Part shown: positions 1 to 64,000 of the stretch, piece by piece
How the letters are laid out: every line of letters starts with the position of its first letter
How positions within the stretch are numbered: the first letter of the stretch is position 1
NCBI GenBank assembly: GCA_020632135.1
Contig: JACKGC010000001.1
Span: 180,241-244,240 of the forward strand
DNA length: 64,000 nucleotides
Reading direction: 5' to 3'
Source: Candidatus Nomurabacteria bacterium
GTDB lineage: Bacteria; Patescibacteriota; Minisyncoccia; Phycocordibacterales; UBA918
Position numbers and translations under genes: made by a program
Notes under the pieces: model-generated
What the model was told of the DNA's origin: nothing
What the model saw: the letters and a program-made list of their open reading frames with translations, nothing else
Databases searched by the model: none

Positions 1-1
1 A

Positions 2-367
2 CGAAGTAGTGCGGGGTTAGGGTTGTTTGCCGCCGCGCCGTTTAAAAAGGGCGACCTGGTGATCGAGTACACGGGTAAGACCATCAGCGACGGTGAAGCG
101 CAGCGGCGCGGCGGCAAATACCTTTTCGAACTTAACGATGATTGGACCATTGACGGTACTGGCCGTGAAAATATCGCTCGCTACATCAACCACAGCTGCA
201 AGCCCAACTGCGAACCGGAGCTCAATGAAGATGAAACTCGAGTGTTCATCTATGCGAAAAAGAAAATTGCTCCCGGGGAGGAGCTGACATATAACTACGG
301 CACGGATTATTTTAAGCGGGTCATCAAGCCGCTCGGCTGTCGCTGTGAGAAGTGTGCTACGGCGTAG
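2..367 (+). CDS. SET-domain protein methyltransferase, 5' end probably outside the window
   Basis: Frame is open to position 2. Carries the SET signatures RYINHSCKPNC and GEELTYNYG and the post-SET motif CRCEKC. Confidence 0.8.
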   Translation, partial: RSSAGLGLFAAAPFKKGDLVIEYTGKTISDGEAQRRGGKYLFELNDDWTIDGTGRENIARYINHSCKPNCEPELNEDETRVFIYAKKKIAPGEELTYNYGTDYFKRVIKPLGCRCEKCATA

Positions 368-1064
368 CTTCTGAGCTGGGGGTGGTCTCAAGCGGCGCGT
401 CCTCTGGACGCGCCGCTTCTGCGTCAGTGTCGATCTCCTCACTCACCGCTTCTGTACTCGACGCGACCGCAGCAGTCGAGCTCGCAGTAGCATCAGTATT
501 TGACGCAGTCGTGGAACTCGCTGTTGTACTTGCCACTTCTACCGGCGGCTTTGGCGGTGTTTGAATACCAAGGCCGTGTAGACCGCCGTCTACCTTACGT
601 TCCTTGTTGGTATTTTGTACCGGCACCTCGATCTGTGTGATCATCAGGTCTTGCTCAGTCGCCTGGTTGTTTTTGATCCGGTCGTTACGTGCTTTGATGG
701 TTGCTTGCACATCGATCTGGCCCTGGTCGGTGAAGCCCACTGCCGCCGAGGAACCAAGCCCAACTACCAACAGCACACCAACCACCATAAGACGTTTGCG
801 CTTACGACGAACTATCGCCTTATTCCCCGCCAGTGATGTTGGCGCCTTTCGTTCCTCTGTGGTTTCTGGTGGCGGCGCGGGCTTTTTGACCTTCACTGGC
901 TTTTGCTCTACCTCATCCTGCTGCTTGCGCACTGGTTCAGCCGTACTCTCGCGAGTACTCCTGCGTGTGGCACGCTTGCGCACCGCACGTCTACGCGGTA
1001 CTTCTGGCTCATCAGATGAACGAGGCATATTGCCAGAATTGTACCATCTGGCCGAAAGAACCAC
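357..1064 (-). CDS. hypothetical single-pass membrane protein (basic N-terminus, Ser/Thr/Ala-rich C-terminus)
   Basis: 235-aa ORF with one hydrophobic helix (LMVVGVLLVVGLGSSAAVGF). Alternative start at 1028 (MPRSSDE). No family recognised. Confidence 0.5.
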   Translation of the reverse strand: MVLSARWYNSGNMPRSSDEPEVPRRRAVRKRATRRSTRESTAEPVRKQQDEVEQKPVKVKKPAPPPETTEERKAPTSLAGNKAIVRRKRKRLMVVGVLLVVGLGSSAAVGFTDQGQIDVQATIKARNDRIKNNQATEQDLMITQIEVPVQNTNKERKVDGGLHGLGIQTPPKPPVEVASTTASSTTASNTDATASSTAAVASSTEAVSEEIDTDAEAARPEDAPLETTPSSEATP

Positions 1065-1285
1065 TAACCCTGCTCACACGCGCGATCACTTTTTTCGCCA
1101 CTGACGTTTCTGGAGTGATTTTGAGCGAGCTATTTCAGCTACGTGGCAATGTAAGAAGCTTGAAGCAGTGCGATACCCTACCGGCTTCGAACGCTTACCG
1201 GATTTACCGGGGCGATGTTTCATTATTGGTAGTGTAGCAAAATGGCCGCGCGCCAAAGGCGCGCGGCCACTGCTATACTACATCC

Positions 1286-1897
1286 ATGAAACGCTTGCGG
1301 CTTTATATAGCACTCACTCTGGCGCTCGGCGTTGCTGGCTGGCTCTTCTGGCCCGAACCAGCCCCGCTCCTACCTACCACGGGTAGCACTATCGTGATAT
1401 TTGGCGACAGTTTAGCAGCCGGGGTCGGGGCGGCCGAGGGTGGCGATATCGCCTCCCGGCTCACCACCGCCCTCGGCCGCCCCATCTTGAACCTCGGAGT
1501 CCCCGGCGATACCACCGCTGATGGTCTCGCCCGAATTGAAGAACTCCTCGCCGCTGACCCGCAGGTTGTAATACTCCTTCTCGGCGGCAACGACGCTCTC
1601 AAGCAAGTCCCGGTCGAAGACATTTTCGCAAATCTTACGCGCATCATCACGCGCATCCAGGCAGTTGGCGCGGCAGTAATACTCGTGGGAGAACCAGGCG
1701 GCCTCTACGGCAACCGTTTCGAAAAGGAATACGAACGTCTCGCACGAACATATCGCACCTTCTATGTACCCAACATCCTCTCCGGACTCATTGGCCGCGC
1801 TGAATACATGAGCGATTACATTCACCCCAACGACGCCGGCTACCAAAAGGCCACCGAGCGCATTTTACCGGTGGTACAAGACGCGCTCGGTGTCTAA
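1286..1897 (+). CDS. SGNH/GDSL-family hydrolase with N-terminal signal/anchor
   Basis: Conserved blocks FGDSLAAG, LLLGGNDAL and IHPNDAGY. Hydrophobic N-terminus. Confidence 0.8.
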   Translation: MKRLRLYIALTLALGVAGWLFWPEPAPLLPTTGSTIVIFGDSLAAGVGAAEGGDIASRLTTALGRPILNLGVPGDTTADGLARIEELLAADPQVVILLLGGNDALKQVPVEDIFANLTRIITRIQAVGAAVILVGEPGGLYGNRFEKEYERLARTYRTFYVPNILSGLIGRAEYMSDYIHPNDAGYQKATERILPVVQDALGV

Positions 1898-2503
1898 TTA
1901 AGACTTCTTAGTGATCCGTAACCAAAAGTAAAGCGTGGTAGCAACCATGGCACCAAGCGTGTCCGCCAACATATCTTTCTGCGCATCCCAGATGTCTCCC
2001 TGGCTACCAAGATACGCAGCCCCCGCCTCCGGTGCAGCGCCTGCGGCGTAGATCCACTCAATGAGTTCGTACCCCATCGCGACCGTTGCGATCGCAAAGA
2101 TCGGGTACGTGTACAGCAAAAAACGATCAGTGACCAACCGCTTCACAGACAACCACTCAGCGATCGCAAACGCGTACAACCCGACACTAAAGTGTGCGAT
2201 CCGATCGAAGTGGTTGCGTTCAAACCCAAAGAAGTCAGTGACGTACTCAAACGGCACTTGTGCGAAGGTCCAGTGTCCACCGATCGTGTGCAGGTATATG
2301 AGCACAAACATGAGTACGTACGCTGTGCTAGAAAAGCGTACGCCTCTGGCATACAAGCCAACTATGGCAAGAACAATGATCCAGACCGTCAAATTTTCCA
2401 CAAACCACGTTGGTCGATCGACCGGATCAAAGGCGAGTACTGTAAATAGAACAATGTAGCCTGCCAGTAGCCACTGCAAGCAAGTATTTTGGATCAATCT
2501 CAT
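1898..2503 (-). CDS. DUF2238/YjdF-like polytopic membrane protein
   Basis: 201-aa ORF with about 6 hydrophobic helices. HTIGGHWTF and NHFDRIAHF segments resemble the YjdF family (from memory). Confidence 0.55.
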   Translation of the reverse strand: MRLIQNTCLQWLLAGYIVLFTVLAFDPVDRPTWFVENLTVWIIVLAIVGLYARGVRFSSTAYVLMFVLIYLHTIGGHWTFAQVPFEYVTDFFGFERNHFDRIAHFSVGLYAFAIAEWLSVKRLVTDRFLLYTYPIFAIATVAMGYELIEWIYAAGAAPEAGAAYLGSQGDIWDAQKDMLADTLGAMVATTLYFWLRITKKS

Positions 2504-2523
2504 ATGAAAAATTATACAGCACT

Positions 2524-2550
2524 AAAAAAGCGCGACCCGAAGGGTCGCGC
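2524..2550 (-). terminator. intrinsic terminator (GCGCGACCC-GAA-GGGTCGCGC, U-tract on minus strand)
   Basis: 9-bp GC stem. The A6 run on the plus strand gives a U6 tail on the minus strand, downstream of the regulator gene. Confidence 0.7.
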
Positions 2551-2599
2551 GCAACTCGCTACACAGCAGCCACACAAAGAACAACAGGATCAACGGCCA

Positions 2600-3289
2600 T
2601 CACACTTCCTGCATCGACTCATCGGTTGCAAGCATGTACCCAAAATCGCGACTGTACCTGATCAATCGCTTCCCTACCACCGGATCGATCTTTTTCAGGC
2701 GGCTACGAATGCGACACATATACGTCCGCATCACCCCCTCCGGATCAACACTGCTTGCATTAAAGAAGTGTCTGACACTGGCCTTTGACACCGACTTACC
2801 TTGATATTCGGCAAGCTTGGCCAAAATGGAAAACTCTTTAGGGGTGAACGACACTTTCTTTTGATACATTCTCGCCTCACGGCGTCTAAGATCAACTTCG
2901 AGCGGACCGGCGTATATGATACGCTGCAGCATTGCCTCACGGTGACGCGTTCGAGCTAAAAAGACCGCCGCGATCTCTTGCGGGTCAAGGCGGTCGGAGA
3001 CCGCGTCATCAAACCCATCTTCGATCCGAGCGATGCGACCAAAGTGAAAACTATGAGCAGGCACCACGGCGATCAACTGATGTTCCAACGCCACTTCACG
3101 AGCTCGCAAGACGAACTCCGTGTTCGCATACGGAAACAAGACCGCTCCCAACTGATGCTTGCCATATCGCGCATCGTCGTGGAGCATCTTGATCGCCGCT
3201 CGTTCGCCAAGACAGTGCATGATCGGTACACCATGCGTTCGAAGCAGTTGCCCAATTTCTTGAGACATATCAACTAAAAGTAATTTCAC
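2600..3289 (-). CDS. OmpR/PhoB-type winged-helix regulator with degenerate (pseudo) receiver domain
   Basis: GTG at 3289 lies 6 nt after GGGAGA. The C-terminus has an OmpR-like wHTH (FTPKEFSILAKLAEYQGKSVSK...RTYMCRIRSRLKK). The receiver-like N-terminus lacks the phospho-acceptor Asp. The longer 277-aa ORF would overlap the neighbouring gene. Confidence 0.7.
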   Translation of the reverse strand: MKLLLVDMSQEIGQLLRTHGVPIMHCLGERAAIKMLHDDARYGKHQLGAVLFPYANTEFVLRAREVALEHQLIAVVPAHSFHFGRIARIEDGFDDAVSDRLDPQEIAAVFLARTRHREAMLQRIIYAGPLEVDLRRREARMYQKKVSFTPKEFSILAKLAEYQGKSVSKASVRHFFNASSVDPEGVMRTYMCRIRSRLKKIDPVVGKRLIRYSRDFGYMLATDESMQEV

Positions 3290-3393
3290 GTGCGTCTCCC
3301 GTTTCTGCACAGAACAAACCGCCGCAATGCTACATAACAAGAGGCGGTGAGTCAACTGGTAGGCGGCGCGGAGCCCGAAGGGCTCCCCGCCGC

Positions 3394-3912
3394 CTACCGA
3401 CGCAATACGAATCGCAGCTCCTTCTCTGCCCACTCCTTCGCATATGCCACGCCAATGCGTGGCGTGCTCTCAATTTGCTCTGACGAAACCATCGTCTCCC
3501 CCTCTTCGACCCAGAGTCCGACTTTCTTCCCAACCGACTGACCATTGAGCGTGCGCGTAATACCAAGCGCCTTAGTGAGCTTGCCCGGCCCATTCCACTT
3601 CCCCACGCCGCGAATGAGTACGGCCGCCGGGTACCCAGCCTCACCGGTCACAATATTCAACATGTCGTACATGCCATACACCAAGTACATATAGATCGTA
3701 CCCGGCCGCCCAAACATAACTTCAGTGCGCGCTGTCCGCCCCTTACTAGCGTGACTTGCCAAGTCGTGTGGACCAACGTACGCTTCTGTTTCAGTGATGA
3801 TGTGTCGCTCAATTTTCTCCCCCACTCGTACACAGAGTACGCAGCCTAAAAGCTCCCGTGCCACCACCTCAGCTGGTCGGTCAAAAAATGGGTTCTGGAG
3901 CATGCGCGTCAT
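3394..3912 (-). CDS. mpg: DNA-3-methyladenine glycosylase (Mpg/AAG family)
   Basis: ARELLGC, ITETEAYVGPHDLASHA and GTIYMYLVYGMYDMLNIV motifs are typical of the family. Confidence 0.85.
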   Translation of the reverse strand: MTRMLQNPFFDRPAEVVARELLGCVLCVRVGEKIERHIITETEAYVGPHDLASHASKGRTARTEVMFGRPGTIYMYLVYGMYDMLNIVTGEAGYPAAVLIRGVGKWNGPGKLTKALGITRTLNGQSVGKKVGLWVEEGETMVSSEQIESTPRIGVAYAKEWAEKELRFVLRR

Positions 3913-3935
3913 GACCGTATCATAGCGAAAATGAA

Positions 3936-3955
3936 GCGGCCCCTAAAGGGGCCGC
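3936..3955 (-). terminator. GC hairpin GCGGCCCC-TAAA-GGGGCCGC after the nuclease gene
   Basis: 8-bp GC stem followed by a U-rich stretch on the minus strand. Confidence 0.55.
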
Positions 3956-3993
3956 TCCAACAATTCATCTAACATGCTCATATCAAACCGGCA

Positions 3994-5187
3994 CTAAGAG
4001 GGATCAACAATATCCACCTGCGTCCGATATTCTTTAAGCGCCACCTTATCTGCCACCTGACTGAGCGCAGCCTTGAGCGTCTTATCAGCTTTTCCTACTA
4101 CGATCATTCCTCGTACTTTTTTCCCGTCTGGCTCTGCGAGTTTTTCACTGACCCAGCCCATGTAGTTGAGCACCTGCCCCACCACCTTATAACCAGACTC
4201 TGCTCGCTTGAGCTCTATCACCACAAAATCATCGTCCTTATCAATGGCGAGAATATCAATAATTCCTACATCGGTCGTATACTGCTGCCCTTCTGAACCA
4301 CCCTCATCTATGTAGATCCGAAGCTCTTCACCAAAATTAATTCGATCCCAGTTTTTAATAATGTATTCCTCCAAGTGGTTTTCGTACGCAAAGAAACCCG
4401 TGTTCGTTTCCATGCCTTCACCTACTACATCCTCCTCATCAGTCCGAGCTGGTACCGCCTCAGCTGCTTCTGCTGCGCGTTTAGCGTACACGCGGGCGCC
4501 AACATAGATCACATTTTGTGTCATCCAGCGCGAAGCAGCATCATCGAAGGAAAGGTGTTGCGTTAAACGTTTCTTCAGCGCCTGCACTGCTTCATTCCCA
4601 TCAATATGCTCACGTAGTGCTTCGATGTACGGCTGATACACTTCATACTGCTCGCCAGCAGTCAGACGTATCGGCATCTTGAATGAGTCATCAATATACT
4701 TCGCGAACACGCGCCATTCACTTGGCTTTAGTGGATTGTACTTTTCTGGGTATCGAAGTCCTAGTAACAGGCTTAAAAACCGGAGATTGACGTAACTATG
4801 TGCCTCTTCACCAAGCGTCTTATTACGCATCGCCATCAGATCATCAAAAGCGCTTTCTGCTTCTGCCAACCGATCTTGCACTAACAATGATTCATCAAAC
4901 AACCGCTGCAAAATAGTTCGCACTTCAGCTTGATGCTCTTCGGCAAAAATAAGAAGCATCTTCTTCGGGAAATACATACTTCCTGCCACTAAATTAGTAT
5001 TCAAAATGGCCTCATCAAGCATATTCACCAAGTCATCCGCCTCAAGGTCAAAATGCTTTTGAAAATGTTCCACCGCCTCAAACTTATACCCTTCTTCATC
5101 CTGTACATGATACGCCTCTCCCACCTCAGCAACATGCTTGAGAAATAGCTGCACCCACGATCGAATTTTTTGTTGGTCTATTTGCAT
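3994..5187 (-). CDS. NucS/DUF91-like PD-(D/E)xK nuclease domain fused to a long helical N-terminal domain
   Basis: C-terminal IDILAIDKDDDFVVIELKR...VVGQVLNYMGW matches the D...ExK NucS-type core. The N-terminal roughly 270 aa resemble the helical lead domains seen on McrB-like restriction proteins (from memory). Confidence 0.6.
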   Translation of the reverse strand: MQIDQQKIRSWVQLFLKHVAEVGEAYHVQDEEGYKFEAVEHFQKHFDLEADDLVNMLDEAILNTNLVAGSMYFPKKMLLIFAEEHQAEVRTILQRLFDESLLVQDRLAEAESAFDDLMAMRNKTLGEEAHSYVNLRFLSLLLGLRYPEKYNPLKPSEWRVFAKYIDDSFKMPIRLTAGEQYEVYQPYIEALREHIDGNEAVQALKKRLTQHLSFDDAASRWMTQNVIYVGARVYAKRAAEAAEAVPARTDEEDVVGEGMETNTGFFAYENHLEEYIIKNWDRINFGEELRIYIDEGGSEGQQYTTDVGIIDILAIDKDDDFVVIELKRAESGYKVVGQVLNYMGWVSEKLAEPDGKKVRGMIVVGKADKTLKAALSQVADKVALKEYRTQVDIVDPS

Positions 5188-5594
5188 AACTCACTTATAT
5201 CAGATTTACGATGTTAACAAACTAGACTAGGTGTGGTTTTTCATGTACCGATCAATTCTTTCTTCTCTTCAGTACTTTTGTTTCCTGCAAAATATACCTC
5301 GATACACAGCACCTCCACTGCTGTGCCATCAAACCCACACACCACTCGAGACAGTGCACCTTTTGCCGCTCGGCACATCATGCGCGAGCGTGTAGCACAC
5401 ACGCACGCACATACCGCACGACTTTCAACCTGGCAATTTTTAGAATTTTATGTCCCTGTTCCAACTTCTCGGAAGCACGTTCGCCATGAATATCTTGTAT
5501 TGATCGTGACACGGCACGCCACACACCTTGAAACCATCCTGTTTCGTAGTAGTGTATGGCCAGAACAGTTGATCCACACAAAGGAGTGCTCTAC

Positions 5595-5936
5595 GTGACC
5601 ACCTATCGCTACTTTCTCGAACCGATCGGCCCCGAAGCCAATGAGGCACTGGCCGACCTCCTCAACCAAATGGGCGAATCTGCCTCGTCGTGTGAACGAC
5701 GAAACGTCATGACCCAAAGGGGATTGGTCGAATTCATGTACGAAGTACCGCGGCACGCGACGGTGACCATCGCTGGCCACTCGGTACACAAAGGACACTT
5801 CCGAGCCTATGTGCAAGAAGGTGCTGGCAAGATCCGTCAGCACTCCTTGTACAAGAACATCGGCAAGCGAGTGTCTCGAGCAAAGGGGGTGCAAAGGGTT
5901 AAACGAGAGCTCAAAGAAAAAGCCAAACGGCGCTAG
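5595..5936 (+). CDS. hypothetical basic protein
   Basis: GTG at 5595 lies 8 nt after AAGGAG, and the terminator at 5966-5995 follows. A longer form starting at ATG 5556 is possible. Confidence 0.45.
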   Translation: MTTYRYFLEPIGPEANEALADLLNQMGESASSCERRNVMTQRGLVEFMYEVPRHATVTIAGHSVHKGHFRAYVQEGAGKIRQHSLYKNIGKRVSRAKGVQRVKRELKEKAKRR

Positions 5937-5965
5937 TTCTTACCAAATGCACTGATCCACATCCT

Positions 5966-5995
5966 AAAAGCCGGGCGCTTCGCGCCCGGCTTTTT
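5966..5995. terminator. bidirectional terminator AAAA-GCCGGGCGC-TTC-GCGCCCGGC-TTTTT
   Basis: 9-bp GC stem with a cUUCGg-type loop, an A-run upstream and a T-run downstream. Confidence 0.8.
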
Positions 5996-6098
5996 CATTC
6001 CTCCGCAACACCCAACTCCTCCTGCACCCTTTCACTTCGGGCCAGCCAAAAGCAGTACGACCAGGTCGGTCATCTTGCTTTTGTTTTTTGGATCACTC

Positions 6099-6398
6099 TC
6101 AGCAATGAGCAGCGTGAGTGCGGTGAGTGCTGCCGGGGTCAGTCGCTTTGTGTCGAGCCTGCGCGCCTTCCTTTTGAACTTGTAAGGATTCCTTACAAGT
6201 TGCCTTTTCATTGAGTTCTTTGTCTTTGTAAATATGTCTCAAATGAATAGTGACGTTTTGCGGAGTAACTCCAAATACTTGAGCCATATCCGCCTGCGTT
6301 GCCCACAAGGTCTCATTGTGAAAATCACCGCGCAGCTTCACCTGCCCTTTCGCTCCTTTGAATATTACGAGTTCCTTCTCCGTCCTTTTCTTGATCAT
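6099..6398 (-). pseudogene. truncated RhuM-like N-terminal fragment
   Basis: VIFKGAKGQVKLRGDFHNETLWATQADMAQVFGVTPQNVTIHLRHIYKDKELNE matches the RhuM N-terminus. Similarity ends after about 65 aa, whereas full-length members are about 300 aa. Confidence 0.5.
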
Positions 6399-6421
6399 CC
6401 GGCAAGTATAGCGAAACTGAA

Positions 6422-6438
6422 AAAGCCGGGCGCTTCAC
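6422..6438. repeat. half copy (left arm plus loop only) of the 5966-5995 terminator
   Basis: AAAAAGCCGGGCGCTTC is identical to the left half of the full hairpin. The right arm is missing. Confidence 0.8.
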
Positions 6439-6517
6439 CACAGGAGTACTTCCATTTTTACAGTCGAAGTTTCCTCCTTAAAAATTAGGTCGCACATCCG
6501 ACATTTCTATAACAGCC

Positions 6518-6874
6518 TCAGTCTTTCCAATTGAATTGATCAAGACTCTCGAGATACCCCTCTATTCTCTTCCTGTCCTCGTTTTCTTTAACCCCTTTAA
6601 AGTACAGCTCAATGTACATAAACGTAATAGTGTTTTCATGGTACGCATACACCACCCGAAGCGACCGATTCTTCAAAGCATGGCAAGCCAACCGTGCCTT
6701 TACCACCTGCACACACTCGTCACTGTGTATGATTGTGAAATTCTTTCCAATACCAGTCGGCGCAACAAGTAAGATCTGCTCAAATGCTTTAAGGTCGGCT
6801 GGGATAGACCGGTATTTTTTCGCCAACTTTTTCTTCTCCTTATCAAATTCTGACAGTGAATCAAAGCGACTCAT
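6518..6874 (-). CDS. RelE/ParE-superfamily-like toxin (TA module 1)
   Basis: 118 aa starting at MSRFDS. FDKEKKKLAKKY, VVKARLACHALKNRSLRVVYAY and FMYIELYFKGVKEN fit the RelE/ParE fold pattern. Overlaps the upstream antitoxin gene by 14 nt. Confidence 0.55.
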   Translation of the reverse strand: MSRFDSLSEFDKEKKKLAKKYRSIPADLKAFEQILLVAPTGIGKNFTIIHSDECVQVVKARLACHALKNRSLRVVYAYHENTITFMYIELYFKGVKENEDRKRIEGYLESLDQFNWKD

Positions 6875-7598
6875 ATTCTCGCTGCGAAGTCTCCTCCGGT
6901 CGGTAAAAAACATGTTCGTAATTCAACACTTCCCGGTCGGCTGCCACTTTCCATGGTGTGTCGATATGAGAGAGTTCAGACAATTCCTTCGCGCTTAAGT
7001 GTGCAAGACGTTTCACCTCATCATCAATGTGTTTTAGTTCCCTGCCAGACAACGCAGAGACGTCAGGTTCAGTTGTCGGGATGTACTTGGTTTGATCATA
7101 GCCAAAATGTTTGCTCTTGACCTCAACGATCTGCCCCGCTCGCTCCATTTCTTTCACGATCTTCGCAAATGAAACCGGAGTCGGGCCGTAGGTATTCTTG
7201 ATGTACATTGCGCCGATAAGCTGCTCTTCATACTTTTCGTAATAGTCAAAATCAATGAAGTACAACAATTTATACAGTGCGGTCTGACCGATGTTTGGTT
7301 TGGCTCCTACTTTGTTCAAAATATAGAGCAAGGTCTGCTTGAACTTCTCGACATGCTCACATGGGATCTTTCTGGGCTCCACCTCAGGCACCGCCTGCAC
7401 TTTTGTGTCGGTATGCTTCTCGACCCGCTCTCGTGACACTCTAAAAAGCTGCGACAGTATCGCCTTCTGGCCTTCCGTTGGCTTGCGTCGGCCTTTCTCA
7501 AGCTGAATGTAGGTGGGACGAGATATGTCCAAGGCCTGCGCAACATCAGCCTGCGACAGACCAAGCGCTTTGCGCTTAGTGTGGATCCACGTAGTCAT
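6861..7598 (-). CDS. XRE-HTH + Panacea/DUF4065 (SocA/PanA-like) antitoxin (TA module 1)
   Basis: N-terminal HTH (LGLSQADVAQALDISRPTYIQLEKG). Central ALYKLLYFIDFDYY...YGPTPVSF matches the DUF4065 core. Start taken at MTTWIHTKRK. Confidence 0.7.
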   Translation of the reverse strand: MTTWIHTKRKALGLSQADVAQALDISRPTYIQLEKGRRKPTEGQKAILSQLFRVSRERVEKHTDTKVQAVPEVEPRKIPCEHVEKFKQTLLYILNKVGAKPNIGQTALYKLLYFIDFDYYEKYEEQLIGAMYIKNTYGPTPVSFAKIVKEMERAGQIVEVKSKHFGYDQTKYIPTTEPDVSALSGRELKHIDDEVKRLAHLSAKELSELSHIDTPWKVAADREVLNYEHVFYRPEETSQREYESL

Positions 7599-7676
7599 AG
7601 ACTGAGTATGACACAGACACAACCGTTTTTCAATATTTACTGTATATGTTGTAAAAATGTAAACACAGAAGAACGA

Positions 7677-7709
7677 GTAAAAGCGCCACCCTTCGGGTGG
7701 CGCTTTTAC
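7677..7709. terminator. bidirectional terminator AAAAGCGCCACCC-TTCG-GGTGGCGCTTTT
   Basis: Perfect 9-bp GC stem with a UUCG loop and A/T runs on both sides. Confidence 0.75.
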
Positions 7710-7892
7710 TCGTACCTGCCTTCAACTCATACACTACGAATCTGACTGATGGCCTACCAACCCGCCCTTATCACATCTCCAATTTGATTTTGGCTTGACC
7801 GCGGCCTAGAGAGCTTCTTGATTTACGTTGCGTACGGAGACACTTAATGACTTGCGTCCAGCAAGATAAACTACACCACAAGAAATTCAATT

Positions 7893-7918
7893 AAACCGTG
7901 ACTGTCACGGTTTTTTTT
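7893..7918. terminator. hairpin ACCGTGA-CTG-TCACGGT followed by T8
   Basis: 7-bp stem with T8 on the plus strand. Lies just downstream of toxin 2 on the minus strand. Confidence 0.55.
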
Positions 7919-7928
7919 CACGGTTTTT

Positions 7929-8324
7929 CTAAGACACAAGATGTCTGTACTCTGGGTAGTGTCCAGCAATTAGTCGTTTCCACTCAGTGGTTTCATTGCG
8001 ACCAGGCAGATCATTCTTGTTATACACCAGCAAGATCCTTACCACTTTCTCTTCAACCAAGCAGACTGCTATACACCGATTACCCGAAGTTTTTGCGGAC
8101 ACACCACTCCCTACAACCGCAAACTCTGACTTAATGATTTGCACACCGTCGGTTTCACAAATGACATTTGCTCGTTTCTTTTCCAGCAAGTTATCGACGC
8201 GTTCATACATGGCCCGTATCGCATCTTCTGTAAGATCCCAGTTTTGCTTGTACTTTTTACGAAACTTTTTGATAAAGTGTCGCTCCGCAAAATCTTCAAT
8301 AACGACCGTATACAACCCGTGCAT
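7929..8324 (-). CDS. RelE/ParE-superfamily-like toxin (TA module 2)
   Basis: 131 aa. FIKKFRKKYKQN, SGNRCIAVCLVEEKVVRILLVYNKND pattern. Lies 5 nt downstream of the second Panacea antitoxin. Confidence 0.5.
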   Translation of the reverse strand: MHGLYTVVIEDFAERHFIKKFRKKYKQNWDLTEDAIRAMYERVDNLLEKKRANVICETDGVQIIKSEFAVVGSGVSAKTSGNRCIAVCLVEEKVVRILLVYNKNDLPGRNETTEWKRLIAGHYPEYRHLVS

Positions 8325-8329
8325 GAGAC

Positions 8330-9022
8330 TTAGAAGATATTATCTGGATCCTCTTGTGTAATGAGAGAATAAGGGATGATTTCGTTTTCATGACAAATGG
8401 CCCAAGGTAGCTGGTTGTGGGTAAAATTCACCAACTCACTACCTCGCTTTCCTTTCCAGTGACTAGAGATCTTGTGAATCAACTCCTCTTCCTCATTTGA
8501 AATGGCAGAAAACTTCTGTGCCTTGTTACTTGTGGATTCGTGGTAGGTATATGAAACCTTATCACCGTCATCCATTGTAGTGACTGTTATCTTCCCCTCC
8601 TCTTCTAATTCTAGGAGGGCTCGGAAATACATGTCCGGAACCGGACCGTATGGGAGGCGTCGGTACAACATACCGCTCATGCTTTCTAGATGATAGTAAA
8701 ACCATGCAAAGTCAGCCAAATATACGAGCTTGGCAAGTTTTGTGCGTCTGATCCCAGCTTTCCCACTGTCTCGTAAATACAACAAGATCATCTGTTTGTA
8801 TTTTTCAAAATTAGCCACCATACCAAGCTCGAGCTCTTCCATAGAAACACCGAGCACTCCAGAAAGTACATCAAACTCACTGACTGTTAGTTCACGACTT
8901 CCCTTCTCTACGGCAATGTAGGTGGGGCGTGACATGCCAAGCTTCTTGGCCACTTCGTCTTGAGTCAGCCCTCGAGCTTCACGCACATTTTTAATTGTTT
9001 GGCTATACTTTGTCTTAGTCAT
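8330..9022 (-). CDS. XRE-HTH + Panacea/DUF4065 antitoxin (TA module 2)
   Basis: HTH (RGLTQDEVAKKLGMSRPTYIAVEKG) plus TKLAKLVYLADFAWFYY...YGPVPDMY. Start taken at MTKTKYSQ (9022). Confidence 0.7.
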   Translation of the reverse strand: MTKTKYSQTIKNVREARGLTQDEVAKKLGMSRPTYIAVEKGSRELTVSEFDVLSGVLGVSMEELELGMVANFEKYKQMILLYLRDSGKAGIRRTKLAKLVYLADFAWFYYHLESMSGMLYRRLPYGPVPDMYFRALLELEEEGKITVTTMDDGDKVSYTYHESTSNKAQKFSAISNEEEELIHKISSHWKGKRGSELVNFTHNQLPWAICHENEIIPYSLITQEDPDNIF

Positions 9023-9038
9023 AAGACAAAGTATAGCC
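9001..9038. promoter_or_regulatory. 38-bp perfect palindrome spanning the -10 box and start codon of antitoxin 2
   Basis: GGCTATACTTTGTCTTA-GTCA-TAAGACAAAGTATAGCC. On the minus strand, TTGACA-N16-TATACT lies 8 nt before the ATG. Confidence 0.6.
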
Positions 9039-9235
9039 AAAATGTAAAGAATGTCAACTTCACAAGTATGGATATTTGACATCAAATATCCTACTGGGGT
9101 AAAATACCAAAGAAGGCGGGGCGCCTACGCGCCCCGCCTTCCCAAACAAACAGACCTAAGATCTGTTGCTCCTACTATAGCTGGTAGTACAAACAACAGC
9201 AAGGGTCATTTATCCGATAGCCTTGTTACGACAGT

Positions 9236-9442
9236 ATGTTCTACTACGTAAACAAAAACGCCCAGCCAACTTCGTACGATCATGAGGTGCACACCAAGAC
9301 TTGCTCTTGGCTCCCTGCCCCAGAAAATCGAATCTTTCTCGGCGACTTCAGCAGCTGTGCCGCAGCTGTCCGTGAAGCAAAGAAGCACTACTCCGACACC
9401 AACGGATGCTACTACTGCTCGAATCCGTGCCACACCACTTAA
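9236..9442 (+). CDS. small Cys/His-rich hypothetical protein
   Basis: 68 aa with HEVHTKTC...NGCYYCSNPCHTT. Followed by the terminator at 9458-9491. Confidence 0.5.
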   Translation: MFYYVNKNAQPTSYDHEVHTKTCSWLPAPENRIFLGDFSSCAAAVREAKKHYSDTNGCYYCSNPCHTT

Positions 9443-9457
9443 CCGTGTGACCATAGA

Positions 9458-9491
9458 CCAAAAAGACTGACCTGAAGGTCAGTCTTTTTGG
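9458..9491. terminator. bidirectional terminator CCAAAAAGACTGACC-TGAA-GGTCAGTCTTTTTGG
   Basis: 15-bp perfect stem between convergent genes. Confidence 0.8.
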
Positions 9492-9630
9492 TCTATTTTG
9501 TTGAGATCTTTTTTGTTGCTCACAAACTAATTCGAGATTAGCCTTGATGACCAAAATACTCTCGCAAATCAGCCTGCGAAATACACTGACCCTACCCGAC
9601 CTTCACAACATGCAATATACCTCTCAATAT

Positions 9631-12024
9631 TCACTTCAAAAATCCCAACTCGAATACTTGCGGTCGGATTTTGTCACTGAGTGTTCTGTAGGCTGTTTCA
9701 AATTCAGTAAACGATACCGGTGGCACGTCACCAGCATCATTACGTCGTTTAAGCGTATTTCGGATTTGGTACCAACCGACATCAGGACGATTCAACTTCA
9801 ACTCCTCCCGAACTGTATACGGATCGGTGTGTTTGAAATATTCGCTCCAAAGTTCGCGTCCACGCGCGAGCACCTCGGTTGCTTCGAGCGACCACTCCTT
9901 CTCTGCCATGTACCGCACCATAAAGTCACTCTCGAAGCGCTCGGGCGCACCGACCTGCTGCTCAGTAAACGGAATAAAGTGATTGACAATACTCCACTTC
10001 TTTTCATTCCACTCTAAATCATTGGCGCTCGCGGTAAGATTGCTGCTATTGAACAACATCCAGACCAGACAATCATTTTTGAACTCCTCTGTCAGCTCAT
10101 CACTTGGCTGCAAGAACTGATCGCGGTCGTTTTGCCAAGTTGGCTTAATGATGCGGCGGACAGTAAACAGCACTGCAATTTCTTCAAGATTATGCGTATT
10201 TATGTAATATCCACCACTTGCACCATATGCGCGAGAGGAAAGAATCCAAGTTCCGTTTGCGTGCTGCACGTCATTACCTAGTGCGGTCAAGTATGCAACA
10301 GCACCATCTGACCATCTTTTCTTATCATGTTTTAAAGTTGGAGAAACCGCATTTGTCAAAGGAATGACTTCTGTTTTGTTTGATTTTGGTTTTTCAACCC
10401 ATGCGTTGAGCATGTGCTTATTAGGCACGTTGACAAATATCTTGTTACCAATTGGGCGAGCCTCAAAATCTAGTACGCTTGTTTTAATTTCTTTAATTTG
10501 ACTTAGGTAACCATCACCATGACTAGTCTGCCATACTAAAAAACCTATAGGAAAGGTACCTTTAATACCATCAAAGGATCTGGCTGGCACAATAAAACCT
10601 CCAATATATTCTGAATCCCACTTTTTCCTAAATGCTTCAAAAAAGGGCGCATTTACATATTTTAGAGTGCTAAACATGGCTAATGTTGCGTGTGGAATCT
10701 CCTTAGAAATTCGTACCACAAATTGTGTAAACAGCTCTCTAGTGGCGGAACCATAGCCATCCATCATAGTTTCAGCAACTCGTGTTTTTGCAACACCCTT
10801 CTTATTTTGTGCCCTTTCAGTACTTGAAATGTTATCTGCATTCATCGCTTCTGCATACGGCGGATTGATTAGTACTAAAATCTTCTTGCCACTTTTAATC
10901 GCGCGGCGAAGCGATTCGGGAATCTTATTGGTGAGACTATAGTCAATCTGCCCGTCGTCGGTAACATCATCATTGAGGTAATCATACTGGAATCGCTCCG
11001 CTGCAACACAAGTTTTGGTCGCTTTCATGACGTCAATATCAGCTTGATCAAGCGTGCTCATGTATATATTACGGTGATTACTATGCTTTATCTCCAAATT
11101 CCCTACACCACAACACATATCCCACACTAAATATTCGTCCTGCCACCCTTCACCCAGCGTTTCTGTTAGTTTGTCATAGGCTGCGTCCACCACATGTAGC
11201 GGTGTGTAGTATGCACCTTTAAAACTTCGCTCATCAAGTGGAATAAGGCTATCGCGACGTTCAAGCAAATAGTTTCGATATTCTTCTTTCGGTGGCTTGT
11301 GGTAAATAGCCCAGAAACGTCGATAACCTTCCTTGTTACCAAGCTCGTAGAGCTTTCCGCCAAGCGAGAACACTGGCGTTCCGTCTTTATGCAACAATTC
11401 CGCCGGCATATCCTTTACCGAGGACACTGTGCCGTCATGCATAATATCCGCGAAGAAAAGGAGCGCGTAGTCTTCTTCTGGCACATCAGCCAATTCACGA
11501 CCAATCATTTCTACCCAACGGTCGAAAACTTGCTTCAGGTTGCTTGGTGTAATCTGCGTGCGAATAATCTCACCCTGTTTAATGGCGTTTTTTACCGCAT
11601 CAATAAACTCTTGCTCGTGTGTCTTTATATTAAAGGACACCATATAGGTACCAATGTAGGCCGACACCGCAGCAAGCGCTTCTGGAGTAACATCACTCGC
11701 TGATTTTCCCCATTTAATATCCTTACGTTCCAAAATCGGCATCGCATCAATCGTTTTCATGATGGCCGCTTTTCCTACATCAATAACTGCCAAGAATGGT
11801 GGTAATTCTTCACCATGATCAAGCCACTCTTTTGCATAATGGAGTAACTGTGTGAACATCTCAAAACTGGTGTGAGTATGACCAGCTTTAGCCTCAAACC
11901 AAATTTCTTTAGTTTGAATGTCAATCAAACCTTTTTGATACTTCTTGAGGCCAAGTGCCTTTATGTAGAGATCCTTCACATCTTCCTCGCTCGAGGCAGT
12001 CTGTAGAGATTCATAGAGTGACAT
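9631..12024 (-). CDS. fused PD-ExK endonuclease / N6-adenine DNA methyltransferase (MmeI-like type IIG/IIL candidate)
   Basis: N-terminal LIDIQTKEIWFEAK (D-x8-ExK, as in MmeI). Methyltransferase motif I VWDMCCGVGNLE and motif IV LINPPYAEA. Long C-terminal region is a possible target-recognition domain. Start taken at MSLYESLQ (12024). Confidence 0.65.
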   Translation of the reverse strand: MSLYESLQTASSEEDVKDLYIKALGLKKYQKGLIDIQTKEIWFEAKAGHTHTSFEMFTQLLHYAKEWLDHGEELPPFLAVIDVGKAAIMKTIDAMPILERKDIKWGKSASDVTPEALAAVSAYIGTYMVSFNIKTHEQEFIDAVKNAIKQGEIIRTQITPSNLKQVFDRWVEMIGRELADVPEEDYALLFFADIMHDGTVSSVKDMPAELLHKDGTPVFSLGGKLYELGNKEGYRRFWAIYHKPPKEEYRNYLLERRDSLIPLDERSFKGAYYTPLHVVDAAYDKLTETLGEGWQDEYLVWDMCCGVGNLEIKHSNHRNIYMSTLDQADIDVMKATKTCVAAERFQYDYLNDDVTDDGQIDYSLTNKIPESLRRAIKSGKKILVLINPPYAEAMNADNISSTERAQNKKGVAKTRVAETMMDGYGSATRELFTQFVVRISKEIPHATLAMFSTLKYVNAPFFEAFRKKWDSEYIGGFIVPARSFDGIKGTFPIGFLVWQTSHGDGYLSQIKEIKTSVLDFEARPIGNKIFVNVPNKHMLNAWVEKPKSNKTEVIPLTNAVSPTLKHDKKRWSDGAVAYLTALGNDVQHANGTWILSSRAYGASGGYYINTHNLEEIAVLFTVRRIIKPTWQNDRDQFLQPSDELTEEFKNDCLVWMLFNSSNLTASANDLEWNEKKWSIVNHFIPFTEQQVGAPERFESDFMVRYMAEKEWSLEATEVLARGRELWSEYFKHTDPYTVREELKLNRPDVGWYQIRNTLKRRNDAGDVPPVSFTEFETAYRTLSDKIRPQVFELGFLK

Positions 12025-12035
12025 AGTGAAAAGAG

Positions 12036-12060
12036 TAGCACTTTCAAAGGTTTTATCAAT
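12036..12060 (-). promoter_or_regulatory. promoter/operator copy A (upstream of the RM fusion gene)
   Basis: Minus strand reads ATTGAT-AAAACCTTTGAAAGTGC-TACTCT then 7 nt to the ATG. 22 nt are identical to copy B. Confidence 0.55.
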
Positions 12061-12878
12061 CAATTTAGGTCTTTGGTGAAACGACACTGCAGGAAGGAGC
12101 TACATCCCCAAAATTTGCCTCGTTTTCCGTTTCGTACTACTAACTCATGTCCACAACGCGGACAAATTTCTGGCGCTTTTGTTTCATCGGCTTGAACAGG
12201 TTTTGTCATTGCTTCAAGGTCACTATCGAGCTTGTGTTCCAAATCATCGCCGTCCAACAAAATGACGTTGTTATCATTCGCAAATGTTTTGGCATCTTTG
12301 GTGAACCTACCTGTCGTAATCACAAAACCACCGACTGCACCTTCAGCCGCCATAACTCCATACAATTCCCGAACCACCTTTACTGACACCTTCCAAGTTT
12401 TATAGTGTTTACATTGGACCAAGTACAAACCCCCATCCTTGTGGAGCTTTATATCAAAACCACCATCTGCTCCCCCACCTCCAACCAGTTCAGTACCGTA
12501 CCCCTGCTTCTTAAACCACTCGGAAAGAAGAAACTCGAAATCCTGCCAACTGAGCTTATTTAGAGTTTCTCTAACTCCGTTCGAGGAGAGGCTCCGAAAC
12601 ATAAAGGCAGCCTTTCCTCGTTTGAAGAGATTTAAAATACCTCCTAGTAACATTGCAAGGGGTAAAAAATATTTCAAGAAAATACCAAAAAACATTTTAA
12701 AGATCAGCACTGGCAGACTTTCAACACTAAACGTTTCGTTCAAACTAAATGGGACCAGAAAAAATAAGAGCAGGGCCACGGTAATAGAAAGCCACCACGG
12801 TAATAAGGAACTTAAATCGACTAACTCGGAAAATAATTCTTCAGCAGGAGAGACTCTTGTGTTTCGGCGTCTAGACAT
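12060..12878 (-). CDS. membrane-anchored Mrr-cat restriction endonuclease with C-terminal topoisomerase-type zinc ribbon
   Basis: Three N-terminal TM helices. Mrr_cat core (FEFLLSEWFKKQGY...GGADGGFDIKL...LVQCKHY). C-terminal CPRCGHELVVRNGKRGKFWGCSSFLQCRFT. Confidence 0.7.
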   Translation of the reverse strand: MSRRRNTRVSPAEELFSELVDLSSLLPWWLSITVALLLFFLVPFSLNETFSVESLPVLIFKMFFGIFLKYFLPLAMLLGGILNLFKRGKAAFMFRSLSSNGVRETLNKLSWQDFEFLLSEWFKKQGYGTELVGGGGADGGFDIKLHKDGGLYLVQCKHYKTWKVSVKVVRELYGVMAAEGAVGGFVITTGRFTKDAKTFANDNNVILLDGDDLEHKLDSDLEAMTKPVQADETKAPEICPRCGHELVVRNGKRGKFWGCSSFLQCRFTKDLN

Positions 12879-12888
12879 CTGTGAAGGT

Positions 12889-12914
12889 TAGCACTTTCAA
12901 AGGTTTTATCCAAT
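12889..12914 (-). promoter_or_regulatory. promoter/operator copy B (upstream of the Mrr-like gene)
   Basis: Minus strand reads TTGGAT-AAAACCTTTGAAAGTGC-TAACCT then 6 nt to the ATG. Confidence 0.55.
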
Positions 12915-13045
12915 TGGCCACGAGCGGAGCGCAGGCGGAGACAAGCGGACATTGCTGTATTTTGCAAAATTATTTATACGTTCGGAGCTCTGGAGAAAGC
13001 CGATAAACGTTCCTTTGGTCTCATGGGAGTCCCTCCCCAACCGCA

Positions 13046-13082
13046 CACCGGATCGCGGTCCGTTCGCGTCCGGTGGTTTTTT
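13046..13082 (+). terminator. plus-strand terminator CACCGGA-(16 nt)-TCCGGTG followed by a T-run
   Basis: 7-bp stem followed by GTTTTTTATTTTTT. No plus-strand gene lies upstream. Confidence 0.5.
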
Positions 13083-13115
13083 ATTTTTTGTTATGTGGGG
13101 GTGAAGTGGGGATGT

Positions 13116-13147
13116 AAAGGCCGGCGTGAAGCGCCGGCCTTTTTTGT
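13116..13147. terminator. bidirectional terminator AAAGGCCGGCG-TGAA-GCGCCGGCCTTTTTT
   Basis: GC stem with A/T flanks, downstream of the 13169-14080 gene. Confidence 0.75.
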
Positions 13148-13168
13148 GTCTAATCCTCTACCAATTTG

Positions 13169-14080
13169 CTACAACTTCGCCTGCATTTTGGCGATACTCT
13201 CATTGAATGCAGCAGTGGTGAGACTAGCCGTACCTACCTTGCCAAGGGTCTCTACTTCGCTCAAGGTCTCGCCAACCAACAGCTCATTTACCGCCACAAC
13301 GAAGTCTGCGATCTTGCCTTGGTTATCGGGGTTAATGTCAGCACCAGCGATGTGCTGAATGACACCTGAGTCATCAACGGCGATCTTGAACTCAATGTTG
13401 TGCGTGCCGCCTGGGTATTCAAAGGTCACGACTTCAGTCAACATACGATACTCAGCGGCCACCTCCTCACTCGCAGCCTGAAGCGCTGCCTCACGAGCTT
13501 GCTCACCCTGAATAAGCTGAAATACGATCACTGCCACGGCCGCTAGAATGATGCCGAAGGAAAGGATGGTGGTACGAGTGTTGAGAATCCCCATCGCGCG
13601 CCAGAGGCGCAGCAGGTGGAAAAGTCCGGCGATCGCAAAAATAGCAATGACGTAGCCAACGAGGTAGGTAGTGAAGCTATACGGCAGCTGCCCAGCCAGG
13701 CCAAGTAGTGTCGCACCCCACCATGATGTGAAGGAGATGCTCGCGCCGAGCCAAAGTGGCACCAAACGCTTCTGGAGCGCGAAGGCATTGAGGAAGACCA
13801 TGAGAAACATGAGGTCTTTTATCCAGAGCTTTTCGTTGGTAAAAAGCACGTCGCTCCCCTGCGCTTCGAAATACCAAAACATACCCAAAACAGAGACCAG
13901 TACGATGGCCATCCCTGCCCGGATCATGCCGTAATTGACGTGCATGAGAGCACGCTCGTCCATACTCACACGCTTGTCTTTTAAAGCGCGTGCGATCTGT
14001 AGCTCAGCAACGGTAGCACCACCAGTACCTAGGATGGTACCAATGACGTGCAGCATCACGAGAAAGGTGTATATATCCAT
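13169..14080 (-). CDS. polytopic membrane protein with C-terminal FMN-binding-like extracytoplasmic domain (tentative)
   Basis: Start taken at MDIYTFLVML. About 6 TM helices. The C-terminal GGTHNIEFKIAVDDSGVIQHI...LGKVGTASLTTAAFNESI resembles FMN_bind. Confidence 0.55.
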   Translation of the reverse strand: MDIYTFLVMLHVIGTILGTGGATVAELQIARALKDKRVSMDERALMHVNYGMIRAGMAIVLVSVLGMFWYFEAQGSDVLFTNEKLWIKDLMFLMVFLNAFALQKRLVPLWLGASISFTSWWGATLLGLAGQLPYSFTTYLVGYVIAIFAIAGLFHLLRLWRAMGILNTRTTILSFGIILAAVAVIVFQLIQGEQAREAALQAASEEVAAEYRMLTEVVTFEYPGGTHNIEFKIAVDDSGVIQHIAGADINPDNQGKIADFVVAVNELLVGETLSEVETLGKVGTASLTTAAFNESIAKMQAKL

Positions 14081-14135
14081 ATGGATACAGTATATAGAAT
14101 ATGAAGAGGTGGTGCGGGGTGGTTGTGCACTGGTG

Positions 14136-14172
14136 GCAGACAGGCCGGGCGCTTTGCGCCCGGCCTGTCTGC
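14136..14172. repeat. 17-bp-stem GC hairpin of the CCGGGCGC-TTYG-GCGCCCGG family, no U-tract
   Basis: GCAGACAGGCCGGGCGC-TTT-GCGCCCGGCCTGTCTGC, located between clpS and the membrane gene. Confidence 0.7.
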
Positions 14173-14176
14173 CCAC

Positions 14177-14461
14177 CTACACCTCCTCAATTCGCACCCG
14201 CAGACCGGCCGCTACAAGCGGCTCGGCTACTTGCTCACATTCGCTGTGCGAGCCGGTAAAAATAGACACACACCCAAATTGCTCAGCCACCAACGCGTAC
14301 TGCATGGCTTGCTCCACGGTGCAGCCAATGGCTTTCTGGAGTGCCAACACCACATCATCATAGGTGTGGCAGTCACAGTTGAAGAGGAGAACGTGCCAAA
14401 GGGGCTCGTGCGCAATATCAAGATCGAGATCTTTGTTGGTGGCGGCTTTAGTGCGCGGCAT
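14177..14461 (-). CDS. clpS: ATP-dependent Clp protease adaptor ClpS
   Basis: WHVLLFNCDCHTYDDVVLALQKAIGCTVEQAMQYALVAEQFG aligns with the ClpS core. Confidence 0.75.
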   Translation of the reverse strand: MPRTKAATNKDLDLDIAHEPLWHVLLFNCDCHTYDDVVLALQKAIGCTVEQAMQYALVAEQFGCVSIFTGSHSECEQVAEPLVAAGLRVRIEEV

Positions 14462-14537
14462 GCCCTATCGTACTACACCGCCTGGCCGCCTTCTAGCACA
14501 CAGGGCACTCAAGAGTATTGACTGTACGTGGTAATGA

Positions 14538-15140
14538 TTGTATAGTCTTAATAGATATTCCTCACTGGAGACGCCCGTGAACATACTGCAACAGACTGCC
14601 CTTTGGTTACTCACTTCGCCCTACCTCAACACCTTCCTCCGGGGACCCGCCACTGAGTATCTGACGCGTGCCGTCGGACTTGACCTGGTGTCGGTATATA
14701 CTCGAGGTCAAACCATCGACGACATACTGCAGCAGGTCGCGCACAAGCTCGACGAAGAACGCTCGCTCTTGAGTCACGCTCGACTCCGGCTATGTCAGCA
14801 CTTGGTGGAGGATGGGGTGGTGCCAGCGCAAAACCTCGAGATCTTAGAAAGCTTGCTCGAGACACAACTCCTGTCACTACGGCTACAACGTGAATACCAG
14901 ATCAATCTCGCTGAGACCGTGGCCTGGGAACCAAGCTGGGCACCAGCCTTGAGCGGAAGCGGCGCTGCGCTCCTTGAGATCGAGAAGACCTACCGCCAAT
15001 CGCTCATTCCGTGGGAACATGATCCAACCTTCTTTGCGAAATTCCCACAGCACCAGGGTGAGCATCAGGCCCTCCAGCGTGAGGAGCGGGTGGTCGAATG
15101 GCACTGCGCACTGTGGTACGCCCTCCAGGGGGAGGAGTAA
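14538..15140 (+). CDS. hypothetical protein
   Basis: 200-aa ORF ending at a terminator. Alternative GTG start at 14577 after GGAG. Confidence 0.5.
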   Translation: MYSLNRYSSLETPVNILQQTALWLLTSPYLNTFLRGPATEYLTRAVGLDLVSVYTRGQTIDDILQQVAHKLDEERSLLSHARLRLCQHLVEDGVVPAQNLEILESLLETQLLSLRLQREYQINLAETVAWEPSWAPALSGSGAALLEIEKTYRQSLIPWEHDPTFFAKFPQHQGEHQALQREERVVEWHCALWYALQGEE

Positions 15141-15145
15141 AAAGT

Positions 15146-15175
15146 GGCCCGCGATCTTTGATCGCGGGCCTTTTT
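15146..15175. terminator. bidirectional terminator GGCCCGCGATC-TTTG-ATCGCGGGCC-TTTTT
   Basis: Shares the core CGCGATCTTTGATCGCG with the hairpin at 26790-26814. Confidence 0.75.
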
Positions 15176-15177
15176 CT

Positions 15178-15528
15178 TTATACCACCTCAATATACCCAG
15201 CTCGCGCTAAGTAAATTGAAAGCGCGACCGTATCGGAATCGGCCAAGATAAGTCCGAGGCTGGAAATATAGAAATGTGCTTCATCAATACTGAAACGGTG
15301 TAAGTGTACATGGATGTCACTCACCACCGGACGCTGGTAAAACGTTTTGCCACCTTCCGTCATACCTGAGAAACTACCATCCGCGGCTTGCGTGAAAGTC
15401 ACCGGTGCATCTTGCTCGCTCGTGAAGAAATTCTCATTAGTGTAGGTCGCAGGCACTGCAGCATAGAGTGGGAACGCCACGCCAAAAAGCGCTACAGATA
15501 AAACTAAGTTGAGTCCAAAACTTTTCAT
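15178..15528 (-). CDS. small secreted hypothetical protein
   Basis: Signal peptide MKSFGLNLVLSVALFGVAFPLYA. 116 aa. Confidence 0.55.
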   Translation of the reverse strand: MKSFGLNLVLSVALFGVAFPLYAAVPATYTNENFFTSEQDAPVTFTQAADGSFSGMTEGGKTFYQRPVVSDIHVHLHRFSIDEAHFYISSLGLILADSDTVALSIYLARAGYIEVV

Positions 15529-15562
15529 GCTCGAACTATAGTACTAGTTTTATTTTTGTCAA

Positions 15563-15599
15563 GAGAAAAGGCCGGCGCCGTAGGCGCCGGCCTTTTCTC
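15563..15599. terminator. bidirectional terminator GAGAAAAGGCCGGCGCC-GTAG-GCGCCGGCCTTTTCTC
   Basis: Long perfect stem with A/T runs. Confidence 0.8.
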
Positions 15600-15600
15600 C

Positions 15601-16020
15601 TTAATGCCAACCTCCCTGCCGAGAGCGAATAGTGCCGTAGATGAATCCGCCCGCCAGCATACCAACGATCGCAAATAAAAGTGGCCAATTGCCGGTACCA
15701 ACCGACGCCAGCGAGGTGGCCGGGCAAATACCTGAGATGCCCCACCCCACCCCAAAGATGATCGCTCCCACGACCGTGCGACGTGTCACCGGAAAGCCAT
15801 CGTGCCCGTCAAACTGCTTGCCAAATAGTGGTTTGCTCATCAGTCGCGCCACACCTTGAAATACGATGAGTGATACCAAAAGCGCAGTGCCGATCACCAA
15901 CCCCAGACCAAGATCGTCTAAATGCAAGAATGACAGCACAACCTCTGGCTTAGTCGCGCCCGCCAGCGCCAGACCAAAGCCAAATAATACCCCACCGATG
16001 TACATAGTTGCTTTTATCAT
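15601..16020 (-). CDS. YeeE/YedE-type sulfur-transport family membrane protein (second half-size paralogue)
   Basis: Start at MIKATMYIGG gives a 4-nt ATGA overlap with the upstream gene. GVGWGISGICP motif. Confidence 0.7.
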   Translation of the reverse strand: MIKATMYIGGVLFGFGLALAGATKPEVVLSFLHLDDLGLGLVIGTALLVSLIVFQGVARLMSKPLFGKQFDGHDGFPVTRRTVVGAIIFGVGWGISGICPATSLASVGTGNWPLLFAIVGMLAGGFIYGTIRSRQGGWH

Positions 16021-16496
16021 ACGAGTAGAACTGAAACGAGATGAGCCACCACAATGGCTGTGATCAGAAAGGTGATCGTAGCGACGAGCGATACTTTTTC
16101 GAGTGCTGCTAAGCCACAGATACCGTGCCCAGAGGTACACCCGCCTGACATGCGCGCGCCGATGCCCACCAGCACGCCTCCCACCAGAAGACGCCACCAC
16201 TCGACTCCAGTTGGTATCGCAACACCATTGAAAAAGGCATACAGCGTGCCACCACTCACGATGCCACCCACCAAAAACCAACGCCACCCACGCGAGATGC
16301 GGTACCACTCCGTTTGGAAAAAACTTTGGGTGCTGAAGTATGACCAAATGGACGTGAAGAAAGTTGACACGCCCGCCACCGTGCCAGTGAAAATAAAGGG
16401 AATCGCAATACCAAGGCCGATCAGCAAACCACCAAGCACATAGTGCTCAATACCAAGTGGAAATAATGCATCAAACATGGACACATTATATCGCAC
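16017..16496 (-). CDS. YeeE/YedE-type sulfur-transport family membrane protein
   Basis: GARMSGGCTSGHGICG motif and multiple TM helices. Alternative start at 16478. Confidence 0.7.
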   Translation of the reverse strand: MRYNVSMFDALFPLGIEHYVLGGLLIGLGIAIPFIFTGTVAGVSTFFTSIWSYFSTQSFFQTEWYRISRGWRWFLVGGIVSGGTLYAFFNGVAIPTGVEWWRLLVGGVLVGIGARMSGGCTSGHGICGLAALEKVSLVATITFLITAIVVAHLVSVLLV

Positions 16497-16581
16497 CCAG
16501 CCAGAAAGCAGTGCGCTGCTGTGAAAATACCTTGCAAACCAACACTAGTGTGATACATTTTGAGGAATCGCGGCCGCGGGT

Positions 16582-17319
16582 ATGGTTTGTATAACTCGTC
16601 GCCAACATTATCCATTAAGCCTATTTAATTTGCGAACACCACAACGACGATTCTCAGGAAAAGATACCCGTACTCGGATCAACCAGGCCATTCGTGCGTC
16701 TGAGCTCCGTGTCATTGGACCTGAAGGTGAGAATCTCGGCACCCTCTCCCTCGCAGATGCACTCAAGGCAGCAGAAAAATATAAGCTCGATCTAATTGAG
16801 ATCTCACCGAATGCAAAGCCGCCGGTAGCCAAGATCACCGACTTCGGACAATACCGCTACGACACCAAGCGCAAAGCCAGTGCAGCGAAAGCGAAGGCGC
16901 ATGTGACCGAAACCAAGAGTGCCCAGGTTAAAATCGGTACTGGTGAACATGATATGCAACTAAAAGCTAAGCGTATCGCTGAATGGCTACAAGAAGGCCA
17001 TCGTGTAAAGGTAGACCTCTTCCTCTGGGGTCGCTACAAATATATGGAACAAGAGTTTCTAAAGGAACGACTCGACCGCTTCCTCAAGATCATCCCGGCT
17101 GACTACAAGATCGCAGACCCGATCAAGAAAAGTCCGAAGGGCTTCACCGCCACCATCGAACGCGACGGCAAGGCCAAGAAGGCTTCCGACAGACCAAAGG
17201 TTCTCGAAGAGGAAAAGAAACCTGAAGAAAAGAAGAAAAAGGAAGAAAAGCTAGACCAACCAAAGGAGAAGTCTAAGAAGAAATCCCTTGACGATCTGCT
17301 GGAGATGGGGATGGTGTAG
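16582..17319 (+). CDS. infC: translation initiation factor IF-3 with Lys/Glu-rich C-terminal tail
   Basis: RINQAIRASELRVIGPEGENLG...DLIEISPNAKPPVAKITDFGQYRY is recognisably IF-3. The true start is uncertain because IF-3 often uses a non-ATG start. The tail reads KKPEEKKKKEEKLDQPKEKSKKK. Confidence 0.85.
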   Translation: MVCITRRQHYPLSLFNLRTPQRRFSGKDTRTRINQAIRASELRVIGPEGENLGTLSLADALKAAEKYKLDLIEISPNAKPPVAKITDFGQYRYDTKRKASAAKAKAHVTETKSAQVKIGTGEHDMQLKAKRIAEWLQEGHRVKVDLFLWGRYKYMEQEFLKERLDRFLKIIPADYKIADPIKKSPKGFTATIERDGKAKKASDRPKVLEEEKKPEEKKKKEEKLDQPKEKSKKKSLDDLLEMGMV

Positions 17320-17355
17320 AAAAAGCCGGCGGCCCCGAAGGGGCCGCCGGCTTTT
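17320..17355. terminator. bidirectional terminator AAAAAGCCGGCGGCCCC-GAA-GGGGCCGCCGGCTTTT
   Basis: GC stem of the GGCCCC/GGGGCC family. Confidence 0.8.
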
Positions 17356-17465
17356 CACTGGACTTTTAAGCTCTAATACGGTATATTTTGCCCACTTTGC
17401 CAGAGGCGAAACACCCCTTGTTTTTGCCTGACGGCTGAAGCCCGATCAAAAATTCGAATTTTATT

Positions 17466-17657
17466 ATGAAAACCAACAAGTCATTCACAAAGCGCATCAA
17501 AGTGACCAAGAACGGCAAGCTTATCGCACGCAAGCCGGGACAGAACCACTTTAATGCCCGCCAGACTGGGCAGCAGCGTCTCGCGCGCAAGCGCACGCAG
17601 GCTCTCACTATGAGCAAGCGCATTACTCGTCGTTTCTTGCCAAAAAGTGGCGCTTAA
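17466..17657 (+). CDS. rpmI: 50S ribosomal protein L35
   Basis: MKTNKSFTKRIKVTKNGKLIARKPGQNH is typical bL35. Sits between infC and rplT. Confidence 0.9.
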   Translation: MKTNKSFTKRIKVTKNGKLIARKPGQNHFNARQTGQQRLARKRTQALTMSKRITRRFLPKSGA

Positions 17658-17676
17658 TTAACAGTAAGATAGAACT

Positions 17677-18021
17677 ATGGCACGTGTAAAAGGAGGCCTC
17701 ATGGCCCAGAAGCGCCGACGCAATATCCTTGACGAAGTAAAGGGATACCGTCTCCAGCGCTCAAAGAAGAAGCGCGTCGCTCGCGAAGCGATCTACCACG
17801 CACAGCTTCATGCGTTTGCGCACCGCAAGGACAAGAAGAACGACTTCCGTCGTCTCTTCACTGTCCGCATCAACGCTGCACTAATGGCTCATGGCCTCAA
17901 GTACAGTCGCTTCATCAAGATGCTCAAAGACAAGCAGATCGAGCTCGACCGCAAGGTGCTCGCACAGCTCGCTGTTGAGAACCCAGACGCATTCGCGCGA
18001 CTCGTAGCTGAAGTTAAGTAG
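17677..18021 (+). CDS. rplT: 50S ribosomal protein L20
   Basis: MARVKGG...RRRNILDEVKGY...FRRLFTVRINAA is typical bL20. Confidence 0.95.
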   Translation: MARVKGGLMAQKRRRNILDEVKGYRLQRSKKKRVAREAIYHAQLHAFAHRKDKKNDFRRLFTVRINAALMAHGLKYSRFIKMLKDKQIELDRKVLAQLAVENPDAFARLVAEVK

Positions 18022-18046
18022 ACTACCGAGTCTTCAGCGATACACC

Positions 18047-18075
18047 TGCCGGCCCCAAAGGGGCCGGCCGGTTTT
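18047..18075 (+). terminator. terminator CCGGCCCC-AAA-GGGGCCGG followed by TTTT
   Basis: GC stem downstream of rplT. Confidence 0.7.
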
Positions 18076-18120
18076 GTTATACACTTCCCTTCCGCTCTGA
18101 TACACGTTAGACTCCCCCGC

Positions 18121-19638
18121 ATGAATACTGCAAAAACGACACCGGTAGCGCTTATCGTGCTTGATGGCTGGGGGCACCGCGAAGAACTGGAAGACAACGC
18201 CATTGGCACTGCTGCCACACCCTTTTACGATCACCTCATGGCCACCTACCCACACGCCCTACTGGACGCAAGCTCAGGCAGTGTCGGCTTGCCCGAAGGT
18301 CAGATGGGCAATAGCGAGGTCGGTCACATGACCATCGGCGCCGGCAAGATCATCGACACTGATCTGGTACGAATTTCCAAAGCTGCACAAAATAACGAAT
18401 TTGCCACCAACCCCGCCTTCGTGCAGCTCTTTGATCACGTGAAGCAGTACAACTCCACCCTGCACGTAAAAGGGCTCGTTTCGCCCGGGGGGATTCACAG
18501 TCACAGCCAACACCTCTTTGCGTTTCTCAAGGCCGCCAAAGAAGCTGGTATCACCAAGATCGCTATTCACGCCTTCACCGATGGTCGCGACACCGGCCCG
18601 AAGGAAGCGGCTGCATACCTGAAAGAACTCGAGGACATCATCGATGATCTGGGCATTGGCGTGATCGCCACCGCTTCAGGCCGACTCTATGCCATGGACC
18701 GCGACAACAACTGGGACCGGCTGGAGAAAGTTGAGAAGGCTGTCTTTGAGGGTGTGTGCGATCTTGAGTATACAAACTGCAAGCCCTCAGAAGTAGTGAA
18801 GGAACTCTATGCAGAAGGTGTGATCGACGAACTCATGGAGCCGGTCGTGTTCTTAAACGCGCTTGGCGAGCGATACACCGTACAAGCAAACGATGGCGTC
18901 TTCTTCTTTAACTTCCGTTCTGACCGCGCGCGCATGCTCTCCACCAAGATCAGTGAAAAAGCCCAGAATGAAAACCTTTGCTTCGTGACCATGACGCAGT
19001 ACGACAAGAACCTTCCCGCGCTCGTCGCCTTTCCACCGATCGATATTGATACGACACTCGCAAACGAGATCTCACTCGCCGGCCTGACCCAAGCGCACAT
19101 CGCCGAGACCGAAAAGTACCCGCACGCTACCTACTTTCTCAACTGTCTGCATGAGGGACAATACCCCGGTGAAGAGCACCTTCTCGTACCAAGTCAGAAG
19201 GTGAAGACACACGACCTTGCGCCAGAAATGCGTGCGAAAGAGATCGCTGATAAGGCAGTGGAACAGATTGAAAACGGGACTGACTTTCTCTTCATCAACT
19301 TTGCCAATGCCGACATGGTCGGTCACACCGGCAATGTTGAGGCGATCAAAGTGGCGGTGGAGACGGTTGACCGGGAACTGAAGCGCGTAGCCGAGGCGGT
19401 ACTCGCCAAGGGCGGTGTGCTTTTCATCACCGCCGATCACGGTAACGCCGAGCAAAACGTCGACCGCACCACCGGCGAAAAGCACACCGCCCACACCACC
19501 AACTTGGTGCCCGCGATCATCACGAAGGAAGGTATCACCGTGCAAAACGGCACCCTAGCCGACGTGGCTCCCACCACCCTCTCACTCCTTGGCCTCACGC
19601 CACCAGAGGCGATGACGGGAGAAAACTTGCTAGCGTAG
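18121..19638 (+). CDS. gpmI: 2,3-bisphosphoglycerate-independent phosphoglycerate mutase
   Basis: LIVLDGWG, MGNSEVGHMTIGAG, SPGGIHSH, FTDGRDT and ITADHGNAE motifs. Confidence 0.95.
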   Translation: MNTAKTTPVALIVLDGWGHREELEDNAIGTAATPFYDHLMATYPHALLDASSGSVGLPEGQMGNSEVGHMTIGAGKIIDTDLVRISKAAQNNEFATNPAFVQLFDHVKQYNSTLHVKGLVSPGGIHSHSQHLFAFLKAAKEAGITKIAIHAFTDGRDTGPKEAAAYLKELEDIIDDLGIGVIATASGRLYAMDRDNNWDRLEKVEKAVFEGVCDLEYTNCKPSEVVKELYAEGVIDELMEPVVFLNALGERYTVQANDGVFFFNFRSDRARMLSTKISEKAQNENLCFVTMTQYDKNLPALVAFPPIDIDTTLANEISLAGLTQAHIAETEKYPHATYFLNCLHEGQYPGEEHLLVPSQKVKTHDLAPEMRAKEIADKAVEQIENGTDFLFINFANADMVGHTGNVEAIKVAVETVDRELKRVAEAVLAKGGVLFITADHGNAEQNVDRTTGEKHTAHTTNLVPAIITKEGITVQNGTLADVAPTTLSLLGLTPPEAMTGENLLA

Positions 19639-19686
19639 CCTCGCCCCACCGATCTAAGTAGGCAACAATGCTAATTGTTATCTTCA

Positions 19687-19732
19687 GGCAAGCCAAAAAA
19701 CATATCATATATGATATGTTTTTTGGCTTGCC
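19687..19732. repeat. 46-bp perfect palindrome between gpmI and eno
   Basis: GGCAAGCCAAAAAACATATCAT-AT-ATGATATGTTTTTTGGCTTGCC. Confidence 0.85.
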
Positions 19733-19819
19733 AGCGAAAGCACAGATCATCAATATCATCTCCACCTACACCGTGCTATACTCCACTCCTATCAATCAGA
19801 TATTTCACTGAAAACGAAC

Positions 19820-21118
19820 ATGGCAAAGATCCAACAAGTTACCGGACGAGAGATACTCGATTCACGCGGCAATCCGACCGTCGCAGTCACTGTCACTCTT
19901 GAAGGCGGCATTTCTGCAGAGGCGATGGTGCCTTCAGGCGCTTCAACCGGCGCACATGAAGCGGTCGAGCTTCGGGATGGCGACAAAAACCGCTACCTCG
20001 GCAAGGGCGTACAGAAAGCAGTCGAGCATGTGAACACCGTCCTCGCTGAAGCAGTTGTTGGTCTCGATGCGGCTGATCAGCAGTCGATCGACAATGCCAT
20101 GATCGCCCTTGACGGCACACCAAATAAAGGCCGCCTCGGTGCCAACGCCATCCTTGGCGTGTCCCTCGCCGCAGCTCGCGCGGCTGCCCTTGAGCAAGGG
20201 GTACCCCTCTACGAGCACATCAATACCCTGCTGGGAACCAAGCAACCCGTTGCTCTCCCGGTGCCAATGTTCAATGTCCTCAATGGCGGCGTCCATAGTG
20301 ACTCTGGCCTCTCCTGCCAAGAATTCATGCTCGTGCCACACGGCATTGCAGAATACCCGGAGCAACTGCGCGCTGGTGCTGAGATCTTCCATACACTCAA
20401 GAAGCTCCTTGGCGATGCTGATCTCTCCACCAGCGTGGGTGACGAGGGCGGCTTTGCGCCACGCGTGAAAGACCATGACGAAGCATTTTCATTTTTGCTC
20501 AAGGCCATCGAAGCGGCTGGCTACGTACCCGGCAAGAACGTCTCGATCGCGCTTGATACCGCTGCCAGTGAATTCTTTAACAAAGAAACCGGCCTCTATG
20601 ACCTCAGCCCAGAGGGTGAATCACTGAAGGCGGAAGAATTGGTACAGCACTACCAAGCCTGGCAAGAGAAGTATCATGTGATCTCCATCGAAGACGGCCT
20701 CCATGAAGATGACTGGGCCGAGTGGAGCAAGATGGTGGAGGTTCTACCAAAAGCCAAGCAGTTCATTATTGCCTCTCACCCAGAAAAGATCGAGTCTGAC
20801 TTTATGCTCGTGGGCGACGACCTTCTTGTGACCAATCCAAAGCGCCTCGAGAAAGCCATTGCTGAAAAGGCCTGTACCGCCATTCTCATCAAGGTGAATC
20901 AGATCGGTACACTCTCAGAGACACTCGACTGTATCCGGATGGCGCAAGCGAACAACATTCGCGTCGTCGTCTCTCACCGCTCTGGTGAAACCACCGACGA
21001 CTTTATTGCCGACCTGGCGGTTGGTACCGGCGCCGAAGCGATCAAGACCGGTTCCCTTTCCCGTGGTGAACGGCTCGCTAAGTACAATCGACTGCTGGCG
21101 ATTGGGGAGGAACTATAG
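19820..21118 (+). CDS. eno: enolase
   Basis: [29 protein letters not shown] and SHRSGETTD motifs. Confidence 0.97.
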
Positions 21119-21149
21119 ATAAAATTAATTCTTATACACCAATAAAAAG

Positions 21150-21178
21150 CAGCCGTGATCCTCATAAGGTCACGGCTG
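21150..21178 (+). terminator. hairpin CAGCCGTGA-(11 nt)-TCACGGCTG after eno
   Basis: 9-bp stem with a weak T tail. Confidence 0.5.
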
Positions 21179-21224
21179 TTGCATTACGCTCCCTCGGGAG
21201 CTAAACAGAGAGAACGTGTTTGAA

Positions 21225-21351
21225 ATCTGGAAATTTAAATTGGACGAAGTTCGAGGAAGCCAAGGAAATTATTTTGAGTCGTACTTAGTGGTACGGTGAA
21301 AAATAATTTCCGCAGACTGACAAAGAAATTCGCCAATTTTATTTTCCAGAT
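21225..21351. repeat. 127-bp AT-rich nested inverted repeat (rod-like hairpin with central bubble)
   Basis: Outer arms 21225-21243 / 21333-21351, inner arms 21264-21275 / 21300-21311, apical CGTAC/GTACG stem. The inner arms resemble the 53.6-kb element. Confidence 0.7.
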
Positions 21352-22718
21352 CAGAAATCTATCTCCACCTCCGCATTCTCCTCCGGCGCAATTGCGTTCA
21401 CCCCGAGATAATCGCGCAAGCGCTGCGTGAGGAAGAGCGACGCACGCTCCTCACCCATGGTCACAAACACCTGCTTTGGCTGATAGTCTTGCGTACCGTT
21501 GTACACGAGGTCAATGAGCTGGTTGCGGTCAGCGTGGGCGGAGTAGCCACGAATGGTCGCCACCTGCGCCTTCACCCGCACCTGCATACCATCGATCCAC
21601 ACCTGCTTGGCGCCGTCTTGGAGCAAGCGACCAATACTTCCCACTGTTTGATACCCAACTAAAAGCAACGTGGTCTTGGTGTCACCAAGGAACTGCTTCT
21701 CGTGGTTGCGTATCCGGCCGCCATGGCTCATGCCCGAGCCGGCGATGATGATCTTTGGTCCACCGTAGCGAGCGATCATGCTCGACTCTTTCATGGTCTC
21801 GGTGAACGAAAGTCCTTCAAAGGTGAAGATATCATCGCCGGCTTTGATCTGCTCGGCCACTTCAGGCTTCATAAACTCAGTCGCATGACGGTAGACATCG
21901 GTCACCCGGATCGCGAGCGGTGAATCGAGGTAGGTCTTGATGGATGGCACTTCCCCTGACTCGATAAGGTTGTTGATCTCAAAGAGAATACCCTGGGTAC
22001 GCTCAAGTGAAAAGGCAGGAATGATGAGCGTACCCTCCTTGCGAATAGTCTCCTCTATGAAGTGTTTGAGCATGTCGGTACGCTCTTCCACTTCTTCATG
22101 CACACGATCGCCGTAGACACTTTCCATTACCATGTAGTCGTACTGCTCCGGCACTTCTGGGTGAGCCATGAGCGGCTGAGGCGCATTGCCGATATCACCC
22201 GTAAAGACCACCTTCTTGCCGAAGCGCGTGAACTGCACCATGGCTGAGCCAAGGATATGACCGGCATTGGTGAAGGTGGCTTCGACATCATCCTCAAGAG
22301 TAATGGGCTCGTGGTACGCGGCGGTCTCCCAGAGCGCAAGGGCACGATCGATGTCTTGTCGGCCATAGAGCGGCTGGCGTTCGTCGCGCTCTGCTTCGTA
22401 CTCCATAATATGCAGCGCATCATCAAACATGATCTGCGCGAGCGCTTTGGTCGGCTCGGTGGAGTAGATTACTCCGGCAAAGCCGTCTCGCACGAGCTTG
22501 GGAATCCGGCCAATATGATCAGCGTGCGCATGGGTCACAAACAACACATCGATGTGTGCCGGGTCGTATACAAATGGCTCAGCATTACGATCAGCCGCAA
22601 ATTTATCACCTTGCTCCAAACCACAATCGACCAGCACAGCCAACTTACCCGTGTCGAGCATAAAGTTTGCACCCGTCACCGAACCAACTCCTCCATAGAA
22701 TCCGATCGTTGCACTCAT
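21351..22718 (-). CDS. MBL-fold beta-CASP RNA-metabolising hydrolase
   Basis: HAHADHIG motif and 455 aa with beta-CASP style architecture. Confidence 0.8.
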   Translation of the reverse strand: MSATIGFYGGVGSVTGANFMLDTGKLAVLVDCGLEQGDKFAADRNAEPFVYDPAHIDVLFVTHAHADHIGRIPKLVRDGFAGVIYSTEPTKALAQIMFDDALHIMEYEAERDERQPLYGRQDIDRALALWETAAYHEPITLEDDVEATFTNAGHILGSAMVQFTRFGKKVVFTGDIGNAPQPLMAHPEVPEQYDYMVMESVYGDRVHEEVEERTDMLKHFIEETIRKEGTLIIPAFSLERTQGILFEINNLIESGEVPSIKTYLDSPLAIRVTDVYRHATEFMKPEVAEQIKAGDDIFTFEGLSFTETMKESSMIARYGGPKIIIAGSGMSHGGRIRNHEKQFLGDTKTTLLLVGYQTVGSIGRLLQDGAKQVWIDGMQVRVKAQVATIRGYSAHADRNQLIDLVYNGTQDYQPKQVFVTMGEERASLFLTQRLRDYLGVNAIAPEENAEVEIDF

Positions 22719-23092
22719 AGTTTGCTTATTGTATATCGTCGCAGCATTGCATACATCAGTAATCCCCCGCTAAAGCCAACTACCATGTCTTTTGCGGTGT
22801 CGACCAGGTACGTCTCTGGATCGTACAAGCCAACCAACCACTCAAAGACCTCCCAACACACGGTGACACACAGTAATACTCCCAGCATGAGCTTGAGAGT
22901 TGGGGTAAAGTGAAAGCGACTAAACGTTGCTAACGAGAACACTCCAAGTGCTAACAAAGTACCTCCCCAGAAATGCATCATGATATCAAACCACCAGTAG
23001 TACCAGTAGAGTGAGGCAAACACGGCAAAGGCGTGCACGGCAGCAAACGCGGTCGCGAGGAGCAGGAAAATGATGACGATGCCGTGAATCAT
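22715..23092 (-). CDS. hypothetical 4-TM membrane protein
   Basis: 125-aa hydrophobic ORF. Its stop overlaps the start of the downstream gene by 4 nt. Confidence 0.55.
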   Translation of the reverse strand: MIHGIVIIFLLLATAFAAVHAFAVFASLYWYYWWFDIMMHFWGGTLLALGVFSLATFSRFHFTPTLKLMLGVLLCVTVCWEVFEWLVGLYDPETYLVDTAKDMVVGFSGGLLMYAMLRRYTISKL

Positions 23093-23234
23093 GAGCCTTA
23101 TAGTAGCAAGGAATAGGCTGGCCGCGAAGCGGCCAGCCTAACTACAATTTCAAAAACGTCGACACTTTGCGGCGGACTGAAGCTGCAATGTACTGGCGTG
23201 TTTTCGATATAGTCGCTACGTCCATTATCTCAAA

Positions 23235-23416
23235 CAAAAAAGCTCCCTGGAGGGGGAGCCTTTTCCGTGGAACCACTCGTATGCTCCTGATGTAAGACAC
23301 CAGGTGGGCACCTGCTCTGACCGGATTATTCGAAATCTCTTGCGAGTTCTCGGCACCGCTCACGACTAGAGGCAGCCCGATACATATGTAATCAGAACAT
23401 ACGTATATGGTTCCAC
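23235..23416 (-). ncRNA. unclassified sRNA of about 180 nt (ends pair; own promoter and terminator)
   Basis: The 5' GUGGAACC pairs with the 3' GGUUCCAC. Further rod-like pairing comes from CGUAUG/CAUACG and CUGAU/AUCAG. Terminator is GCUCCC-CCUCCA-GGGAGC followed by U6. The 102-aa ORF on the track looks spurious. Confidence 0.5.
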
Positions 23417-23421
23417 TTATT

Positions 23422-23450
23422 ATGGTATGCCTAGACGATATTTTTGTCAA
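23422..23450 (-). promoter_or_regulatory. sigma70-like promoter TTGACA-N17-TACCAT for the sRNA
   Basis: Consensus -35 at 23445-23450 (minus strand) with a 17-nt spacer. Confidence 0.55.
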
Positions 23451-23453
23451 AGG

Positions 23454-23491
23454 AAAACCGGCCGGGCCCCTTCGGGGCCCGGCCGGTTTTT
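23454..23491. terminator. bidirectional terminator AAAACCGGCCGGGCCCC-TTCG-GGGCCCGGCCGGTTTTT
   Basis: 13-bp GC stem with a UUCG loop. A 37-nt stretch is identical to 35758-35794. Confidence 0.85.
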
Positions 23492-23500
23492 ACGATCATT

Positions 23501-24106
23501 CTACTCCCCCTTCCCATCGAGGTTCACGTCGTACATGATGCGCTCTTGAGCGGTGATATACTGCATGATCTCGGCGTCGCTAAACCAGATCTTGATCTCG
23601 CGTTCAGCTTCTTCTGGAGATTCTGATTGGTGCACCAGGTTGCGCACCGCGCGATCTTCGTACGTAGCGTGAGAGAATGAATCGAGCGTGTAATCACCAC
23701 GAATAGTTCCCACATCTGAGGTGGCTGGCTCTGTGGTACCCACGATCTTGGTCACCACTGCCGTTGCCTGATTACCTTCAAACACAAGCGCTACGATCGG
23801 GCTGGCCTGCATGTACTTCACCACGGTGCGGATGATGTCCTTGCCGTACTCGATCGGTTCCTTTTCGACTTCTCGCCCTTGCGCTTTCAAGTCTTCAACG
23901 ATTCCCTTACCCTTCTTTTCATACCAAGCATCATCCTTGTTGTAGTGATCAAGGAGCTGTGCTTCAGTCGCGTTCAACATCTTCATGGCGCTGATCTTTA
24001 GGCCCGTCTGCTCAAAGCGCTTGATAATTTCACCGACGAGACTACGCTGTACCGCGTCGGTCTTGAGGAGCACTAATGATCGTTCTTGATTTGGTCGTTT
24101 TGACAT
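23501..24106 (-). CDS. ndk: nucleoside diphosphate kinase (long form)
   Basis: ERSLVLLKTDAVQRSLVGEIIKRFE...VALVFEG...TIRGDY...NLVHQSES is an NDK core with insertions. Confidence 0.8.
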   Translation of the reverse strand: MSKRPNQERSLVLLKTDAVQRSLVGEIIKRFEQTGLKISAMKMLNATEAQLLDHYNKDDAWYEKKGKGIVEDLKAQGREVEKEPIEYGKDIIRTVVKYMQASPIVALVFEGNQATAVVTKIVGTTEPATSDVGTIRGDYTLDSFSHATYEDRAVRNLVHQSESPEEAEREIKIWFSDAEIMQYITAQERIMYDVNLDGKGE

Positions 24107-24272
24107 AATTGCGACTTATTTTTATGGCCGCAGTATAGCAAAAAGAACTAAAAAACCAAATGGTACACATAAAAGAACCCCGCTTGGAAAGCGGGGTAAA
24201 GGTTCCACCAAAGGGATTCATCTGCTTGGCTCGCAATACCAAGCGAGACTCACGCAATGTATATCTTTATCA

Positions 24273-25043
24273 CTATTTTGTCAAAATCAGTGGACCATTC
24301 TCAGTGATAGCCACCGTATGTTCAAAGTGCGCACTCATTGACTCATCAGCGGTGTAGACACTGTAGCCATCACCCTCATCATCAAAGTAGACATCTGGGC
24401 CACCCGCATTCACGATCGGCTCAATGGCGTACACGTGCCCCACCTCAATAAGCGGCCCAGTGCCTTTTGTGCCAAAGTTAGGAATAGTTGGCTCCTCATG
24501 CACAGCGTACCCGACACCGTGCCCGCAGAGCACCTCTACCACTGAAAAACCCTTCGATTCTACAAATTCCTGAATGGCTGCACTGATGTCACCAATGTGA
24601 TTGCCGGGCACTGCCTGTTTAATACCGATCGCGCGTGCCTCCTCGGTGACCGCGAGCAGTTTGCGATCCTCGGCTGAGATCTCACCACACGGGACAGTGA
24701 TACCAGAATCTACGATCATACCTTTATGTCCGATCGACATATCAATATTGACCGTGTCTCCTTCCTGGAGCACCACATCCTCTGAAGGAATGCCGTGCTG
24801 CACACAATTGTTCACCGACACACAGAGCGATGCCGGATAGGGTCGATCGGCAAACCCTGGATGATACCCCAAGAGCACCGGCTCGACTCCGAACTCTTCG
24901 GCCAACTCCATGGCCCGGTCATCAAGGTGCAGTGTGGTCACGCTCGGCTTGATCTCTTTGGCCACCTCTTTGAGAATACGCGCCAAAATAGACCCTGCTT
25001 CTTTGAGGATCTCGATCTCTTCTGGTGTCTTTTTGGTAATCAT
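24273..25043 (-). CDS. map: type I methionine aminopeptidase
   Basis: KTPEEIEILKEAG, DTVNIDMS, GHGVG and FEHTVAIT motifs. Confidence 0.95.
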   Translation of the reverse strand: MITKKTPEEIEILKEAGSILARILKEVAKEIKPSVTTLHLDDRAMELAEEFGVEPVLLGYHPGFADRPYPASLCVSVNNCVQHGIPSEDVVLQEGDTVNIDMSIGHKGMIVDSGITVPCGEISAEDRKLLAVTEEARAIGIKQAVPGNHIGDISAAIQEFVESKGFSVVEVLCGHGVGYAVHEEPTIPNFGTKGTGPLIEVGHVYAIEPIVNAGGPDVYFDDEGDGYSVYTADESMSAHFEHTVAITENGPLILTK

Positions 25044-25046
25044 ACG

Positions 25047-25643
25047 CTAGGCAAGCGCTAAGGCTTGAATGATCTGCTGGTGTACCCCATCAATGGTATC
25101 AGTCCCATCGAGGTCGTGCACGTGCGTGTCGGGTCGGACCCGGTAGTAATCGAGCACCGGTAGCGTATCTTCACGATACCATCGCAATCGCTCCTCGATC
25201 GACTCTTTAGTGTCATCAGCCCGTGCTCGTTCGTACATGCGCTGTCGCACTACCTCCTCTGGTGTGTCGAGATTTACCACATGCACCTCATCACGGTCGA
25301 AGAACTCAAGGGCATTTTCGAGTACTTCGGCCTGCGGGACCGTGCGCGGAAAGCCGTCGATAAGCAAGTGACTCTTTGGGTCGAGCTGGTCAAGCATAGC
25401 CTGGCCCCAGAGAATGTGGGTGAGGAAGTCTGGTTGCAGCACACCCGTATCAAGGGTGGCGTTGATCTTGCGCTCAGCGAAGGTTTCATGCTTCGCGGCG
25501 AGCGCCCGAAAACGACGGCCGGTTTGAATATCGACAACTCGCCTGGCTGGATCTTTCGCTGCAATTACTTTGTACAGTTGCTCAATCTGCGTACCCTTAC
25601 CGCTTCCCTGTGGACCAATAAAAATTACCGTGGTTGGTTTCAT
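25047..25643 (-). CDS. adk: adenylate kinase
   Basis: FIGPQGSGKGTQ P-loop and LIDGFPRT motif. Sits next to map. Confidence 0.9.
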   Translation of the reverse strand: MKPTTVIFIGPQGSGKGTQIEQLYKVIAAKDPARRVVDIQTGRRFRALAAKHETFAERKINATLDTGVLQPDFLTHILWGQAMLDQLDPKSHLLIDGFPRTVPQAEVLENALEFFDRDEVHVVNLDTPEEVVRQRMYERARADDTKESIEERLRWYREDTLPVLDYYRVRPDTHVHDLDGTDTIDGVHQQIIQALALA

Positions 25644-25647
25644 ATAC

Positions 25648-26250
25648 TTACTTACACTTCTTATAGGCTTCCTCTATTACTTGGTCAAACGCTGCTGTAG
25701 CAGCATTGATGTCGCCGGTATTGTCGATCACGATGTCAGCGATCGGCTTGGCCTGAACCTCAATTAAGTACCGCTCATGACGCGCAGCGAGCTCAGCTGC
25801 GCTCATTGGGGCGCGGGATTCAGCCCGCGCCCGTAACACCTCCCAACCACCCGCCTCAATATACACAATGGTGAGATGTTCGCGTGGCAACAGATCTAGG
25901 AGCTGTTCGACTCCCTGAAGCTCGATCTCAACAATGACCACATCGCACTCCAGTATCCGAGGCAATATCTCGCTCTTGAGTGTGCCATATTTATTGCCAG
26001 CGAACTCCGCCCACTCTAAGAATTCGCCAGCAGCGATCTTTTGTTCGAATTCTGCATTACTGAGAAAATGGTAGTGCTGCCCATCAACCTCACCCGGGCG
26101 CATGGCCCGTGAGGTGCCAGACACGGTCTGTCGGAGCTCTGGATACTTCGCGAGTGCATGTCGCACAATTGTGCCTTTACCACTACCCATCGGGGCCATC
26201 ACGACGATCACGTGCCCGCGTATTTCACCTAAGTCTGTATCCATGACCAA
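25648..26250 (-). CDS. gmk: guanylate kinase
   Basis: MAPMGSGKGT, TSRAMRPGEVDGQHYHF and FLEWAEFAGNKYGT motifs. Confidence 0.85.
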   Translation of the reverse strand: MVMDTDLGEIRGHVIVVMAPMGSGKGTIVRHALAKYPELRQTVSGTSRAMRPGEVDGQHYHFLSNAEFEQKIAAGEFLEWAEFAGNKYGTLKSEILPRILECDVVIVEIELQGVEQLLDLLPREHLTIVYIEAGGWEVLRARAESRAPMSAAELAARHERYLIEVQAKPIADIVIDNTGDINAATAAFDQVIEEAYKKCK

Positions 26251-26497
26251 CTGAGAGTAGCAACTTTTCTACCCCTCTGCAACACATTCGTAACTAAAAA
26301 GAAAAGGCGCTTCACCGGAGGTGGGAAGCGCTTTCCAAAAAGAACTGGACAATATCAAAGTGTGACTACATTCTTGCAAAAACCCCTGAAATGTCAAGGA
26401 CGTAATTCATTGACTCAAGTGCACAACTGTGTTTTTCTGTACCGGCCCGTGCAGTTCGGTACGGGCTCTTGCCCTAACATACCGGAGGTATATAACA

Positions 26498-26728
26498 ATG
26501 GGCGATAAAAATCAAAGTGTACTGACGCTCATACTAGTGACACCAATAATAGTCACAGGCTGCGCGTCAACTTCTGTCACACCGTCACCGGTCTTACCTG
26601 GAACCGCCGTCCCTTTGGAGCGGTCTGTACTACCAGGAGCTGGCCAACGGCAAGATGCACCGACGCTCTGCTCCAAGTGGCCTTGGAGTAGTTCTTGTCG
26701 ACAGTATGCTGCGCCTATGAGGGTGTAG
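26498..26728 (+). CDS. possible small lipoprotein
   Basis: GGAGGT lies 10 nt before the ATG. Lipobox IIVTGC. No convincing plus-strand terminator, and a minus-strand ORF overlaps. Confidence 0.35.
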   Translation: MGDKNQSVLTLILVTPIIVTGCASTSVTPSPVLPGTAVPLERSVLPGAGQRQDAPTLCSKWPWSSSCRQYAAPMRV

Positions 26729-26789
26729 CGCATCGTGGCGACCCTGCTACCGTTTTGGTAGTAGGGTTTTTGTATAGAGAATAAAGAAA

Positions 26790-26814
26790 AGCGCCGCGAT
26801 CTTTGATCGCGGCG
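26790..26814 (-). terminator. terminator GCGCCGCGATC-AAAG-ATCGCGGCGC followed by a U-tract (minus strand)
   Basis: Shares the core CGCGATCTTTGATCGCG with 15146-15170. Confidence 0.7.
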
Positions 26815-26836
26815 CAACTCGTGTGCATCCGACGCT

Positions 26837-27256
26837 TTAACCCGTCTCTGGGCTGCAGCGATGCTCTTTCCCCAGAAACGTCTTTTCAAGATACGTCCCT
26901 TTTTGACACCTGAATGAGGTGTTCTGGTAGAGCTTCGAGAAATGCTTCACCTCAATACATAGCACATCGTCGCTTGCCGTATCGATGCTTGCAGCACACT
27001 TCCACTGGTTCTCAGCACCACTGTCGGTCTTGATGAGACCACCGTAGGTTTTGAGTTCCTTCGTGGTGGCCTGTTTCCAGTTGGCCCGCTGTCGGAGCTT
27101 GACGCTCTGGACGGTGTAGGTTTCGGCTTCTTTGGCTTGCTTCTCATTGAACGCAGCCACAGCCATCACCGGCACCACCGCACAGCCCTGCAGTGCAATA
27201 ATCGCTACTGCCGCAAGCGACATGGGCACTACGATGTTGGGTTTCCTTACTATCAT
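26837..27256 (-). CDS. lipoprotein, function unknown
   Basis: Start at MIVRKPN lies 6 nt after GAGAGGTGA. Lipobox ALQGC. The 252-aa ORF on the track is an upstream extension. Confidence 0.6.
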   Translation of the reverse strand: MIVRKPNIVVPMSLAAVAIIALQGCAVVPVMAVAAFNEKQAKEAETYTVQSVKLRQRANWKQATTKELKTYGGLIKTDSGAENQWKCAASIDTASDDVLCIEVKHFSKLYQNTSFRCQKGTYLEKTFLGKEHRCSPETG

Positions 27257-27385
27257 TCCATCACCTCTCAAACTGTATAGAGCAAAAAATTTGTGGCCAT
27301 GCGGCCATCCGACTGCTAGTAAACACAATATACTCTCCGTAGTCAATGAATCATCCCTGGCACGAGTGTGATATGCTACACGCAC

Positions 27386-28018
27386 ATGAAGAAAAAACAC
27401 ATTATTACCATTTCTGGCAAGCCCGGTAGCGGGAAATCGTCGACCGCTGACAAGGTCGCCGAGCTGCTTGGCTACACCCGCCACTCCTCTGGCGATATGG
27501 TGCGACGTGTCCTCGCAAAGAACCACATGACGCTCGAAGAGTACAACGCAAAAGCACGAACTAACCACGATCTCGACGACCAAGTCGATGAGCAACTTCG
27601 CGCGCTCCGTGACAAGAAAGACATCGTCGTTGATTCCCGCCTCGGATTCTACTGGCTCCCTGAGTCTTTTAAGGTGTATCTGGACCTTGATCTTGAGATC
27701 GCCACAGCCCGCATCTTTAAAGACACGATCAGCAATAGTGCTCGCAGTGCGGTTGGTACCAGCAGCACCTCGCTGACCGATGTGTCACGACAAGTACGTG
27801 AGCGTATGCTGACTGAGCAATCACGTTTTCGAGAGCTTTACGGGGTTGACCCGTATGATAAGAGCCACTTCGACTTGATCATCGACACCTCACGCCAGAA
27901 CCCGCAATCAGTGGCCATCGCCGTTTTTGACACGTATCGTGAGTGGCTTGATGCCGAGGTCTGGGAACAGCAGCACAACCAGGTACCACTTGGGTATTCG
28001 TTTAAGAATCAGTACTGA
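27386..28018 (+). CDS. cytidylate-kinase-like P-loop NMP kinase
   Basis: ITISGKPGSGKSST P-loop and IVVDSRLGFYW. Start taken at MKKKHIITISG. Confidence 0.65.
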   Translation: MKKKHIITISGKPGSGKSSTADKVAELLGYTRHSSGDMVRRVLAKNHMTLEEYNAKARTNHDLDDQVDEQLRALRDKKDIVVDSRLGFYWLPESFKVYLDLDLEIATARIFKDTISNSARSAVGTSSTSLTDVSRQVRERMLTEQSRFRELYGVDPYDKSHFDLIIDTSRQNPQSVAIAVFDTYREWLDAEVWEQQHNQVPLGYSFKNQY

Positions 28019-28026
28019 GTGATCAG

Positions 28027-28060
28027 AAAACGGCCGGCCCCTTTGGGGCCGGCCGTTTTT
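28027..28060. terminator. bidirectional terminator AAAACGGCCGGCCCC-TTTG-GGGCCGGCCGTTTTT
   Basis: GC stem between convergent genes. Confidence 0.85.
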
Positions 28061-28079
28061 ATTTTTCTAAGCAAGAGAA

Positions 28080-29351
28080 TTAATATTCTCGCATCGAGAC
28101 CTGTGCGTCCAGTCGTCGGATGAGGTCCAATACCACCGATACCACAATGAGTACCGCAGTACCACCGATCGCAAGCGCGGTCATACCGGTTGCGATCTGC
28201 ATGCCCACTGGGAGCACCGCGATCACACCGAGGAAGAGCGCGCCTACAAGCGTCAGACGAGTTACCAAGCCACCAAGATACTCAGCAGTGTGGCCACCCG
28301 GGCGAATACCTGGGATGAAACCACCGCTGCGTTGCAGGTTCTTCGCCACTGAGTCTGGGTCGAAAGTCACTGCCGTGTAGAAGTAGGTGAAGAGGAATAC
28401 CAGCACGAAGTACACGCCACCATAGGCCCACTGATTGTTGAGGAAGTTGGTCACCACCTCATTGGCGGTCGCTACCCACGGCAGATTGAAAGCCGTAAGG
28501 ATATTGAGCACCATCTGCGGGAAAAGAATGATCGAGAGTGCGAAGATGATCGGAATCACCCCAGCCTGATTAAGGCGCATTGGGAGGTACGATTGGCTCT
28601 TGCCGTAAGTCGCACCACCGCGGCTCTGCTTGGCGTAGGTGATCGGTACTGGTCGCTCCGCTTCGGTCATCACCACTACCGCGTAGATGATACCAAGTGC
28701 CACAATGGCAAAGCCAAGATAGAGTGGCAACTGTGACGGATCATAACTGAAGTAGAGCTGGCTGATTGTCGATGGCAACGTGGCTACGATACCAGCAAAA
28801 ATGATGATAGAGACACCGTTTCCAATACCATACTCGGTTACTAACTCACCGATCCACATGAGGAGCACTGAGCCAGCGACCACCAAGATGACGTTGACTA
28901 CGAACTCAAACGTAGAGAGTCCGGCCAACACACCTTGGCTCTTGAGCAATGTCAGAAAGCCAAAGCCCTGCAAGATTGCCAGTGGCAACGTCAACATACG
29001 ACTGTACTGAGTAAAGCGTGCACGTCCGGCCTCGCCCTCTTCAGTATAGAGACTCTTAAGCTTTGGTGACATCACCGTCATCAGCTGCATGATGATCGAT
29101 GCTGTAATGAATGGCCCGACACCAAGCATCACAATCGAGAGATTGGCGAGACCACCGCCCGAGAAGATGTTGAGGAGTCCGAGGAACTGGTTGTTCGAGA
29201 AGAACTGTTCCAAGACACCCGCATCAACACCAGGGATCGGGATCGAAGCCAAAGCTCGAAAGATGATAAGTGCGCCCAGTACAAACAAGACGCGATTACG
29301 AATGGCAGGTTCAGTGAAGATGACTTTTAACTTGTGAAGTAGTGTTTGCAT
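28080..29351 (-). CDS. secY: preprotein translocase subunit SecY
   Basis: 423 aa, 10 TM helices, LGVGPFITASIIMQL and RPGxxTAEYL motifs. Confidence 0.95.
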   Translation of the reverse strand: MQTLLHKLKVIFTEPAIRNRVLFVLGALIIFRALASIPIPGVDAGVLEQFFSNNQFLGLLNIFSGGGLANLSIVMLGVGPFITASIIMQLMTVMSPKLKSLYTEEGEAGRARFTQYSRMLTLPLAILQGFGFLTLLKSQGVLAGLSTFEFVVNVILVVAGSVLLMWIGELVTEYGIGNGVSIIIFAGIVATLPSTISQLYFSYDPSQLPLYLGFAIVALGIIYAVVVMTEAERPVPITYAKQSRGGATYGKSQSYLPMRLNQAGVIPIIFALSIILFPQMVLNILTAFNLPWVATANEVVTNFLNNQWAYGGVYFVLVFLFTYFYTAVTFDPDSVAKNLQRSGGFIPGIRPGGHTAEYLGGLVTRLTLVGALFLGVIAVLPVGMQIATGMTALAIGGTAVLIVVSVVLDLIRRLDAQVSMREY

Positions 29352-29368
29352 AAGCCGTATGATACCGC

Positions 29369-29818
29369 TTACTTCACGCTTCCGCCAGCTGCCTCAATCT
29401 TCGTTTTCGCTGACTGCGAGACCTGACAATCTTCAACGACCAGTTTCTTCTTAAGCTCACCGTTACCAAGGATCTTCACCATTGGTGCACGCTTCGCTTT
29501 AGTAGCGATCACACCAGCACCAACAAGTGCCTTTGGGGTCACCGTCGCACCTGCTTCAAACGAAGCTTCAAGGGCTGAAACGTTGACCACCACCGGACGC
29601 TCCTTCTCAGCATTAACGGTACGTGCCCGATTGACACCATGACCACGAAGCTTTGGTAGCTTTTTGATGATATCGCGCATTTCTGGGCGGGTGCTGTTAC
29701 CTGCTCGTGCCTTCTGTCCCTTGTGCCCCTTTCCAGAGGTCTTGCCACGCTTACCACCACGACCGATACGCTTGGCGCTCTTACGTGGTGATGTCGGCTT
29801 TAGTTCATGTAGCTGCAT
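29369..29818 (-). CDS. rplO: 50S ribosomal protein L15
   Basis: LHELKP...KRIGRGGKRGKTSGKGHKGQKAR is uL15. Confidence 0.95.
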   Translation of the reverse strand: MQLHELKPTSPRKSAKRIGRGGKRGKTSGKGHKGQKARAGNSTRPEMRDIIKKLPKLRGHGVNRARTVNAEKERPVVVNVSALEASFEAGATVTPKALVGAGVIATKAKRAPMVKILGNGELKKKLVVEDCQVSQSAKTKIEAAGGSVK

Positions 29819-29821
29819 AGA

Positions 29822-30475
29822 CTAGCGAACATTAAGTTGCTTGAGCGCTTCGACAGCAGCGCGAGCATTGTTAAGTTTGTTCTTTGATCGCGAGAAGATC
29901 TTTGCGGTCACATCTTTAACTCCAGCAAGCTCAAGCACAGTACGTACTGAACTACCCGCCACAAGTCCACGACCTGGTGCTGGCATGATCATCACTTCTG
30001 ATGATGCATACTTCACATGCACGTCATGTGGAATGTGACTATCTTTGTTCATCGGGACGACGATCATGTGCTTCTTAGCATCACGCACCGCCTTTTCGAT
30101 TGCGAGCTGGGTGTCACCGGCCTTGCCGATACCGACACCGACCTTACCCTTCTTATCACCAATGACCATGGCCACTGAGAATGAGAAGCGGCGGCCACCA
30201 GCCATCACACGGGTGACCCGACGAATACTGATGATCTTCTGGTCAAACTCTGGGCGCACGCGCTCAGGACGTCCACCACGACGTGGGCGGCGTCCACCAC
30301 GACGGTCATTATTTCCCCCTCGACGTCCCCCTTGTCCACCTCGGCGGCGCGGTGTGCGCTCCGTGCCTTCGGCAGCTGGTGCATCGGTTGCAGTCTCCTT
30401 TGGAGCTGCTGCTGTAGCTTTTACAGCATCTGACTTCACGTCAGTTGTAGCTTCCTGCTGTTTTGTTTCAGACAT
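29822..30475 (-). CDS. rpsE: 30S ribosomal protein S5 with roughly 85-aa Arg/Gly-rich N-terminal extension
   Basis: Core IISIRRVTRVMAGGRRFSF...VGIGKAGDTQLAIEKA. Start taken at MSETKQQ. No rpmD lies between rpsE and rplO. Confidence 0.9.
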   Translation of the reverse strand: MSETKQQEATTDVKSDAVKATAAAPKETATDAPAAEGTERTPRRRGGQGGRRGGNNDRRGGRRPRRGGRPERVRPEFDQKIISIRRVTRVMAGGRRFSFSVAMVIGDKKGKVGVGIGKAGDTQLAIEKAVRDAKKHMIVVPMNKDSHIPHDVHVKYASSEVMIMPAPGRGLVAGSSVRTVLELAGVKDVTAKIFSRSKNKLNNARAAVEALKQLNVR

Positions 30476-30530
30476 TTTAATTTTCTGTAAGTAAGTAATA
30501 GTGCGGGTATTCATCCTTGAAAGTTCCGCG

Positions 30531-30610
30531 TTCTAAGAAAATATCCCTCGGACATTTTCTTAGAATTAAGTTCGCGCGACCGCATTTTTAAAACGAATGT
30601 TTTAAAAATG
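30531..30610. repeat. two perfect 12-bp-arm AT-rich hairpins in the rplR-rpsE spacer
   Basis: TTCTAAGAAAAT...ATTTTCTTAGAA (30531-30565) and CATTTTTAAAAC-GAAT-GTTTTAAAAATG (30583-30610). Confidence 0.8.
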
Positions 30611-30622
30611 TCTGGCGCTCAC

Positions 30623-30973
30623 TTAAAATGTAAGTCCACCCTCTCGAGCAGCGTCCGCGAGCGCAGCAATAGCTCCCATGTACTGGAAGCCGCCGCGATC
30701 GAAGACCACTTCGGTGACCTGTAGGTCGGCAGCTTTCTTTGCGACAGCAGTTCCAACTGCCTTTGCCGCTTCAAGCTGCGTACCCTTTTCCTTGCGAGAA
30801 TCCGCTGCCGCGAGCGTCTTGTGAGACACATCGTCGATGAGCTGTGCGTACACCGCAGTATTACTCTTGTAGACAGCCAGGCGTGGGCGAGCAGCCGTAC
30901 CAGACACCTTGTGTCGGAGACGGTTGTGTCGCTTCGCGCGTGCAGCCGTCTTTTGTGATGATTTGTTTGTCAT
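30623..30973 (-). CDS. rplR: 50S ribosomal protein L18
   Basis: RAKRHNRLRHKVSGTAARPRLAVYKSN is uL18. Confidence 0.95.
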   Translation of the reverse strand: MTNKSSQKTAARAKRHNRLRHKVSGTAARPRLAVYKSNTAVYAQLIDDVSHKTLAAADSRKEKGTQLEAAKAVGTAVAKKAADLQVTEVVFDRGGFQYMGAIAALADAAREGGLTF

Positions 30974-30991
30974 ACGAATTTACTTAGACGG

Positions 30992-31525
30992 CTAGACTGC
31001 CTTTTTACCTTGTTTTCTAATGATGTATTCTCCTTGGTACCGAATACCCTTACCTTTGTACGGCTCAGGTTTCTTTACCTTACGCACATTGGCAGCAAAC
31101 TGCCCAAGTGCGTCCTTATCAGTACCGGTGAGTTTGATCTCGTTTTTCACCACCTCAGCTGAGATCCCTTCTGGGATCGCGAGTGGCACAGAGTGCGAGA
31201 ATCCCACATTGAGTACGATCTCATTTCCCTTCACCTCAGCGCGGTAACCCACACCCTCGATCTGAAGGATCTTTTCGTACCCCTCAGTAACGCCGGTGAT
31301 CATGTTGCGCAAGTGGGCTGCGTAGGTGCCCCACATAGCTGGTGCTGCTTCTGTCTTGCCTGGCTCGAGTGCTACGGTGTTACCTTCGATCTTGAAGGTA
31401 ACATCAGTCTCACGAACGGGGCGTGAAAGGGTCGCTTTGGGACCTTTCACCGTCAGCACACCATCAGTCAGTGTTACTTCAACACCAGCTGGAATGGTGA
31501 CTGGTTGCTTTCCTAGACGACTCAT
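30992..31525 (-). CDS. rplF: 50S ribosomal protein L6
   Basis: MSRLGKQPVTIPAGVEV...KGPKG is uL6. Confidence 0.95.
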   Translation of the reverse strand: MSRLGKQPVTIPAGVEVTLTDGVLTVKGPKATLSRPVRETDVTFKIEGNTVALEPGKTEAAPAMWGTYAAHLRNMITGVTEGYEKILQIEGVGYRAEVKGNEIVLNVGFSHSVPLAIPEGISAEVVKNEIKLTGTDKDALGQFAANVRKVKKPEPYKGKGIRYQGEYIIRKQGKKAV

Positions 31526-31527
31526 AT

Positions 31528-31923
31528 TTACCAAATGATGAAAAGCTGCTCACCTCCCACCTTCTGCTCCTTGGCTTCATCATTCGTGAGAATGCCAGCT
31601 GGAGTCGAGAGGATCAGGTGTCCCTTTCCAAACTTAACCGGATGTAGATCCGAAACCTTCGTGTAGAGACGTCGACCTGGCTTTGAGATGCGCTTCACAC
31701 CGCTGATGCGAGGTGCGCCGTGCTCGTAGCTGAGTGTCACTTCGAGGGTCTTTTCTTGTACCTCCTTACCCTTTTCTACTACACCAGTGATGTAGCCAGC
31801 TTGGGTGAGCTTATCAAGTACTGCCTTGCGGAGTTTTGAATGGGGAACAGAAACTGTTGCCTTCTTCACTGCGCCGGCATTCTTGAGGCGAATGATGAGA
31901 TCGCCAATAGTATCGCCTACCAT
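31528..31923 (-). CDS. rpsH: 30S ribosomal protein S8
   Basis: Start at [16 protein letters not shown], uS8. The longer ORF on the track is an upstream extension. Confidence 0.93.
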
Positions 31924-32102
31924 GATGATTTCCTTACGCCTGGTATATGTCCTTCGTGTGCGAGTTCGCGGAAGCAAATTCGGCACATATCGAAGTCTCG
32001 CATGTAGCCATGTGGACGGCCGCACAATTTGCAGCGTCGGACCACACGCGACTTGAACTTAGGCGGACGAGCCGCCTTTATAATCATTGACTTTTTTGCC
32101 AC
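31917..32102 (-). CDS. rpsN: 30S ribosomal protein S14, zinc-binding type Z
   Basis: GTG start gives (M)[15 protein letters not shown]...[24 protein letters not shown], 61 aa. Confidence 0.9.
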
Positions 32103-32327
32103 GTGATTTTCTCTTATTCGTTTGTTGAAGCAGTATTGTGAAGACGTCACAACTTACTTCCTGATAATCCAGCCTCAAAACTGAAGCCTTCAACGCCCGA
32201 CCCACCCAAAATGTTGAGAAAAGGAATCGTTCGTCTTGCGCAGTACAATACCAAAACATACAGAAAAGGCAAGGTTTGCAGTGATTGGCGCGGGGCCTTC
32301 GGCCCCGCGCCGCACTCAAACAAACTA

Positions 32328-32355
32328 TTGACATTTTCCTGAAACATGCTATTGT
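32328..32355 (+). promoter_or_regulatory. promoter TTGACA-N16-(TGc)TATTGT for the inserted cassette
   Basis: Consensus -35 and an extended -10. The 16-nt palindrome GCTATTTCGAAATAGC at 32404-32419 lies in the leader. Confidence 0.55.
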
Positions 32356-32453
32356 TTCGCGCAGCTTTGAGTACCTTTGGTCTTTACATATTTTAGGACT
32401 CAAGCTATTTCGAAATAGCAAACTCATACACCGCAACTTACGGAGAAAAATCC

Positions 32454-33461
32454 ATGCGGAAAACCATGATCGGACTGACCGTCGCTACCATCCTTGCTTC
32501 ATCGCAGGCGTACACCAATGTCTTCGCCGGGCAGGAGCGCATCGGATTCAAGCTGGATATCTACCAGCCGTCGCTCTTTGACGAGCAGAAACATGACAAC
32601 TTCAAGGGTAACGTCGACGACAACAGCGGGACAACAAGCCTGGAGGTCTCGTGCTCTGCCGGCAAAAGCATCGCCTGGGGAATGGGCCGGGTCGACGAGA
32701 CGTGCTCGGTCACCGGACACGGCCTCATCAAGAACCCGAACAACCCGTCTCAGACAGCAGAACGTGTCGGCTATCAAGGAGGCTTCAAGATCCAGGCCAA
32801 AGATGACGGCTACACCGACGCCAGCACCATCAAGGCGAACTACGTTCGTGTTGGTGGCGCTGCTGCCGAAAGCAGCTCGTTTTCCGGCCATGCGATGATG
32901 ATGCCCGAAGACCCCTCGCCGACCGCCAAGGCGCTTGGAGCGGCACTGGTACGCAAACTCCACGAGCAAGCTTCCGGAGCAGAAGCAGTACAGTTCGACG
33001 AACAGATCGACTCGATCCGTTTCGAAAACTTTACCGTACCGCACGTTGGACTCGGCAACACCGAATCCTGCAGCTGGACTGGCGACTTCATCTACGCCTA
33101 CGCCAACGACAGCTGGCAGGGCGCATTCGACATCACCTGCGGCAAGCAGAAATATCGTCTCGAAGGCAACATGCCGCTTCGCCCCGTCGACGGCAGCAGT
33201 CAGCAGCAGACCTACAGCGTCAACCTGATCGTTCCCGGCGCTGGTAACGGCGATCCCTTTGCGGCGGCCGATCCGTTCGCCACCGTCGACGGCATCGTGG
33301 GCACGCTCCATCTGGAGAACAGTGGCCGCAAGACCGAGGACGATACATACGAACGTGTAAAGGTCACCGGTGACCTCGTCGGCACCAACCTGCCTCTCGA
33401 GGTCGTCCGCGGCTATGGGCAGATCATGCTCGTCTTCGCACGCACCTTCTTCGGCGCGTAA
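32454..33461 (+). CDS. secreted protein of unknown family (P1), GC3-rich
   Basis: GGAG lies 9 nt before the ATG. Signal peptide MRKTMIGLTVATILASSQAYTNVFA. 335 aa with no recognisable motif. Strong G/C bias at third codon positions. Confidence 0.75.
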   Translation: MRKTMIGLTVATILASSQAYTNVFAGQERIGFKLDIYQPSLFDEQKHDNFKGNVDDNSGTTSLEVSCSAGKSIAWGMGRVDETCSVTGHGLIKNPNNPSQTAERVGYQGGFKIQAKDDGYTDASTIKANYVRVGGAAAESSSFSGHAMMMPEDPSPTAKALGAALVRKLHEQASGAEAVQFDEQIDSIRFENFTVPHVGLGNTESCSWTGDFIYAYANDSWQGAFDITCGKQKYRLEGNMPLRPVDGSSQQQTYSVNLIVPGAGNGDPFAAADPFATVDGIVGTLHLENSGRKTEDDTYERVKVTGDLVGTNLPLEVVRGYGQIMLVFARTFFGA

Positions 33462-33615
33462 TGAGTCCCTGGTGAGGCGCAATGCCTCACCTTCCCCAAG
33501 CCCCGTTCGGTACTAGCCGGCGGGGCTTTTCTTTGTCTGAGTGAATTTAAATATAAAAACCCCGACAAAGTCGGGGTTTGGTTGCAACAACCACTAAACG
33601 TGGTTGCGAGAAAGA

Positions 33616-34176
33616 TCAGCCATCGATGCCGAAGTCGTCGCCGCTAGTGTCACCTACCGCCATACCACGTTGTGCAGTACGACCATTGATGAGGTTCATA
33701 GTCGGAATGGCCATCCAGTTGAAAATGAGCAGCAACAGAAATTGTGTGTTGCTGAACACCTCACTCAGCCAATCAAACAAACCAAAGGCGAGTCCTTCCG
33801 CGAGCATGCCGGCACCAGTCAGGAAGTTGAGCATGACACCGATCGCGAACATGGCGGTAACAATACCTGCTACTACATACATTCGACTAACCTCGACGCT
33901 GTTGTTCTTACCAGGCCAGGAGACTCTGCCCGCTTCAGTCAACAATGCTGCAACGATCATGATCGTGAAGACATCTGACAGTGAAACGGAGTAGTTGCCC
34001 CAGGTTACGGCGCTGTACCACGTGAGTCCACCGATGGCGGTCGTGAAGGCCGACGTGAGCAGGTAGAACATCAGCACATAACCGAAGGCCGGTGCACGTC
34101 TGGCGAAACTTTGAAATTTGCTCGGCCGAACGACATCGGCTGCCACTGCTGCCCCACCATAACGAGACGGATCCAT
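33616..34176 (-). CDS. 4-5 TM membrane protein of unknown family (P2)
   Basis: AAGGAG lies 6 nt before the ATG. 186 aa, hydrophobic. Confidence 0.75.
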   Translation of the reverse strand: MDPSRYGGAAVAADVVRPSKFQSFARRAPAFGYVLMFYLLTSAFTTAIGGLTWYSAVTWGNYSVSLSDVFTIMIVAALLTEAGRVSWPGKNNSVEVSRMYVVAGIVTAMFAIGVMLNFLTGAGMLAEGLAFGLFDWLSEVFSNTQFLLLLIFNWMAIPTMNLINGRTAQRGMAVGDTSGDDFGIDG

Positions 34177-34339
34177 GAGCTTCTCCTTTCTATATCTATG
34201 TAAGTACTAAAAGAACTTCCAAATGGAAGCCTGGTGGTAAATTACACGAAATTGTATTTTGTCAATATTAAAATTGCTTTTTTCTAAAAATATGTTATAG
34301 TCACCATCTAGTTCTTCAACAACATCTTTAGGAGGGAAC

Positions 34340-35152
34340 ATGTTGAGAATACTCACTTCCCTTCTCGAGGGAATAGTACTCTGGCTACTGCGGCCTCGTA
34401 TTCTACTTTTACTCGCTCTGTTCTTAGTGATCGCTGGATTGACCTGGGCGTACATTGATCTCCCTGTACTGGGGTTGGCACTTAAGAAATTTGTGCTCAA
34501 TACGCTGCCCAAATGGTACCAAACGTCTGCAAAATTTCTGGTCAAACTCTGGCCAAAGGTCACCCAGGCACTCATGAATAGCGCAGTGAAAAAGTACCTG
34601 CGTGCATTCGTCGTCTTTATCAGCCTGCACCTACTCACCAAGAAGCGACGTCTGCAGTTACGGGCCTATAAGGGTCGCACGATCTCCTTTCTGCATCGTA
34701 CTGCCATCGAACGTCCCAAAGCCTGGTGGTCTGGCCTGAGCAGGAGTGGCCGCATCATGGCTGTGGCACTGCTCATCACCACGATAGTTTCAGTGCCAAG
34801 CCTGCATGTGTTGGGCCTGCTACTGATCCCGCTCGCACTCGTAAAACAAGCAGTAACGTTTGTTGCTCGCTCAGTTGTTACAAAGTTGGGAGCTGGTGCT
34901 GTGGTGGAGCGAATTCAACGAAGCCTTTTGACTCTCGTCACTCGCCTCATCCCGAAGCATATGTTAGTCCGATATAAATGGAACTACCTCCGCGGAATGG
35001 TCCTGCGCCGAAGACGCATTCGAGCGAGAGCAACTGCACTGAAGTTGAAGACAGCAGAGACGCTCAGAGAGAAGAAACGACTACGAGCAGAACTCTGCCA
35101 ACGGAAGGCCGCGGTCAAACAAGCCAAAGGCGCTGTCGAAAAGACAGAGTAA
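34340..35152 (+). CDS. 4-TM membrane protein with Arg/Lys-rich coiled C-terminus (P3)
   Basis: AGGAGG lies 5 nt before the ATG. 270 aa. Confidence 0.75.
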   Translation: MLRILTSLLEGIVLWLLRPRILLLLALFLVIAGLTWAYIDLPVLGLALKKFVLNTLPKWYQTSAKFLVKLWPKVTQALMNSAVKKYLRAFVVFISLHLLTKKRRLQLRAYKGRTISFLHRTAIERPKAWWSGLSRSGRIMAVALLITTIVSVPSLHVLGLLLIPLALVKQAVTFVARSVVTKLGAGAVVERIQRSLLTLVTRLIPKHMLVRYKWNYLRGMVLRRRRIRARATALKLKTAETLREKKRLRAELCQRKAAVKQAKGAVEKTE

Positions 35153-35239
35153 TACCCGAGCAACACGCTCGGGTATATTTTTGACTTTTTTGTATATTAT
35201 TGTATTATCATAAAAGACGTATCAGAAGAGGAAACGCCC

Positions 35240-35698
35240 ATGGGCAAAAATGATGCTGCGACCAGCAAGCCGTATCGGAAGAACACACGTAACATTCTCG
35301 TTACCCTTTTCTTAGTGACACTCGTAGCAGTCGGAGTGCAATACCGTTTGGAACATCCACCAGCAGACACCACTCACTTATACGATGGCATTCTCACAGA
35401 CGTTCGACTCAAACACGAGATCCTGTTGCAGAATGTGCTGCCGGGTGAGATCATTCGGATCTCGCTTCAAGGGAAGCCACAGCTCTACATGGCCGTAGTC
35501 GAAAACACAAGACGAACACTAAAAGGTCGCTTGTACGGCGAAAGGACTGTTCCGAAGGATAAGCTTGCAGCAGTGCCGTATGATTGGCTGCTCAAAAATC
35601 CCTACCTTGCTGCAGACATCAACAACATTGAGCAAGAAGACTCACAATCTCTGTTCAACAGTATCGTATTGCACGCTAAGGGTCAGCCCGATCAATAG
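35240..35698 (+). CDS. N-terminally anchored protein of unknown family (P4)
   Basis: GAGGAA lies 8 nt before the ATG. One TM helix (ILVTLFLVTLVAVGV). 152 aa. Confidence 0.7.
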   Translation: MGKNDAATSKPYRKNTRNILVTLFLVTLVAVGVQYRLEHPPADTTHLYDGILTDVRLKHEILLQNVLPGEIIRISLQGKPQLYMAVVENTRRTLKGRLYGERTVPKDKLAAVPYDWLLKNPYLAADINNIEQEDSQSLFNSIVLHAKGQPDQ

Positions 35699-35719
35699 TC
35701 GACTTCTTTTTTCTGGAAG

Positions 35720-35752
35720 CCCTGGTAGCTAGTTTGTACCAGGGTTATTTTT
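35720..35752 (+). terminator. terminator CCCTGGTA-(9 nt)-TACCAGGG followed by TTATTTTT
   Basis: Lies directly after P4. Confidence 0.7.
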
Positions 35753-35757
35753 ATAAG

Positions 35758-35794
35758 AAACCGGCCGGGCCCCTTCGGGGCCCGGCCGGTTTTT
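35758..35794. terminator. bidirectional terminator, 37 nt identical to 23455-23491
   Basis: AAACCGGCCGGGCCCCTTCGGGGCCCGGCCGGTTTTT. Confidence 0.85.
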
Positions 35795-35840
35795 CGTTTC
35801 ACTGCTCACTTAGGAGGTCCGTCCTCCTAAGCATAACCAA

Positions 35841-36389
35841 CTATTCAGTTGGTTTCTGCAGCGGCATGCCAACATGACGCAACAAAGCCTCAGCTTCCGG
35901 CTTTGTCTTGGCTGTAGTCACGATCGTGATCGACATACCAAAGACATCCTTAATGTCTTCGTCATGAGTCTCAGGGAAAATAGTGTGTTCCTTGATACCG
36001 AGGGTATAGTTACCCATTTCATCGATCGATGAGGTCTTGAGACCACGGAAGTCACGTGTCTGTGGGAGCGCGATGTGAATGAGCTTGTTGAGAAAATCAT
36101 TCATGCGCGCACCACGCAGTGTTACTTGATAGCCAACAATATCACCTTCACGCAACTTAAATGATGCGATCGACTGACGAGCAGCACGAGGAGCGGCTTT
36201 CTGACCGGTAATTTGTGCCAACCGATCCTGAATGAGCGCGATTCGCGTTTTATCATCTACTCGGCCAGTTCCTACAGACACCACCACCTTTTCGATTTTG
36301 GGCGCCTGATTTACGTTCGTGTATCCGAAATCTCCTTTAAGAGAATCAAATACGGTCTTTAGTTGAGTCTGTACTGTTTCCATACTCAT
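35841..36389 (-). CDS. rplE: 50S ribosomal protein L5
   Basis: KIEKVVVSVGTG...FRGL...GNYTLGIKEHTIFPE is uL5. Confidence 0.95.
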   Translation of the reverse strand: MSMETVQTQLKTVFDSLKGDFGYTNVNQAPKIEKVVVSVGTGRVDDKTRIALIQDRLAQITGQKAAPRAARQSIASFKLREGDIVGYQVTLRGARMNDFLNKLIHIALPQTRDFRGLKTSSIDEMGNYTLGIKEHTIFPETHDEDIKDVFGMSITIVTTAKTKPEAEALLRHVGMPLQKPTE

Positions 36390-36564
36390 TTAGGGAGCAG
36401 TCTGTCGGTCAATTTCTTTGTCGCGTCAGCTGTAGCTTCGGTCACCGTACAAGACGTACGCTTCTCTCGTCTACAGCCGCCGCTTCGCAAAATTAACTCA
36501 GCATCCAAGCTCCAAATTATTTTCTTGATTCCTGGGCGGCGGCTTCGCCGCCGCCCCTACTAAA

Positions 36565-36876
36565 TTAGATCTTCTTACCGCTTGGACGTGCGGTGCGAAT
36601 CTTTTTTCGCTTCTCACCCTCACCCTCAATGGTATACCCAGCACGTACCACCTTATCACCCTCCATGAGTGACACGTTAGACACGTGGATCGGCATACTC
36701 TTCTCGATGATCTGTCCTTGTGAACGAGTGCGGCGATTCTTCTGGTGTCGCTTCACTTCATTGATACCTTCGATCACTACCTGCTCAGTCTCCTTGAGAG
36801 TCATGAGGACAGTACCTGTCTTTCCTTTGTCCTTACCCGCAATCACTTTCACAGTATCTCCTTTTCGAATTTTCAT
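36565..36876 (-). CDS. rplX: 50S ribosomal protein L24
   Basis: MKIRKGDTVKVIAGKDKGKTG is uL24. Confidence 0.95.
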   Translation of the reverse strand: MKIRKGDTVKVIAGKDKGKTGTVLMTLKETEQVVIEGINEVKRHQKNRRTRSQGQIIEKSMPIHVSNVSLMEGDKVVRAGYTIEGEGEKRKKIRTARPSGKKI

Positions 36877-36890
36877 ACTACTCAGTTTGA

Positions 36891-37262
36891 TTACACGACC
36901 TCTGGCGCGAGACTGACAATCTTTTGGTATCCCGCTTCGGAAAGCTCACGTGGGATCGGACCAAAGACACGGTTTGCCTTAGGTTCCTTCTTCTCTTTAT
37001 CGACAAGCACTACTGCGTTGTCGTCGAAGCTCACGTATGAGCCGTCTTTACGGCGGAACGGCTTGCGCTGACGCACAACCACTCCGTATACCACATCCTT
37101 CTTCTTCACTGGCTTGCGCGGTTCAGCATTTTGGACTGCGAGCACAACCATTTCACCTAGCTCGGCATATCGCTTCTTTGAACCACCGAGCACCTTAAAT
37201 ACGCGACCCATCTTACCACCTGAGTTGTCGGTGATCTTCACGAGTGTTTGTGGCTGAATCAT
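36891..37262 (-). CDS. rplN: 50S ribosomal protein L14
   Basis: MIQPQTLVKITDNSGGK is uL14. Confidence 0.97.
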   Translation of the reverse strand: MIQPQTLVKITDNSGGKMGRVFKVLGGSKKRYAELGEMVVLAVQNAEPRKPVKKKDVVYGVVVRQRKPFRRKDGSYVSFDDNAVVLVDKEKKEPKANRVFGPIPRELSEAGYQKIVSLAPEVV

Positions 37263-37263
37263 A

Positions 37264-37518
37264 CTACTTTGCGGTTACGAGCTTAAAGCACTTACGCTTT
37301 GAGATCGGACGGGTTTCGATAATCTCGACCTTATCGCCCACCTGGGCGGTGTTACCTGCATCATGCACCAAGTACTTCTTCGTGCGACGCATGAACTTCT
37401 TGTACTTTGGATGCTTCACGTATCGCTCTACCGCAACAGTACAGGTGTCAGTCATCTTGCTGGCCACCACGGTACCACGGAGTACACGACCGTTGCTTGT
37501 CTTTTGTTCAGTACTCAT
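37264..37518 (-). CDS. rpsQ: 30S ribosomal protein S17
   Basis: LRGTVVASKMTDTCTVAVERYVKHPKYKK is uS17. Confidence 0.95.
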   Translation of the reverse strand: MSTEQKTSNGRVLRGTVVASKMTDTCTVAVERYVKHPKYKKFMRRTKKYLVHDAGNTAQVGDKVEIIETRPISKRKCFKLVTAK

Positions 37519-37521
37519 ACG

Positions 37522-37728
37522 CTATTTTGTGTCTGGGTTACGTCGTCGAGCAGTGAGCTCAGTAAGCGCGCGCGCAGTGTCAGTCTTGGCTTTGCGAATG
37601 GTGCTTGCCTTGCGACTAAACTTATCCTTAAAGCGCTCTTCGCGAATGGTCTTGCGGCCTTCCTCAACCATACTGGTGAGTTCAGCTTCTGACTTCTTGC
37701 GGACATCTTCCATGTTTGTCATATACAA
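37522..37728 (-). CDS. rpmC: 50S ribosomal protein L29
   Basis: Operon position and a uL29-like helical sequence. The start could be an internal Met. Confidence 0.85.
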   Translation of the reverse strand: MYMTNMEDVRKKSEAELTSMVEEGRKTIREERFKDKFSRKASTIRKAKTDTARALTELTARRRNPDTK

Positions 37729-37737
37729 TTTGAAAGA

Positions 37738-38172
37738 TTACACGCGCGTGTCCTCACGACGCACGAACTTGCCTTGTAATGGGAGCTTCGCACAAGCCTT
37801 TCGGAAGGCTTCGCGAGCAATGTCTTCAGGGACGCCATCGACTTCAAAGAGGATGCGTCCTGGCTTTACCTCAAATACGAAGTGATCGGGATCACCCTTA
37901 CCCTTACCCATCGGGACCTCAGCGGCCTTCTTGGTAATTGGTCGGTCAGGGAAGATACGGATCCACGCCTTACCGGTTTTACCCATGGTGCGAGAGATCA
38001 CTCGACGAGCTGCTTCGATCTGATTTGACTTCACGCGTGAGGCGGAAGTGGCCTTGAGGCCGTACTCACCGTATGAAACGGTGACACCACGGGTGTCAGG
38101 ACGACTTCGCTTTTCTTCACTCTTGCGATTAGTCTGCCACTTGCGGTGCTTAACTTTCTTTGGGAATAACAT
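37738..38172 (-). CDS. rplP: 50S ribosomal protein L16
   Basis: [11 protein letters not shown]...[11 protein letters not shown] is uL16. Confidence 0.95.
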
Positions 38173-38182
38173 ACTCGTCTAA

Positions 38183-38890
38183 TTATCGGTTACGAGGCGT
38201 GCGCGCTTCCTGCTCTTGCTGGCCAGCTTTGCGGTCGGCAAACACCTCTCCGCGGTAGATCCATACCTTGATACCGATCACACCATAGGGGAGATTTGCT
38301 TCGACACGTGCAAAGTCGATGTCAGCCCGGAGGGTCTGCAGTGGAACACGACCCTTCTTGAGCTCTTCACGACGAGCCATATCGGCACCACCGAGTCGAC
38401 CGGCGAGAATGATACGAACACCCTCAACGTCACGGTTAGCCATTACCTTCTCAATGGTTTGCTTCATCACACGACGGAACGTCATGCGCTTTTCAAGTCC
38501 CTCAGCAATCATCTGGCCCACAATGCGGGCTGACGATTCAGGTGAACGGATCTCTTCAATATCGATCTTGAGTTCCGGCTTATCAGTAGTCTTTTGCTTG
38601 CGCAAAAAGAGATCGATCTCCTTCTTGAGGTTGTTAATACCCTCACCGCTGCGGCCAATGATGAGACCGGGACGAGCAGTCTTGATGATGATACGAATAT
38701 CCTTCTGACTGCGCTCGATCTCAACCGTGTCAACTGACATGCCCTTGAGGCGTGTCTTGAGAAGCTTGCGGAGCGCTGCGTCAACACGCAAGTACTCACG
38801 AAACTTGGCTGGGTCGGTAGTGAACCAACGACTCTTCCAGTCTCGATTGACGCCGATGCGCTGAATGTATGGATGTGCTACGTGTGTCAT
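38183..38890 (-). CDS. rpsC: 30S ribosomal protein S3
   Basis: HPYIQRIGVNRDWKSRWF...GRLGGADMAR is uS3. Confidence 0.95.
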   Translation of the reverse strand: MTHVAHPYIQRIGVNRDWKSRWFTTDPAKFREYLRVDAALRKLLKTRLKGMSVDTVEIERSQKDIRIIIKTARPGLIIGRSGEGINNLKKEIDLFLRKQKTTDKPELKIDIEEIRSPESSARIVGQMIAEGLEKRMTFRRVMKQTIEKVMANRDVEGVRIILAGRLGGADMARREELKKGRVPLQTLRADIDFARVEANLPYGVIGIKVWIYRGEVFADRKAGQQEQEARTPRNR

Positions 38891-38894
38891 ATCC

Positions 38895-39221
38895 TTATTT
38901 CTTTACGCCCAGCTCGACTGAGATGTGGCTGTTACGCTTATTAATTCGTGAGGCAGAACCTCGAGCTCGCGGCATGGAGCGCTTGAAGGTAGGAGCCTTA
39001 TTGACCTGTACAGCCTTGATAAAGAGCTCCTCTTCCTTTGCCCCCTGCTGCTTGGCATTTGCGACTGCAGAAGAAATAACCTTTGCAAATGGCTGTGCGG
39101 CACGCTTGTCAACAAAGTTGAGCGTCGCGAGAGCATCAGCTGCTTTCTTGCCACGCACGAGGTCAGCGATAAGGCGAACCTTGCGCGGTGACTGACGATA
39201 GTTTTTGAGAATTGCTTTCAT
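38895..39221 (-). CDS. rplV: 50S ribosomal protein L22
   Basis: YRQSPRKVRLIADLVRGKKA is uL22. Confidence 0.95.
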   Translation of the reverse strand: MKAILKNYRQSPRKVRLIADLVRGKKAADALATLNFVDKRAAQPFAKVISSAVANAKQQGAKEEELFIKAVQVNKAPTFKRSMPRARGSASRINKRNSHISVELGVKK

Positions 39222-39235
39222 AGATATCGTACAGA

Positions 39236-39562
39236 TTATGCAGCCTTAGCAGCCTTAGCAGCTGCAATTTCTGCCTCTTTCTTCTTCTGATCAAGTTCCT
39301 TCTGCATCTTACCTCCGTGGCGCCAGAACTTCTTGGTTGGTGAGAATTCACCGAACTTGTGGCCCACCATTTCTTCTGCGACCAGTACTTCAATATGATC
39401 GCGGCCGTTGTGTACACCAAAGGTGAACCCTACCATTTCTGGAGAGATCACTGAGCCTCGAGCCCAGGTCTTGATGACACCACCCTCTCCGGGTTTCTTT
39501 CCGACAATCTTTTTGAGGAGACGTTCGTCTACGTACGGTCCCTTGTATAGTGATCGTGACAT
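39236..39562 (-). CDS. rpsS: 30S ribosomal protein S19 with Lys/Ala-rich C-terminal tail
   Basis: [12 protein letters not shown]...[10 protein letters not shown]...[10 protein letters not shown] is uS19. The tail reads [16 protein letters not shown]. Confidence 0.95.
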
Positions 39563-40111
39563 TTAAGTGAAACAAGGAGAGCAACGACTATGTTGAACTT
39601 ACGTCCCAATTTCGGTCTTTCTTCTTACAGAAGCTGTTCAGGTTGTCGTTGCTTACGCAACAGACAACCTCTTGCGAAGTGGCATCAAGCCACTTCTCAC
39701 CCGCCCGAAATTGCTGGACGCCGTCGCAGAGTCGCTACTCTCTCTATTTAATTGTTAGTAAATACCGCTTGTAGTTAGCAGTTTTGCGCAGGCTAAAGCC
39801 TTGGGTGCAAAACCACCGTCAGTGGCGGCTTGTGATATTCCCGAGCAGTCCGGTAACGGCCTGACTACTCTTGTGGTCACCTACTTCGTTCTTATTTCAT
39901 GCGCTTCCTGCCAGGGAAACGACTTGAGGTTGGAACCCGCATAGAGTACCAAAAAGTACTGGAAAGTCAATGAATACATTTTTAGGGTGACAACTAAATA
40001 CGTGCCCAACGCACCACATATTTTATGTGACTATTGTAATTACGTTACGACAGAGGTAGATTTGTAGCAGCTAAATAGCTCTTCCGTTCATCACAAAGAG
40101 GTACTGTCCCA

Positions 40112-41545
40112 ATGGGCATTAAAGCTCGTAAAGATAAAAAACTGTTCGTCCTTGATACCAACGTGCTGATGCACGACCCGACCGCGCTGTTCCGCTTTGC
40201 GGAGCATGACGTCTTCCTCCCGATGGTCGTCCTTGAGGAACTGGACCGCGCAAAGAAAGGCACCTCTGAAGTCGCACGCAACTCACGCCAGGTTAGCCGC
40301 TTTCTCGACGAACTGATGCAAAAGAGAAACGGGAACTCTATGGACAATGGACTACCACTCTCTTCCTGCATCGAAGGTAACGGGCATTTGAGCAATGATG
40401 CTCCGGCCCTCGACTGCGGTCATCTGTTCTTTCAGACCCAGCTGCAACCAAAAAACCTCCCTGTCCAACTAACCGGGAATGGGAACTCGCCCGACAACAA
40501 TATCCTTGGCACTGCACTGGCACTCGCTGAGATGGCGCCTGACCGTAAAATTACGTTGGTCTCCAAAGACATCAACTTGCGTATCAAGGCCGCTGTCGTC
40601 GGCATCCACACGGAGGACTACCACAACGACCAGGTACTGGACGACGTCAACTTGCTCTACAGCGGCCAGTCGGCGCTGCCAACGGATTTCTGGGAGACAC
40701 ACAGCAAGGAGATCGACTCATGGCAAGAGGGCGGCCACACCTTCTACAAAGCATCCGGCCCAGATACCGCCGAGTGGTATGTCGGCCAGTGTTTGTACAT
40801 GGCAGGCGATCAGCCGTTCGAGGCGATCGTGCGACGCAAGGAAGGCGATGGTGCGATCATCGAGTTGGTCAACAACTACCGTTCTGAAAAGCATGCGGTG
40901 TGGGGCATCAACGCTCGTAACCGCGAGCAAAACTTCGCTCTCAACCTGCTGATGGACCCCGAGATCGACTTCGTTTCATTGCTCGGCACCGCCGGTACCG
41001 GCAAGACGCTCCTTGCTCTTGCCGCTGGCTTGGCTCAGGTACTGGATAAAAATATCTACCGCGAGATCATCATGACGCGCGTCACGGTGCCCGTCGGCGA
41101 AGATATAGGCTTCCTGCCGGGCACTGAAGAGGAAAAGATGACACCTTGGATGGGCGCACTCATGGACAATCTCGAAGTGCTCACGAAGACCGAGGGAGGA
41201 GACTGGGGCCGTGCCGCCACCGACGATCTGCTGCGTTCACGCATCAAGATCCATTCACTCAACTTTATGCGTGGTCGCACCTTCCTTAAGAAGTACCTCA
41301 TCCTTGACGAGGCACAAAACCTCACCCCGAAGCAGATGAAGACACTCGTCACTCGTGCCGGCCCCGGCACCAAGATCGTCTGCCTCGGCAACGTCGCACA
41401 GATTGACACGCCGTACCTGACCGAAACCACCTCTGGTCTCACCTACGTGGTCGACCGGTTCAAGGACTGGCCGCATGGAGGCCACATCACGCTGCTGCGT
41501 GGGGAACGTTCACGGCTGGCGGACTTTGCGTCTGATCAGTTGTGA
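40112..41545 (+). CDS. PIN-domain + PhoH-like ATPase (YlaK family), GC3-rich
   Basis: N-terminal PIN (FVLDTNVLMHDP...VVLEELD). Walker A LLGTAGTGKT, then ILDEAQNLTP and GNVAQID. Third codon positions are strongly G/C. Confidence 0.85.
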   Translation: MGIKARKDKKLFVLDTNVLMHDPTALFRFAEHDVFLPMVVLEELDRAKKGTSEVARNSRQVSRFLDELMQKRNGNSMDNGLPLSSCIEGNGHLSNDAPALDCGHLFFQTQLQPKNLPVQLTGNGNSPDNNILGTALALAEMAPDRKITLVSKDINLRIKAAVVGIHTEDYHNDQVLDDVNLLYSGQSALPTDFWETHSKEIDSWQEGGHTFYKASGPDTAEWYVGQCLYMAGDQPFEAIVRRKEGDGAIIELVNNYRSEKHAVWGINARNREQNFALNLLMDPEIDFVSLLGTAGTGKTLLALAAGLAQVLDKNIYREIIMTRVTVPVGEDIGFLPGTEEEKMTPWMGALMDNLEVLTKTEGGDWGRAATDDLLRSRIKIHSLNFMRGRTFLKKYLILDEAQNLTPKQMKTLVTRAGPGTKIVCLGNVAQIDTPYLTETTSGLTYVVDRFKDWPHGGHITLLRGERSRLADFASDQL

Positions 41546-41690
41546 GCAACACCAGTTCCTATTCATTGTGAAAATGCAACCCTCTCCACCTTACCTTGCA
41601 ATGAGGTGAGTTCGAAAGAGTATTTTGTCACATCATTGGCCGGAAGCGCTCGCGCTTCCGGCCTTTTCTTTTTGTGTTACCCTACCCCAT

Positions 41691-42008
41691 ATGCCCAGAA
41701 ACCGCGGACGCGAACATTCCACCCTCACCGAAACAGCCGATTTGGTCGTGCGTGAGCTAGAAAAAATACCTGGAATAAAAATGATCGCGCCAGGCGAGAT
41801 CCGCACCAATGCCCGCAGCGCGAGCGGGCGGTTTGTGACGTGTGTGTACACGACCGCTGGCTTTGAGCTCATCATCAGTGGTCAGAGCGCGCAGAAAGTC
41901 GCGGTACACACTACTTCTAATGCACGCGCCGTTTTCGCAGCGCTCAAAGCCAGCAAAAAATTACGCGAGTTTGTGTTTAAGGAACGGGAGCGCAAGCCGG
42001 GAGAATAA
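41691..42008 (+). CDS. hypothetical 105-aa protein
   Basis: Start taken at MPRNRGREH. Followed by the terminator at 42013-42051. No SD. Confidence 0.45.
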   Translation: MPRNRGREHSTLTETADLVVRELEKIPGIKMIAPGEIRTNARSASGRFVTCVYTTAGFELIISGQSAQKVAVHTTSNARAVFAALKASKKLREFVFKERERKPGE

Positions 42009-42012
42009 GAGG

Positions 42013-42051
42013 CAAGCGCTGGCCGGGCGCTTCGCGCCCGGCCAGCGCTTG
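42013..42051 (+). terminator. 18-bp-stem hairpin CAAGCGCTGGCCGGGCGC-TTC-GCGCCCGGCCAGCGCTTG
   Basis: Member of the CCGGGCGC family. A U-rich stretch follows. Confidence 0.7.
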
Positions 42052-42084
42052 TCGTTGTTACCGAAGAGAGTATCATAGATACAT

Positions 42085-42528
42085 ATGTGGAAACGGACAC
42101 AACCAAAGATCTTTATGGTAGAGGATGATCGCAATAATCACCCCCTGTTCCGCAAGGTCTTTGAAGCTGCCGGATTTGCGGTCACCATTCGCCGCACCGC
42201 GGACGGTGATTTTATTGAAGATGTAGTCAAGTCTGGACCAGACATCATCTCAATGGATATCATGATCGGGAAATCGGGGGCTGATGTAGAACGTGACGGC
42301 CTTGAAGCAGGAAGGCTGCTAAAGGCTGATGAACGCACAGCACAAATTCCGATCATGATCTTGACCAACTTCTTTGTGGACGAAAAGGTGCAACAAGCTA
42401 AAGCTTTCGGTGCGGTGGACTTCATTAGCCTGCAAGGTCACGCCATCGCTACAATTCCAGAGATCTTCAAGCGCTACCTTGATGCCCCGAGAAAATTCAT
42501 ACCCACCCATCCGCTATTGCAGCAATGA
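42085..42528 (+). CDS. stand-alone CheY-like response-regulator receiver
   Basis: IFMVEDD...DIISMDIMIG...IMILTN...AVDFISL fits the receiver fold with acidic pocket and acceptor Asp. No output domain. Confidence 0.75.
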   Translation: MWKRTQPKIFMVEDDRNNHPLFRKVFEAAGFAVTIRRTADGDFIEDVVKSGPDIISMDIMIGKSGADVERDGLEAGRLLKADERTAQIPIMILTNFFVDEKVQQAKAFGAVDFISLQGHAIATIPEIFKRYLDAPRKFIPTHPLLQQ

Positions 42529-42559
42529 AAAGGCCGGCCCCAAAGGGGCCGGCCTTTTC
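42527..42559. terminator. bidirectional terminator GAAAAGGCCGGCCCC-AAA-GGGGCCGGCCTTTTC
   Basis: Lies between convergent genes. Confidence 0.85.
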
Positions 42560-42568
42560 ATCTTCATC

Positions 42569-44083
42569 CTACAACTCCGCCATCGCCTCATCAATGAGAT
42601 CTTCGATCTCTTCGACGAGATCCAATACCTCATCCCAATCTTCGTCTTCAAAAGCATCTTCCGCGTCATTCAAGAGGTCATCTGCCTCATCCAAAATACC
42701 TTCCGCTTTCTTGGTACTCTTACCCGCGTCGTCGGCATCATACACTTCGTCCCAGGCCTCATCAAGCGCTTTGTCGATATCCTCAAGCGCTTCGTCTGCC
42801 TCGTCTTCATCTTCATCAGAAGAACCCCCGATCGCGTCGATCGCTTCGTCGATCAAGTCCTCTGCCTCTTCTGCCTGGTCGATCGCTTCCTCATAATCTT
42901 CTTCGTCGATAGCGATGTCAGCCCGCTTCAGGGCTCGCTCCGCGTCATCTAGCAGATCTTGGGCGTCCTCGACATCCTCGCCGTCCTCATCAGCTTCGTC
43001 GATCTCCTCCTCAGCTGCATCAAAGTCATCCCACACATCTTCAACGTACTTTTCTGCGTCTTTGTCTGAAATAAAGTCGATCTCATCGAGCGCGTCTTCA
43101 AGCAACTCTTCCGCATCGAGCGCGTCGCTCTTGGCTTGACGGTACACTCGCTCCTCAAATGCGTCCTTTGCATCATCAAGGAGATCTTCTGCCTCCCCGA
43201 TCAGCTCTTCGGCGTCACCAGTATCTTCGTCCTTGTCTTCAGCCTCATCAAAGAGATCCTGTACTTCCTCGAGCAGATCATCAACATCATCAATAATGTC
43301 TTCTGCTTCACTTGCCTCAGATTCACCGCCAGCGTCCTCGTACGCATCTGTCGCATCATCCAGAGCGGTCACTGCTGTTTCCTCAGCTTCAGCGAAGTCT
43401 CCATCGAAATAGCTCTCCAGAGCCTCAAACAGAGACTCAATGACATCACGAACATCTTCATCGATGTCCAACGCCTCATCTGGGTCATCGTCACGTAGGT
43501 CGTCAAGCTCATCATACGTGTTGAGAATAAGGTCCATTGCATCGCTAATGAGTTGCTCCGCGTCCGTTTGCGTCTTGCTCTTGGCCGAGGTTGAGATGCC
43601 CGCCACTTGCGGCGCTGGTGTCGTGACCGTAGCCGGAAGCGTTGGCTGTGGCGTGGCAGCATTGAGCTGTGACTGTAGATCATCAACTAAGCTGAGAAGT
43701 CGCTCAGCTTCAGTCTGTGCCACTGCAGAACCCGCTCCGACCACTTCCTGATACTTCGCCTGCGAAACTGAACCAAAGATACCGATGGCCGGAGAAACAT
43801 CATGATCTGCTTGCCACTTGGCTACGGCTTCACGAGTGAGTGAACCGTATTTGTCGGTCTCATTACCGGGTGACCCTGGCCCTTCGGCGGTGAGCTCGTA
43901 GCCATTAGCATTAAGGTACTCCTGCAGACAGCGCACGCTCTCGTCGATCACACCAACCTCAAGCGTTTGCGAAAACGTACAAGTGTTGGCCTGCGCATAA
44001 AATACAAATGGTGCGCTAAAAAGTAACGCAACGGCTAGACAAATAAATGAGACACGCGATCGAATGGAAACGGACAGGTTCAT
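42569..44083 (-). CDS. secreted peptidoglycan-binding-domain protein with roughly 320-aa hyper-acidic repeat region
   Basis: Signal peptide. PG_binding_1-like segment (VRCLQEYLNANGY...LTREAVAKWQADHDV). Then Asp/Glu-dominated repeats such as AEDLLDDAKDAFEE and AQDLLDDAERAL. Confidence 0.8.
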   Translation of the reverse strand: MNLSVSIRSRVSFICLAVALLFSAPFVFYAQANTCTFSQTLEVGVIDESVRCLQEYLNANGYELTAEGPGSPGNETDKYGSLTREAVAKWQADHDVSPAIGIFGSVSQAKYQEVVGAGSAVAQTEAERLLSLVDDLQSQLNAATPQPTLPATVTTPAPQVAGISTSAKSKTQTDAEQLISDAMDLILNTYDELDDLRDDDPDEALDIDEDVRDVIESLFEALESYFDGDFAEAEETAVTALDDATDAYEDAGGESEASEAEDIIDDVDDLLEEVQDLFDEAEDKDEDTGDAEELIGEAEDLLDDAKDAFEERVYRQAKSDALDAEELLEDALDEIDFISDKDAEKYVEDVWDDFDAAEEEIDEADEDGEDVEDAQDLLDDAERALKRADIAIDEEDYEEAIDQAEEAEDLIDEAIDAIGGSSDEDEDEADEALEDIDKALDEAWDEVYDADDAGKSTKKAEGILDEADDLLNDAEDAFEDEDWDEVLDLVEEIEDLIDEAMAEL

Positions 44084-44153
44084 ATCAATACTAAATATTA
44101 TGAGTAGTTGCTTTCATTGTATCAGATTTCTTCCCATTGCTACCGCACAGACA

Positions 44154-44342
44154 TCACTGCTCGCAGAGCAGCTGGTAGGGATGGGACTTACCAATATGGT
44201 GCTGAGCAACAGCAGTCGCAGCAACGGAACTCACGCACTGATAACGGCCAGCTTCGTGGGCCAGCACACCATTAGCAACCTTCATTACTCCGATCACGAG
44301 GACAAAACCAATAATCAAAAAAACATTGCGAGCTGATCTCAT
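44154..44342 (-). CDS. possible 62-aa small membrane protein
   Basis: MRSARNVFLIIGFVLVIGVMKV... has one TM helix. No SD. Weak call. Confidence 0.25.
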   Translation of the reverse strand: MRSARNVFLIIGFVLVIGVMKVANGVLAHEAGRYQCVSSVAATAVAQHHIGKSHPYQLLCEQ

Positions 44343-44488
44343 TGAGATAGAACATGACTTACGTGGGACCGCTTGTTTGTAAGAGTGGGAGTAATAGCCT
44401 ACCAAGCAGACACGAAAACTGTAATGGCAGTGACGTTGATAACCAGCTCGTCTGAGCACTTTCACCATGAAGCAGCGATACGTCAAAC

Positions 44489-44525
44489 AAGATCGGCCGG
44501 GCCCCGAAAGGGCCCGGCCGATCTT
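44489..44525. terminator. hairpin AAGATCGGCCGGGCCC-CGAAA-GGGCCCGGCCGATCTT after rplB
   Basis: 16-bp stem of the GGCCGGGCCC family. Confidence 0.65.
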
Positions 44526-44546
44526 ACTTTTACGACACCAACACCA

Positions 44547-45407
44547 CTACTTGCTACCTCGCATCAAGCGACCTGGCTTGCGACGAGAAACAATGAGTTT
44601 GTTGCTGTACTTCTTCGGTGAACGAGTCTTCTGCCCCTTTCCGGTTGGTCGACCCTGCTTGGTGCGCTGGCGTCGGTGTCCTCGTGGAGAACGTCCTTCA
44701 CCACCACCATGTGGGTGATCCACGGCGTTACGAGCGCTACCACGGTTCTTCGGACGAAGTCCCATGTGACGCGCGCGCCCCGCCTTACCAATACTCACGA
44801 GTCGATACTCCTCGTTCGACACCTCACCAACTGAAGCCCAGGCGGTGTTTTGCACCTTACGGATCTCAGTTGATGGCATCTTGAGCGTTGTATGCTTGCT
44901 GTCTTGGGCAACGACTTCAATCGCGTTACCAGCCGAACGACCAAGCTTTGCTCCTGCTCCTGGGTTGATCTCGACGTTATACACGAAAGTACCAACTGGA
45001 ATAGCAGCAAGTGGTAAACGGTTACCCGTCTTGATCTTCGCCTTCTCTGAAACGATGATCTCATCCCCCGCCTCAAGCTTCTGCGGCGCAAGGATGTAGC
45101 GACGCTCACCATCGGCGTAACACACGAGCGCAATGAAACCAGAGCGGTTTGGATCATACTCAATGGTCTCTACCTTAGCTGGTACATCCTTCTTTTCGAA
45201 CTTGAAGTCGATCTCGCGGAAGGTACGCTTGTTACCAGCGCCACGATAGTGGGTAGTAATACGACCCGCACTGTTGCGACCACCGGTACTCTTCTTACCC
45301 TTGGTAAGCTTCTTCAGCGGCTTGCTTGCCGTACTGGTGAGCTTCTTCTTGTACTCGATCACCGAGCCGTCACGACGACCCGCTGATGTTGGTTTATACT
45401 TTTTCAT
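44547..45407 (-). CDS. rplB: 50S ribosomal protein L2
   Basis: MKKYKPTSAGRR...GGRNSAGRITTHYRGAG...HPHGGGEG is uL2. Confidence 0.97.
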   Translation of the reverse strand: MKKYKPTSAGRRDGSVIEYKKKLTSTASKPLKKLTKGKKSTGGRNSAGRITTHYRGAGNKRTFREIDFKFEKKDVPAKVETIEYDPNRSGFIALVCYADGERRYILAPQKLEAGDEIIVSEKAKIKTGNRLPLAAIPVGTFVYNVEINPGAGAKLGRSAGNAIEVVAQDSKHTTLKMPSTEIRKVQNTAWASVGEVSNEEYRLVSIGKAGRARHMGLRPKNRGSARNAVDHPHGGGEGRSPRGHRRQRTKQGRPTGKGQKTRSPKKYSNKLIVSRRKPGRLMRGSK

Positions 45408-45460
45408 AACTGAATGGTTAGAAAATAGTGAGAAAAATCTCTTATCTTCCTAACGGATAA

Positions 45461-45838
45461 TTAGACAAGGTTGATCGTATCGCCTTTCTTAAGATAGACG
45501 TATGCCTTCTTCATACCTTTCACGTGCTTTGCGCGATTGCGACTTCCCACCATACGCTTAGCTGGTGCCTTGTTGACGATGTTCACCTTCACCGGCGTCA
45601 CTTTGTAGAGTGCTTTCACCGCATCACGGACCTCATACTTGGTTGCATCACGCTTCACCGTAAAGGTGTAGACGTTCTGCTCACCGAGCTGCACTGATTT
45701 CTCAGTGATGCGAGGGCCAACGATGATTGCGTCGAGGTTGTGGTCTGTGCTGAGCGCTTTTGGCGCAGTACTCACTGCCTTCACCACCTCTGTTGCACTC
45801 TCCTTTTTTGCATCTTTCTTTTTTCCAAAGAGAGCCAT
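45461..45838 (-). CDS. rplW: 50S ribosomal protein L23 with N-terminal extension
   Basis: Start at MALFGKKK. Core ITEKSVQLGEQNVYTFTV...KVNIVN is uL23. Confidence 0.9.
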   Translation of the reverse strand: MALFGKKKDAKKESATEVVKAVSTAPKALSTDHNLDAIIVGPRITEKSVQLGEQNVYTFTVKRDATKYEVRDAVKALYKVTPVKVNIVNKAPAKRMVGSRNRAKHVKGMKKAYVYLKKGDTINLV

Positions 45839-45839
45839 A

Positions 45840-46520
45840 CTACTTTGACTTAGCAGCTGGTGCGATGCGTCCAGCCAAAACTTCAACTGAAGCTGTCGCG
45901 TCTGCCACCACTACGTACTTATAAGTGAGGAGGTCAACCGGGTTGACGTCCTTTGCCTGAATAACTTCGATGTTACCGAAGTTGCGGAAGCTCTTCTCAG
46001 TAGCGAGATCGCGTTCTGCGAGCACGACTACGGCAGCGTTCTTGCGCTTTTTGGCCATTGCTTCATTACCTGAACCATTCGCAATTGCAGTAAAGACTGC
46101 CTTTGCATCCTTGGTCTTTGGTGCATCCAGCTTGAGGGAATCAACGAAGATCACTTCTGCATCTGCCAACTTCTTGGTCAGCACAGACGCGAGCGCCTTG
46201 GCCTTTACCTTCTTGTTGATCTTGACTGAGTAATCCTTTTCGCTGCGTGGTCCGAAAGTCACACCACCACCAGTCCAGATCGGAGACCGACGTGAACCGT
46301 GACGAGCGCGACCAGTACCCTTCTGACGCCATGGCTTCTTACCACCACCGCGTACTTCAGAGCGATCCTTAGTATGTGCGTTGCCTTCGCGAGCATTTGC
46401 CTGCATACCGACCACCACTTCGTGGACAAGGTCTGCGTTCCAAGCAACTCCGAACACCGACTCTGGAAGGGTTACCTTGCCAGTTTCTTTTCCGTCTTTA
46501 GAAAATACTTTTGCATCCAT
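45840..46520 (-). CDS. rplD: 50S ribosomal protein L4
   Basis: GGGKKPWRQKGTGRARHGSRRSPIWTGGGVTFGP is uL4. Confidence 0.97.
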   Translation of the reverse strand: MDAKVFSKDGKETGKVTLPESVFGVAWNADLVHEVVVGMQANAREGNAHTKDRSEVRGGGKKPWRQKGTGRARHGSRRSPIWTGGGVTFGPRSEKDYSVKINKKVKAKALASVLTKKLADAEVIFVDSLKLDAPKTKDAKAVFTAIANGSGNEAMAKKRKNAAVVVLAERDLATEKSFRNFGNIEVIQAKDVNPVDLLTYKYVVVADATASVEVLAGRIAPAAKSK

Positions 46521-46534
46521 ATTCTATTTGTTAC

Positions 46535-47152
46535 TTAGGCCCCGTAGACCTCTACTAATGTTCCCTTTCGACCTGGTACTGCACCTGATACTACGAGAGT
46601 ATTTTCAGCAGCATTTACTTGAAGGACCTTAAGTCCCTTTACAGTGACGGTGTCGCCACCCATGCGTCCGGCCATGCGAGTACCCTTAAGTACGCGATTG
46701 TTACCGGTCGCACCGATTGAACCTGGCTCACGCTCAGAATGCTTCTGACCGTGCGAGCGCCGTCCACCGGCAAAGCCATGGCGCTTCACCACACCCTGGA
46801 ATCCCTTACCTTTTGAAATAGCGGAGACCGTGATGTCATCACCTGGCTCAAACACAGACACGTCGATAGTGGCACCCTTTTCTACGTCGCCAATAGTCTC
46901 TCCCTTGAATTCACTTGGGCGAAACTCGCGCGCGGCAGCAGCGGTCCCAAAATGACCCTTCTGTGCTTTGCTGACACGATGCTCTTTCTGCTCACCAAAC
47001 GCGAGCTGCACCGCTGCGTAGCCGTCCTTTTCTGCGGTCTTCACCTGAGCGATAGTCGCTGGTGTGACCGTGAGCACGGTAGCTGCGCGACACACTCCTT
47101 CGGTATCGAAGACCTGTGTCATGCCAGTCTTAGTTCCTACGATAAATTTCAT
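46535..47152 (-). CDS. rplC: 50S ribosomal protein L3
   Basis: GTKTGMTQVF...KGKGFQGVVKRHGF...SHGQKHSEREPGSIG is uL3. Confidence 0.97.
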   Translation of the reverse strand: MKFIVGTKTGMTQVFDTEGVCRAATVLTVTPATIAQVKTAEKDGYAAVQLAFGEQKEHRVSKAQKGHFGTAAAAREFRPSEFKGETIGDVEKGATIDVSVFEPGDDITVSAISKGKGFQGVVKRHGFAGGRRSHGQKHSEREPGSIGATGNNRVLKGTRMAGRMGGDTVTVKGLKVLQVNAAENTLVVSGAVPGRKGTLVEVYGA

Positions 47153-47210
47153 TATTTATGTATGAATCTTGTAAATCGCTTTTATCATCAAATGATGTAG
47201 ACCCATACAA

Positions 47211-47267
47211 CAAATCGCGCGGATTTTCCGCGAGCACAGCTCGTCGTCAGAAAATCCGCGCGATTTG
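47211..47267. repeat. perfect 18-bp-arm hairpin just upstream of rplC
   Basis: CAAATCGCGCGGATTTTC-(21 nt with inner CGAGC/GCTCG stem)-GAAAATCCGCGCGATTTG. Confidence 0.85.
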
Positions 47268-47508
47268 TGCCCATTGGTCCGGGGCGCTCGCTTCGCTCGC
47301 GCCACGTACGTAGGTCTTTAAAAGCTGGGGGTAGTATACGCATACTGATGAAAAATGCAACTAGTACAGCTCTCCGACGTCAGATCTCCTTTGCGGAGAA
47401 GAAATTGGATCTGACGAAGATCCAAGATGAATTCGAAATAGTCGGCTTCGCTTATTTACATAAAAAAGCCGAGCGAAGCTCGACTTTTATTAACTGATAA
47501 CGTTTGAT

Positions 47509-47631
47509 CTATCCGATCACGGGAGCGATATGGAAGTACGCAAGTACTGCAATCGTCGCCAGACTGAGGCACTGGACCATCCAGCTATCTTCAGACTGAA
47601 ACGTCATCTCCTTCTTTTCTAAGTTTTCCAT
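47509..47631 (-). CDS. possible 40-codon ORF with C-terminal TM helix
   Basis: MENLEKKEMTFQSEDSWMVQCLSLATIAVLAYFHIAPVIG. Too short for the ORF track and has no good SD. Lies directly 3' of the structured domain on the minus strand. Confidence 0.25.
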   Translation of the reverse strand: MENLEKKEMTFQSEDSWMVQCLSLATIAVLAYFHIAPVIG

Positions 47632-47667
47632 ATAATTTGGAGTTAAAACTTATCCTCTAAAGAACTG

Positions 47668-47971
47668 TAGAAGTTGTCTAAGCTCTCACCATAGATACTA
47701 CGTTGTACATAATGACTCTGGTGTTTACTTTGTTTAATCTCACCGAGTATAGAATTTACGATGAGAATTTAGACAACTTCTATCGGAAGCCATCTGAGTT
47801 CTCAACACAAGCATGTTGTTACTAACTCTTGTTTCGGGTCGTCGTGACCAATGATCTGGCTGCAAAACTGCGCTTCGTTATCGCTGAACGAAAGTTCAAC
47901 TCAAACTTCAGCTTGTTTTTCGCTCAGATCATTGGTCACTTCGGACCTCGATGAGAACTCAGATGACTTCC
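47668..47971 (-). other. two adjacent nested-hairpin domains (candidate structured RNA or MITE-like element)
   Basis: Helix 47668-47681 / 47769-47782 is 14 bp and perfect. Helix 47785-47804 / 47952-47971 is 20 bp with one mismatch, which becomes a G-U pair only on the minus strand. Nested helix 47844-47858 / 47925-47939 is 15 bp and perfect. Flanked by the 10-bp direct repeat CTAAAGAACT (47657-47666 and 47971-47980). Confidence 0.45.
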
Positions 47972-48021
47972 TAAAGAACTATTTCTAATGCCTGCTGTAT
48001 TCCCGAGGGAGTGGAGCGGGC

Positions 48022-48088
48022 ACAGGAGGCGAATCGCGTCGACGATAACGACGAGAAAGGCGAATCGCTTGCGCGATTCGCCTCCTGT
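48022..48088 (-). promoter_or_regulatory. three-copy GGCGAATCGC element able to form mutually exclusive hairpins
   Basis: Copy A 48022-38, copy B 48059-68, inverted copy C 48072-88. B/C forms a 10-bp stem with a GCAA loop plus UUUCUCGUCGUU on the minus strand. A/C forms a 17-bp stem. Confidence 0.4.
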
Positions 48089-48155
48089 TGATTACAGTAT
48101 GAACCTTCGCGAAAAGAGTGCAAGTAGCATCTGTGGATAACTTGAGTGGTGTCAA

Positions 48156-48183
48156 TTTGAAATCATTTTAGCGGTGGTATACT
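48156..48183 (+). promoter_or_regulatory. promoter TTTGAA-N16-(TGg)TATACT for the 48-codon gene
   Basis: Extended -10 and a plausible -35. Confidence 0.5.
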
Positions 48184-48221
48184 GCTCGCGGAAATCAATT
48201 GCCAACACTGGAGGACAAAAA

Positions 48222-48368
48222 ATGATGATCAAGCAAGTCATTATCATCTACAGCCTGTTTGGATTTGAAATGTGTTACAACCCCTGCCCTTGGCAACAGA
48301 TTGGTATTTGTAAGACCCACCACAGATCGAGGTATGGACCACACTTTACTCGATCAGTGAGGAGGTAA
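48222..48368 (+). CDS. 48-aa hydrophobic/basic Cys-containing peptide (type I toxin-like)
   Basis: GGAGG lies 7 nt before the ATG. MMIKQVIIIYSLFGFEMCYNPCPWQQIGICKTHHRSRYGPHFTRSVRR. Own promoter and terminator. Confidence 0.5.
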   Translation: MMIKQVIIIYSLFGFEMCYNPCPWQQIGICKTHHRSRYGPHFTRSVRR

Positions 48369-48376
48369 CAATCAAG

Positions 48377-48405
48377 AAAGCCGGCCCCAAAGGGGTCGGC
48401 TTTTC
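48377..48405 (+). terminator. terminator GAAAGCCGGCCCC-AAA-GGGGTCGGCTTTTC
   Basis: The stem contains a G-U pair only when read on the plus strand. T-run follows. Confidence 0.7.
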
Positions 48406-48497
48406 CTAGGCTACTATCGATATTCAGACGTCATGGGTTTGCGTAGCACTGTTTTAAACATACAACCACGACTTCCATCAGAGACCAGGTGGTCAGC

Positions 48498-48534
48498 CTC
48501 CAAAAAACGCCCTATGAATGGGCGTTTTTTGGAG
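48498..48534. terminator. bidirectional terminator CTCCAAAAAACGCCC-(7 nt)-GGGCGTTTTTTGGAG after rpsJ
   Basis: 15-bp perfect stem that includes A6/T6. Confidence 0.8.
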
Positions 48535-48570
48535 AACTCAAAATATGGTCGTTACACTCCCTATTTTGAG

Positions 48571-48909
48571 CTACATCATCTTCACATCAATGTTCACACC
48601 TGACGGCAGTGAGAGGTTCGTGAGAGCTTCCACTACCTTTGGACCCGGATTGAGGATGTCGATCACACGCTTGTGCGTTCGCATCTCGAATTGTTCTCGC
48701 GCGTCCTTGTGTACGAACGTTGAGCGGTTAACCGTGTACTTCTTGATCTCCGTTGGCAATGGGATCGGACCAACCACCTTGGCGTCGAAACGCATGGCAG
48801 TGTCGATGATCTGCTTGACCGAAGTATCGAGGATCTTGTGTTCGTAGGCACGCACTCGAATACGGAGTTTGTTGATCGCACCGGCAGTTTTTTCGGTTGT
48901 TTCAGCCAT
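48571..48909 (-). CDS. rpsJ: 30S ribosomal protein S10
   Basis: LRIRVRAYEHKILD...GPIPLPTEIKKYTVNRSTFVHKDAREQFEMRTHKR is uS10. Confidence 0.97.
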   Translation of the reverse strand: MAETTEKTAGAINKLRIRVRAYEHKILDTSVKQIIDTAMRFDAKVVGPIPLPTEIKKYTVNRSTFVHKDAREQFEMRTHKRVIDILNPGPKVVEALTNLSLPSGVNIDVKMM

Positions 48910-49083
48910 GGTAATACGTTAGATGTTTCTACTCACACTACCTTACTCTCAATTGCAAGCGATTGCTTGAAATTGCTCGAGATACGAGGAAGGGCAAGGC
49001 TTGGGAGGAAGCCGTACTTGGCGGTACGGTGACCGACCAAGCCGACGCCCTGACAAAGTAGATTGAGTAATTTCATCAATCGC

Positions 49084-50271
49084 TTAGGCGATGATTTTGG
49101 TTACTACGCCTGCACCTACTGTCTTACCACCCTCACGGATAGCAAAGTTCTGTTGCTCCTCAAGCGCTACTGGAGTTACCAGCTTCACTTTGAAGGTTGC
49201 AGTGTCTCCTGGCATAACCATCTCAGTACCTTCTGCGAGGGTTACATCACCAGTTACGTCAGTAGTACGTACGTAGAACTGTGGCTTGTAACCTGAGAAG
49301 AATGGTGTGTGACGACCACCCTCATCCTTTGAAAGGACGTATACTTCAGCCTCGAACTCAGCGTGCGGGGTTACAGAACCCTTCGCTGCGAGCACCTGAC
49401 CACGGTGTACATCTTCCTTTTTGGTACCGCGCAGGAGGATACCAGCATTGTCGCCTGCCTGAGCAGCATCAAGCTGCTTATTGAACATTTCAACTCCGGT
49501 CACTGTTGTGACTGAAGTATCCTTGATGCCAACGATCTCTACTTCTTCACCGACCTTTACCTTACCGCGCTCTACACGACCAGTTACTACTGTGCCGCGT
49601 CCTTCAATTGAGAAAATGTCCTCAATTGGCATCAGGAATGGCTTGTCGAGTTCACGTTCAGGGGTTGGGAAGTACTCATCCATCTTATCCATCAGTTCAA
49701 CGATCTTTGCCTGGTAGTCTGCGTCGCCTTCGAGCGCCTTAAGTGCAGAACCATGAATGATCGGTGCATTTTCACCATCGTATCCAGCCTTGGTAAGATC
49801 TTCGCGAAGCTCTTCCTCCACGAGCATGAGCATTTCTTCATCATCTACCATGTCACACTTGTTAAGGAACACAAGCATCTTTGGTACACCTACCTGCTTT
49901 GCAAGAAGGATGTGCTCCTTTGTTTGTGGCATAGCACCATCAGTAGCTGCCACTACGAGGATAGCACCGTCCATCTGTGCCGCACCGGTGATCATGTTCT
50001 TGATGTAGTCAGCGTGACCTGGCGCATCAATGTGGGCGTAGTGACGATTTGGAGTCTCGTACTCAGAGTGAGAAAGAGAAATAGTAATACCACGAGCCTT
50101 TTCTTCTGGGGCTTTGTCAATTTCGCTAACATCCTTTACGTTAGCTGCATACCCATCACCTTTTGCATTGAGGGTAGTAAGAATAGCAGCAGTCAAGGTG
50201 GTTTTACCGTGGTCGACGTGACCAATGGTACCGACGTTGATGTGCGGCTTTGAACGATCAAAATCTGCCAT
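49084..50271 (-). CDS. tuf: elongation factor Tu
   Basis: [21 protein letters not shown] and NKCD motifs. 395 aa. Confidence 0.98.
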
Positions 50272-50332
50272 ATTAGTAGATTAGATTAGTTTTAATTAAA
50301 TAAGGTTCACCGCACACACTTGCGTACGTTAG

Positions 50333-50490
50333 AAAAAGCCTGTGCCACTTTCGTGGCGACAGGCTCTTTCGCGCGCTTGATTCTCCGTGTGCAAGCGAAA
50401 CGGCGCGAGAACGCCGCGCTTCACTTGTACGCGAATGCGTGTGAAAGAGCACTGTATATCCCCCCTTCCACAGACGAATCTGTGAGCGGT
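50333..50490 (-). ncRNA. structured RNA of about 155 nt (leader/attenuator or sRNA) between fusA and tuf
   Basis: On the minus strand: CACAGA-UUCG-UCUGUG, an 8-bp GCUCUUUC/GAAAGAGC helix, and inner helices. Ends in GCCUGUcGCCAC-GAAA-GUGGCACAGGC followed by U5, 62 nt before the tuf ATG. Confidence 0.45.
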
Positions 50491-50496
50491 GCGAGA

Positions 50497-50524
50497 ATAG
50501 TACCAAAGACGGGATATTTTGCAA
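50497..50524 (-). promoter_or_regulatory. promoter TTGCAA-N16-TACTAT (minus strand)
   Basis: Good -35 and -10 immediately after the fusA terminator. Confidence 0.5.
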
Positions 50525-50565
50525 GGAAAACGGCCGGCCCCGAAGGGGCCGGCCGTTTTCCTTGC
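50521..50565 (-). terminator. fusA terminator GCAAGGAAAACGGCCGGCCCC-GAA-GGGGCCGGCCGTTTTCCTTGC
   Basis: 21-bp stem. Confidence 0.85.
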
Positions 50566-50583
50566 TGTGTAAGATCTTACAGA

Positions 50584-52761
50584 TTACTCAGCCACGCCAC
50601 GCGCTTTCTTGATCTCCATCGCTACGTTTGGTGGTACCACCTCGTAGTGATCGAATTCCATAGTCATGGATGCGCGACCCTGGGTCATTGAGCGGAGGGT
50701 GTTGGTGTACCCAAACATCTCAGCCAATGGGATCTTTGCGTTTACGATGGTCTTACCGCCCAGTTCTGAGGTACCTTCAAGCTGTCCGCGCTTTGAAGAA
50801 ATGTTTCCTTGAATATCACCCATGTATTCTTCTGGCGTACGGACCTCAACCTTCATGATCGGTTCCAGGATCACCGCACCAGCCTTGGCTGCTGCTTCCT
50901 TAAACGCATTGATACCAGCGAGTTTGAAGGCGATCTCAGACGAGTCGACATCGTGGTAACTACCATCGAACAGCTCAACGGACACATCCTCCATCTTGTA
51001 CCCAGCAACGAAACCGCGTCCCATTGCTTCCTTCGCTCCCTTCATCACGGCTGGGATGTACTCACCAGGCACAACACCACCCTTGATGTTATTAATGAAT
51101 TCAAAGTGCTCATCACGAGTGATATTCTTAGCCACCTTTACTGGCTCGCCCGTTTCCGGGTCGATCGCAAGTGGCGGAAGCGGCTTAATGCGGATCTTCA
51201 CGTGACCGTACTGACCACGTCCACCAGACTGCTTGATGTACTTGTATTCAGCTTCGGCTTCACGCTGGATCGTTTCGCGGTACGCCACCTGTGGAGCGCC
51301 GATGTTGGCCTCCACGCCGAACTCACGCTTCATACGATCAACGATAATATCGAGGTGAAGCTCACCCATACCAGCGATGATCGTCTCGAGTGTTTCTTCG
51401 TCAGTTGACACCTTAAAGGTTGGATCTTCGTCAGCGAGACGCTTCAGTGCCACACCCATCTTCTCCTGGTCGTTCTTGGTCTTTGGTTCGACACGTACTG
51501 CCACCACTGGCTCTGGGAAAGTAATGGTCTCAAGCTCGATCTGTGCATTTTCGTCACAGAGTGTGTCTGAAGTCTTTACTTCCTTAAGACCTACTACTGC
51601 AGCAATTTCTCCTGCGTACACTTCTTCAATTTCTGCTCGCTTGTCAGCTTGGAGTCGTACAATACGACCGACACGTTCTTTGTTGCCTTGTGAGGAGTTG
51701 TAGATGTAGGTACCAGCCTTCACCTTTCCTGAGTACACCCGGAAGAAAGCCAGCTGCCCCACGAACTTGTCGTCCTGTAGCTTGAATACGAGCGCTGAAA
51801 ATGGCTCATCGTCAGATGGCTTTCGGGTGAGCACAGTCTCTTCATCTTTCGGGTCAACACCTTCCACTGGTGGCAAGTCGAGCGGTGATGGGAGGTAATC
51901 TACCACCGCGTCGAGCACGAGCTGCACGCCGATATTCTTAAGGGCTGTACCAGTCATCACTGGGAAGATCTCGTTGGCGATCACTGCCTTGCGCAGGGTC
52001 TTTTTGAGATCATCGACTGATGGTTCTTCACCACCAAGATATGCTTCCATGAGCACATCGTCATGAGCCACCACCTGTTCGATCAGCTCAGCGCGCCACT
52101 TTTGCGCTTCCTCAAGCATGTCAGCTGGGATCTCCTCTTCGGTCACGGTCATGCCCATTTCACCACCAAAGCGGTATGCCTTCATGGTGATGAGGTCAAC
52201 GACACCACTCATAGTATCTTCAGCACCGATCGGGAGCTGGATACGCACTGCCTTGGTTGAAAGGCGGTCATGAATTGACTTCACTGATGCGTCAAAGTCA
52301 GCACCGAGCTTGTCCATCTTATTTATGAAACAAATACGTGGCACATTGGCCTCGTCAGCATACCCCCAGTTGGTTTCGGTCTGTGGTTCAACACCTGCTG
52401 AACCGTCGAATACCACAACCGCACCGTCGAGCACACGCATTGACCGCTTTACCTCAGCGGTAAAGTCGATGTGACCTGGCGTGTCGATGATGTTAAAGGT
52501 GTGTTTCAGCTCCTTGGTGGTTCGGTCAGCCTCCATTGTCTTGGTCCAGTTACAAGAGATCGCTGCAGCGGTAATAGTGATACCGCGTTCGCGCTCTTGC
52601 TCCATCCAGTCAGTGACTGTTGCGCCATCGTGCACCTCACCGATCTTGTGAGACATACCGGTGTAAAAGAGGATACGTTCAGACGTGGTGGTCTTACCGG
52701 CGTCTACGTGCGCTACGATACCGAAGTTTCGTAGTTTCTCGAGTGGAAATTCTCGTGCCAT
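50584..52761 (-). CDS. fusA: elongation factor G
   Basis: [20 protein letters not shown] and NKMD motifs. 725 aa. Confidence 0.98.
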
Positions 52762-53007
52762 AAATAATTATGTATAAATGAAAGTTAATAATTGTTTACC
52801 TCCCTAGTGCGCGTGGGGCGCGAAAAGCTTTGCTTTTCGCGCCCGTCAACTCCCGCAATAGAAAATTGACCCGAAGGCCAGACGCGCACACTATACTCCA
52901 TCTGCCCTAAAACAGCAATGTCTTTGAAAGAAACCCGAGTCGTGTTCGTATGTAAAGTAGACTTAACAATTTGCTATACTATATTATGACCGTGACGTCA
53001 CCAACCC

Positions 53008-53220
53008 ATGAAACAAAGTCCACTGCAAAACAATATACACTCATTTCGCACCACCGCGGGCCTCACGCAAGCCAGCTTAGCAGAGGCGGTCGGCGTGACC
53101 CGGCAAACCATCATCTCGATAGAGAAAGGCAACTATGAGCCTTCGGTGCGTCTGGCACTGCGCCTCTCTAACACACTAGGAGTCACTGTCGAGGAACTAT
53201 TTTATGAAACAATAAACTAA
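53008..53220 (+). CDS. small XRE/YozG-type HTH transcriptional regulator
   Basis: GLTQASLAEAVGVTRQTIISIEKGNYEPS. 70 aa. Confidence 0.8.
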   Translation: MKQSPLQNNIHSFRTTAGLTQASLAEAVGVTRQTIISIEKGNYEPSVRLALRLSNTLGVTVEELFYETIN

Positions 53221-53225
53221 CTTGT

Positions 53226-53585
53226 ATGTCGAAACTTCACTTGCTCCTCCCCTTCGTCGTTGCTGCATTAGCGTTAGCGTTTCTCGACCCATTCAATTTC
53301 CTCATGCTCGGCATGACAGCTGAATTCACACTTGGTGTACTGGCTCTCATCACCATTGGCTATGGAGCGTTACTCTTTAAAGAGCAGGTGCGCGATGAAC
53401 GCGATGTTGGAATACGCGCGTTTGCGCACCGCGCTTCATACATTGTGAGTGTCGGCGGACTCGTCGCGATCATCGCGCACCAGATCTTGACCATGGGGAT
53501 GGTGTACCCGGAGATCGTCTACTTACTCGTATTGGTCGTCGCTACCAAGACCTTGTGTCATTGGTTCGGAGATAAGAATTTTTAG
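53226..53585 (+). CDS. 4-TM membrane protein paired with the HTH regulator
   Basis: Starts 5 nt after the regulator gene. Hydrophobic, 119 aa. Confidence 0.6.
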   Translation: MSKLHLLLPFVVAALALAFLDPFNFLMLGMTAEFTLGVLALITIGYGALLFKEQVRDERDVGIRAFAHRASYIVSVGGLVAIIAHQILTMGMVYPEIVYLLVLVVATKTLCHWFGDKNF

Positions 53586-53596
53586 ATAGTGGCGAA

Positions 53597-53693
53597 GTGG
53601 CTGGCGGAATTATTTTTGAGCGTCCGCGGGGACTGAGTACTCAAGCTGATCTGTGAACATCGGAGCGTGTGAAAAAATAATCCCGTCAGCCAC
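53597..53693. repeat. 97-nt hairpin element with 21-bp imperfect stem, related to the 21.2-kb element
   Basis: GTGGCTGGCGGAATTATTTTT...AAAAAATAATCCCGTCAGCCAC. The GGAATTATTTTTGAG / GTGAAAAAATAATCC termini resemble 21264-21311. Confidence 0.7.
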
Positions 53694-53715
53694 TAACCGC
53701 GTAATCATTTACATT

Positions 53716-54090
53716 ATGAACACCAAACTAAAAGAAATACTAAAAATCAGTAGCCTTCCCGTCGTACTCGCATCGATGTGTTGCCTTTCACCGGTCATTC
53801 TCGTGTTACTTGGTGTGTCGACTGTCAGCTTTGCTTCGTCTCTCGCTGACACTCTCTATGGCGAATACAAATGGGTCTTCCGCGGTGTTGGTCTCTTGGC
53901 CCTTTTAGGCTCACTTTGGTACTACCTCAATCGCAAGAAAGGCATCTGCACCATCGACGAAGCCGTTAAGCGCCGCAACGAGATCATCAACTATGTCGCG
54001 ATGGTGATCGTCGCTGGCGTGCTCGGGTACACTTTTTTCTTGTACGTAGTCGTACACTACATTGGGGTATGGCTAGACCTCTGGGCGTAA
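53716..54090 (+). CDS. MerT-like 3-TM membrane protein (tentative)
   Basis: Start at MNTKLKE. Cys pair in TM1 (SMCCLSPVILVLLG) as in MerT. Similar topology. Confidence 0.4.
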   Translation: MNTKLKEILKISSLPVVLASMCCLSPVILVLLGVSTVSFASSLADTLYGEYKWVFRGVGLLALLGSLWYYLNRKKGICTIDEAVKRRNEIINYVAMVIVAGVLGYTFFLYVVVHYIGVWLDLWA

Positions 54091-54093
54091 ACT

Positions 54094-54134
54094 GAAAAGC
54101 AGCCGGGCTCACGAAGTGAGCCCGGCTGCTTTTC
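54094..54134. terminator. bidirectional terminator GAAAAGCAGCCGGGCTCAC-GAA-GTGAGCCCGGCTGCTTTTC
   Basis: Perfect long stem between convergent genes. Confidence 0.85.
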
Positions 54135-54146
54135 ATCTTTCACTCT

Positions 54147-55265
54147 CTAGTCGATCTCGAGATCAAGCTCTGACTCAAGCTCAGCAGAGGTAAGTCCCGT
54201 ACGCAATGCCACTTCTGCAATCAGCGCTGCTTTAGTGGTGTACACCGTGTTGTACTCCAGCTTCTTACTTCCGTACTCAACGCGCACCTCCGCTTTTAGC
54301 CCTTCAACCCGTACTTCAAACTTTTTGATACTACCATTCCACTCAGTATCGTCGTCAGAATCATCTTCGTCATGGTCTCGGCCTCGGTGGTCGTCGTCAT
54401 CGTCTTCCCACTCTTCTTCGTCTTCAAACTCCCATTCATCTTCGTCCTCATACTCCTCTTCCCACTTGTCTTCGTAGTCGTCATCATGGTCACCGAAGTT
54501 TGTAGATACCGACTCTTCTGCCTGCACGCCGGCCTTTGACCCCTGAGCGTCTTGCTCTCTAACTTGTACACGTACGTCACCGTCATCATCAATTCGTAAC
54601 CTGAAGCCGTCGTCACGCACCTCGATCCGATCATCTTTGATCTCTACTCGAGTATTGTCTTCAGTTTGTACATTTGTGGTCGTTTCACTTCGGCCAGCGA
54701 TCTTTACTTTATCGATGTCTGCCTGCAGTTCAGTCAGGATCTGGACCCGGATATCACGGTCATCGAAATCTTCTAGTGAGTCCAATACGGCAGTGACGGC
54801 CTTGGCGATGCGCTCCTCGCCGCTTTCGCGCACAGTAACTGAAGCTGAAGTTGATGCACTTGAAGATGCGGCCACTTCAGCTTCGGTCGACTCCGTTTCT
54901 TCACTAATGATCTCACGCAGCTCAGCCAGGCGTTCAGCGGAGAACTGCGCGCGAAGCTCCGCTTCGCGCGCCTCGCCGGCAAAGGCAAGTTGTACGCGTT
55001 CAGCCGCTCGCTCGATCGGGAACAAGAGGTCTCCTGGCTTAGCGTCGTTTGACGCTGCAACGGTGCCAGTGGTGCCAACTATTACTACTAAGGCTACAAG
55101 TACTCCGGTCATGGTTTTAGTTCGTGAATGAATGAAGGCAGCGTATGGTGACGGAGTTGGTGCGGCCACCTTGGCTTCGATCACCCGCAACACCGCAGCC
55201 TTCTCTTCCGCAGAGAGTGTCGGTCGTTCTTTTTCTATTCGGTTGTCTAGATCATCATTCGACAT
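54147..55265 (-). CDS. putative membrane-anchored anti-sigma factor with poly-acidic Trp-punctuated tract
   Basis: Starts 7 nt after the ECF sigma gene. One TM helix (TGVLVALVVIVGTTGTVAA). Tract DHDDDYEDKWEEEYEDEDEWEFEDEEEWEDDDDD. Confidence 0.6.
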   Translation of the reverse strand: MSNDDLDNRIEKERPTLSAEEKAAVLRVIEAKVAAPTPSPYAAFIHSRTKTMTGVLVALVVIVGTTGTVAASNDAKPGDLLFPIERAAERVQLAFAGEAREAELRAQFSAERLAELREIISEETESTEAEVAASSSASTSASVTVRESGEERIAKAVTAVLDSLEDFDDRDIRVQILTELQADIDKVKIAGRSETTTNVQTEDNTRVEIKDDRIEVRDDGFRLRIDDDGDVRVQVREQDAQGSKAGVQAEESVSTNFGDHDDDYEDKWEEEYEDEDEWEFEDEEEWEDDDDDHRGRDHDEDDSDDDTEWNGSIKKFEVRVEGLKAEVRVEYGSKKLEYNTVYTTKAALIAEVALRTGLTSAELESELDLEID

Positions 55266-55272
55266 GGCGATG

Positions 55273-55806
55273 TTATGCGTTAAGGATCGAAGCCAGTGCC
55301 GCGCGAGCGCGATGATGGCGCACCCGTACCGCAGACTCCTTCATATTAATAATGGTTCCTATTTCAGCAAACGTGAACCTCGACCAGTGGTGCAGTACCA
55401 CGATCTCGCGCGAAACGTCGTCGAGTGTTTCGAGTGCCTGAGTGACTGAACAGTTCTGTTCTACAGCTGACTCTGCGCTACCATGCCACTCTTCCTGCAA
55501 CTCGGCCGTTTCGTGCTTCTTGGTCTTGGCGTAGTATGCAGCTAACTGGCGGCGTACGATCGTAAAGAGAAACGAGTAGAACGCTGCGTCAGACTGATAG
55601 GTAAACCGGGGCAGGGACTTGTAGAGCTCTATGAACACATCCTGGGTAACCTCTCTCGCGTCCTCATGAGAATTGGTGCGAAACGCAACAAACGAAAAGA
55701 CGCGATCGACAGTGTGTTCATAGAGCGCAGCAAATCCCTGACTGGTATCAGCCACTGCGTGATTCACTAATGCTTTTATTTCGATTGACTCCATGGTGTC
55801 ATTCAC
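55273..55806 (-). CDS. ECF-type RNA polymerase sigma-70 factor
   Basis: Region 2 (AREVTQDVFIELYKSL) and region 4 (FAEIGTIINMKESAVRVRHHRA). Confidence 0.85.
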   Translation of the reverse strand: MNDTMESIEIKALVNHAVADTSQGFAALYEHTVDRVFSFVAFRTNSHEDAREVTQDVFIELYKSLPRFTYQSDAAFYSFLFTIVRRQLAAYYAKTKKHETAELQEEWHGSAESAVEQNCSVTQALETLDDVSREIVVLHHWSRFTFAEIGTIINMKESAVRVRHHRARAALASILNA

Positions 55807-55886
55807 TTATACAATGTGGCAGGTTTTGGGAAACGTTACAAGTGCACAAGAAAAGAGGGCGAGGCCTTCGGCCCCGCCCTCTCTTT

Positions 55887-56195
55887 CTACCTCCTAACCC
55901 TGATCTGAAACCGCACCTGCTCCCCCGCTTCCAACCCTTCGTTCTTCCGCACCACCGCCTTCACCGGAAGTATATATGAGCCTGAAGTTTTCTCTGGAAA
56001 GATCGATGTCCTCCAAGAAGTCTTACCAATAGTGACTTCAACCGGCAGTGACCCAAACCCTCTCGCATGCTTTCCGTATGTCTCTTTTATCTCCATCCCA
56101 ACCTGCTTGGTTACCGGAAGGAAATGCCACGCGCCACCTTCAGTCGACCAGAGAAACATCTTTTCACGCATGATGTAGGTGGCTGGCTTGCTCAT
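55887..56195 (-). CDS. DUF1905-like small protein
   Basis: GGAWHFLPV...LPVEVTIGKTSWRTSIFP pattern (from memory). Confidence 0.55.
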   Translation of the reverse strand: MSKPATYIMREKMFLWSTEGGAWHFLPVTKQVGMEIKETYGKHARGFGSLPVEVTIGKTSWRTSIFPEKTSGSYILPVKAVVRKNEGLEAGEQVRFQIRVRR

Positions 56196-56201
56196 AGCGC
56201 C

Positions 56202-56717
56202 TTAATTCACCTCTACACACTCTCCCGCTTCATAGCTACGCACCCGATCATTGGCACAGGCATAACAACTGTTGCTGAATGTCTCTGGTACCGGATTGCA
56301 CGGTGTCGTAATGCATTCCACTTGCACGAAACCACACACCGGTTCATATAAGTCGATACACGCAACGTGTGCGTCAGTCTCGCGCGGTTCACAATAGTGC
56401 ACTGTGGGTGAAGGGACAGCTTCGACCGCTTCAGGACAAGGTGAAAATTCACAGTTCGGGCCAGTGCGCCCGACAAACGAACCGTCTGGACACATCTTGG
56501 CGTCCATCGTACACGCTACTAGTTCGCCTGGGGCTGATTGAGCTGGCACCTCATCGAGGGTCGTGTCTTCCGGTTCTGTTTCAAGCTCAAGCGATGAGGG
56601 GTCAATCTGGGTCTGCTGTGGCGCCAATGCTGGTGGTGCCGTAAGGAGCAATCCCAACACCACGAGCATAAGCACCAATATGGTGACTCCTGCGACAGTT
56701 TCAAATGTACGTTTCAT
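56202..56717 (-). CDS. anchored/secreted Cys-rich protein with Kazal-like domain
   Basis: N-terminal TM/signal. C-terminal CIDLYEPVCG...TFSNSCYACAN fits the Kazal pattern C-x-YxPVCG...N-x-C. Confidence 0.6.
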   Translation of the reverse strand: MKRTFETVAGVTILVLMLVVLGLLLTAPPALAPQQTQIDPSSLELETEPEDTTLDEVPAQSAPGELVACTMDAKMCPDGSFVGRTGPNCEFSPCPEAVEAVPSPTVHYCEPRETDAHVACIDLYEPVCGFVQVECITTPCNPVPETFSNSCYACANDRVRSYEAGECVEVN

Positions 56718-56789
56718 AATAGATATATGATGGCAGCTTCTGACAAGCGGCGCAAGCCGCTTGCCTGCATTTTGCTATACTCAAAAGAT

Positions 56790-57221
56790 ATGACAAAAAC
56801 TCAGAACAAAACTCAACCCACCAAGCTCACACCTGCCGCGTTCATCAACACAATCAGCGATGAAAAACAACGCACTGAAGCAAAAATACTACTCAGTATT
56901 TTTGATGATGTGACCAAGACCAAAGGGGTCATGTGGGGCAACATCTTTGGCTTTGGGTCGTATCACTATACATACCCTTCTGGGCGCGAGGGTGACTTTC
57001 TGGCGACTGGCTTCGCGATCCGCAAAAGTGGTCCTACCATTTACATCATGCCTGGTTATCAGGACTACAGCGAATTACTACAAAAGATCGGCCCACACAA
57101 ACTAGGTAAATCGTGCCTCTACCTCAAGAACCTCGATGAACTACACGTGCCGACATTAAAAAAACTGATCAGAGCGGGCTTGCGAGATCTGAGAAAGACC
57201 TCTCCCGTTTCACTGAAGTAG
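56790..57221 (+). CDS. DUF1801/YdhG-like protein
   Basis: Start at MTKTQNK. WGNIFGFGSYHYTYPSGREG pattern. Confidence 0.55.
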   Translation: MTKTQNKTQPTKLTPAAFINTISDEKQRTEAKILLSIFDDVTKTKGVMWGNIFGFGSYHYTYPSGREGDFLATGFAIRKSGPTIYIMPGYQDYSELLQKIGPHKLGKSCLYLKNLDELHVPTLKKLIRAGLRDLRKTSPVSLK

Positions 57222-57482
57222 CGCTTCTTTTTCTTTCCGAGTGAGCTGCTTGATGGCAGCTTCGCGTTGCATGGCTGCACTACGCGACGAGAATGACTCA
57301 CTATAAACCAGCATGACCGGGCGGGGGGGGGCGGCCCCCCCCCCCCCCCCCCCCCCCCCCGCCCGCGCAGTCCTCGTCGCCCCTTCTCCATTATGCTCGG
57401 ATACTCGCTTTTCTAGGTCGGTCGTATAACCGGTGTACAACGAACCGTCGGCACACTCAAGCATGTACACATAGTGCGTCAT
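57210..57482 (-). CDS. GIY-YIG (UPF0213/YhbQ-like) nuclease carrying an in-frame poly-Gly insertion
   Basis: HYVYMLECADGSLYTGYTTDLEKRVSEHN...RPVMLVYSE is the GIY-YIG core. The roughly 12-aa insert AGGGGGGGGAAPP is encoded by the homopolymer tract. Confidence 0.8.
   Translation of the reverse strand: MTHYVYMLECADGSLYTGYTTDLEKRVSEHNGEGATRTARAGGGGGGGGAAPPRPVMLVYSESFSSRSAAMQREAAIKQLTRKEKEALLQ
57323..57360. repeat. G9-C-GG-C26 homopolymer tract (self-complementary)
   Basis: Direct reading gives 9 G, then CGG, then 26 C, flanked by GGGC...GCCC. Confidence 0.95.
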
Positions 57483-57784
57483 TGATCAGAGTGATGCTTA
57501 GCACCCCACTGCCACTTTGGGGGCTCACCAGTGCGCCAAGACACGACGATGAGTAACAGAGTAGCTGCTACTAATGCAGCGACGAATTTAAACGGACTCG
57601 CTTCCACTCCGCCGGTATACTCAGCGTAGAGCACCATCCCTAAGACAAAGAGAAGATAGAGACCAACGACCGCCCAACCCGCAGGCTTGGCTGGTGTCCA
57701 ACCATAACCGTAGAGTTTGCGCTTGAACCAGTATCCCTCAGGATTATCCTTAATATATGCTGTGTATTCCTCCCAAAACTTCAT
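57479..57784 (-). CDS. small 2-TM membrane protein
   Basis: Start at MKFWEEY. YGYGWTPAKPAGW followed by two hydrophobic helices. Confidence 0.55.
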   Translation of the reverse strand: MKFWEEYTAYIKDNPEGYWFKRKLYGYGWTPAKPAGWAVVGLYLLFVLGMVLYAEYTGGVEASPFKFVAALVAATLLLIVVSWRTGEPPKWQWGAKHHSDQ

Positions 57785-57832
57785 AAAAATAGTATGTACC
57801 TGCTGAGAAGGGTTGTAAAGTGAGAAAAGCAC

Positions 57833-57861
57833 AGCGCGGGGTCCCTTCGGGACCCCGCGCT
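57833..57861. terminator. hairpin AGCGCGGGGTCCC-TTCG-GGACCCCGCGCT
   Basis: 13-bp GC stem with a UUCG loop, lying between the ABC-F gene and the membrane gene. Confidence 0.65.
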
Positions 57862-57865
57862 CCAG

Positions 57866-59356
57866 TTACTTCTTCTTTGGCTTGAGTTTACTCAAGTCCA
57901 GCACCTGGTCAATGTGAATCTGTTCGACAAAATCTGGGACATGCGACACCAAGATCATTGCGCCTTTGAAATCGTGCAGCGCCTTGGCAATCACCGGAAT
58001 GTGGCGAAAGTTGATGTGGTTGGTTGGCTCGTCGAGAATAAGGAGTCCTGGCTCTTCCATCTTGAGCTTCGCAAACGCGACTAAGCCCTTCTGCCCTTCT
58101 GAAAGATCCCCGACTTTACTCCGCATCACGTCACCGTACAGCAAGAAGCCGGCAGCGATACTGCGCATCTCTTCTTCGAGCTTACGCTTCATGCTAGCCA
58201 TGAGCGTTTCAAAGACCGTCTTATCAAAATCGAGATTTGAGAAGTCTTGGCGATAGTAGCCGATCTGCACTCCTGCCGTGACATGCTCGCCCGTAGCGTG
58301 ACCGCCCGCAAGACTCTCAAGAAGCGTCGTCTTCCCGATACCATTTGGACCAACGATCTGCAGGTGCTCGCCACGCTTGAGAACAATGTCACACTCCGCT
58401 TGCTTTGGCTCATGGTTCTTTATCACCGTCACCTCGGTGAGCTTCAATACCTCAAGTGGAATATCCCCATGGGGATCGATCGTAAACTCACGAATGGTCT
58501 TGTCTTCCTTGCGGACATCGACTTTATTCTCTTCCGCTTCTTCAATATCAGCGCGCATCTTCTTAGCGACAAGCCGCATCTTGCCGCCCTTGGCCGCGAA
58601 GTAGTTGATCTTGTCTTTATCAGCCTGGATCTGTTTGGCCATCTGCGCGTTCTGACGCTTTTCTTTTTCGATGCGCGCGGCTATCTCGTGGAGCACTTTA
58701 TGATAGTTGCCTTGGTACTGTTCTACCTGACGATTCTGCGTATTCAAATACAACACCCCTTCGGTGAAGGAATTCAAGAAGTCAGCATCGTGGGAAATAA
58801 CGATCACCGTCTTGCGGTACTCCTTAAGAAACGCAGTAAGATGCTCAATGCCAGCAGTGTCGAGATTGTTGGTTGGCTCATCCAGCAAGAGTACGTCAGG
58901 ATTTTGGATGAGCGCAGAAGCAAGCAGGAGGCGCGCCTGCTGCCCACCCGAGAAACTCCCCACGATTCGCTCCTTAAAGGTGTCTTTCATCTTGTCGGTT
59001 GGCGTGAGATTGACTACCTCGAGTACTTCGTCGATACGCGGATCAATGTTGTACACCTTCTCAGTAAAACACTTCTCAAAGAAGGCTCGTACAGTGAGCT
59101 CAAGCTCAGCACGGGGAATGATCTGGCGAGAAACGGCGATCGTCGTACGGGGCTGCAAGTTGATATCACCCTCGTCGGGGCGAAGCTGACCGCTGATAAG
59201 ACCGAAGATGGTTGACTTACCAGCACCATTTTGCCCCATCAGCGTCAGCTTCGCCCCACGCCGTACGACAAAGCTCGCCTCTTTTAGAATTGGCTTCGTC
59301 GCGTCGTGCTCAAACGACACCTCTTTGAAAACTATAAGTCCATCATTTCGTGACAT
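57866..59356 (-). CDS. ABC-F family ATPase (two ABC domains, no TM domain)
   Basis: Walker A GQNGAGKST and GPNGIGKTT, signatures LSGGQ and LSEGQ, charged linker. Confidence 0.9.
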   Translation of the reverse strand: MSRNDGLIVFKEVSFEHDATKPILKEASFVVRRGAKLTLMGQNGAGKSTIFGLISGQLRPDEGDINLQPRTTIAVSRQIIPRAELELTVRAFFEKCFTEKVYNIDPRIDEVLEVVNLTPTDKMKDTFKERIVGSFSGGQQARLLLASALIQNPDVLLLDEPTNNLDTAGIEHLTAFLKEYRKTVIVISHDADFLNSFTEGVLYLNTQNRQVEQYQGNYHKVLHEIAARIEKEKRQNAQMAKQIQADKDKINYFAAKGGKMRLVAKKMRADIEEAEENKVDVRKEDKTIREFTIDPHGDIPLEVLKLTEVTVIKNHEPKQAECDIVLKRGEHLQIVGPNGIGKTTLLESLAGGHATGEHVTAGVQIGYYRQDFSNLDFDKTVFETLMASMKRKLEEEMRSIAAGFLLYGDVMRSKVGDLSEGQKGLVAFAKLKMEEPGLLILDEPTNHINFRHIPVIAKALHDFKGAMILVSHVPDFVEQIHIDQVLDLSKLKPKKK

Positions 59357-59442
59357 GGGCTATACCATACACGAGAGTAGCAAGAGCGACAAATACCAAC
59401 CACATAAAAAGACCGAGGTGGACACACCTCGGTCTTGCTTTC

Positions 59443-60765
59443 CTACTTCAATTTGTGATCCTTAGTCACAACCCGAACAATACTGGCGGGGTCTCGCTGA
59501 CGAAATGATCCAGACCGCCACTCCTCTTTGGAGACGCCAAGTAAAATACCATTGACCAGGTCTTCATCGAGATCAAACCCGATACGAGCATGCGCGGGAA
59601 TAGCAACACCTGATTCGACGATCGTCCAGCGCAGCTGCACGCGTGCCCCAAGATGAACACGATCAAAACAGACAACCTTGTGCAGGTCTGCTCGGTGCTC
59701 TGCAACGACCTGTCGACCCATAATCACCTGATCCATCCGGGCAGGCGAGTCAAAGATGCAGCCACCACTGGCGATACGATTCATGGAACACCCGCCCATC
59801 GTAATGTCGTCAGCCCATTCCGCGTGCGGTGGGAACACATCCTTGGCCGGCGGCAAGAAGTCAGGAGCAGAACGGAGCGGCCAGCGCATGTTGTACAGAT
59901 TGAGCAATGGTTTTGGACTCACGAGATCCATCTGCGCGTCCATGTACGACTCAAGTGTACCTACATCACGCCAGTACGCCGGTGCATCATCGTCTTCTCC
60001 TGGCACTCGCGAGTGTGCAAATTGCCAACAATAGACACTCCCCTTTTCAGCCAACACCATCGGGATGATGTTCTTGCCAAAGTCGTGCCCCGATCCAGCA
60101 TCTTCGTTGTCTCGCTCGAGTACGTCAAGCAAGTAGCGCTTGTTAACCAAGTACACTCCCATTGAGGCCAGCGAATTGCCCGGCTCGCCTGGGATCATGG
60201 GCGGGTCGGTGGGCTTCTCGACAAAGTTCAACACTCGACCGGCCTCATCCACCTGCATAACCCCAAAGCGTTTTGCCTCCGCCTGATCTACCGTAAAGCC
60301 GGCGATGGTGAAGTCGCTTCCAGACTGCCGGTGAAACTCAAGCATCTGCGACAGGTCTATCTTGTAGATATGATCTGCCGCCAAGATTGCTACCACATCG
60401 GCAGTGTCAGTTTCGAGGTACCGCTTGTTCTGGTGAACGGCATTGGCGGTTCCAAGGTACCAACCATGTCCCTGATGCTGTTGCGGCGGTAACGCTCGCA
60501 CGAAGATATCGTGCATCGGTGCATCAAAACCAAATCGGTGCAAATGCCGTGCAATCGCCTCGCCGTAGTACTGGGTCAGAACGTAGGTGTGCTTGACCCC
60601 AGAGTTGATGATTGAGTTCAATACAAAATCAATGATGCGATACTTCCCTCCGAACGGTACGGCAGGTTTTGGCCGCTCTGACTGTTCAGTCAATGCAGCC
60701 AACCGACTCCCGACACCTCCGCCGAGAATGATCGCCATCACGTTTCCCATTCCTGCCTGTGACAC
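59443..60765 (-). CDS. glgC: glucose-1-phosphate adenylyltransferase
   Basis: AIILGGGVGSRL...PAVPFGGKYRIIDFVLNS plus a left-handed beta-helix C-terminus. Confidence 0.9.
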   Translation of the reverse strand: MSQAGMGNVMAIILGGGVGSRLAALTEQSERPKPAVPFGGKYRIIDFVLNSIINSGVKHTYVLTQYYGEAIARHLHRFGFDAPMHDIFVRALPPQQHQGHGWYLGTANAVHQNKRYLETDTADVVAILAADHIYKIDLSQMLEFHRQSGSDFTIAGFTVDQAEAKRFGVMQVDEAGRVLNFVEKPTDPPMIPGEPGNSLASMGVYLVNKRYLLDVLERDNEDAGSGHDFGKNIIPMVLAEKGSVYCWQFAHSRVPGEDDDAPAYWRDVGTLESYMDAQMDLVSPKPLLNLYNMRWPLRSAPDFLPPAKDVFPPHAEWADDITMGGCSMNRIASGGCIFDSPARMDQVIMGRQVVAEHRADLHKVVCFDRVHLGARVQLRWTIVESGVAIPAHARIGFDLDEDLVNGILLGVSKEEWRSGSFRQRDPASIVRVVTKDHKLK

Positions 60766-60923
60766 AACTACCTCCCCTCAAACGTAACTACAAATTGTTC
60801 TTTGTGAAGAACAGCCGGCCTGCAGAGTAGTACAACATTTAGGTGGTGTCAACAAGCGTGATCGTGAGGCCAGACGGCGGCCGGGGTGCTTCGCACCCCG
60901 GCCGCTGTTTCTTCCACCCTGCC

Positions 60924-61004
60924 CTAGCTTGTAAGCATGCTCACAATCGCTGCCACAACCGCTAGACCGAGAAAGACATAGAAAGCAATATTCAAGTATT
61001 TCAT
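60924..61004 (-). CDS. possible leaderless 26-aa TM peptide
   Basis: MKYLNIAFYVFLGLAVVAAIVSMLTS. TATACT lies 7 nt before the ATG. Too short for the ORF track. Confidence 0.25.
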   Translation of the reverse strand: MKYLNIAFYVFLGLAVVAAIVSMLTS

Positions 61005-61096
61005 GTCTCAAGTATAGCAATTTCTACGGCAGAATTGAAAACTATAGACAGCTCACCAGAGCGGATTATAATGGACCCATTAGTACGTTAAGCTCA

Positions 61097-61828
61097 TTGC
61101 CTATGCCAAAGATCACCACCACAAAAAGCCATCTCGATGCCTGGCTACTTGGCCACGCTCAGGCGCTGATCGAGTACTCCGAGCACGACCCACTGCTCGC
61201 TGAATCACTCGCGTACCATGTGCAAGCGCGGCGCTGGCAAGCACATACTACTCCGGCCGAGACAATTGCGAGTCCGCACACAGTTCCTACCAATGACATT
61301 GCTGCACTCACCCAAGCTCGCTGGCTCCTCGCGACCCTCGATGAACATCGACACGCCACCCACACCCGCGGTGCTTTGGCTACCTGGGCCAGTGAGTACC
61401 AGTCGCCGGAAGATATCATTATAGGGATCGTCGGCATCGCCATCATGGGGCCGACCCTCGGCATCCTGGAGAGGAAAAAGAAGACCAAGTCGTACTTGCA
61501 GGTAGTACTCGACGCCACCTGGGCTAAAGGACGCACTGCTGCAGCACTAACCGAGCAAGTACAACGCCTCAGTCAGCAAGTGATTGCCCGCGAGCTGCGC
61601 TTGGCTGGTGGCAACGCCTACCGCATGCACCCAGACACTGCTGCCTGGTGCCTGGAGGAACCACTCACCAAAGTACACCTCGCTAGTGGCCTGGAGCTCG
61701 CTGCGCTCACGGAAGCTGCAACAGCGGAAGGCCTGTCGTGTGCCATCAAGCCAGGTGTTGGCGTTGCTCTTTCACCGACAGTCAAGGAAACGTTTGTAGG
61801 GGAATTCAACGTCTCGGCATTGGAGTAG
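61097..61828 (+). CDS. hypothetical protein
   Basis: 243-aa ORF ending before a degenerate CCGGGCGC-family hairpin (61841-61866). Confidence 0.5.
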   Translation: MPMPKITTTKSHLDAWLLGHAQALIEYSEHDPLLAESLAYHVQARRWQAHTTPAETIASPHTVPTNDIAALTQARWLLATLDEHRHATHTRGALATWASEYQSPEDIIIGIVGIAIMGPTLGILERKKKTKSYLQVVLDATWAKGRTAAALTEQVQRLSQQVIARELRLAGGNAYRMHPDTAAWCLEEPLTKVHLASGLELAALTEAATAEGLSCAIKPGVGVALSPTVKETFVGEFNVSALE

Positions 61829-61883
61829 CAGATAGAAAGCCAGCCGGGCGCTTCGCGCCTGGCCGTCTTTTTATTTCTCTATC

Positions 61884-62942
61884 CTATTTTGACTCTAACC
61901 CCTTCACCTTCTGCAGCGCCACCACGTACATACTCTCGGCCCAGCCGAGCGGAGTGTTATCGTTGGGCTTATCGGTGTGTGAGTAGTAGAGCTCAGGCAC
62001 CTCTCCCTCGGGCGTCACTGCGCCCTTGGCCCTGCGCAGCCAGTAGTACGCTTTCTCCTTTTCGCCGCGCTCAGCATAGATGATTGCGAGCCAGGAAAGC
62101 CCGAAGCACCACTCTGCTTCTTCACTCCAGTTATCGAGGTTGTTGTTGTAGTAACGATCGGTCTTGTAACGTATCACTCCCTTGTCTTTCACGAGATGGT
62201 ATTCGACGTTTTTTAAGATCTCTAGCGTCTCTTCCTCCGTTGTAACGTTGAATGGGTAGATGAGTGTGAGGAGCGCGAGATCGCAGAACTTCGTGACCGA
62301 CTCCCGCGGCAAGAGAGCGCGCAACGCGTGCTCACCTCGCTCGATAGCATGATCTGGCACCGAGAGCCACTCCACTTCATTGGCTTTCTTCAGCGCCGCC
62401 ACACACGAACCGATCGATGAGGCGTGTACTTCCATGTTTTCTTCCCAGATACCATTATCATCATCCTGCCAGTATTCCAAATTCACCAAGTAGTCAATGA
62501 TCTTCTGCACCATCTCACGCTCTTCGTCGGTCTCAACGACACCAGCACCGAGCTGCTCGAGTGTCACGATGAGATTCAGTACTTCACCGACGGCGTCATT
62601 TTGGCTATTCCCCCACTCCTCCCAATACTCCTCAAAGGTCTCGGGATGAAAACGCGCGTGAATGTATTGCCAGGCGTAGTGCGGCTTGTTCTCGATCGCC
62701 CAGTTGATCTTGTCCTGGTGCTTCACGAAGACCGTCAGGAGTGCCTTAGCAGCCTTTTGAACTGGCTCAAGCTCGCCGGTTTCGAGAAAGGAGAGCACGA
62801 TGAAATAGATATCACGCAACCAGGCCTTATCGTAGCCAGTGTCAACATCAAAAGCAGATGCCGTGAACACTCCGGATGGCTTCTGGAGCGAGCGGATCAC
62901 ATCGAGATGCTGTTTTATTTCATTGTCAAAATCAAAGGTCAT
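61884..62942 (-). CDS. glycoside hydrolase family 15-like (glucoamylase-related)
   Basis: YDKAWLRD motif and alpha/alpha-toroid-like repeats. Adjacent to glgC. Confidence 0.7.
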   Translation of the reverse strand: MTFDFDNEIKQHLDVIRSLQKPSGVFTASAFDVDTGYDKAWLRDIYFIVLSFLETGELEPVQKAAKALLTVFVKHQDKINWAIENKPHYAWQYIHARFHPETFEEYWEEWGNSQNDAVGEVLNLIVTLEQLGAGVVETDEEREMVQKIIDYLVNLEYWQDDDNGIWEENMEVHASSIGSCVAALKKANEVEWLSVPDHAIERGEHALRALLPRESVTKFCDLALLTLIYPFNVTTEEETLEILKNVEYHLVKDKGVIRYKTDRYYNNNLDNWSEEAEWCFGLSWLAIIYAERGEKEKAYYWLRRAKGAVTPEGEVPELYYSHTDKPNDNTPLGWAESMYVVALQKVKGLESK

Positions 62943-62975
62943 AAGGAACGAAAGAGCTACGGCTACTAAAGAGGT

Positions 62976-63320
62976 CTACGCAGCTTGCAGCAGTTGTTCT
63001 GCAGCAAGGATGCTCGAACGGTAGGTGTATTGGTAAATGGTGAAATCTCGGTGCGGCATGTTACCGAGCACTTCTTGTATCTCCGTCTCAAGCACTCGCG
63101 CGACATGGCGGAACTCGTTGCCAGTCTCTTCGTTATCAAGCCGGTATCGCAATATCTCTAATTTTGCTACCTCATGAAATTGCTCGGGTACAGATTCTGG
63201 CACAGTGATATCTACCAGCATCTGATCAAGGGTTTTGTATGCCTCCTTTTCAACTGCTTCTTTGTCGTACGTACCAATAGTTGGATCGCTTTCGACAGGG
63301 TTCTTGAATGCTTCCTCCAT
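62976..63320 (-). CDS. hypothetical acidic protein
   Basis: 114-aa ORF, no family recognised. Confidence 0.45.
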   Translation of the reverse strand: MEEAFKNPVESDPTIGTYDKEAVEKEAYKTLDQMLVDITVPESVPEQFHEVAKLEILRYRLDNEETGNEFRHVARVLETEIQEVLGNMPHRDFTIYQYTYRSSILAAEQLLQAA

Positions 63321-63369
63321 AGCGCGTTCTTAGGAAATAATACGGATTGTACCATGCTAAGATTGAGAT

Positions 63370-64000
63370 ATGAAAAAGATCCTGGTTGGTGGAACCGTCG
63401 GGCTGCTCCTCTTCAGCATCGTGTTTCACCGTGCCCTGATCACCACTTATGATTTTTATAATTTTCAAGCGAAATACCCGGAAGTGATCGATCGCGGGAC
63501 CGTCAACTGGCAAACGGTGCGCTTTAGCAGTGATACACAAACCCATGACAGCAGTCACTCACTCACACTTGACCGACTCACCATAACTCTCCCCTTCTCA
63601 GCACAATTTGAACGTGCCGAAACATATGTACACGCATACCACGATGCCCAAGCAGTCACCCTCTTTGCTGCAGTAACCCCAGATTTCTTTGCCGAGCACG
63701 CGGATGATTTCACTGATCACGAACAAGCCGGAATTTGTGCTCTCCTCAGTCGCACCGCTACCGTTGACGCCTGTCATAATGAGCAAACGCTTTGGGACGC
63801 CTACCTGAGACTGAAGCCAGATGATGTTGGTTTCTTCTCAAGCAGCGTTGAAAAGGGCCTGTTCCTGAAACTCATGATCCTGAAGAAAACCGAGCTGCTC
63901 TCGAATCGTATTGCACATTTTGAGACCAGCAACAGCACCGGCTATCTCTATTACCTAGGTGGCGACAATTTTGCGGCACATGTATTTGTAGATCCGGGGA
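63370..64000 (+). CDS. hypothetical N-terminally anchored protein, 3' end outside the window
   Basis: ATG at 63370. Frame is open to the window edge (checked codon by codon). MKKILVGGTVGLLLFSIVF anchor. Absent from the ORF track because it has no stop codon. Confidence 0.6.
   Translation, partial: MKKILVGGTVGLLLFSIVFHRALITTYDFYNFQAKYPEVIDRGTVNWQTVRFSSDTQTHDSSHSLTLDRLTITLPFSAQFERAETYVHAYHDAQAVTLFAAVTPDFFAEHADDFTDHEQAGICALLSRTATVDACHNEQTLWDAYLRLKPDDVGFFSSSVEKGLFLKLMILKKTELLSNRIAHFETSNSTGYLYYLGGDNFAAHVFVDPG

Follow-up and report, generated by a model that had tools for sequence, protein, structure and literature searches.

A conserved small gene and a candidate rplC leader RNA between rpsJ and rplC in one Paceibacteria clade

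The S10 cluster is one of the most stable gene orders known. In the DNA analysed here, a stretch of 64,000 nucleotides (64 kb) from a Candidatus Nomurabacteria genome that we call the window, rpsJ and rplC are separated by about 1.4 kb, and an earlier note made from the sequence alone proposed that this gap could be a large structured RNA, a toxin-antitoxin style locus or decayed mobile DNA. What does the gap hold, and is it peculiar to this genome? We compared it with approximately 30 related metagenomic and MAG loci (L003, L004 and L083-L118); all sequences compared are metagenome assemblies.

The gap and its place in the clade

The gap is bounded upstream by the coding sequence of rpsJ (ribosomal protein S10, 112 aa, 48571-48909, minus strand) and downstream by that of rplC (ribosomal protein L3, 205 aa, 46535-47152, minus strand), and Pfam Ribosomal_S10 and Ribosomal_L3 were matched on the identical rpsJ and rplC of L001, an independent assembly (Logan run SRR14234116). 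It spans 1418 bp (47153-48570), the same length as in L001. We found that the description of the gap as poor in ORFs and dense in hairpins was accurate: there are no ORFs of at least 80 codons inside it, the longest being 76 aa (47267-47497) and 64 aa (48174-48368), both on the plus strand, and there are long inverted repeats of 33, 27, 25, 19 and 17 nt. The minus strand of 47632-48100 folds with -196 kcal/mol (z = -14.1 against shuffles; z = -11.2 for the plus strand), and for the 177 nt nearest to rplC the fold has z = -7.05. An Infernal/Rfam scan, which had been suggested earlier, returned no family for the gap at either threshold: no family passed its gathering threshold anywhere in the window, and with E up to 10 over 46000-50000 the best E-values were >1 and belonged to unrelated eukaryotic families. 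There is no tRNA or tmRNA in the window, and when the spacer was searched against the 64-kb window by BLAST, extra copies were absent and only generic terminator hairpins looked alike.

The earlier note favoured transcription on the minus strand, the sense of the operon, and this is borne out. In folds of 30 loci there are 195 G-U pairs in the sense orientation and 110 in the antisense orientation, the summed fold energy is -1803 kcal/mol for sense vs -1666 kcal/mol for antisense, and several G-U pairs are invariant inside covarying helices (H1, H4 and the rplC leader, described below). Because G-U pairs are conserved, we assign the strand as minus. A GCAA loop cited for the same conclusion does exist at 48069-48072 (minus sense), but relatives do not keep a GNRA loop there.

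The gap is not peculiar to this genome. In every flanked locus among the relatives the order is tuf-rpsJ-sORF-rplC, where the sORF is a small gene with a single copy per locus that invariably sits between rpsJ and rplC and on the same strand. The rpsJ genes are 88-98% identical among relatives, and the rplC proteins within the sORF clade are 69-85% identical. Judged by these comparisons, both the rplC leader and the sORF unit keep their positions throughout one Paceibacteria (Patescibacteria/CPR) clade. The junction is also an insertion hot spot in relatives, with a DGR in L004, other ORFs in L003, L006 and L011, and a PEP-CTERM protein in one lineage; a split of the operon at this point would explain why such assorted, unrelated cargo gathers there. 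Our literature searches found neither a gene between rpsJ and rplC nor an rplC leader described for CPR bacteria.

At the rpsJ end of the gap, a hairpin formed by CUCAAAAU and AUUUUGAG lies directly 3' of the rpsJ stop (48537-48570, minus strand; inverted repeat I17). L003, L086 and L105 have a similar hairpin at this position, and the region has BLAST similarity to L097 and L117. It is followed by a terminator-like hairpin (48498-48534; inverted repeat I9) with a 15-bp, 100% complementary stem and a 7-nt loop, which is predicted, as the earlier note had it, to be the terminator of rpsJ and would close the tuf-rpsJ transcript. This hairpin can be read as a terminator on both strands because an A-run and a T-run lie inside the stem. 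Next comes an orphan segment of approximately 350 bp (48150-48497, with no strand assigned) that has no similarity among the related loci apart from the identical L001. It contains a plus-strand ORF of 48 codons (48222-48368, with GGAGG ahead of it) and a hairpin (48377-48404). We considered this ORF as a gene and rejected it: a search of 5.8 billion proteins gave no homologue of its peptide, there is no Pfam match, and the DNA is missing in relatives. Thus, of the two tiny opposite-strand genes that had been proposed, the plus-strand one falls away and the one on the minus strand (47509-47631) is real and conserved.

The small gene and its 5' UTR

The sORF (47509-47631, minus strand) encodes a 40-aa protein, MENLEKKEMTFQSEDSWMVQCLSLATIAVLAYFHIAPVIG, with homologues P0001-P0014. 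The protein has a polar N-terminus and one predicted transmembrane helix, hydrophobic from W17 to P37. Among 25 distinct coding sequences, variable columns number 15, 9 and 27 of 28 at the first, second and third codon positions, and pN/pS is 0.20 with a pS of 0.76, indicating strong purifying selection with synonymous change saturated. This coding signature argues that the sORF is a real, conserved protein-coding gene. The protein belongs to no Pfam family, and since just 9 cluster representatives of the sORF family are found among 1.84 billion proteins, the family is clade-restricted. Neither the 64-kb window nor any of 118 loci carries the sORF twice.

Upstream of the sORF we predict a sigma-70-type promoter (48096-48123, minus strand) with -35 TTGCAC at 48118-48123 and -10 CATACT at 48096-48101. 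In an alignment of 29 loci (A3), conservation is at least 90% for the TTG of the -35 element, and the canonical A2 and T6 of the -10 element are invariant; transcription would start near the 5' side of the hairpin H1. Just upstream of the promoter lies a DnaA-box-like 9-mer, TTATCCACA (48132-48140, minus strand), which is present as a single exact copy in the 64-kb window. With at most one mismatch, such a 9-mer is found in 30/30 loci, on the sense strand only and at -52 to -66 from H1, as compared to a background of 6/2533 windows (0.24%). The 9-mer fits TTATNCACA and is conserved in position and orientation beside the promoter, as expected of a DnaA-regulated promoter, suggesting that DnaA may control the sORF. 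The same 9-mer could also serve as a site for a factor other than DnaA. A replication origin at this box was considered and rejected: throughout the window the GC skew is uniformly negative, which argues against an origin nearby, and there is one exact box only.

At the other end of the unit, an intrinsic-terminator-like hairpin, AGUCGAGC UUCG CUCGGCUUUUUUAU (47460-47485, minus strand), was recognised in the sequence 3' of the sORF, and a terminator-like hairpin with a T-run lies no more than 130 nt past the sORF stop in 28/29 distinct loci. In relatives there is also a strong terminator upstream of the sORF unit. With a conserved promoter and terminators on both sides, the sORF unit is predicted to be monocistronic. 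An extra hairpin (47372-47422, minus strand, with a terminator-like site at 47425-47405) follows the sORF terminator and precedes the rplC promoter; it is not conserved among relatives. In a generic promoter scan, the sORF and rplC promoters both scored below the threshold.

The predicted transcript begins with a stem-loop, H1 (48022-48088, minus strand; inverted repeats I5 and I15). Its inner hairpin (48059-48082) is kept in all relatives, and its outer 17-bp helix is found in the window, L003 and L094 only. A covariance model of H1 (R2) has one match per sORF locus and none elsewhere. In the model-fitted alignment, which biases these counts toward the modelled structure, pairing in the inner helix is 94%, and both sides changed in 7/11 pairs; the covariation score of 0.422 vs 0.220 was reached by 0/500 shuffles. 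In H1 a GGAGG is paired with CCUUU. After H1 and ahead of the first of two GTTCTTT repeats, the minimum-free-energy fold places a small hairpin, H2 (47990-48021, minus strand), with two compensatory pairs relative to L003. Repeat 1 lies in UUAGAAAUAGUUCUUU (47973-47988, minus strand; direct repeat D6), with GTTCTTT at 47973-47979, and repeat 2, GUUCUUU in the RNA (47659-47665, minus strand), lies 27 nt before the start codon of the sORF. Every locus has exactly two GTTCTTT motifs between H1 and the ATG, TTAGAAAT precedes the first, and the distance from the second to the ATG is 5-27 nt in all loci but L118, whose annotated start is uncertain. The 5' UTR thus carries two UGUUCUUU repeats close before the AUG and no Shine-Dalgarno sequence.

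What varies is the DNA between the repeats. Across relatives the insert there measures between 1 and 307 nt and always folds as a hairpin closing at the repeats; it is 1-7 nt in most relatives and a hairpin of 22-161 nt in others, and the largest inserts, in this genome and L003, hold two long hairpins, H3 and H4, in about 305 nt. H4 (47669-47781, minus strand; inverted repeat I1) has homologous hairpins in L003, L094, L116, L106, L004/L087 and L084/L085. Its basal stem is 96.2% paired with both sides changed in 9/23 pairs, U-G pairs are conserved, and the covariation score is 0.406 vs 0.246 (reached by 0/500 shuffles). A comparison of the window with L003 gave 11 double compensatory changes. 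Covariation among related rpsJ-rplC spacers, which the earlier note had suggested looking for, is therefore seen for H4 as for H1 and, as described below, for the rplC leader. H3 (47785-47971, minus strand; inverted repeats I2 and I3, direct repeat D2) is found in the window and L003 only and has compensatory changes relative to L003. The base of H3 looks like a second copy of that of H4 (D2), and a homologue of its apex ('element X', ~47829-47940) is found at L100 6320-6445, in the rplW-rplB spacer; 13/43 pairs of element X are compensatory among the 3 sequences. When viral contigs were scanned for the conserved tail of element X, we found four chance matches and no homologous hairpin.

An opposite-strand ORF over H3 and H4 (82 codons in L003, 1650-1898, minus) was considered and rejected as protein-coding because it is broken by a stop into two ORFs (40 + 41 codons) in the window, the region evolves by paired compensatory change, and there is no Pfam match. 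We also considered GTTCTTT as a general translation signal; its enrichment is only mild and its contexts are mixed. The window holds 17 copies where 9.7 are expected. Because the motif is enriched in the window and another pair flanks a promoter (24142/24172), it may have a role at the DNA level.

The toxin-antitoxin idea is disfavoured by these data. It would make the sORF unit a type I system, with a membrane toxin, a folded 5' UTR that silences it and control by an antisense RNA. The peptide is indeed small (<60 aa) and hydrophobic, having just one transmembrane helix, the long 5' UTR folds with extreme stability (z = -14), the AUG has no Shine-Dalgarno sequence while a GGAGG is sequestered in H1, and the plus strand folds well too (z = -11). 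However, toxins of this kind would be expected to be patchy, multi-copy or mobile, and the sORF is a single-copy gene at one syntenic position across the clade, under strong purifying selection. In the sequence comparison, the only conserved sequence beyond the sORF on either side is the sense 5' UTR: we saw no conserved opposite-strand sequence, antisense gene or promoter inside or downstream of the sORF, and similarity to L003 stops at the ORF. In addition, many relatives have a short 5' UTR of ~120 nt. We consider a type I system unlikely.

Less likely still is that the hairpins and the orphan segment are functionless, decayed mobile DNA, accumulated as nested MITE-like insertions at a permissive site. 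The variable hairpin content between the repeats, the resemblance of H3 to a duplicate of the H4 base, the homologue of the H3 apex elsewhere in L100, the uniqueness of 48150-48497 to this genome and the cargo gathered at the junction in relatives all point in this direction. In contrast, there is no further copy in the 64-kb window and, save for the H3 apex in L100, none off-site among 118 loci; transposase is absent, and the viral-contig scan gave chance matches only. The GTTCTTT repeats are not target-site duplications, because they are also present, 1-7 nt apart, in loci free of inserts. The stems are kept by compensatory changes and their G-U pairs are conserved on one strand, which argues for selection on the RNA fold and not decay. 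The mobile-DNA proposal can thus apply at most to 48150-48497 and the H3 apex, and not to the other parts, the GTTCTTT repeats included.

A structured leader ahead of rplC

Downstream of the sORF unit we predict a second sigma-70-type promoter (47333-47360, minus strand), with -35 TTGCAT at 47355-47360 and -10 TATACT at 47333-47338. In the loci of alignment A4 that reach that far, TATACT never varies, with CTTGCA 16-17 nt upstream of it; transcription of the rplC operon would start just past it. Between this point and rplC lies a structured 5' UTR of approximately 175 nt (47153-47326, minus strand), for which we built covariance model R1. It is composed on the minus strand of P0 (47316-47326 pairing with 47177-47184), P1 (47280-47306), P2 (47200-47279, with its tip at 47231-47243) and P3 (47183-47199), and includes the segments GGACCAAUGGGCAC and UGUAUGGGUC, the latter invariant, as well as UUCAUACA directly ahead of the AUG.

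Model R1 matches 27 sources (26 distinct loci and the window) with 88-165 bits in the sense orientation and 22-48 bits in the antisense orientation, and there are no significant matches outside rplC upstream sites of this clade. The match ends at the rplC start codon in 25/26 loci; in L083 it ends 170 nt upstream. In the alignment, again fitted to the model and so biased toward its structure in these counts, the leader is 96.4% paired, both sides changed in 18/37 pairs, and G-U pairs are invariant. The covariation score is 0.314 vs 0.132 and is reached by 0/500 shuffles, and slid controls score at most 0.047. The leader is therefore a 5' UTR on the coding strand of a ribosomal-protein operon with covariation-backed structure, as is expected of an r-leader. 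We found no Rfam match for it and no visible attenuator terminator, and a leader of this group is absent from the r-leader survey PMC7247131 and from Rfam 15.

There is complementarity between the invariant UGUAUGGGUC and UUCAUACA, a segment 3-9 nt ahead of the AUG. The duplex has a mean of -7.6 kcal/mol as compared to -4.5 kcal/mol for shuffles (-11.0 kcal/mol in the window), and the complementarity is present in most loci: changes in L114 and L100 match, and L109, L006 and L083 misfit. Because basal P2 never varies, three possible partners of UGUAUGGGUC are inseparable by covariation. Local alignment of the leader to the 23S rRNA of E. coli, not of the clade itself, scored 21-23 vs shuffle means of 20-21, and since this similarity is at chance level, mimicry of rRNA by the leader is unsupported.

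That the gap is one large independent structured non-coding RNA of about 0.5-1.4 kb is very improbable: it does fold with very strong energy across 470 nt and is 85% conserved relative to L003 over 650 nt, but terminators and promoters mark separate conserved pieces, most relatives lack the large hairpins yet keep everything else, the protein-coding sORF lies in the middle, and no Rfam family matches at any threshold; instead of a large structured RNA there are two separate structured 5' UTRs (of the sORF and rplC), terminators and the orphan segment.

A probable split of the S10 operon and its relation to known systems

Synteny, coding signature, covariation and strand are demonstrated by these comparisons. 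The probable explanation is that in this clade the S10 operon is broken up at the rpsJ-rplC junction into independent transcription units, so that the gap consists of control regions and a small gene. The tuf-rpsJ transcript would end in two hairpins, the second being its terminator, and would be followed by the genome-specific orphan DNA and then by the monocistronic sORF unit in minus sense. With TTATCCACA directly upstream of its promoter, the sORF transcript would begin with H1 and continue through the twin UGUUCUUU repeats, the AUG and the 40-aa single-helix membrane protein to the intrinsic terminator. The site between the two repeats may be an expansion site for hairpins: because every insert folds back on itself, the repeats would stay side by side in the RNA, and the stems would therefore evolve by compensatory change. 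A second conserved promoter would drive rplC-rplD-rplW-rplB via the structured leader, which could be the autoregulatory site for an early-encoded protein, by analogy L4, or else L3. The proposed switch is a competition for the invariant UGUAUGGGUC, which would pair either inside the leader or with the start-adjacent UUCAUACA.

In its fullest form, this reading combines a DnaA-controlled small membrane protein that has a repeat-hairpin 5' UTR with a three-way-switch rplC leader around UGUAUGGGUC, and this combination is put forward tentatively, as one possibility that we do not expect to hold in every part. If it is true, replication status would be coupled to a membrane or ribosome-related function via the sORF, translation of the sORF would be governed by a new 5' UTR module composed of two UGUUCUUU repeats and an expandable hairpin, and one gap would hold two regulatory inventions of one CPR clade.

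Among known systems, DnaA-box-controlled promoters include those of B. subtilis sda and of dnaA. The sORF promoter resembles these in having one or two 9-mers fitting TTATNCACA directly upstream of the -35 element and in its small protein product; in contrast to sda, its product has no sequence relation to Sda, and DnaA control is here predicted from sequence. The sORF transcript also resembles type I toxin mRNAs (hok, tisB and zorO) in its small hydrophobic peptide, long folded 5' UTR and occluded ribosome-binding signal; unlike them, it comes from a single syntenic copy under purifying selection throughout a deep clade, with a DnaA-box-like element and no antisense gene found. By analogy, H3 and H4 recall the expansion segments of rRNA, where hairpins of variable length grow from one fixed point and the flanking conserved elements stay adjacent, although the RNA that hosts them is an mRNA 5' UTR. 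The sORF family is a new small protein, predicted to be membrane-bound, and its control region is unusually rich in information: it combines a DnaA-box-like element with a 5' hairpin, and twin repeats with an expansion site. Comparative support of this extent is rare for small proteins of uncultured bacteria.

In E. coli, the S10 operon begins with a structured leader that mediates autoregulation by L4. The rplC leader is likewise a structured 5' UTR with conserved helices heading the rplC-rplD-rplW-rplB set, as in the S10 leaders of E. coli and Firmicutes; unlike those, which lie upstream of rpsJ, it precedes rplC, with rpsJ on another transcript, and it has neither an Rfam match nor a visible attenuator terminator. 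Both S10 leaders (that of E. coli and the Firmicutes S10 r-leader) are included in PMC7247131, as is an L4 r-leader candidate of Archaeoglobi that lies directly upstream of rplC, rplD, rplW and rplB (Eckert and Weinberg, 2020). The gene context here is the same as in the archaeal case; in contrast, our motif is limited to one Paceibacteria clade and has no similarity to it via Rfam 15. The rplC leader is a well-supported candidate for a new, previously undescribed ribosomal-protein leader, and the clade-wide split between rpsJ and rplC with its conserved extra gene shows that the S10 order can be re-wired in CPR bacteria.

The rpsJ-rplC gap in the window and in its relatives

In the window, fusA (50584-52761), tuf (49084-50271), rpsJ (48571-48909) and rplC (46535-47152) are all on the minus strand, as are rplD, rplW and rplB, and 1418 bp (47153-48570) lie between rpsJ and rplC. 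We found no ORF of 80 codons or more within this gap, long inverted repeats are numerous, and the minus strand of 47632-48100 folds at –196 kcal/mol as compared to –116 kcal/mol for shuffles (z = –14.1; z = –11.2 for the plus strand). These values confirm the 1.4-kb, ORF-poor and hairpin-dense separation described in an earlier note made from the sequence alone, and the perfect 15-bp repeat that it named (48498-48534) is present in the gap. The gap is identical in an independent assembly (Logan run SRR14234116) and is therefore not an assembly artefact. There are no tRNA genes in the whole 64-kb window (1-64000). The neighbouring tuf-rpsJ spacer (48910-49083, 174 nt) folds as a single long hairpin with branches (–69.9 kcal/mol, z = –7.35). 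In relatives its length is about 25 to about 200 nt, so hairpins may have expanded at this site too. The fusA-tuf spacer (50272-50583) is 312 nt and has no long ORF.

By rplC, the closest genomes are MAGs labelled Paceibacteria/Nomurabacteria (L003, 85%; L004, 81%), followed by Kaiserbacteria and other Patescibacteria. Among 80 genome loci the rpsJ-rplC distance is mostly 5-100 bp, and large distances are found in the closest relatives (L003, 3560 bp; L004, 4077 bp; L006, 1075 bp; L007, 1035 bp). The window gap is 79% similar to the L003 gap over 547 nt (47552-48089), a shorter overlapping stretch (about 47513-47691) aligns to the L004 gap at 68%, and the region just upstream of rplC (47200-47361) is similar to L003, L004 and also L006. 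The junction holds different genes in different relatives. In L004, a complete diversity-generating retroelement (1709-4518) lies between the small gene described below (sORF) and the rplC leader, with Pfam matches to a reverse transcriptase (RVT_1), the bAvd accessory protein and a Fib_succ_major target protein, and with a template-like repeat of the target protein C-terminus (about 3120-3338). In L003 there are three unrelated ORFs, L006 and L011 have other ORFs, and in one lineage a gene for a 204-aa PEP-CTERM protein (precomputed Pfam PF07589; L084, 5077-5691; L085, 195-809) is inserted between rpsJ and the sORF promoter. With rpsJ ending in a terminator and rplC served by a promoter and leader of its own, the junction amounts to an ordinary intergenic site that relatives use. 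In the more distant L011, the gap (5311-5894) holds two small opposite-strand ORFs which, judged by eye, resemble a putative RelE/ParE-type toxin and its antitoxin. The window operon is also interrupted after rplB (42569-44546, before rpsS), where an extremely acidic 504-aa protein with a PG_binding_1 domain (42569-44083, minus strand) is followed by further genes; L083 has a 489-aa ORF in the same place, so this split looks clade-wide.

Decayed mobile DNA, one origin proposed in the earlier note, may account for part of the gap. Segment 48150-48497 has no counterpart in any relative compared and is an orphan, possibly the remnant of an insertion; this reading fits that segment and perhaps the apex of a hairpin (H3) in the sORF 5′ UTR, but not the remainder. 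The hairpin immediately 3′ of the rpsJ stop codon (48537-48570) is also present in L003, L086 and L105. As a whole, the gap consists of a small-protein gene that is conserved in the clade and whose structured 5′ UTR is expandable, together with a new candidate ribosomal-protein leader and lineage-specific filler.

A small gene with its own predicted promoter and terminator

The sORF (47509-47631, minus strand) encodes 40 aa (MENLEKKEMTFQSEDSWMVQCLSLATIAVLAYFHIAPVIG). Homologues are clear in L003 and L004, five more came from the protein database, and the sORF is absent from the other 78 genome loci. In the contigs of the database homologues and in a further 31 loci, retrieved by scanning metagenomes with the peptide alignment, the gene order was tuf-rpsJ-sORF-rplC wherever flanks exist. 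Among 25 distinct coding sequences, variable columns at codon positions 1, 2 and 3 number 15, 9 and 27 of 28, pairwise differences number 1817, 829 and 4230, and pN/pS is 0.20 (pS = 0.76). This codon-position pattern and low pN/pS indicate that the sORF codes for a protein and is under purifying selection. Of the two tiny candidate genes proposed earlier, the minus-strand one holds up, with a coding signature and homologues, and the plus-strand one (48222-48368) does not: GGAGG lies 7 nt before it and it has a hairpin (48377-48404), but no homologue among 5.8 billion proteins. The sORF product has a polar N-terminus, one hydrophobic helix and invariant W, Q, C and S residues, and matches no Pfam family. 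A profile search of 1.84 billion representative proteins returned only 9 clusters, so the family is confined to this clade.

In roughly 25 distinct sORF loci we compared the upstream elements and found one series common to all: a strong terminator, one or two 9-mers matching TTATCCACA, a –35 element, a –10 element and hairpin H1. The predicted promoter consists of TTGCnn, 16-17 nt and (C/G)ATAAT, with H1 about 8 nt downstream of the –10 element. Alignment A3 shows at least 90% conservation of TTG in the –35 element and no variation at positions 2 and 6 of the –10 hexamer, the positions that a sigma-70-type promoter would be expected to keep fixed. Allowing one mismatch, the 9-mer is found in 30/30 loci as compared to 6 of 2533 background windows. 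Its copies are all on the sense strand and fall into two registers relative to H1, –52 to –56 and –61 to –66, with a 10-nt offset. Its sequence equals the DnaA-box consensus of E. coli and B. subtilis, making it a candidate DnaA box; a replication origin here is ruled out by the uniform GC skew across the window. Downstream, a terminator-like hairpin and T-run lie within 130 nt of the sORF in 28 of 29 distinct loci (47460-47485 in the window). Because of this hairpin and the upstream terminator and promoter elements, we conclude that the sORF is a monocistronic unit with predicted transcription start and end. A type I toxin-antitoxin identity, in line with the toxin-antitoxin style locus suggested earlier, is disfavoured, as the sORF is single-copy and syntenic, purifying selection on it is strong and no conserved antisense gene was seen.

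Hairpins and GTTCTTT repeats in the 5′ UTR

Upstream of this small-protein gene, a covariance model of H1 gave one match in every sORF locus and none in other loci. In the model-fitted alignment, 94% of the inner helix is paired and 7/11 pairs have changes on both sides. Its covariation score of 0.422 compares to 0.220 for shuffles (reached by 0/500), and 19 of 26 sequences share one conserved G-U pair. GGAGG in the 5′ arm pairs with CCUUU. A second copy of the 3′ arm, found further downstream in the window, L003 and L094, covaries with the 5′ arm and forms a 17-bp outer helix (48022-48088 in the window).

Every locus contains precisely two GTTCTTT motifs in the stretch from H1 to the start codon: the first follows TTAGAAAT, and the second is 5-27 nt upstream of the ATG in all loci but L118, where the annotated start is uncertain. 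The motifs are 1-7 nt apart in most loci, 22-32 nt in L088, L090 and L107, 66-81 nt in L004, L084, L106 and L114, 105 nt in L116, 161 nt in L094 and 303-307 nt in L003 and the window. Each insert folds into one or two hairpins that close exactly at the repeats. The basal stem of hairpin H4, aligned over seven lineages, is 96% paired with 9/23 pairs changed on both sides, conserved U-G pairs and a covariation score reached by 0/500 shuffles. Comparison of the window with L003 shows 11 double compensatory changes, and 9/9 one-sided changes are G-U compatible in the operon sense. Over 30 loci, the summed fold energy is –1803 kcal/mol in sense and –1666 kcal/mol in antisense, with 195 and 110 G-U pairs, respectively, which bears out the earlier preference for minus-strand transcription. 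The base of H3 resembles that of H4 (repeat D2). The rplW-rplB spacer of L100 contains a homologue (6320-6445) of the H3 apex (element X, about 47829-47940), and 13/43 pairs are compensatory among three sequences; on at least one occasion, therefore, element X was moved or copied. The L100 copy forms a hairpin of roughly 100 nt, in which the internal loops and the tail (CACGRCRRCCCGAAACAA) are conserved, and it has no Rfam match.

Many loci have the repeats without an insert, which rules out target-site duplications. Because inserts of 20-300 nt separate the repeats in DNA and the hairpin keeps them adjacent in RNA, we infer that they act at the RNA level, where they would lie next to an AUG without a Shine-Dalgarno sequence; the hairpins would be tolerated expansions obliged to stay folded. 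Initiation of this kind is compatible with the detection of an anti-Shine-Dalgarno motif in only 48% of Parcubacteria (PMC9297842). GTTCTTT is mildly enriched in the window (17 copies, 9.7 expected). A further pair (24142-24178, minus strand), 30 nt apart, flanks a promoter-like TGCTATACT upstream of an ORF at 23501-24106, so GTTCTTT could also act at the DNA level.

The rplC leader

The sequence CTTGCA, 16-17 nt and TATACT is found upstream of rplC in all clade members, followed by a conserved region of about 150-190 nt (47153-47326 in the window). It runs from AGCUUUAAAGACCUAUGUAC through the P1 hairpin, GGACCAAUGGGCACAAAUCGCGC, GAGCUUGUGCUC, GCGCGAUUUGUUGUAUGGGUC, the P3 hairpin and UAAAGC to UUCAUACA and the AUG; the 19-bp hairpin noticed earlier (47210-47268) is the upper part of P2. 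A 37-pair covariance model matched in sense at 88-165 bits in 27 sources, including L005 and L006, which both lack the sORF, with no significant match in less closely related Patescibacteria or in the rest of the window. In the model-fitted alignment, 96.4% of cells are paired, 18/37 pairs are changed on both sides, and the covariation score is 0.314 as compared to 0.132 for shuffles (reached by 0/500) and at most 0.047 for slid controls. Covariation supports P0, P1, upper P2 and the P2 tip, and is uninformative for four GACC/GGUC pairs and neighbouring G-U pairs because these are invariant. Three partners are possible for the invariant UGUAUGGGUC: GGACCAAUGGGCACA, the 5′ AGACCUAUGUAC preferred by the single-sequence fold, and the UUCAUACA segment 3-9 nt before the AUG. 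The duplex with UUCAUACA averages –7.6 kcal/mol as compared to –4.5 kcal/mol for shuffles (–11.0 in the window), and matching changes occur in L114 and L100. These alternative partners form the layout of a putative switch. In L083 (6653-6973), the leader ends 170 nt before the rplC start and an AT-rich palindromic insert lies between, which would uncouple the leader 3′ end from the start site.

A single large non-coding RNA, in line with the large structured RNA suggested earlier, is contradicted by the predicted internal promoters, the terminators and the coding sORF. The Rfam scan and covariation search proposed with it returned no Rfam family at the gathering threshold in the whole 64-kb window, the rplC leader included, and covariation that supports H1, H4 and the rplC leader. 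The leader aligns to E. coli 23S rRNA no better than expected by chance; from its context, the ligand would be L4 or L3. In a survey of ribosomal leaders (PMC7247131), an L4 leader upstream of rplC is found only in Archaeoglobi, S10 leaders are found in E. coli and Firmicutes, and none is given for CPR. With its conserved structure, lack of an Rfam match and absence from this survey, the rplC leader is thus a new candidate r-protein leader. The kinds of element in the gap are already known; the members are new.

Follow-up and report, generated by a model that had tools for sequence, protein, structure and literature searches.

The hairpin element considered here belongs to an uncultured Paceibacteria bacterium, a member of the Candidate Phyla Radiation (CPR), in which rpsJ and rplC are separated by a gap of 1.4 kb; the element lies in this gap, on the strand of both genes. 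It was analysed within a 64-kb stretch of DNA (referred to as the window) and against loci fetched from relatives (numbered with the prefix L), which are biased towards ribosomal protein (r-protein) operons, and the copy counts given below apply to the window and these loci. The element is contained in a ~630-nt unit kept in more than 25 lineages, in which a DnaA-box-like site, a promoter, a 5' hairpin, two GTTCTTT motifs, a 40-codon open reading frame (ORF) and a terminator follow one another in this order (Table 1). These features would make up a compact minus-strand transcription unit spanning ~48090 to 47462, with a structured leader of ~460 nt preceding the ORF for a small hydrophobic protein; the conserved core of this predicted leader consists of the 5' hairpin and two single-stranded GUUCUUU(AA) motifs shortly 5' of the start codon.

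Table 1. Features of the predicted minus-strand unit between rpsJ and rplC, from 5' to 3' (positions in the window).
Feature	Position	Strand	Description
DnaA-box-like site TTATCCACA	48132..48140	-	~10 nt upstream of the -35 hexamer
Promoter-like element	48096..48123	-	TTGCAC 48118-48123, 16-nt spacer, CATACT 48096-48101
5' hairpin P1 (ACAGGAGGCG...CGCCTTTCT)	48022..48088	-	17-bp perfect inverted repeat and inner 11-bp hairpin
First GUUCUUU motif, boxA-like	47973..47979	-	within the right-hand copy of CTAAAGAACT
Domain 2, ~190-nt three-way-junction module	47785..47971	-	20-bp outer helix, 7-bp helix, long arm, side hairpin
Domain 1, 115-nt stem-loop	47668..47782	-	shares ancestry with outer domain 2 and with shorter hairpins of relatives
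Second GUUCUUU motif, boxA-like	47659..47665	-	ATG 34 nt downstream
Small ORF, 40 aa, MENLEKKEMTFQSEDSWMVQCLSLATIAVLAYFHIAPVIG	47509..47631	-	unannotated; polar N-terminus, then hydrophobic helix
Intrinsic-terminator-like hairpin GTCGAGCTTCGCTCGGC then TTTTTT	47462..47484	-	3' of the small ORF

Judged by its substitution pattern, with 12 synonymous codon changes and 11/5/18 differences by codon position, the 40-codon ORF is a conserved coding gene. Its product is represented in 24 protein clusters and 17 metagenome loci, where the gene is invariably located between rpsJ and rplC, and it matched no family in Pfam or NCBIfam; a search of the literature on CPR small proteins found nothing relevant. 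This would be a missed gene for a 40-residue hydrophobic protein with a fixed place within the most conserved bacterial gene cluster, and one with a predicted promoter, leader and terminator of its own.

Type I toxin–antitoxin systems consist of a small hydrophobic toxin and an overlapping or adjacent antisense RNA, are sporadic and often multi-copy, and in hok and tisB the mRNA is translationally inert until it is processed. It could be envisaged that the peptide is a membrane toxin of this kind, with the leader keeping the mRNA inert until processing, as there is one hydrophobic helix in 40 residues, a long and very stable leader, a terminator belonging to the unit and no obvious Shine-Dalgarno (SD) sequence near the ATG. 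This is highly improbable, however, for a single-copy gene that is strictly syntenic (in loci with L3 proteins ~70–85% identical), as is typical of a housekeeping gene, and for a family in which most members have short leaders free of hairpins. Furthermore, no conserved antisense promoter or gene was found, and conservation with L012, the relative used for most comparisons below, stops at the terminator.

At the upstream border of the unit, TTATCCACA is the sole exact copy within the 64-kb window, and TTATCC(A/C)CA recurs at the matching position in 22 of the 23 family leaders, with TTGTCCACA replacing it in L111; some leaders carry two tandem copies. The identity of the protein that binds this DnaA-box-like site is putative; a replication origin was considered and rejected, as the skew does not change and DnaA-like boxes number just one or two. 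Sequence conservation with L012 begins at the promoter-like element, in which the −35 TTG and an ATAAT-like −10 are invariant or almost so across the 23 leaders, although the element was not called by a generic promoter scan. The transcript start is predicted at ~48089–48092, both promoter and transcript ends being placed by conservation alone.

Hairpin P1 is the sole consensus structure of the 23-leader alignment, with a conserved base and a top that differs through compensatory changes (6 pairs with double changes). In the window and in L012 an extra third segment (48022–48038) permits an alternative long pairing. A short ORF in the P1 loop was rejected as it is not conserved. At the other end of the unit, 17 of 21 loci have a hairpin and T-run within ~20–55 nt of the stop codon (in L013 the distance is 113 nt), and the hairpin is kept in L012 with compensatory changes. 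A plus-strand terminator initially placed at 47443–47490 was replaced by this minus-strand terminator, which is conserved in L012, and two plus-strand ORFs (47350–47497 and 48223–48368) were rejected since neither is conserved in L012, the second also having no match in Pfam. An apparent indel variant in L004, at positions equivalent to 48232–48242 of the window, is merely a scaffold gap of Ns.

The sequence GTTCTTT is invariant in all 46 instances of the leader motif, and the second copy lies 15–34 nt from the ATG in 23 of 23 leaders. Across ~830 kb of loci the tandem motif occurs once per locus, in this leader only and on the gene strand only; lone GTTCTTT is common, with 17 copies within the window. 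The two copies in the window belong to a 10-bp direct repeat, CTAAAGAACT, which flanks the hairpins at 47657–47666 and 47971–47980, as the preliminary description had recorded. It had offered a target-site duplication as one of two readings of this repeat, which has to be abandoned, because in most relatives the two motifs stand side by side with nothing inserted (of 23 distinct leaders, 16 have no insert and a gap of 2–8 nt). The start-to-start spacing is 9–15 nt in insert-free leaders and up to 314 nt in those with inserts, a range on which a DNA-level reading of the repeat as the site of a dimeric DNA-binding protein was rejected.

Whilst the slot between the motifs is only 2–8 nt long in most relatives, inserts of 22, 24, 32, 66, 68, 303 and 307 nt share this one slot elsewhere. 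All of them have paired ends. In the window, where the insert consists of two hairpin domains and is lineage-specific, the terminal helices of these domains close 1–5 nt from each GUUCUUU motif, and the folded insert would keep the two motifs adjacent though they are 305 nt apart in the DNA. The slot can be regarded as a natural experiment in which inserts of 22–307 nt invariably adopt folds that leave the motifs next to one another, which argues that the motifs act on RNA and not on DNA. The resolution of a neighbour-joining tree of L3 did not suffice to separate a single from a multiple origin of the inserts.

The insert of the window is made up of the two domains that the preliminary description had outlined, and its helices are located where that description had placed them. 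The 14-bp perfect helix of domain 1 (47668–47681 with 47769–47782) extends to 33 nt at 82%, and the repeats CTCACC..ATAG occur twice within this domain. In domain 2, a 20-bp helix (47785–47804 with 47952–47971; chance expectation 0.00 matches) encloses a 15-bp perfect helix (47844–47858 with 47925–47939) that extends to 25 nt at 84% and forms part of the long arm, which also bears a conserved tip. The single mismatch of the 20-bp helix, C:A when read on the plus strand, becomes G.U on the minus strand, again as described. The arms of both domains are linked by a 22-nt direct repeat of 82% identity; on this evidence domain 1 is a paralogue of the outer portion of domain 2, and it shares homology with the shorter hairpins of L013, L111, L092, L094 and L103.

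Folding confirmed that the stability of these structures is far beyond chance, with a minimum free energy (MFE) of −255.7 kcal/mol for the 641-nt minus-strand RNA (z = −18) and z-scores of −11 and −7 for domains 2 and 1 respectively. No gathering-level match to Rfam 15 was found in the whole window, and permissive Rfam scans of 47000–48600 and of the second copy of domain 2, in L099, gave chance-level miRNA and snoRNA matches only. Similarity searches of phage, E. coli and plasmid sequences with the region or the element returned nothing relevant.

Covariation over the whole 304 nt was assessed with two sequences, the window and L012 (~80% identity), and over domain 2 with three distinct sequences; L001–L011, fetched via exact S10 and L3 proteins, were left out as they are at least 99.9% identical to the window. 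Between the window and L012, the 110 pairs include 8 double changes, 7 one-sided changes (to or from G.U) and no broken pair, whereas random substitutions at an equal number of sites break ~17 pairs (P < 1e-5). The differences are located in 22 of 212 paired columns versus 36 of 96 unpaired ones, and when the structure derived from the window alone was tested for pairing in L012, 111 of 121 pairs were kept (P < 1e-5). The basal helix of domain 1, compared in six units, has 6 of 12 pairs covarying and 72 of 72 cells paired. For domain 2, the window, L012 and L099 share 70 consensus pairs, 20 of which have compensatory double changes, and the loops and junctions CCCGAAACAA, GCUGGAGUYUGA and GACGAAGCG have been kept from copy to copy despite turnover of the helices.

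The 7–8 G.U pairs exist on the minus strand only, which marks that strand as the RNA strand, and the sense fold is more stable than the antisense fold by 4–17 kcal/mol in every domain and every species (domain 2 MFE, −95.7 versus −81.5 kcal/mol). As judged by these comparisons, the long hairpins are real, evolutionarily maintained minus-strand RNA structures, in which selection holds the helices paired at the RNA level, and domain 2 is a covariation-supported RNA motif without an Rfam family. The compensatory changes in orthologous loci bear out half of an earlier proposal of a folded RNA of about 300 nt: covariation and G.U pairs support a folded minus-strand RNA, but one that is inside the 5' leader of an ORF and is not a free-standing RNA gene. 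The strong fold and the covariation would equally be expected of an independent small RNA gene of ~300 nt, which is barely credible here given that a scan of its borders found nothing resembling a promoter or a terminator, that the conserved promoter is ~110 nt upstream and the terminator ~180 nt downstream, past the conserved ORF, and that the slot is reduced to a few nucleotides (2–8) in most relatives.

Covariance model R1, built for domain 2, matches only the window, L012, L099 and the L099-identical L138–L141 in ~630 kb of relatives. In L099, a marine relative, domain 2 is located directly upstream of rplB and ends 13 nt before the start codon. The rplW–rplB spacer is 391 nt in L099/L138 versus 51 nt in L124–L133, so that the sister species provides an empty site, and comparison of the filled (L099) with the empty (L124) site reveals no duplication of the flanks. 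Since it is found at an unrelated leader, that of rplB, in another lineage and is missing there from the sister species, domain 2 has been copied or moved at least once; it is a discrete module and more than a spacer. Few instances of an RNA structural module passing from one leader to another have been documented, and this would be one of them.

The earlier suggestion of a MITE-like insertion consequently survives in part. Mobility is supported by the rplB site and its empty counterpart, and empty sites do occur in relatives, the slot of the small-ORF leader being mostly empty as well; the target-site duplication is not supported, and the expected further copies were not found in the masked 64-kb window, in a plasmid collection or in two scans of viral contigs. 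The terminal inverted repeats are present as the outer helices of 14 and 20 bp, which, judged by their compensatory changes, are at the same time RNA helices.

Domain 2 could still be a functionless mobile element that landed in transcribed leaders, i.e. a selfish palindromic insertion (MITE, ERIC or Correia-like), whose pairing is kept only because a self-folding insert leaves the host leader undisturbed. Such an origin is possible but unlikely. That one module is found at two sites unrelated to each other, that the L099 site is vacant in its sister species and that the GTTCTTT slot is vacant in most relatives is what it would predict, and the same holds for an outer helix formed by terminal inverted repeats, for domains 1 and 2 arising from local duplication and for the accumulation of hairpins in the intergenic spacers of the r-protein operon of this clade. 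However, a target-site duplication is absent at both sites, the element is single-copy per genome region (the window and ~630 kb of relatives) and absent from the plasmid and viral collections, and its orientation is invariably sense. The G.U pairs and the strand-asymmetric stability indicate selection at the RNA level, and the conservation of loops and junctions while the helices turned over would be needless for a neutral spacer.

Conserved unpaired bases in a structured three-way junction are also compatible with an autoregulatory r-protein leader, in which domain 2 would imitate a site in rRNA and be bound by an r-protein encoded nearby, such as L2, L4 or S10, as a feedback on translation. 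Both sites are located in leaders of the S10/str r-protein cluster (which is partly an ascertainment bias of the fetched loci), and the module of L099 stops 13 nt short of the start codon of rplB. The gene that it precedes in the window and in L012, though, is the ORF of a small hydrophobic protein and no r-protein gene, with ~150 nt between the module and the ATG, domain 2 is missing from most relatives despite the same genes being present, and there was neither a match to an Rfam r-leader nor any similarity to E. coli sequence, including rRNA. Autoregulation of this type is improbable.

The motifs that the insert separates were compared with boxA. The boxA consensus derived for γ-proteobacteria is GYTCTTTAANA (PMC5725501), and it drifts from phylum to phylum (PMC7665894). 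In suhB, a boxA less than 50 nt from the start codon, located in the 5' UTR 6 nt from the SD, mediates repression via Nus factors, and a putative boxA adjoins or lies upstream of rpsJ (nusE) in several genera (PMC5725501). Scored against this consensus, which is γ-proteobacterial and may not be that of the host, all 46 motif instances reach 9–11 of 11, with perfect 11-mers in L119, L095, L104 and L120, whilst the two motifs of the window finish in AG, not AA. Their location is that expected of a boxA: in the nascent leader, in sense orientation and near the start codon. An Rfam scan found no rRNA within the 64-kb window, the 16S ends of L072 and L087 (distant CPR genomes with unlinked 16S genes) have no spacer boxA, and a literature search on NusB in the CPR found nothing relevant.

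The reading that we favour, and regard as reasonably probable, is that the two domains are a lineage-specific insert between the boxA-like motifs of a small-ORF leader under putative Nus-type control. The pair of GUUCUUU(AA) motifs (GUUCUUUAA) would act like boxA, the binding element of NusB/NusE(S10), and would control translation initiation and/or termination of the unit in the manner of the E. coli suhB leader or the lambda nut sites. The insert is placed like a boxB-like hairpin or a processing stem, and it may provide a site for protein binding or for RNase III, a long RNA duplex being a plausible RNase III substrate. Taken together, the leader would contain a control site of the Nus type, whose two motifs are kept together by an insert that folds on itself. 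If the motifs are indeed boxA, Nus-factor control of non-rRNA genes would extend to the CPR and would be tied there to a gene adjoining nusE (rpsJ). A further step, which is speculative and rather improbable, is that domain 2 is a new transposable CPR RNA module, a ~190-nt three-way junction of which copies are placed in leaders of the r-protein cluster, at pyrimidine-rich sites (following GUUCUUU or GUUUCUAAC) a short distance before the start codon. Together with the tandem boxA-like motifs it would then form a miniature rRNA-operon layout (boxA, long processing stem, boxA), in which Nus factors and RNase III couple a small membrane protein, and elsewhere L2, to rRNA transcription capacity.

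Several known systems share some of these features. The E. coli S10 leader, an r-protein operon leader bound by L4, is likewise a structured leader within the S10 gene cluster, but the present leader matches no Rfam r-leader, the gene downstream of it in the window does not encode an r-protein, and its structure is mostly absent from relatives. ERIC, Correia/NEMIS, RUP, BOX and other MITE-like elements are also non-coding inserts of 100–300 nt with inverted ends that form hairpins in mRNA leaders and differ in presence among related genomes. Unlike these, the element lacks a target-site duplication and is single-copy in the sequence searched, and it has compensatory evolution, G.U pairs on one strand only, conserved loops and a three-way junction.

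In boxA/nut sites, the elements are arranged as boxB-boxA-boxC in the E. coli rrn leader and as boxA-boxB in lambda nutL/nutR. The leader resembles these sites, and suhB in particular, in having a single-stranded GYUCUUUAA-type motif in the nascent leader near a start codon, together with a hairpin, and in the window the motif adjoins rpsJ, which encodes NusE. It differs in that there are two tandem copies, which is not the usual arrangement, that the hairpin is between the copies and not beside one, and that the motif is downstream of rpsJ, ahead of the small ORF. The variable slot itself is most reminiscent of the expansion segments and variable stems of rRNA, riboswitches and RNase P: anything from a 6-bp stem to 305 nt occupies one slot, and the inserts close on themselves so that the flanking conserved elements keep their spatial relation, although here this takes place in an mRNA leader instead of a stable RNA, and domain 2 is also found elsewhere.

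The element, a 304-nt pair of hairpin domains that form as RNA of the minus strand, lies on a bacterial chromosome inside a 1418-nt gap between rpsJ and rplC, where the leader of a small conserved gene carries it as a lineage-specific insert. Exact-protein look-ups brought up nothing beyond metagenome contigs that share at least 99.9% identity with the window. By its L3, compared with species-representative genomes, the organism falls in the CPR class Paceibacteria, and the closest relatives are L012 (85% identity) and L013 (81%). The rpsJ-rplC gap ranges from ~5 nt to >3.5 kb across relatives and the rplW-rplB spacer from 1 to 394 nt across Paceibacteria lineages; hairpins repeatedly accumulate in both of these spacers in Paceibacteria.

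Features of the window and of fetched loci from related genomes (L-numbers)
Feature	Locus	Coordinates	Strand	Remark
fusA	window	50584-52761	minus	
tuf	window	49084-50271	minus	
rpsJ (S10)	window	48571-48909	minus	
DnaA-box sequence TTATCCACA	window	48132-48140	minus	perfect; exact copy unique in the 64-kb window
10-bp direct repeat CTAAAGAACT	window	47657-47666 and 47971-47980		
20-bp helix	window	47785-47804/47952-47971		one mismatch
15-bp helix	window	47844-47858/47925-47939		perfect
14-bp helix	window	47668-47681/47769-47782		perfect
Small ORF	window	47631-47509	minus	40 codons, downstream of the hairpins: MENLEKKEMTFQSEDSWMVQCLSLATIAVLAYFHIAPVIG
rplC (L3)	window	46535-47152	minus	
rplD, rplB	window		minus	after rplC
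rplW ORF	window			between rplD and rplB; placed by homology
rplB leader	window	45417-45454	minus	
rplB leader	L092	~5330-5380		
rplB leader	L012	~5820-5870		
rplB leader	L099	5237-5286		
rplB leader	L124	3379-3418		
rplB leader	L113, L134			
CTCA(C/T)CGTAC-loop-GTACG hairpins	L099	5100-5250		
CTCA(C/T)CGTAC-loop-GTACG hairpins	L012	5689-5810		
CTCA(C/T)CGTAC-loop-GTACG hairpins	L134	3375-3480		

The three helices and the flanking direct repeat were found exactly where the preliminary description had placed them. For the minus-strand RNA (641 nt) the MFE is −255.7 kcal/mol (z = −18), for the plus strand −240.9 kcal/mol (z = −12), and on their own domain 2 has a z-score of −11 and domain 1 of −7; the element folds far beyond chance. 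No Rfam family matched the region, even at E = 10, and the 64-kb window contains no tRNA. Window positions 48089-47461 (minus) align at ~75–82% identity with L012 712-1344, which likewise lies just downstream of rpsJ. Within the element, RNAalifold gives 110 pairs for the two sequences, of which 8 carry double changes and still pair, 7 change on one side via G.U and none is broken, and differing columns amount to 22 of 212 paired and 36 of 96 unpaired positions. When an equal number of paired sites was substituted at random, a mean of ~17 pairs broke, and none of 100,000 trials broke fewer than 7. Since a consensus fold is biased towards pairs compatible with both sequences, the test was repeated on the MFE structure predicted from the window sequence only; L012 retains 111 of its 121 pairs, including 9 double changes. 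Five of the ten failures concern spurious outer pairs that lie outside the element, and the chance of ten or fewer failures is <1e-5. Only as minus-strand RNA does the element contain its 7–8 G.U pairs, and the sense fold exceeds the antisense in stability by 14–17 kcal/mol for domain 2 (three species) and 4–10 kcal/mol for domain 1. The structure of the element is under selection as minus-strand RNA. The folded RNA of ~300 nt proposed earlier thus stands as a selected structure, given the compensatory changes, but not as an independent RNA gene, since the insert lies within a small-gene leader; an independent sRNA, with which the fold itself would be compatible, deserves almost no credence.

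Compared with L012 and L013, the small ORF differs synonymously at 12 codons, its differences split 11/5/18 over the three codon positions, and Ser and Leu codons switch within six-fold degeneracy with the frame remaining open, a pattern that clearly points to coding. Searching with a profile of the three proteins yielded 17 loci from metagenomes and 24 clusters of proteins 35–48 aa long, all annotated as hypothetical, and the protein has no Pfam or NCBIfam family match. Wherever its neighbours are visible, the ORF is flanked by rpsJ and rplC, all three on one strand. A type I toxin-like mRNA would suit a short ORF beneath a folded leader, sits poorly with this constant place between ribosomal protein genes, and is very improbable.

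Comparison of 23 distinct leaders gave a common order: rpsJ terminator, TTATCC(A/C)CA, −35 (TTGCAC) and −10 (CATAAT-like) hexamers, the 5′ hairpin P1 (ACAGGAGGCG...CGCCTTTCTCTGT, the top of which covaries), small hairpins that vary among leaders, two GTTCTTT motifs, and an ATG 15–34 nt past the second motif. A GC-rich hairpin and T-run follow the stop codon in 17 of 21 loci and, because of this and the shared order, promoter, leader, small ORF and terminator are regarded as one unit, which in the window would span ~630 nt (~48090 to 47462, ends placed by conservation). TTATCC(A/C)CA, a DnaA-box-like site that precedes the small-ORF promoter by ~10 nt, stands at the equivalent position in 22 of 23 leaders, as a tandem pair in some, and suggests that DnaA or a similar factor may control this promoter. 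P1 in the window and L012 has a third segment (region 48022-48088, minus): segment A (48072-48088) can pair with B in an inner hairpin (48058-48083, GCAA loop, then UUUCU) or alternatively with C (48022-48038) over 17 perfect bp. All three segments are identical between the two sequences while the linker varies, and the arrangement may form a structural switch. Between rpsJ and the promoter, a small plus-strand ORF (MMIKQVIIIYSLFGF..., 48174-48368) with a GGAGGA Shine-Dalgarno is followed by a terminator-like hairpin and T-run (48380-48405); the ORF lacks conservation in L012 and matches nothing in Pfam.

The repeat CTAAAGAACT is the reverse complement of AGTTCTTTAG, which contains GTTCTTT, identical in 46 of 46 motif instances. 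It had been proposed as a target-site duplication, a reading that fails: the motifs are only 2–8 nt apart in 16 of 23 leaders (e.g. TTGTTCTTTAATTGTTCTTT), which lack an insert, and both copies therefore pre-exist in "empty" sites. Tandem GTTCTTT occurs once per locus, on the gene strand only and only before the small ORF (~830 kb of fetched sequence). The slot between the motifs measures 2–8 nt in most loci, 22–32 nt in L092, L094 and L103, 66–68 nt in L111 and L013, and 303–307 nt in L012 and the window. All inserts are hairpins that start 1–5 nt past the first motif and end in "CA" right before the second. Their basal stems are homologous (GAA(A/G)...(C/T)TTC), with 6 of 12 pairs covarying and 72 of 72 cells paired over six units; the arms of domains 1 and 2 share a 22-nt stretch at 82% identity, which marks the window's two domains as paralogous by sequence likeness. 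Start-to-start spacing of the motifs is 9–15 nt without an insert and up to 314 nt with one, and a rigid DNA-binding site, implausible at such variable spacing, was rejected. In the modelled RNA, the closing helices hold both motifs adjacent.

When all loci were searched with high sensitivity, a match to domain 2 turned up unexpectedly in L099, a marine lineage whose own small-ORF leader has no insert. The homologous stretch (5288-5479) lies between rplW and rplB, ending 13 nt before the rplB ATG. The consensus of window, L012 and L099 contains 70 pairs, 20 with compensatory double changes; the 15-bp helix changes from GTGACCAATGATCTG to GTGGCAAAGAATTGG between copies with pairing still perfect, and the few pairs that fail belong to the outer helix, where L099 is shifted in register by 1 nt. 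Conserved loop and junction sequences comprise CCCGAAACAA, GCUGGAGUYUGA, GACGAAGCG and the apical hairpin. R1, a covariance model of domain 2, matched only the window, L012, L099 and L099's identical copies L138–L141 in ~630 kb, and the module is absent from plasmid and viral collections, Rfam and E. coli. The nearest relatives of L099 (L124–L133; L23 89% identical) have a rplW-rplB spacer of 51 nt, versus 391 nt in L099; their empty site runs from CACTAGTTTCTAAC directly into AATTGAAATATG, the filled site from CACTAGTTTCTAAC through C and 188 nt into GCATCAAAAATTATG, with no duplicated flank. The second site in L099 and the empty site in its relatives indicate that the module was copied or moved at least once. 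Each placement of domain 2 is in sense orientation, in a conserved leader and near a start codon. Movement would be expected of a selfish palindromic repeat, an unlikely account of an element that is always in sense orientation and has no second copy in the 64-kb window. Domain 2 is read as a separate module that made its way into the leader of rplB as well, in another lineage. Its apparent restriction to this r-protein cluster is partly ascertainment bias, because all loci are r-protein neighbourhoods. An r-protein-binding leader would fit these neighbourhoods, has to accommodate a module that in the window and L012 precedes the small ORF and not an r-protein gene, and seems decidedly improbable.

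The site that received the module in L099 is a second conserved block immediately 5′ of rplB (GTTAGGAAGATAAG, variable hairpin, CACTA(G/T)TTTCTAAC(C), ~10 nt, ATG), which looks like an undescribed rplB (L2) leader. In several lineages a further family of long hairpins, CTCA(C/T)CGTAC-loop-GTACG, sits just past the stop codon of rplW.

The S10 operon is fragmented in the window's clade. Block 47200-47361 (minus), with a hairpin at 47211-47269, adjoins the 5′ side of rplC, is kept in L012, L013, L014 and L015, and probably serves the rplC-rplD-rplW-rplB operon, here detached from rpsJ, as promoter and structured leader. A large PG_binding_1-domain protein (42569-44083, minus) interrupts the r-protein cluster after rplB/rpsS, and in L122/L123 rplC is replaced, immediately after the small ORF, by a 938-aa relative (L122 2428-4698). 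In L013 (Ca. Nomurabacteria HK-STAS-PATE-30), a diversity-generating retroelement (956-3765) lies between small ORF and rplC, comprising a Fib_succ_major/C-lectin-like target gene, bAvd, reverse transcriptase and an adenine-rich template repeat around 2367-2585; the matching position in L012 holds three unrelated ORFs without Pfam hits.

The rrn boxA of Firmicutes is UGUUCUUUGAAAA. The GTTCTTT instances score 9–11 of 11 against GYTCTTTAANA, a consensus derived for gamma-proteobacteria; L119, L095, L104 and L120 have perfect 11-mers, and A follows at position +7 in 25 and +8 in 34 of the 46. GYTCTTTAANA is the boxA consensus of Baniulyte et al. for Nus-factor targets at most 50 nt from start codons (PMC5725501), and boxA consensus drifts between phyla (Stringer et al., PMC7665894). 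From this likeness we infer that the GTTCTTT motifs may be boxA elements. A further 10/11 match, GCTCTTTCACA in the fusA-tuf spacer (50440-50450, minus), located on the gene strand ~180 nt ahead of tuf, may be chance; the window has five other 10/11 matches. The only 16S ends among the fetched loci are in the distant CPR genomes L072 (1-406) and L087 (1-1056), where a terminator and protein genes come after 16S in place of 23S, leaving no spacer boxA because the rRNA genes are unlinked.

In suhB, a boxA separated from the Shine-Dalgarno by 6 nt recruits NusB/NusE and other Nus factors, which represses translation and then leads to Rho-dependent termination; a ParE-like toxin gene is under the same type of regulation, and a putative boxA lies upstream of rpsJ (nusE) in several genera (PMC5725501). 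Here, the self-folding insert would keep two boxA-like elements together upstream of the start codon, where they could control translation and/or termination of the small-ORF unit. The kinds involved, structured leaders and boxA/nut-like sites, are known, while the RNA motif is undescribed and the small gene unannotated. The combination of boxA with a hairpin resembles nut sites and rrn leaders, and a long stem with a boxA-like motif on either side resembles the arrangement in rrn, in which boxA, a processing stem and boxA follow one another.

Follow-up and report, generated by a model that had tools for sequence, protein, structure and literature searches.

Why should an RNA with its own promoter and a strong intrinsic terminator lie directly upstream of tuf, the gene for EF-Tu, which is typically the most abundant protein in a bacterial cell? 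Such an RNA stands in the spacer between fusA and tuf in the stretch of 64,000 nucleotides analyzed here (the window), which comes from a Candidatus Nomurabacteria genome. A preliminary description of the spacer had left two readings side by side, an attenuator or riboswitch-like leader on which tuf expression would depend through regulated read-through, and an independent sRNA. We find that the folded RNA is the conserved leader of the operon for EF-Tu and ribosomal protein S10, a protein that doubles as the transcription factor NusE. The chances are about even, in our judgment, that this leader is a boxA-responsive attenuator with leader-trailer pairing like that of rRNA (rrn) operons.

Results

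A conserved leader of the tuf-rpsJ operon

The promoter, the UUCG hairpin, the 8-bp GCUCUUUC/GAAAGAGC helix, and the terminator with its U5 tract that had been described in the spacer are all present on the minus strand, to which the coordinates of all elements refer (Table 1). The RNA measures about 158 nt if counted from the likely start near position 50490 as far as the U-tract, and the terminator does lie just ahead of tuf, with 61 nt and not the reported 62 between its U-tract and the ATG. The segment from 50333 to 50500 folds at -77.7 kcal/mol, compared with -52.8 +/- 3.6 kcal/mol for shuffled sequences (z = -6.95), and 0 of 200 shuffles equaled it. Upstream, the fusA terminator has a near-identical copy in one relative (L089). 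Downstream, most relatives share with the window a terminator that follows rpsJ, and no terminator was found between tuf and rpsJ.

The -10 element TACTAT (50502-50497) has TGG just 5' of it, giving an extended -10 of the TGn type, and the -35/-10 pair (CTTGCAAAA ... TGnTAnnAT) is kept in all leader homologues in the alignment. The promoter was not listed by a consensus scanner because only 8 of 12 positions match. The alignment of relatives contains no second conserved -35/-10 pair in the interval from the terminator to the tuf ATG, where the sole conserved block is GUGUGCGG.

The source is an uncultured, Kaiserbacteria-like bacterium of the CPR, and the tuf genes nearest to that of the window belong to Ca. 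Kaiserbacteria/Paceibacteria. Searched with the spacer by blastn, 80 species-representative genomes gave no similarity; the leader family was found via the contigs of tuf proteins that are at least 88% identical. A homologous promoter and leader precede tuf in 13 related lineages (leader homologues L081/82, L083, L084, L085, L086-88, L089/90, L091, L100, L102, L099, L101, and L001), whether or not fusA is adjacent; fusA is missing or kilobases away in L001, L085, L086-88, L091, and L102. Of these lineages, L089 stems from GCA_020632075.1 (JACKGH010000001.1) and L100 from CP060229.1, and the L081/L082 contigs are those of ERZ908547 and ERZ2777187. Because the leader stands 5' of tuf regardless of fusA, it is a tuf-rpsJ leader and not an element of the fusA-tuf spacer. 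The structural conservation for which a check in fusA-tuf spacers had been proposed is real, but it is not bound to that junction and travels with tuf-rpsJ. That the folded spacer RNA is a conserved leader of the EF-Tu/S10 operon is confirmed.

A covariance-model scan, which had also been proposed, was run against Rfam 15 and returned 0 matches at the gathering threshold in the whole window and in the loci of four relatives. Scans by E value of positions 50200 to 50700 and 47100 to 48600 found nothing relevant, the fusA terminator hairpin giving a spurious match in the first of these. No tRNA or tmRNA was found by the corresponding scan, and our literature search found no description of a tuf leader from CPR bacteria.

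Table 1. Features of the tuf-rpsJ locus, in coordinates of the window
Feature	Coordinates	Strand	Basis and remarks
fusA intrinsic terminator, CGGCCGGCCCC-UUCG-GGGCCGGCCG + U4	50527..50559 (hairpin 50555-50531)	-	end of upstream transcription unit
Promoter: -35 TTGCAA (50524-50519), 16-nt spacer, TGG-TACTAT extended -10 (50505-50497)	50497..50524	-	sequence and conservation
Whole 5' leader of tuf-rpsJ operon	50272..50490	-	inferred start ~50490, 3' limit at tuf ATG; homologous leaders and fold z
5' block CGCACCGC	50486..50493	-	CACCG invariant in alignment; possible outer helix with GUGCGG(UG) at 50308-50319
Hairpin P1, CACAGA-UUCG-UCUGUG	50469..50484	-	hairpin retained in relatives
boxA-like UGCUCUUUCACA	50440..50451	-	core GCUCUUU invariant in all homologues
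Long hairpin P3, apical motif GUUCUCGCGC at 50412-50403	50392..50427	-	GUUCUCG invariant
Anti-boxA GAAAGAGC	50363..50370	-	predicted to pair with boxA; GC overlap with terminator 5' arm
Intrinsic terminator, 11-bp stem with one bulge, GAAA loop, U5	50333..50364	-	core -19.1 kcal/mol
Block GUGUGUGCGGUG	50308..50319	-	GxGCGG invariant; boxC-like, GU-rich; 3' strand of possible outer helix
tuf (EF-Tu, 395 aa)	49084..50271	-	ATG at 50271
rpsJ (S10 = NusE, 112 aa)	48571..48909	-	Pfam Ribosomal_S10 in homologous loci
rpsJ codons GCG CGA GAA C (Ala-Arg-Glu)	48693..48702	-	complementary to P3 loop GUUCUCGCGC
Intrinsic terminator 3' of rpsJ, AAAAAACGCCC-AUUCAUA-GGGCGUUUUUU	48502..48530	-	closes tuf-rpsJ unit

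Five blocks are invariant across the alignment, namely, the -10 region, CACCG, GCUCUUU, GUUCUCG, and GxGCGG. The possible outer helix appears in the RNAalifold fold, in an ambiguous pairing register. Around these blocks the helices vary: the P1 stem reads CGUUAGUCUA...UAGAUUUACG in L089, ACGGCC/GGCCGU in L102, and ACAGGU/ACCUGU in L100. A hairpin with a YUCUCG apex stands 5' of tuf in 23 lineages, on stems that are very different. For this hairpin, P3, single-sequence folds were used, since shifts in stem register made MAFFT with RNAalifold unusable across lineages, and a specificity screen that combined a regular expression with folding was too permissive to discriminate.

A predicted antiterminator/terminator pair

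The terminator (GCCUGUcGCCAC-GAAA-GUGGCACAGGC at 50364-50338, with U5 at 50337-50333) is unique in the window and is therefore not a repeat element. Its 5' flank, GAAAGAGC(CUGU), is complementary to the boxA-like element, which gives the 8-bp helix of GCUCUUUC (50450-50443) with GAAAGAGC (50370-50363), extended here to 12 bp as ACAGUGCUCUUUC with GAAAGAGCCUGU. This helix is absent from the minimum free energy (MFE) fold and is part of an alternative fold. When the boxA:anti-boxA pairing is forced by constrained folding, the RNA folds at -71.2 kcal/mol and ACAGGC and U5 are left free, compared with -77.7 kcal/mol for the terminator fold. The duplex can be drawn in seven lineages at -12 to -16 kcal/mol, and L099 and L101 have matched U/A insertions on both strands (GCUCUUUUC with GAAAAGAGC). 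By these predicted folds there is a mutually exclusive antiterminator/terminator pair in the leader.

The terminator hairpin recurs with compensatory changes in L089, L081/82, L084, and L086 and in a terminator-like form in L099 and L101. It is absent from L083, L085, L091, L100, L102, and L001, so that the terminator/anti-boxA module is missing from 6 of the 13 lineages. Since only about half of the lineages have the hairpin, we regard control by read-through as something added in particular lineages to an older leader.

A boxA-like element upstream of the gene for NusE

The element UGCUCUUUCACA is identical at 11 of 12 positions to UGCUCUUUAACA, which we take to be the boxA of E. coli rrn operons. 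Within it, GCUCUUUCACA agrees at 10 of 11 positions with the boxA consensus GYTCTTTAANA, a consensus that is gammaproteobacterial, with C replacing A at position 8 (PMC5725501). The exact boxA-like match is the single intergenic one in the 64 kb, where GYTCTTTNANA would be expected about 1.4 times by chance. In seven metagenome contigs the identical 11-mer lies 81 to 141 nt 5' of 16S, the position of a boxA, and two of these seven 16S leaders have the classic boxA-boxC context. One locus with GCUCUUUCACA, L093, may be a candidate CPR rrn leader, its taxonomy being uncertain.

The GCUCUUU core is invariant in the 13 leader lineages, including the six that lack the anti-boxA module; five of these keep GCUCUUUCACA(C) unchanged, and L001 keeps the core. 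Because boxA is invariant in these six lineages, it must have a role beyond this terminator. In the MFE fold the partner of boxA is a purine run upstream of it, so that boxA would be paired in both predicted folds, which is compatible with competition and is no proof of it. This leader belongs to the operon that contains rpsJ, the gene for NusE. No rRNA genes were found in the 64-kb window, and a phmmer search with E. coli NusB against the open reading frames of the window, about 6% of the genome, and of the relatives' loci matched only L22. An upstream boxA has been predicted earlier for rpsJ and for fusA in gammaproteobacteria (PMC5725501). By its resemblance to known boxA sequences, we assign UGCUCUUUCACA as a putative boxA, that is, a candidate NusB-S10 site.

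Complementarity between the P3 loop and rpsJ

The apical motif of P3 is complementary to a site within the rpsJ coding sequence at about +210, near the 3' end of the transcript and about 1.5 to 1.7 kb from the loop. The complementarity amounts to 9 to 13 contiguous base pairs in 17 lineages, and loop and site have changed together in L011 (13 bp) and in L006. Cognate duplexes are calculated at -20 to -27 kcal/mol, and swapped ones are less stable. The three distant lineages L015, L017, and L020 keep the UCUCG loop and have CGU in rpsJ, which gives a central mismatch.

The codons at the site are synonymously constrained. Across the 34 invariant rpsJ codon columns with four- or sixfold degeneracy, mean pairwise codon identity is 0.37, and the most conserved columns are the adjacent Ala GCG (15 of 16) and Arg CGA (16 of 16) that form the core of the pairing. 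Among the Arg codons of tuf, CGA occurs in 0 of 13. In the loci tabulated that lack the UCUCG motif 5' of tuf, this Arg codon of rpsJ is CGC, CGT, CGG, AGA, or AGG, with one exception (L040, CGA).

An unbiased scan yields one to three chance complementarities of 9 to 10 nt between leader and operon per locus, and we have dropped any claim of significance for the match at a single locus. The case for the pairing therefore rests on its recurrence, its covariation, and the codon constraint. The covariation is modest: 10 of 500 shuffles score at least as high as observed, and the pairs at the core show no variation. Taken from the sequences, the complementarity appears to be conserved and covarying over more than 1 kb, as expected of rrn-like leader-trailer pairing, with moderate statistical support.

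Discussion

A model for the leader

In the model that we put at about even chances, transcription would start at the TTGCAA/TGGTACTAT promoter just 3' of the fusA terminator, and the nascent leader would expose the boxA-like UGCUCUUUCACA, of the kind bound by NusB-S10 on rRNA leaders. Some 80 nt beyond boxA, GAAAGAGCCUGU could then pair back with boxA as an antiterminator, leaving the 3' arm of the terminator unpaired, or forward with ACAGGC to form the terminator, in which case polymerase would stop ahead of tuf. We infer that the outcome would be selected by NusB-S10 occupancy of boxA. The sign that we favor is autogenous repression, in which free S10/NusB would keep boxA single stranded, the terminator would form, and less EF-Tu and S10 would be made, by the logic of TRAP or PyrR attenuation and of ribosomal protein feedback. 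The opposite sign may also apply, a Nus-modified polymerase reading through the terminator as on rrn operons. Nus complexes of the rrn type mainly counter Rho and not strong intrinsic terminators, which counts against a boxA switch. The P3 loop would pair with the Ala-Arg-Glu codons of rpsJ, an rrn-like leader-trailer contact within an mRNA.

A bolder extension, which we consider doubtful, is that this protein-coding operon follows the plan of an rRNA operon. NusB-S10 at boxA, tethered to polymerase, would carry the leader along, and rpsJ would pair with the P3 loop as it emerges 1.6 kb later, giving a helix that might exert feedback on the synthesis of S10 or the release of the Nus complex ahead of the operon terminator.

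Other explanations

The leader could instead be a structural or processing element that works without Nus factors, its hairpins and the loop-rpsJ contact stabilizing or organizing the mRNA by pairing of its 5' and 3' ends, much like the fold-back of hok mRNA or the leader-trailer helices of rRNA, the terminator acting as a constitutive leaky dampener, and GCUCUUUCACA being kept as a helix strand or as a site for another protein. Such an element would account for a boxA that is paired in both the MFE and the alternative fold and for matched insertions in boxA:anti-boxA that resemble those of an ordinary helix; the loop-rpsJ complementarity and the terminator 3' of rpsJ would suit an end-to-end contact, and the NusB search, with its single match to L22, fits as well. 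We think it unlikely, as a helix alone does not explain why GCUCUUUCACA(C) is invariant in five lineages without an anti-boxA partner (L083, L085, L091, L100, and L102), GCUCUUUCACA equals a natural rrn boxA variant, and NusE is encoded by the operon itself. Rather more unlikely is that the terminated transcript of about 158 nt acts in trans as an sRNA, possibly one derived from a 5' UTR, which would pair through GUUCUCGCGC with rpsJ mRNA or titrate NusB-S10, read-through into tuf being incidental. Its own promoter and strong terminator are what an sRNA would have, its loop is complementary, with covariation, to the rpsJ coding sequence, and pairing inside that same gene has a precedent in E. 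coli in MotR (PMC10578931). However, the terminator is lacking from half of the homologous leaders, which continue into tuf, the element always lies directly 5' of tuf, and no alternative conserved tuf promoter is found 3' of the terminator; because the leader of relatives works without a terminator, an independent sRNA is less likely than a leader.

A riboswitch or protein sensor, with termination set by EF-Tu, by another ribosomal protein, or by a small molecule such as a nucleotide or alarmone, seems to us improbable. The stable multihelix fold 5' of a terminator, with its alternative structure, would suit one, and a protein might bind the P3 loop, which is kept in L015, L017, and L020 where complementarity to rpsJ is imperfect. 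Against this, no Rfam family is found in the window or in relatives, the conserved nucleotides fall in a few linear blocks while the lengths of helices and junctions vary freely, and the loop motif is explained by a complement fixed through the protein code of rpsJ. Of the leader proposed in the preliminary description, then, the attenuator survives, through conservation in 13 lineages with compensatory changes, the lack of a second conserved promoter, and the exclusive pair, and the leader does not resemble a riboswitch, given the lack of an Rfam match and a conserved core made up of a single-stranded boxA-like stretch and the loop of a hairpin, not of a ligand pocket. Least probable by far is leader-peptide attenuation, in which the position of a ribosome on an upstream reading frame, starting with GUG near 50453, would control the terminator. 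A purine-rich GGAAGGGGGG does precede this GUG, and the frame is open up to the UAA of UAAUAUG, which overlaps the tuf ATG. But the whole leader contains no AUG, and the relatives show frame-breaking indels (such as an extra C in the boxA of L089), differing stops, and no codon periodicity of substitutions; this lack of frame conservation effectively refutes a leader peptide.

Comparison with known systems

The proposed boxA-responsive attenuator resembles rrn leaders (boxB-boxA-boxC) in its boxA match, its upstream hairpin, and a downstream GU-rich block, GUGUGUGCGG. It differs from them in that tuf-rpsJ is an mRNA operon, boxA appears coupled to an intrinsic terminator via anti-boxA, and Nus binding is predicted. 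As in the leader-trailer pairing of 16S, a segment of the tuf leader would pair about 1.6 kb downstream, but here the segment it would pair with is part of a coding sequence, in a duplex of only 10 to 13 bp. Other long-range precedents are the infC-rpmI-rplT pseudoknot, which is recognized by L20, and the fold-back of hok mRNA from 5' to 3' end. These share with the tuf leader a conserved complementarity of distant segments, and a single translation-related transcript; they differ in span (about 0.3 kb, versus about 1.5 to 1.7 kb here) and in that the partners here are a hairpin loop and a coding segment. A structured leader with a terminator just 5' of the first translation machinery gene also recalls the E. 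coli S10 leader (L4), TRAP, and PyrR, with which it shares an exclusive antiterminator and terminator and an operon-encoded ribosomal protein as the proposed effector. However, there is no sequence or Rfam similarity, and the proposed effector is S10 (with NusB), not L4. The L4 gene belongs to a separate downstream unit that has a conserved leader of its own.

In E. coli suhB, a boxA within 50 nt of the start codon brings about translational repression and then Rho termination (Baniulyte et al. 2017, PMC5725501). As in suhB autoregulation, a boxA-like sequence stands in the 5' UTR of a Nus factor operon (S10 being NusE), and feedback by NusB/NusE would be expected. The present boxA lies about 170 nt 5' of tuf and about 1.5 kb 5' of rpsJ, however, is linked to an intrinsic terminator through alternative pairing, and belongs to a different phylum (CPR). 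The trans-acting, Hfq-dependent sRNA MotR binds at about +150 in the rpsJ coding sequence (Melamed et al. 2023, PMC10578931). There, too, an RNA pairs within rpsJ and acts, with the operon leader, on S10 output; in the present locus the pairing, at about +210, would be with the leader of the operon itself, and nothing points to Hfq.

Implications

The synonymous codons frozen in rpsJ are a clean example of RNA-level selection on a ribosomal protein gene, and the motif, being absent from Rfam, constitutes a new RNA family for the annotation of CPR genomes. To our knowledge, almost nothing is known of how the translation machinery is controlled in CPR/Patescibacteria, whose genomes are tiny and whose regulators are few. 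If the boxA-responsive attenuator is correct, control by boxA and Nus factors, known from rRNA and from suhB, would reach a core mRNA operon of a distant phylum, and the proposed autoregulation of NusE would take a concrete form. If the more doubtful tethered leader were also correct, the output of EF-Tu and S10 would be tied directly to the rRNA transcription machinery in these ultrasmall bacteria.

RESULTS

Structured leader between fusA and tuf

The tuf genes nearest to that of the window are from Candidatus Kaiserbacteria and other Paceibacteria (CPR/Patescibacteria); identity peaks at 89% when species-representative genomes are compared and at 96% in metagenomes. Locally, fusA is followed by the leader, tuf, rpsJ, an ORF-poor gap of 1.4 kb, and then rplC-rplD and onward; rpsL and rpsG were not found ahead of fusA in the window, nor was any tRNA in the window. 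A preliminary description had placed a promoter, a UUCG hairpin, an 8-bp helix, and a terminator in the fusA-tuf spacer, and on sequence and fold every detail was correct (see the table). The promoter agrees with the consensus at 8 of 12 positions, and a consensus promoter scanner did not list it. Positions 50333-50500 fold at -77.7 kcal/mol, compared with -52.8 +/- 3.6 kcal/mol for shuffles (z = -6.95), with the terminator core by itself giving -19.1 kcal/mol. The covariance-model scan that the same description proposed matched no Rfam family at the gathering threshold in the window.

Features of the tuf leader and surrounding translation genes
Feature	Sequence or remark	Position	Strand
ECF-type sigma factor and DUF5667 protein	upstream of fusA	54147-55806	
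Divergent HTH gene	upstream of fusA	53008-53220	
fusA upstream region, promoter-like	TTGCTG-N17-TATAGT	52762-52900 (-10 at 52895-52890)	minus
fusA leader, small hairpin and U-tract	UGGCC-UUCG-GGUCA AUUUUCU	52880-52860	
fusA leader, second hairpin	perfect, 13 bp	52844-52816	
fusA	perfect hairpin terminator at its end; EF-G of 725 aa (718-726 aa in relatives)	52761-50584	minus
tuf promoter, directly after fusA terminator	TTGCAA, 16-nt spacer, TGG-TACTAT	50524-50519, 50505-50497	minus
RNA 5' block	CGCACCGC	first element after expected start, ~50490	minus
P1 hairpin	CACAGA-UUCG-UCUGUG, then a purine run	50484-50469	minus
boxA-like element	UGCUCUUUCACA	50451-50440	minus
P3 long hairpin	apex GUUCUCGCGC	50427-50392	minus
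Anti-boxA	GAAAGAGC	50370-50363	minus
Terminator	GCCUGUcGCCAC-GAAA-GUGGCACAGGC, then U5	50364-50338, U5 50337-50333	minus
Block	GUGUGUGCGGUG	50319-50308	minus
AU-rich stretch	without Shine-Dalgarno	up to tuf ATG 50271	minus
tuf-rpsJ spacer	174 nt	48910-49083	minus
rpsJ target of P3 apex	GCG CGA GAA C	48702-48693	
rpsJ intrinsic terminator		48530-48502	
rpsJ-rplC gap	ORF poor	47153-48570	
GC-rich palindrome	AGGCGAATCGCTTGCGCGATTCGCCT	48058-48083	plus
rplC leader	directly upstream of rplC ATG 47152	47171-47360	minus
rplC leader hairpin	CGCGGAAAAUCCGCG, then U-rich tract	47232-47218	minus
rplB		44547-45407	
Peptidoglycan-binding-domain protein	504 aa, in insert	42569-44083	
PIN-PhoH ATPase	opposite strand, in insert	40112-41545	
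Insert breaking ribosomal-protein cluster	between rplB and rplV	39246-44546	
rplV		38898-39245	

In every locus compared, rpsJ follows tuf, and no terminator was found between the two genes. An intrinsic terminator then follows rpsJ in the window and in most relatives, and the region between rpsJ and rplC is variable; in the related locus L089, rplC does not lie downstream at all. Together, the tuf-rpsJ linkage, the rpsJ terminator, and the variable rplC region argue for a transcription unit consisting of promoter, leader, tuf, and rpsJ.

The tuf-rpsJ spacer of the window is a lineage-specific structured insert, longer than the 19 to 60 nt of most relatives; it folds at -72.8 kcal/mol (z = -6.7) without a U-tract terminator, and its final 24 nt alone are common to L089. 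Relatives differ in what the rpsJ-rplC gap holds: L087 has a transposase, L102 a GIY-YIG endonuclease, and L089 unrelated genes. The gap looks like an insertion hot spot that cuts rpsJ off from the remainder of the classical S10 operon. Its GC-rich palindrome, with about 200 nt around it, reappears elsewhere in related genomes at 80 to 86% identity (L089, 8558-8757; L100, 6987-7108), and is possibly a mobile or repeat element of small size.

Conservation in relatives

A blastn search with the spacer against 80 genomes gave no match. Recognizable homologues are present in contigs whose EF-Tu is 88 to 96% identical to that of the window, namely L081/82, L083, L084, L085, L086-88, L089/90, L091, L099, L100, L101, L102, and L001. 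An alignment of eight tuf leaders shows invariant blocks (the -10 region, CACCG, GCUCUUU, GUUCUCG, and GxGCGG) separated by diverging sequence. In L001, L085, L086-88, L091, and L102, fusA is missing or kilobases distant and the promoter and leader still abut tuf, so the element is a conserved leader of tuf rather than a feature of the fusA-tuf spacer.

The structure is conserved as well. P1 remains a hairpin even though its stem takes at least five unrelated sequences, and P3, with the apex UCUCG, lies upstream of tuf in 23 lineages, including Campbellbacteria- and Yonathbacteria-labelled genomes, on wholly different stems. Where present, the terminator carries compensatory changes, in L089 (GCUAC/GUAGU for GCCAC/GUGGC), L081/82, L084, and L086, the last with an 18-bp stem. 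L083, L085, L091, L100, L102, and L001 are without both the terminator and GAAAGAGC; the U-rich GCUUUUU persists in these loci, where it forms the 5' side of a small hairpin rich in A and U. Because terminator and GAAAGAGC are absent together and the U-rich segment stays, the terminator looks like a lineage-specific module placed ahead of a pre-existing U-rich segment.

In more distant Paceibacteria (L003-L020, L023, and L047), an element lies 100 to 200 nt upstream of tuf. Immediately behind a sigma-70-type promoter, the leader there opens with a short hairpin, in many cases CGCA...UGCG, and continues into a U-rich tract (for example GUUCUUUUUGUUUUG or CGCUCUUUGGCUUG), an arrangement that resembles boxB-boxA or a promoter-proximal terminator. 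Upstream of tuf, 8 of the 17 nearest genomes have GYTCTTT, for which the background is 0.08 per 300 nt.

A boxA-like element

The element UGCUCUUUCACA differs at one position from UGCUCUUUAACA, the rrn boxA of E. coli. It likewise has one mismatch to GYTCTTTAANA, the gammaproteobacterial boxA consensus used by Baniulyte et al. (PMC5725501). About 1.4 matches to the consensus are expected per 64 kb by chance; no other match in the window is intergenic, and this one does not vary in any of the leader homologues. In a metagenome scan, the exact 11-mer was found 81 to 141 nt upstream of the 16S 5' end, in the boxA position, in seven rrn leaders, two with the classical boxA...UGUGUGGGCGCUCG boxC context and others reading UGCUCUUUCACAAUUUA, nearly the E. 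coli sequence. These occurrences indicate that the spelling is a natural boxA variant. One rrn leader contig, L093 (Ga0116174_10005625), has the boxA GCUCUUUCACAAUUG and adjoins bacterial rpmE, rpsB, and a short tsf (194 aa) whose product is labelled "Candidatus Pacearchaeota archaeon" at NCBI; it is probably a mis-binned CPR bacterium.

Ribosomal protein S10, the rpsJ product, is NusE, which binds boxA with NusB. The match is meaningful because it is the sole intergenic one and invariant, occurs in rrn leaders, and precedes an operon encoding NusE; we infer Nus binding at the leader. A nusB gene was not found among the window and relatives' loci. Elsewhere, predicted boxA sites precede rpsJ (Colwellia, Saccharophagus, and Teredinibacter) and fusA (Thiocystis) (PMC5725501).

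A proposed attenuator switch

boxA is complementary to GAAAGAGC, and in the window the pairing extends to 12 bp (ACAGUGCUCUUUC x GAAAGAGCCUGU). When this helix is forced, the fold comes to -71.2 kcal/mol, versus -77.7 kcal/mol for the terminator fold, and the U-tract and the 3' arm of the terminator (ACAGGC) are left unpaired. The boxA region nearly copies the terminator 3' arm plus tail (ACAGUGCUCUUUC versus ACAGGCUUUUUC), so that boxA, anti-boxA, and the 3' arm have the three-segment layout of classic attenuators. The duplex has -12 to -16 kcal/mol in the window, L089, L086, L081/82, and L084, and it is also present in a second leader subfamily (L099/L101), where boxA has an extra U and its partner an extra A (GCUCUUUUC x GAAAAGAGC). 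The middle G of GAAAGAGC forms a Watson-Crick pair with a boxA C and a wobble with the terminator tail, which suggests selection for boxA pairing. Since boxA stays invariant even in leaders without GAAAGAGC, it must also be read as sequence, most simply by protein.

Complementarity of the P3 loop to rpsJ

In reverse complement, the P3 apex matches rpsJ codons that lie 1.6 to 1.7 kb further downstream, some 190 nt short of the transcript 3' end. Contiguous complementarity runs to 9 to 13 bp across 17 nearer lineages. In L011, two positions differ from the window on both sides and the match is 13 bp (UUGCUCUCGUGCA/UGCACGAGAGCAA); in L006, GAA→GAG in rpsJ is matched by U→C in the loop. Duplexes between cognate partners (-20 to -27 kcal/mol) exceed swapped ones in stability, and 75% of cells pair in register versus 30 to 63% with the partner slid. 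In an unbiased scan, chance 9- to 10-mers between a leader and its own operon numbered one to three per locus. Four pairs show double changes, with a covariation score equalled by 10 of 500 shuffles; covariation support is moderate, because the core pairs never vary.

The codon evidence is stronger than this formal count. Over 34 columns with an invariant four- or sixfold-degenerate amino acid in 16 distinct rpsJ sequences, mean pairwise codon identity is 0.37, and the neighboring Ala (GCG in 15/16) and Arg (CGA in 16/16), at the center of the complementarity, are the two most conserved of these columns. None of the 13 Arg codons of tuf is CGA. Among the loci tabulated, those without UCUCG upstream of tuf have CGC, CGT, CGG, AGA, or AGG at the rpsJ Arg, except L040 (CGA); three distant lineages retain the loop, yet their rpsJ has CGU. 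The pairing explains why the loop is so widely conserved: the protein code holds the sequence it pairs with constant.

Other leaders in the window

Another leader is conserved ahead of rplC: by blastn, the final ~190 nt of the rpsJ-rplC gap recur, always just upstream of rplC, in L086-88, L083, L082, L084, L085, L102, L001, and L091. This rplC leader had no Rfam match and is a candidate attenuator of the rplC-rplD-rplW-rplB operon, possibly of the L4 type. With fusA, three translation operons in the window (fusA, tuf, and rplC) have hairpin and U-rich elements in their 5' leaders.

DISCUSSION

The evidence best fits a cis-acting attenuator leader with boxA as the decision element. We favor autogenous repression of tuf-rpsJ, which has the right sign for ribosomal-protein homeostasis. 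The boxA:anti-boxA antiterminator would form first during transcription, and polymerase would proceed into tuf; S10-NusB in excess of rRNA demand would bind boxA and free anti-boxA, whereupon the terminator would form and tuf-rpsJ transcription would halt, by the same logic as TRAP, PyrR, and L4 attenuation. With the opposite sign, a Nus-modified, terminator-resistant polymerase, as at rrn operons and phage lambda nut sites, could possibly co-regulate EF-Tu and S10 with rRNA. Under either version, a boxA-tethered leader would be kept near the RNA exit channel, favoring the P3-loop:rpsJ helix as rpsJ emerges; such tethering is the mechanism proposed for the 16S leader-trailer helix. The helix might control S10 translation, provide a processing site, free the Nus complex ahead of the rpsJ terminator, or protect the mRNA ends.

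The preliminary description had offered an attenuator or riboswitch-like leader, or else an independent small RNA. Its attenuator reading is supported in part; a riboswitch is improbable, as is a binding site for some other protein. A trans-acting small RNA released by termination could pair with rpsJ mRNA in the manner of E. coli MotR (PMC10578931), which we consider unlikely, if less so than the riboswitch. Slightly more credible, though still doubtful, is a purely structural or stabilizing leader acting without Nus factors. A leader peptide is rejected, the leader being without AUG and its reading frames broken in relatives.

The element belongs to no Rfam family, in the window or in four relatives' loci, and no description of it was found in the literature searched. 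It would work like an rrn boxA leader, boxA-mediated autoregulation of Nus-factor genes, and a protein-controlled intrinsic-terminator attenuator combined. What would be new is the phylum (CPR) and the operon (tuf-rpsJ), the coupling of boxA with an intrinsic terminator by way of an anti-boxA strand, and a leader-to-coding-sequence pairing over 1.6 kb with a synonymous-site footprint.
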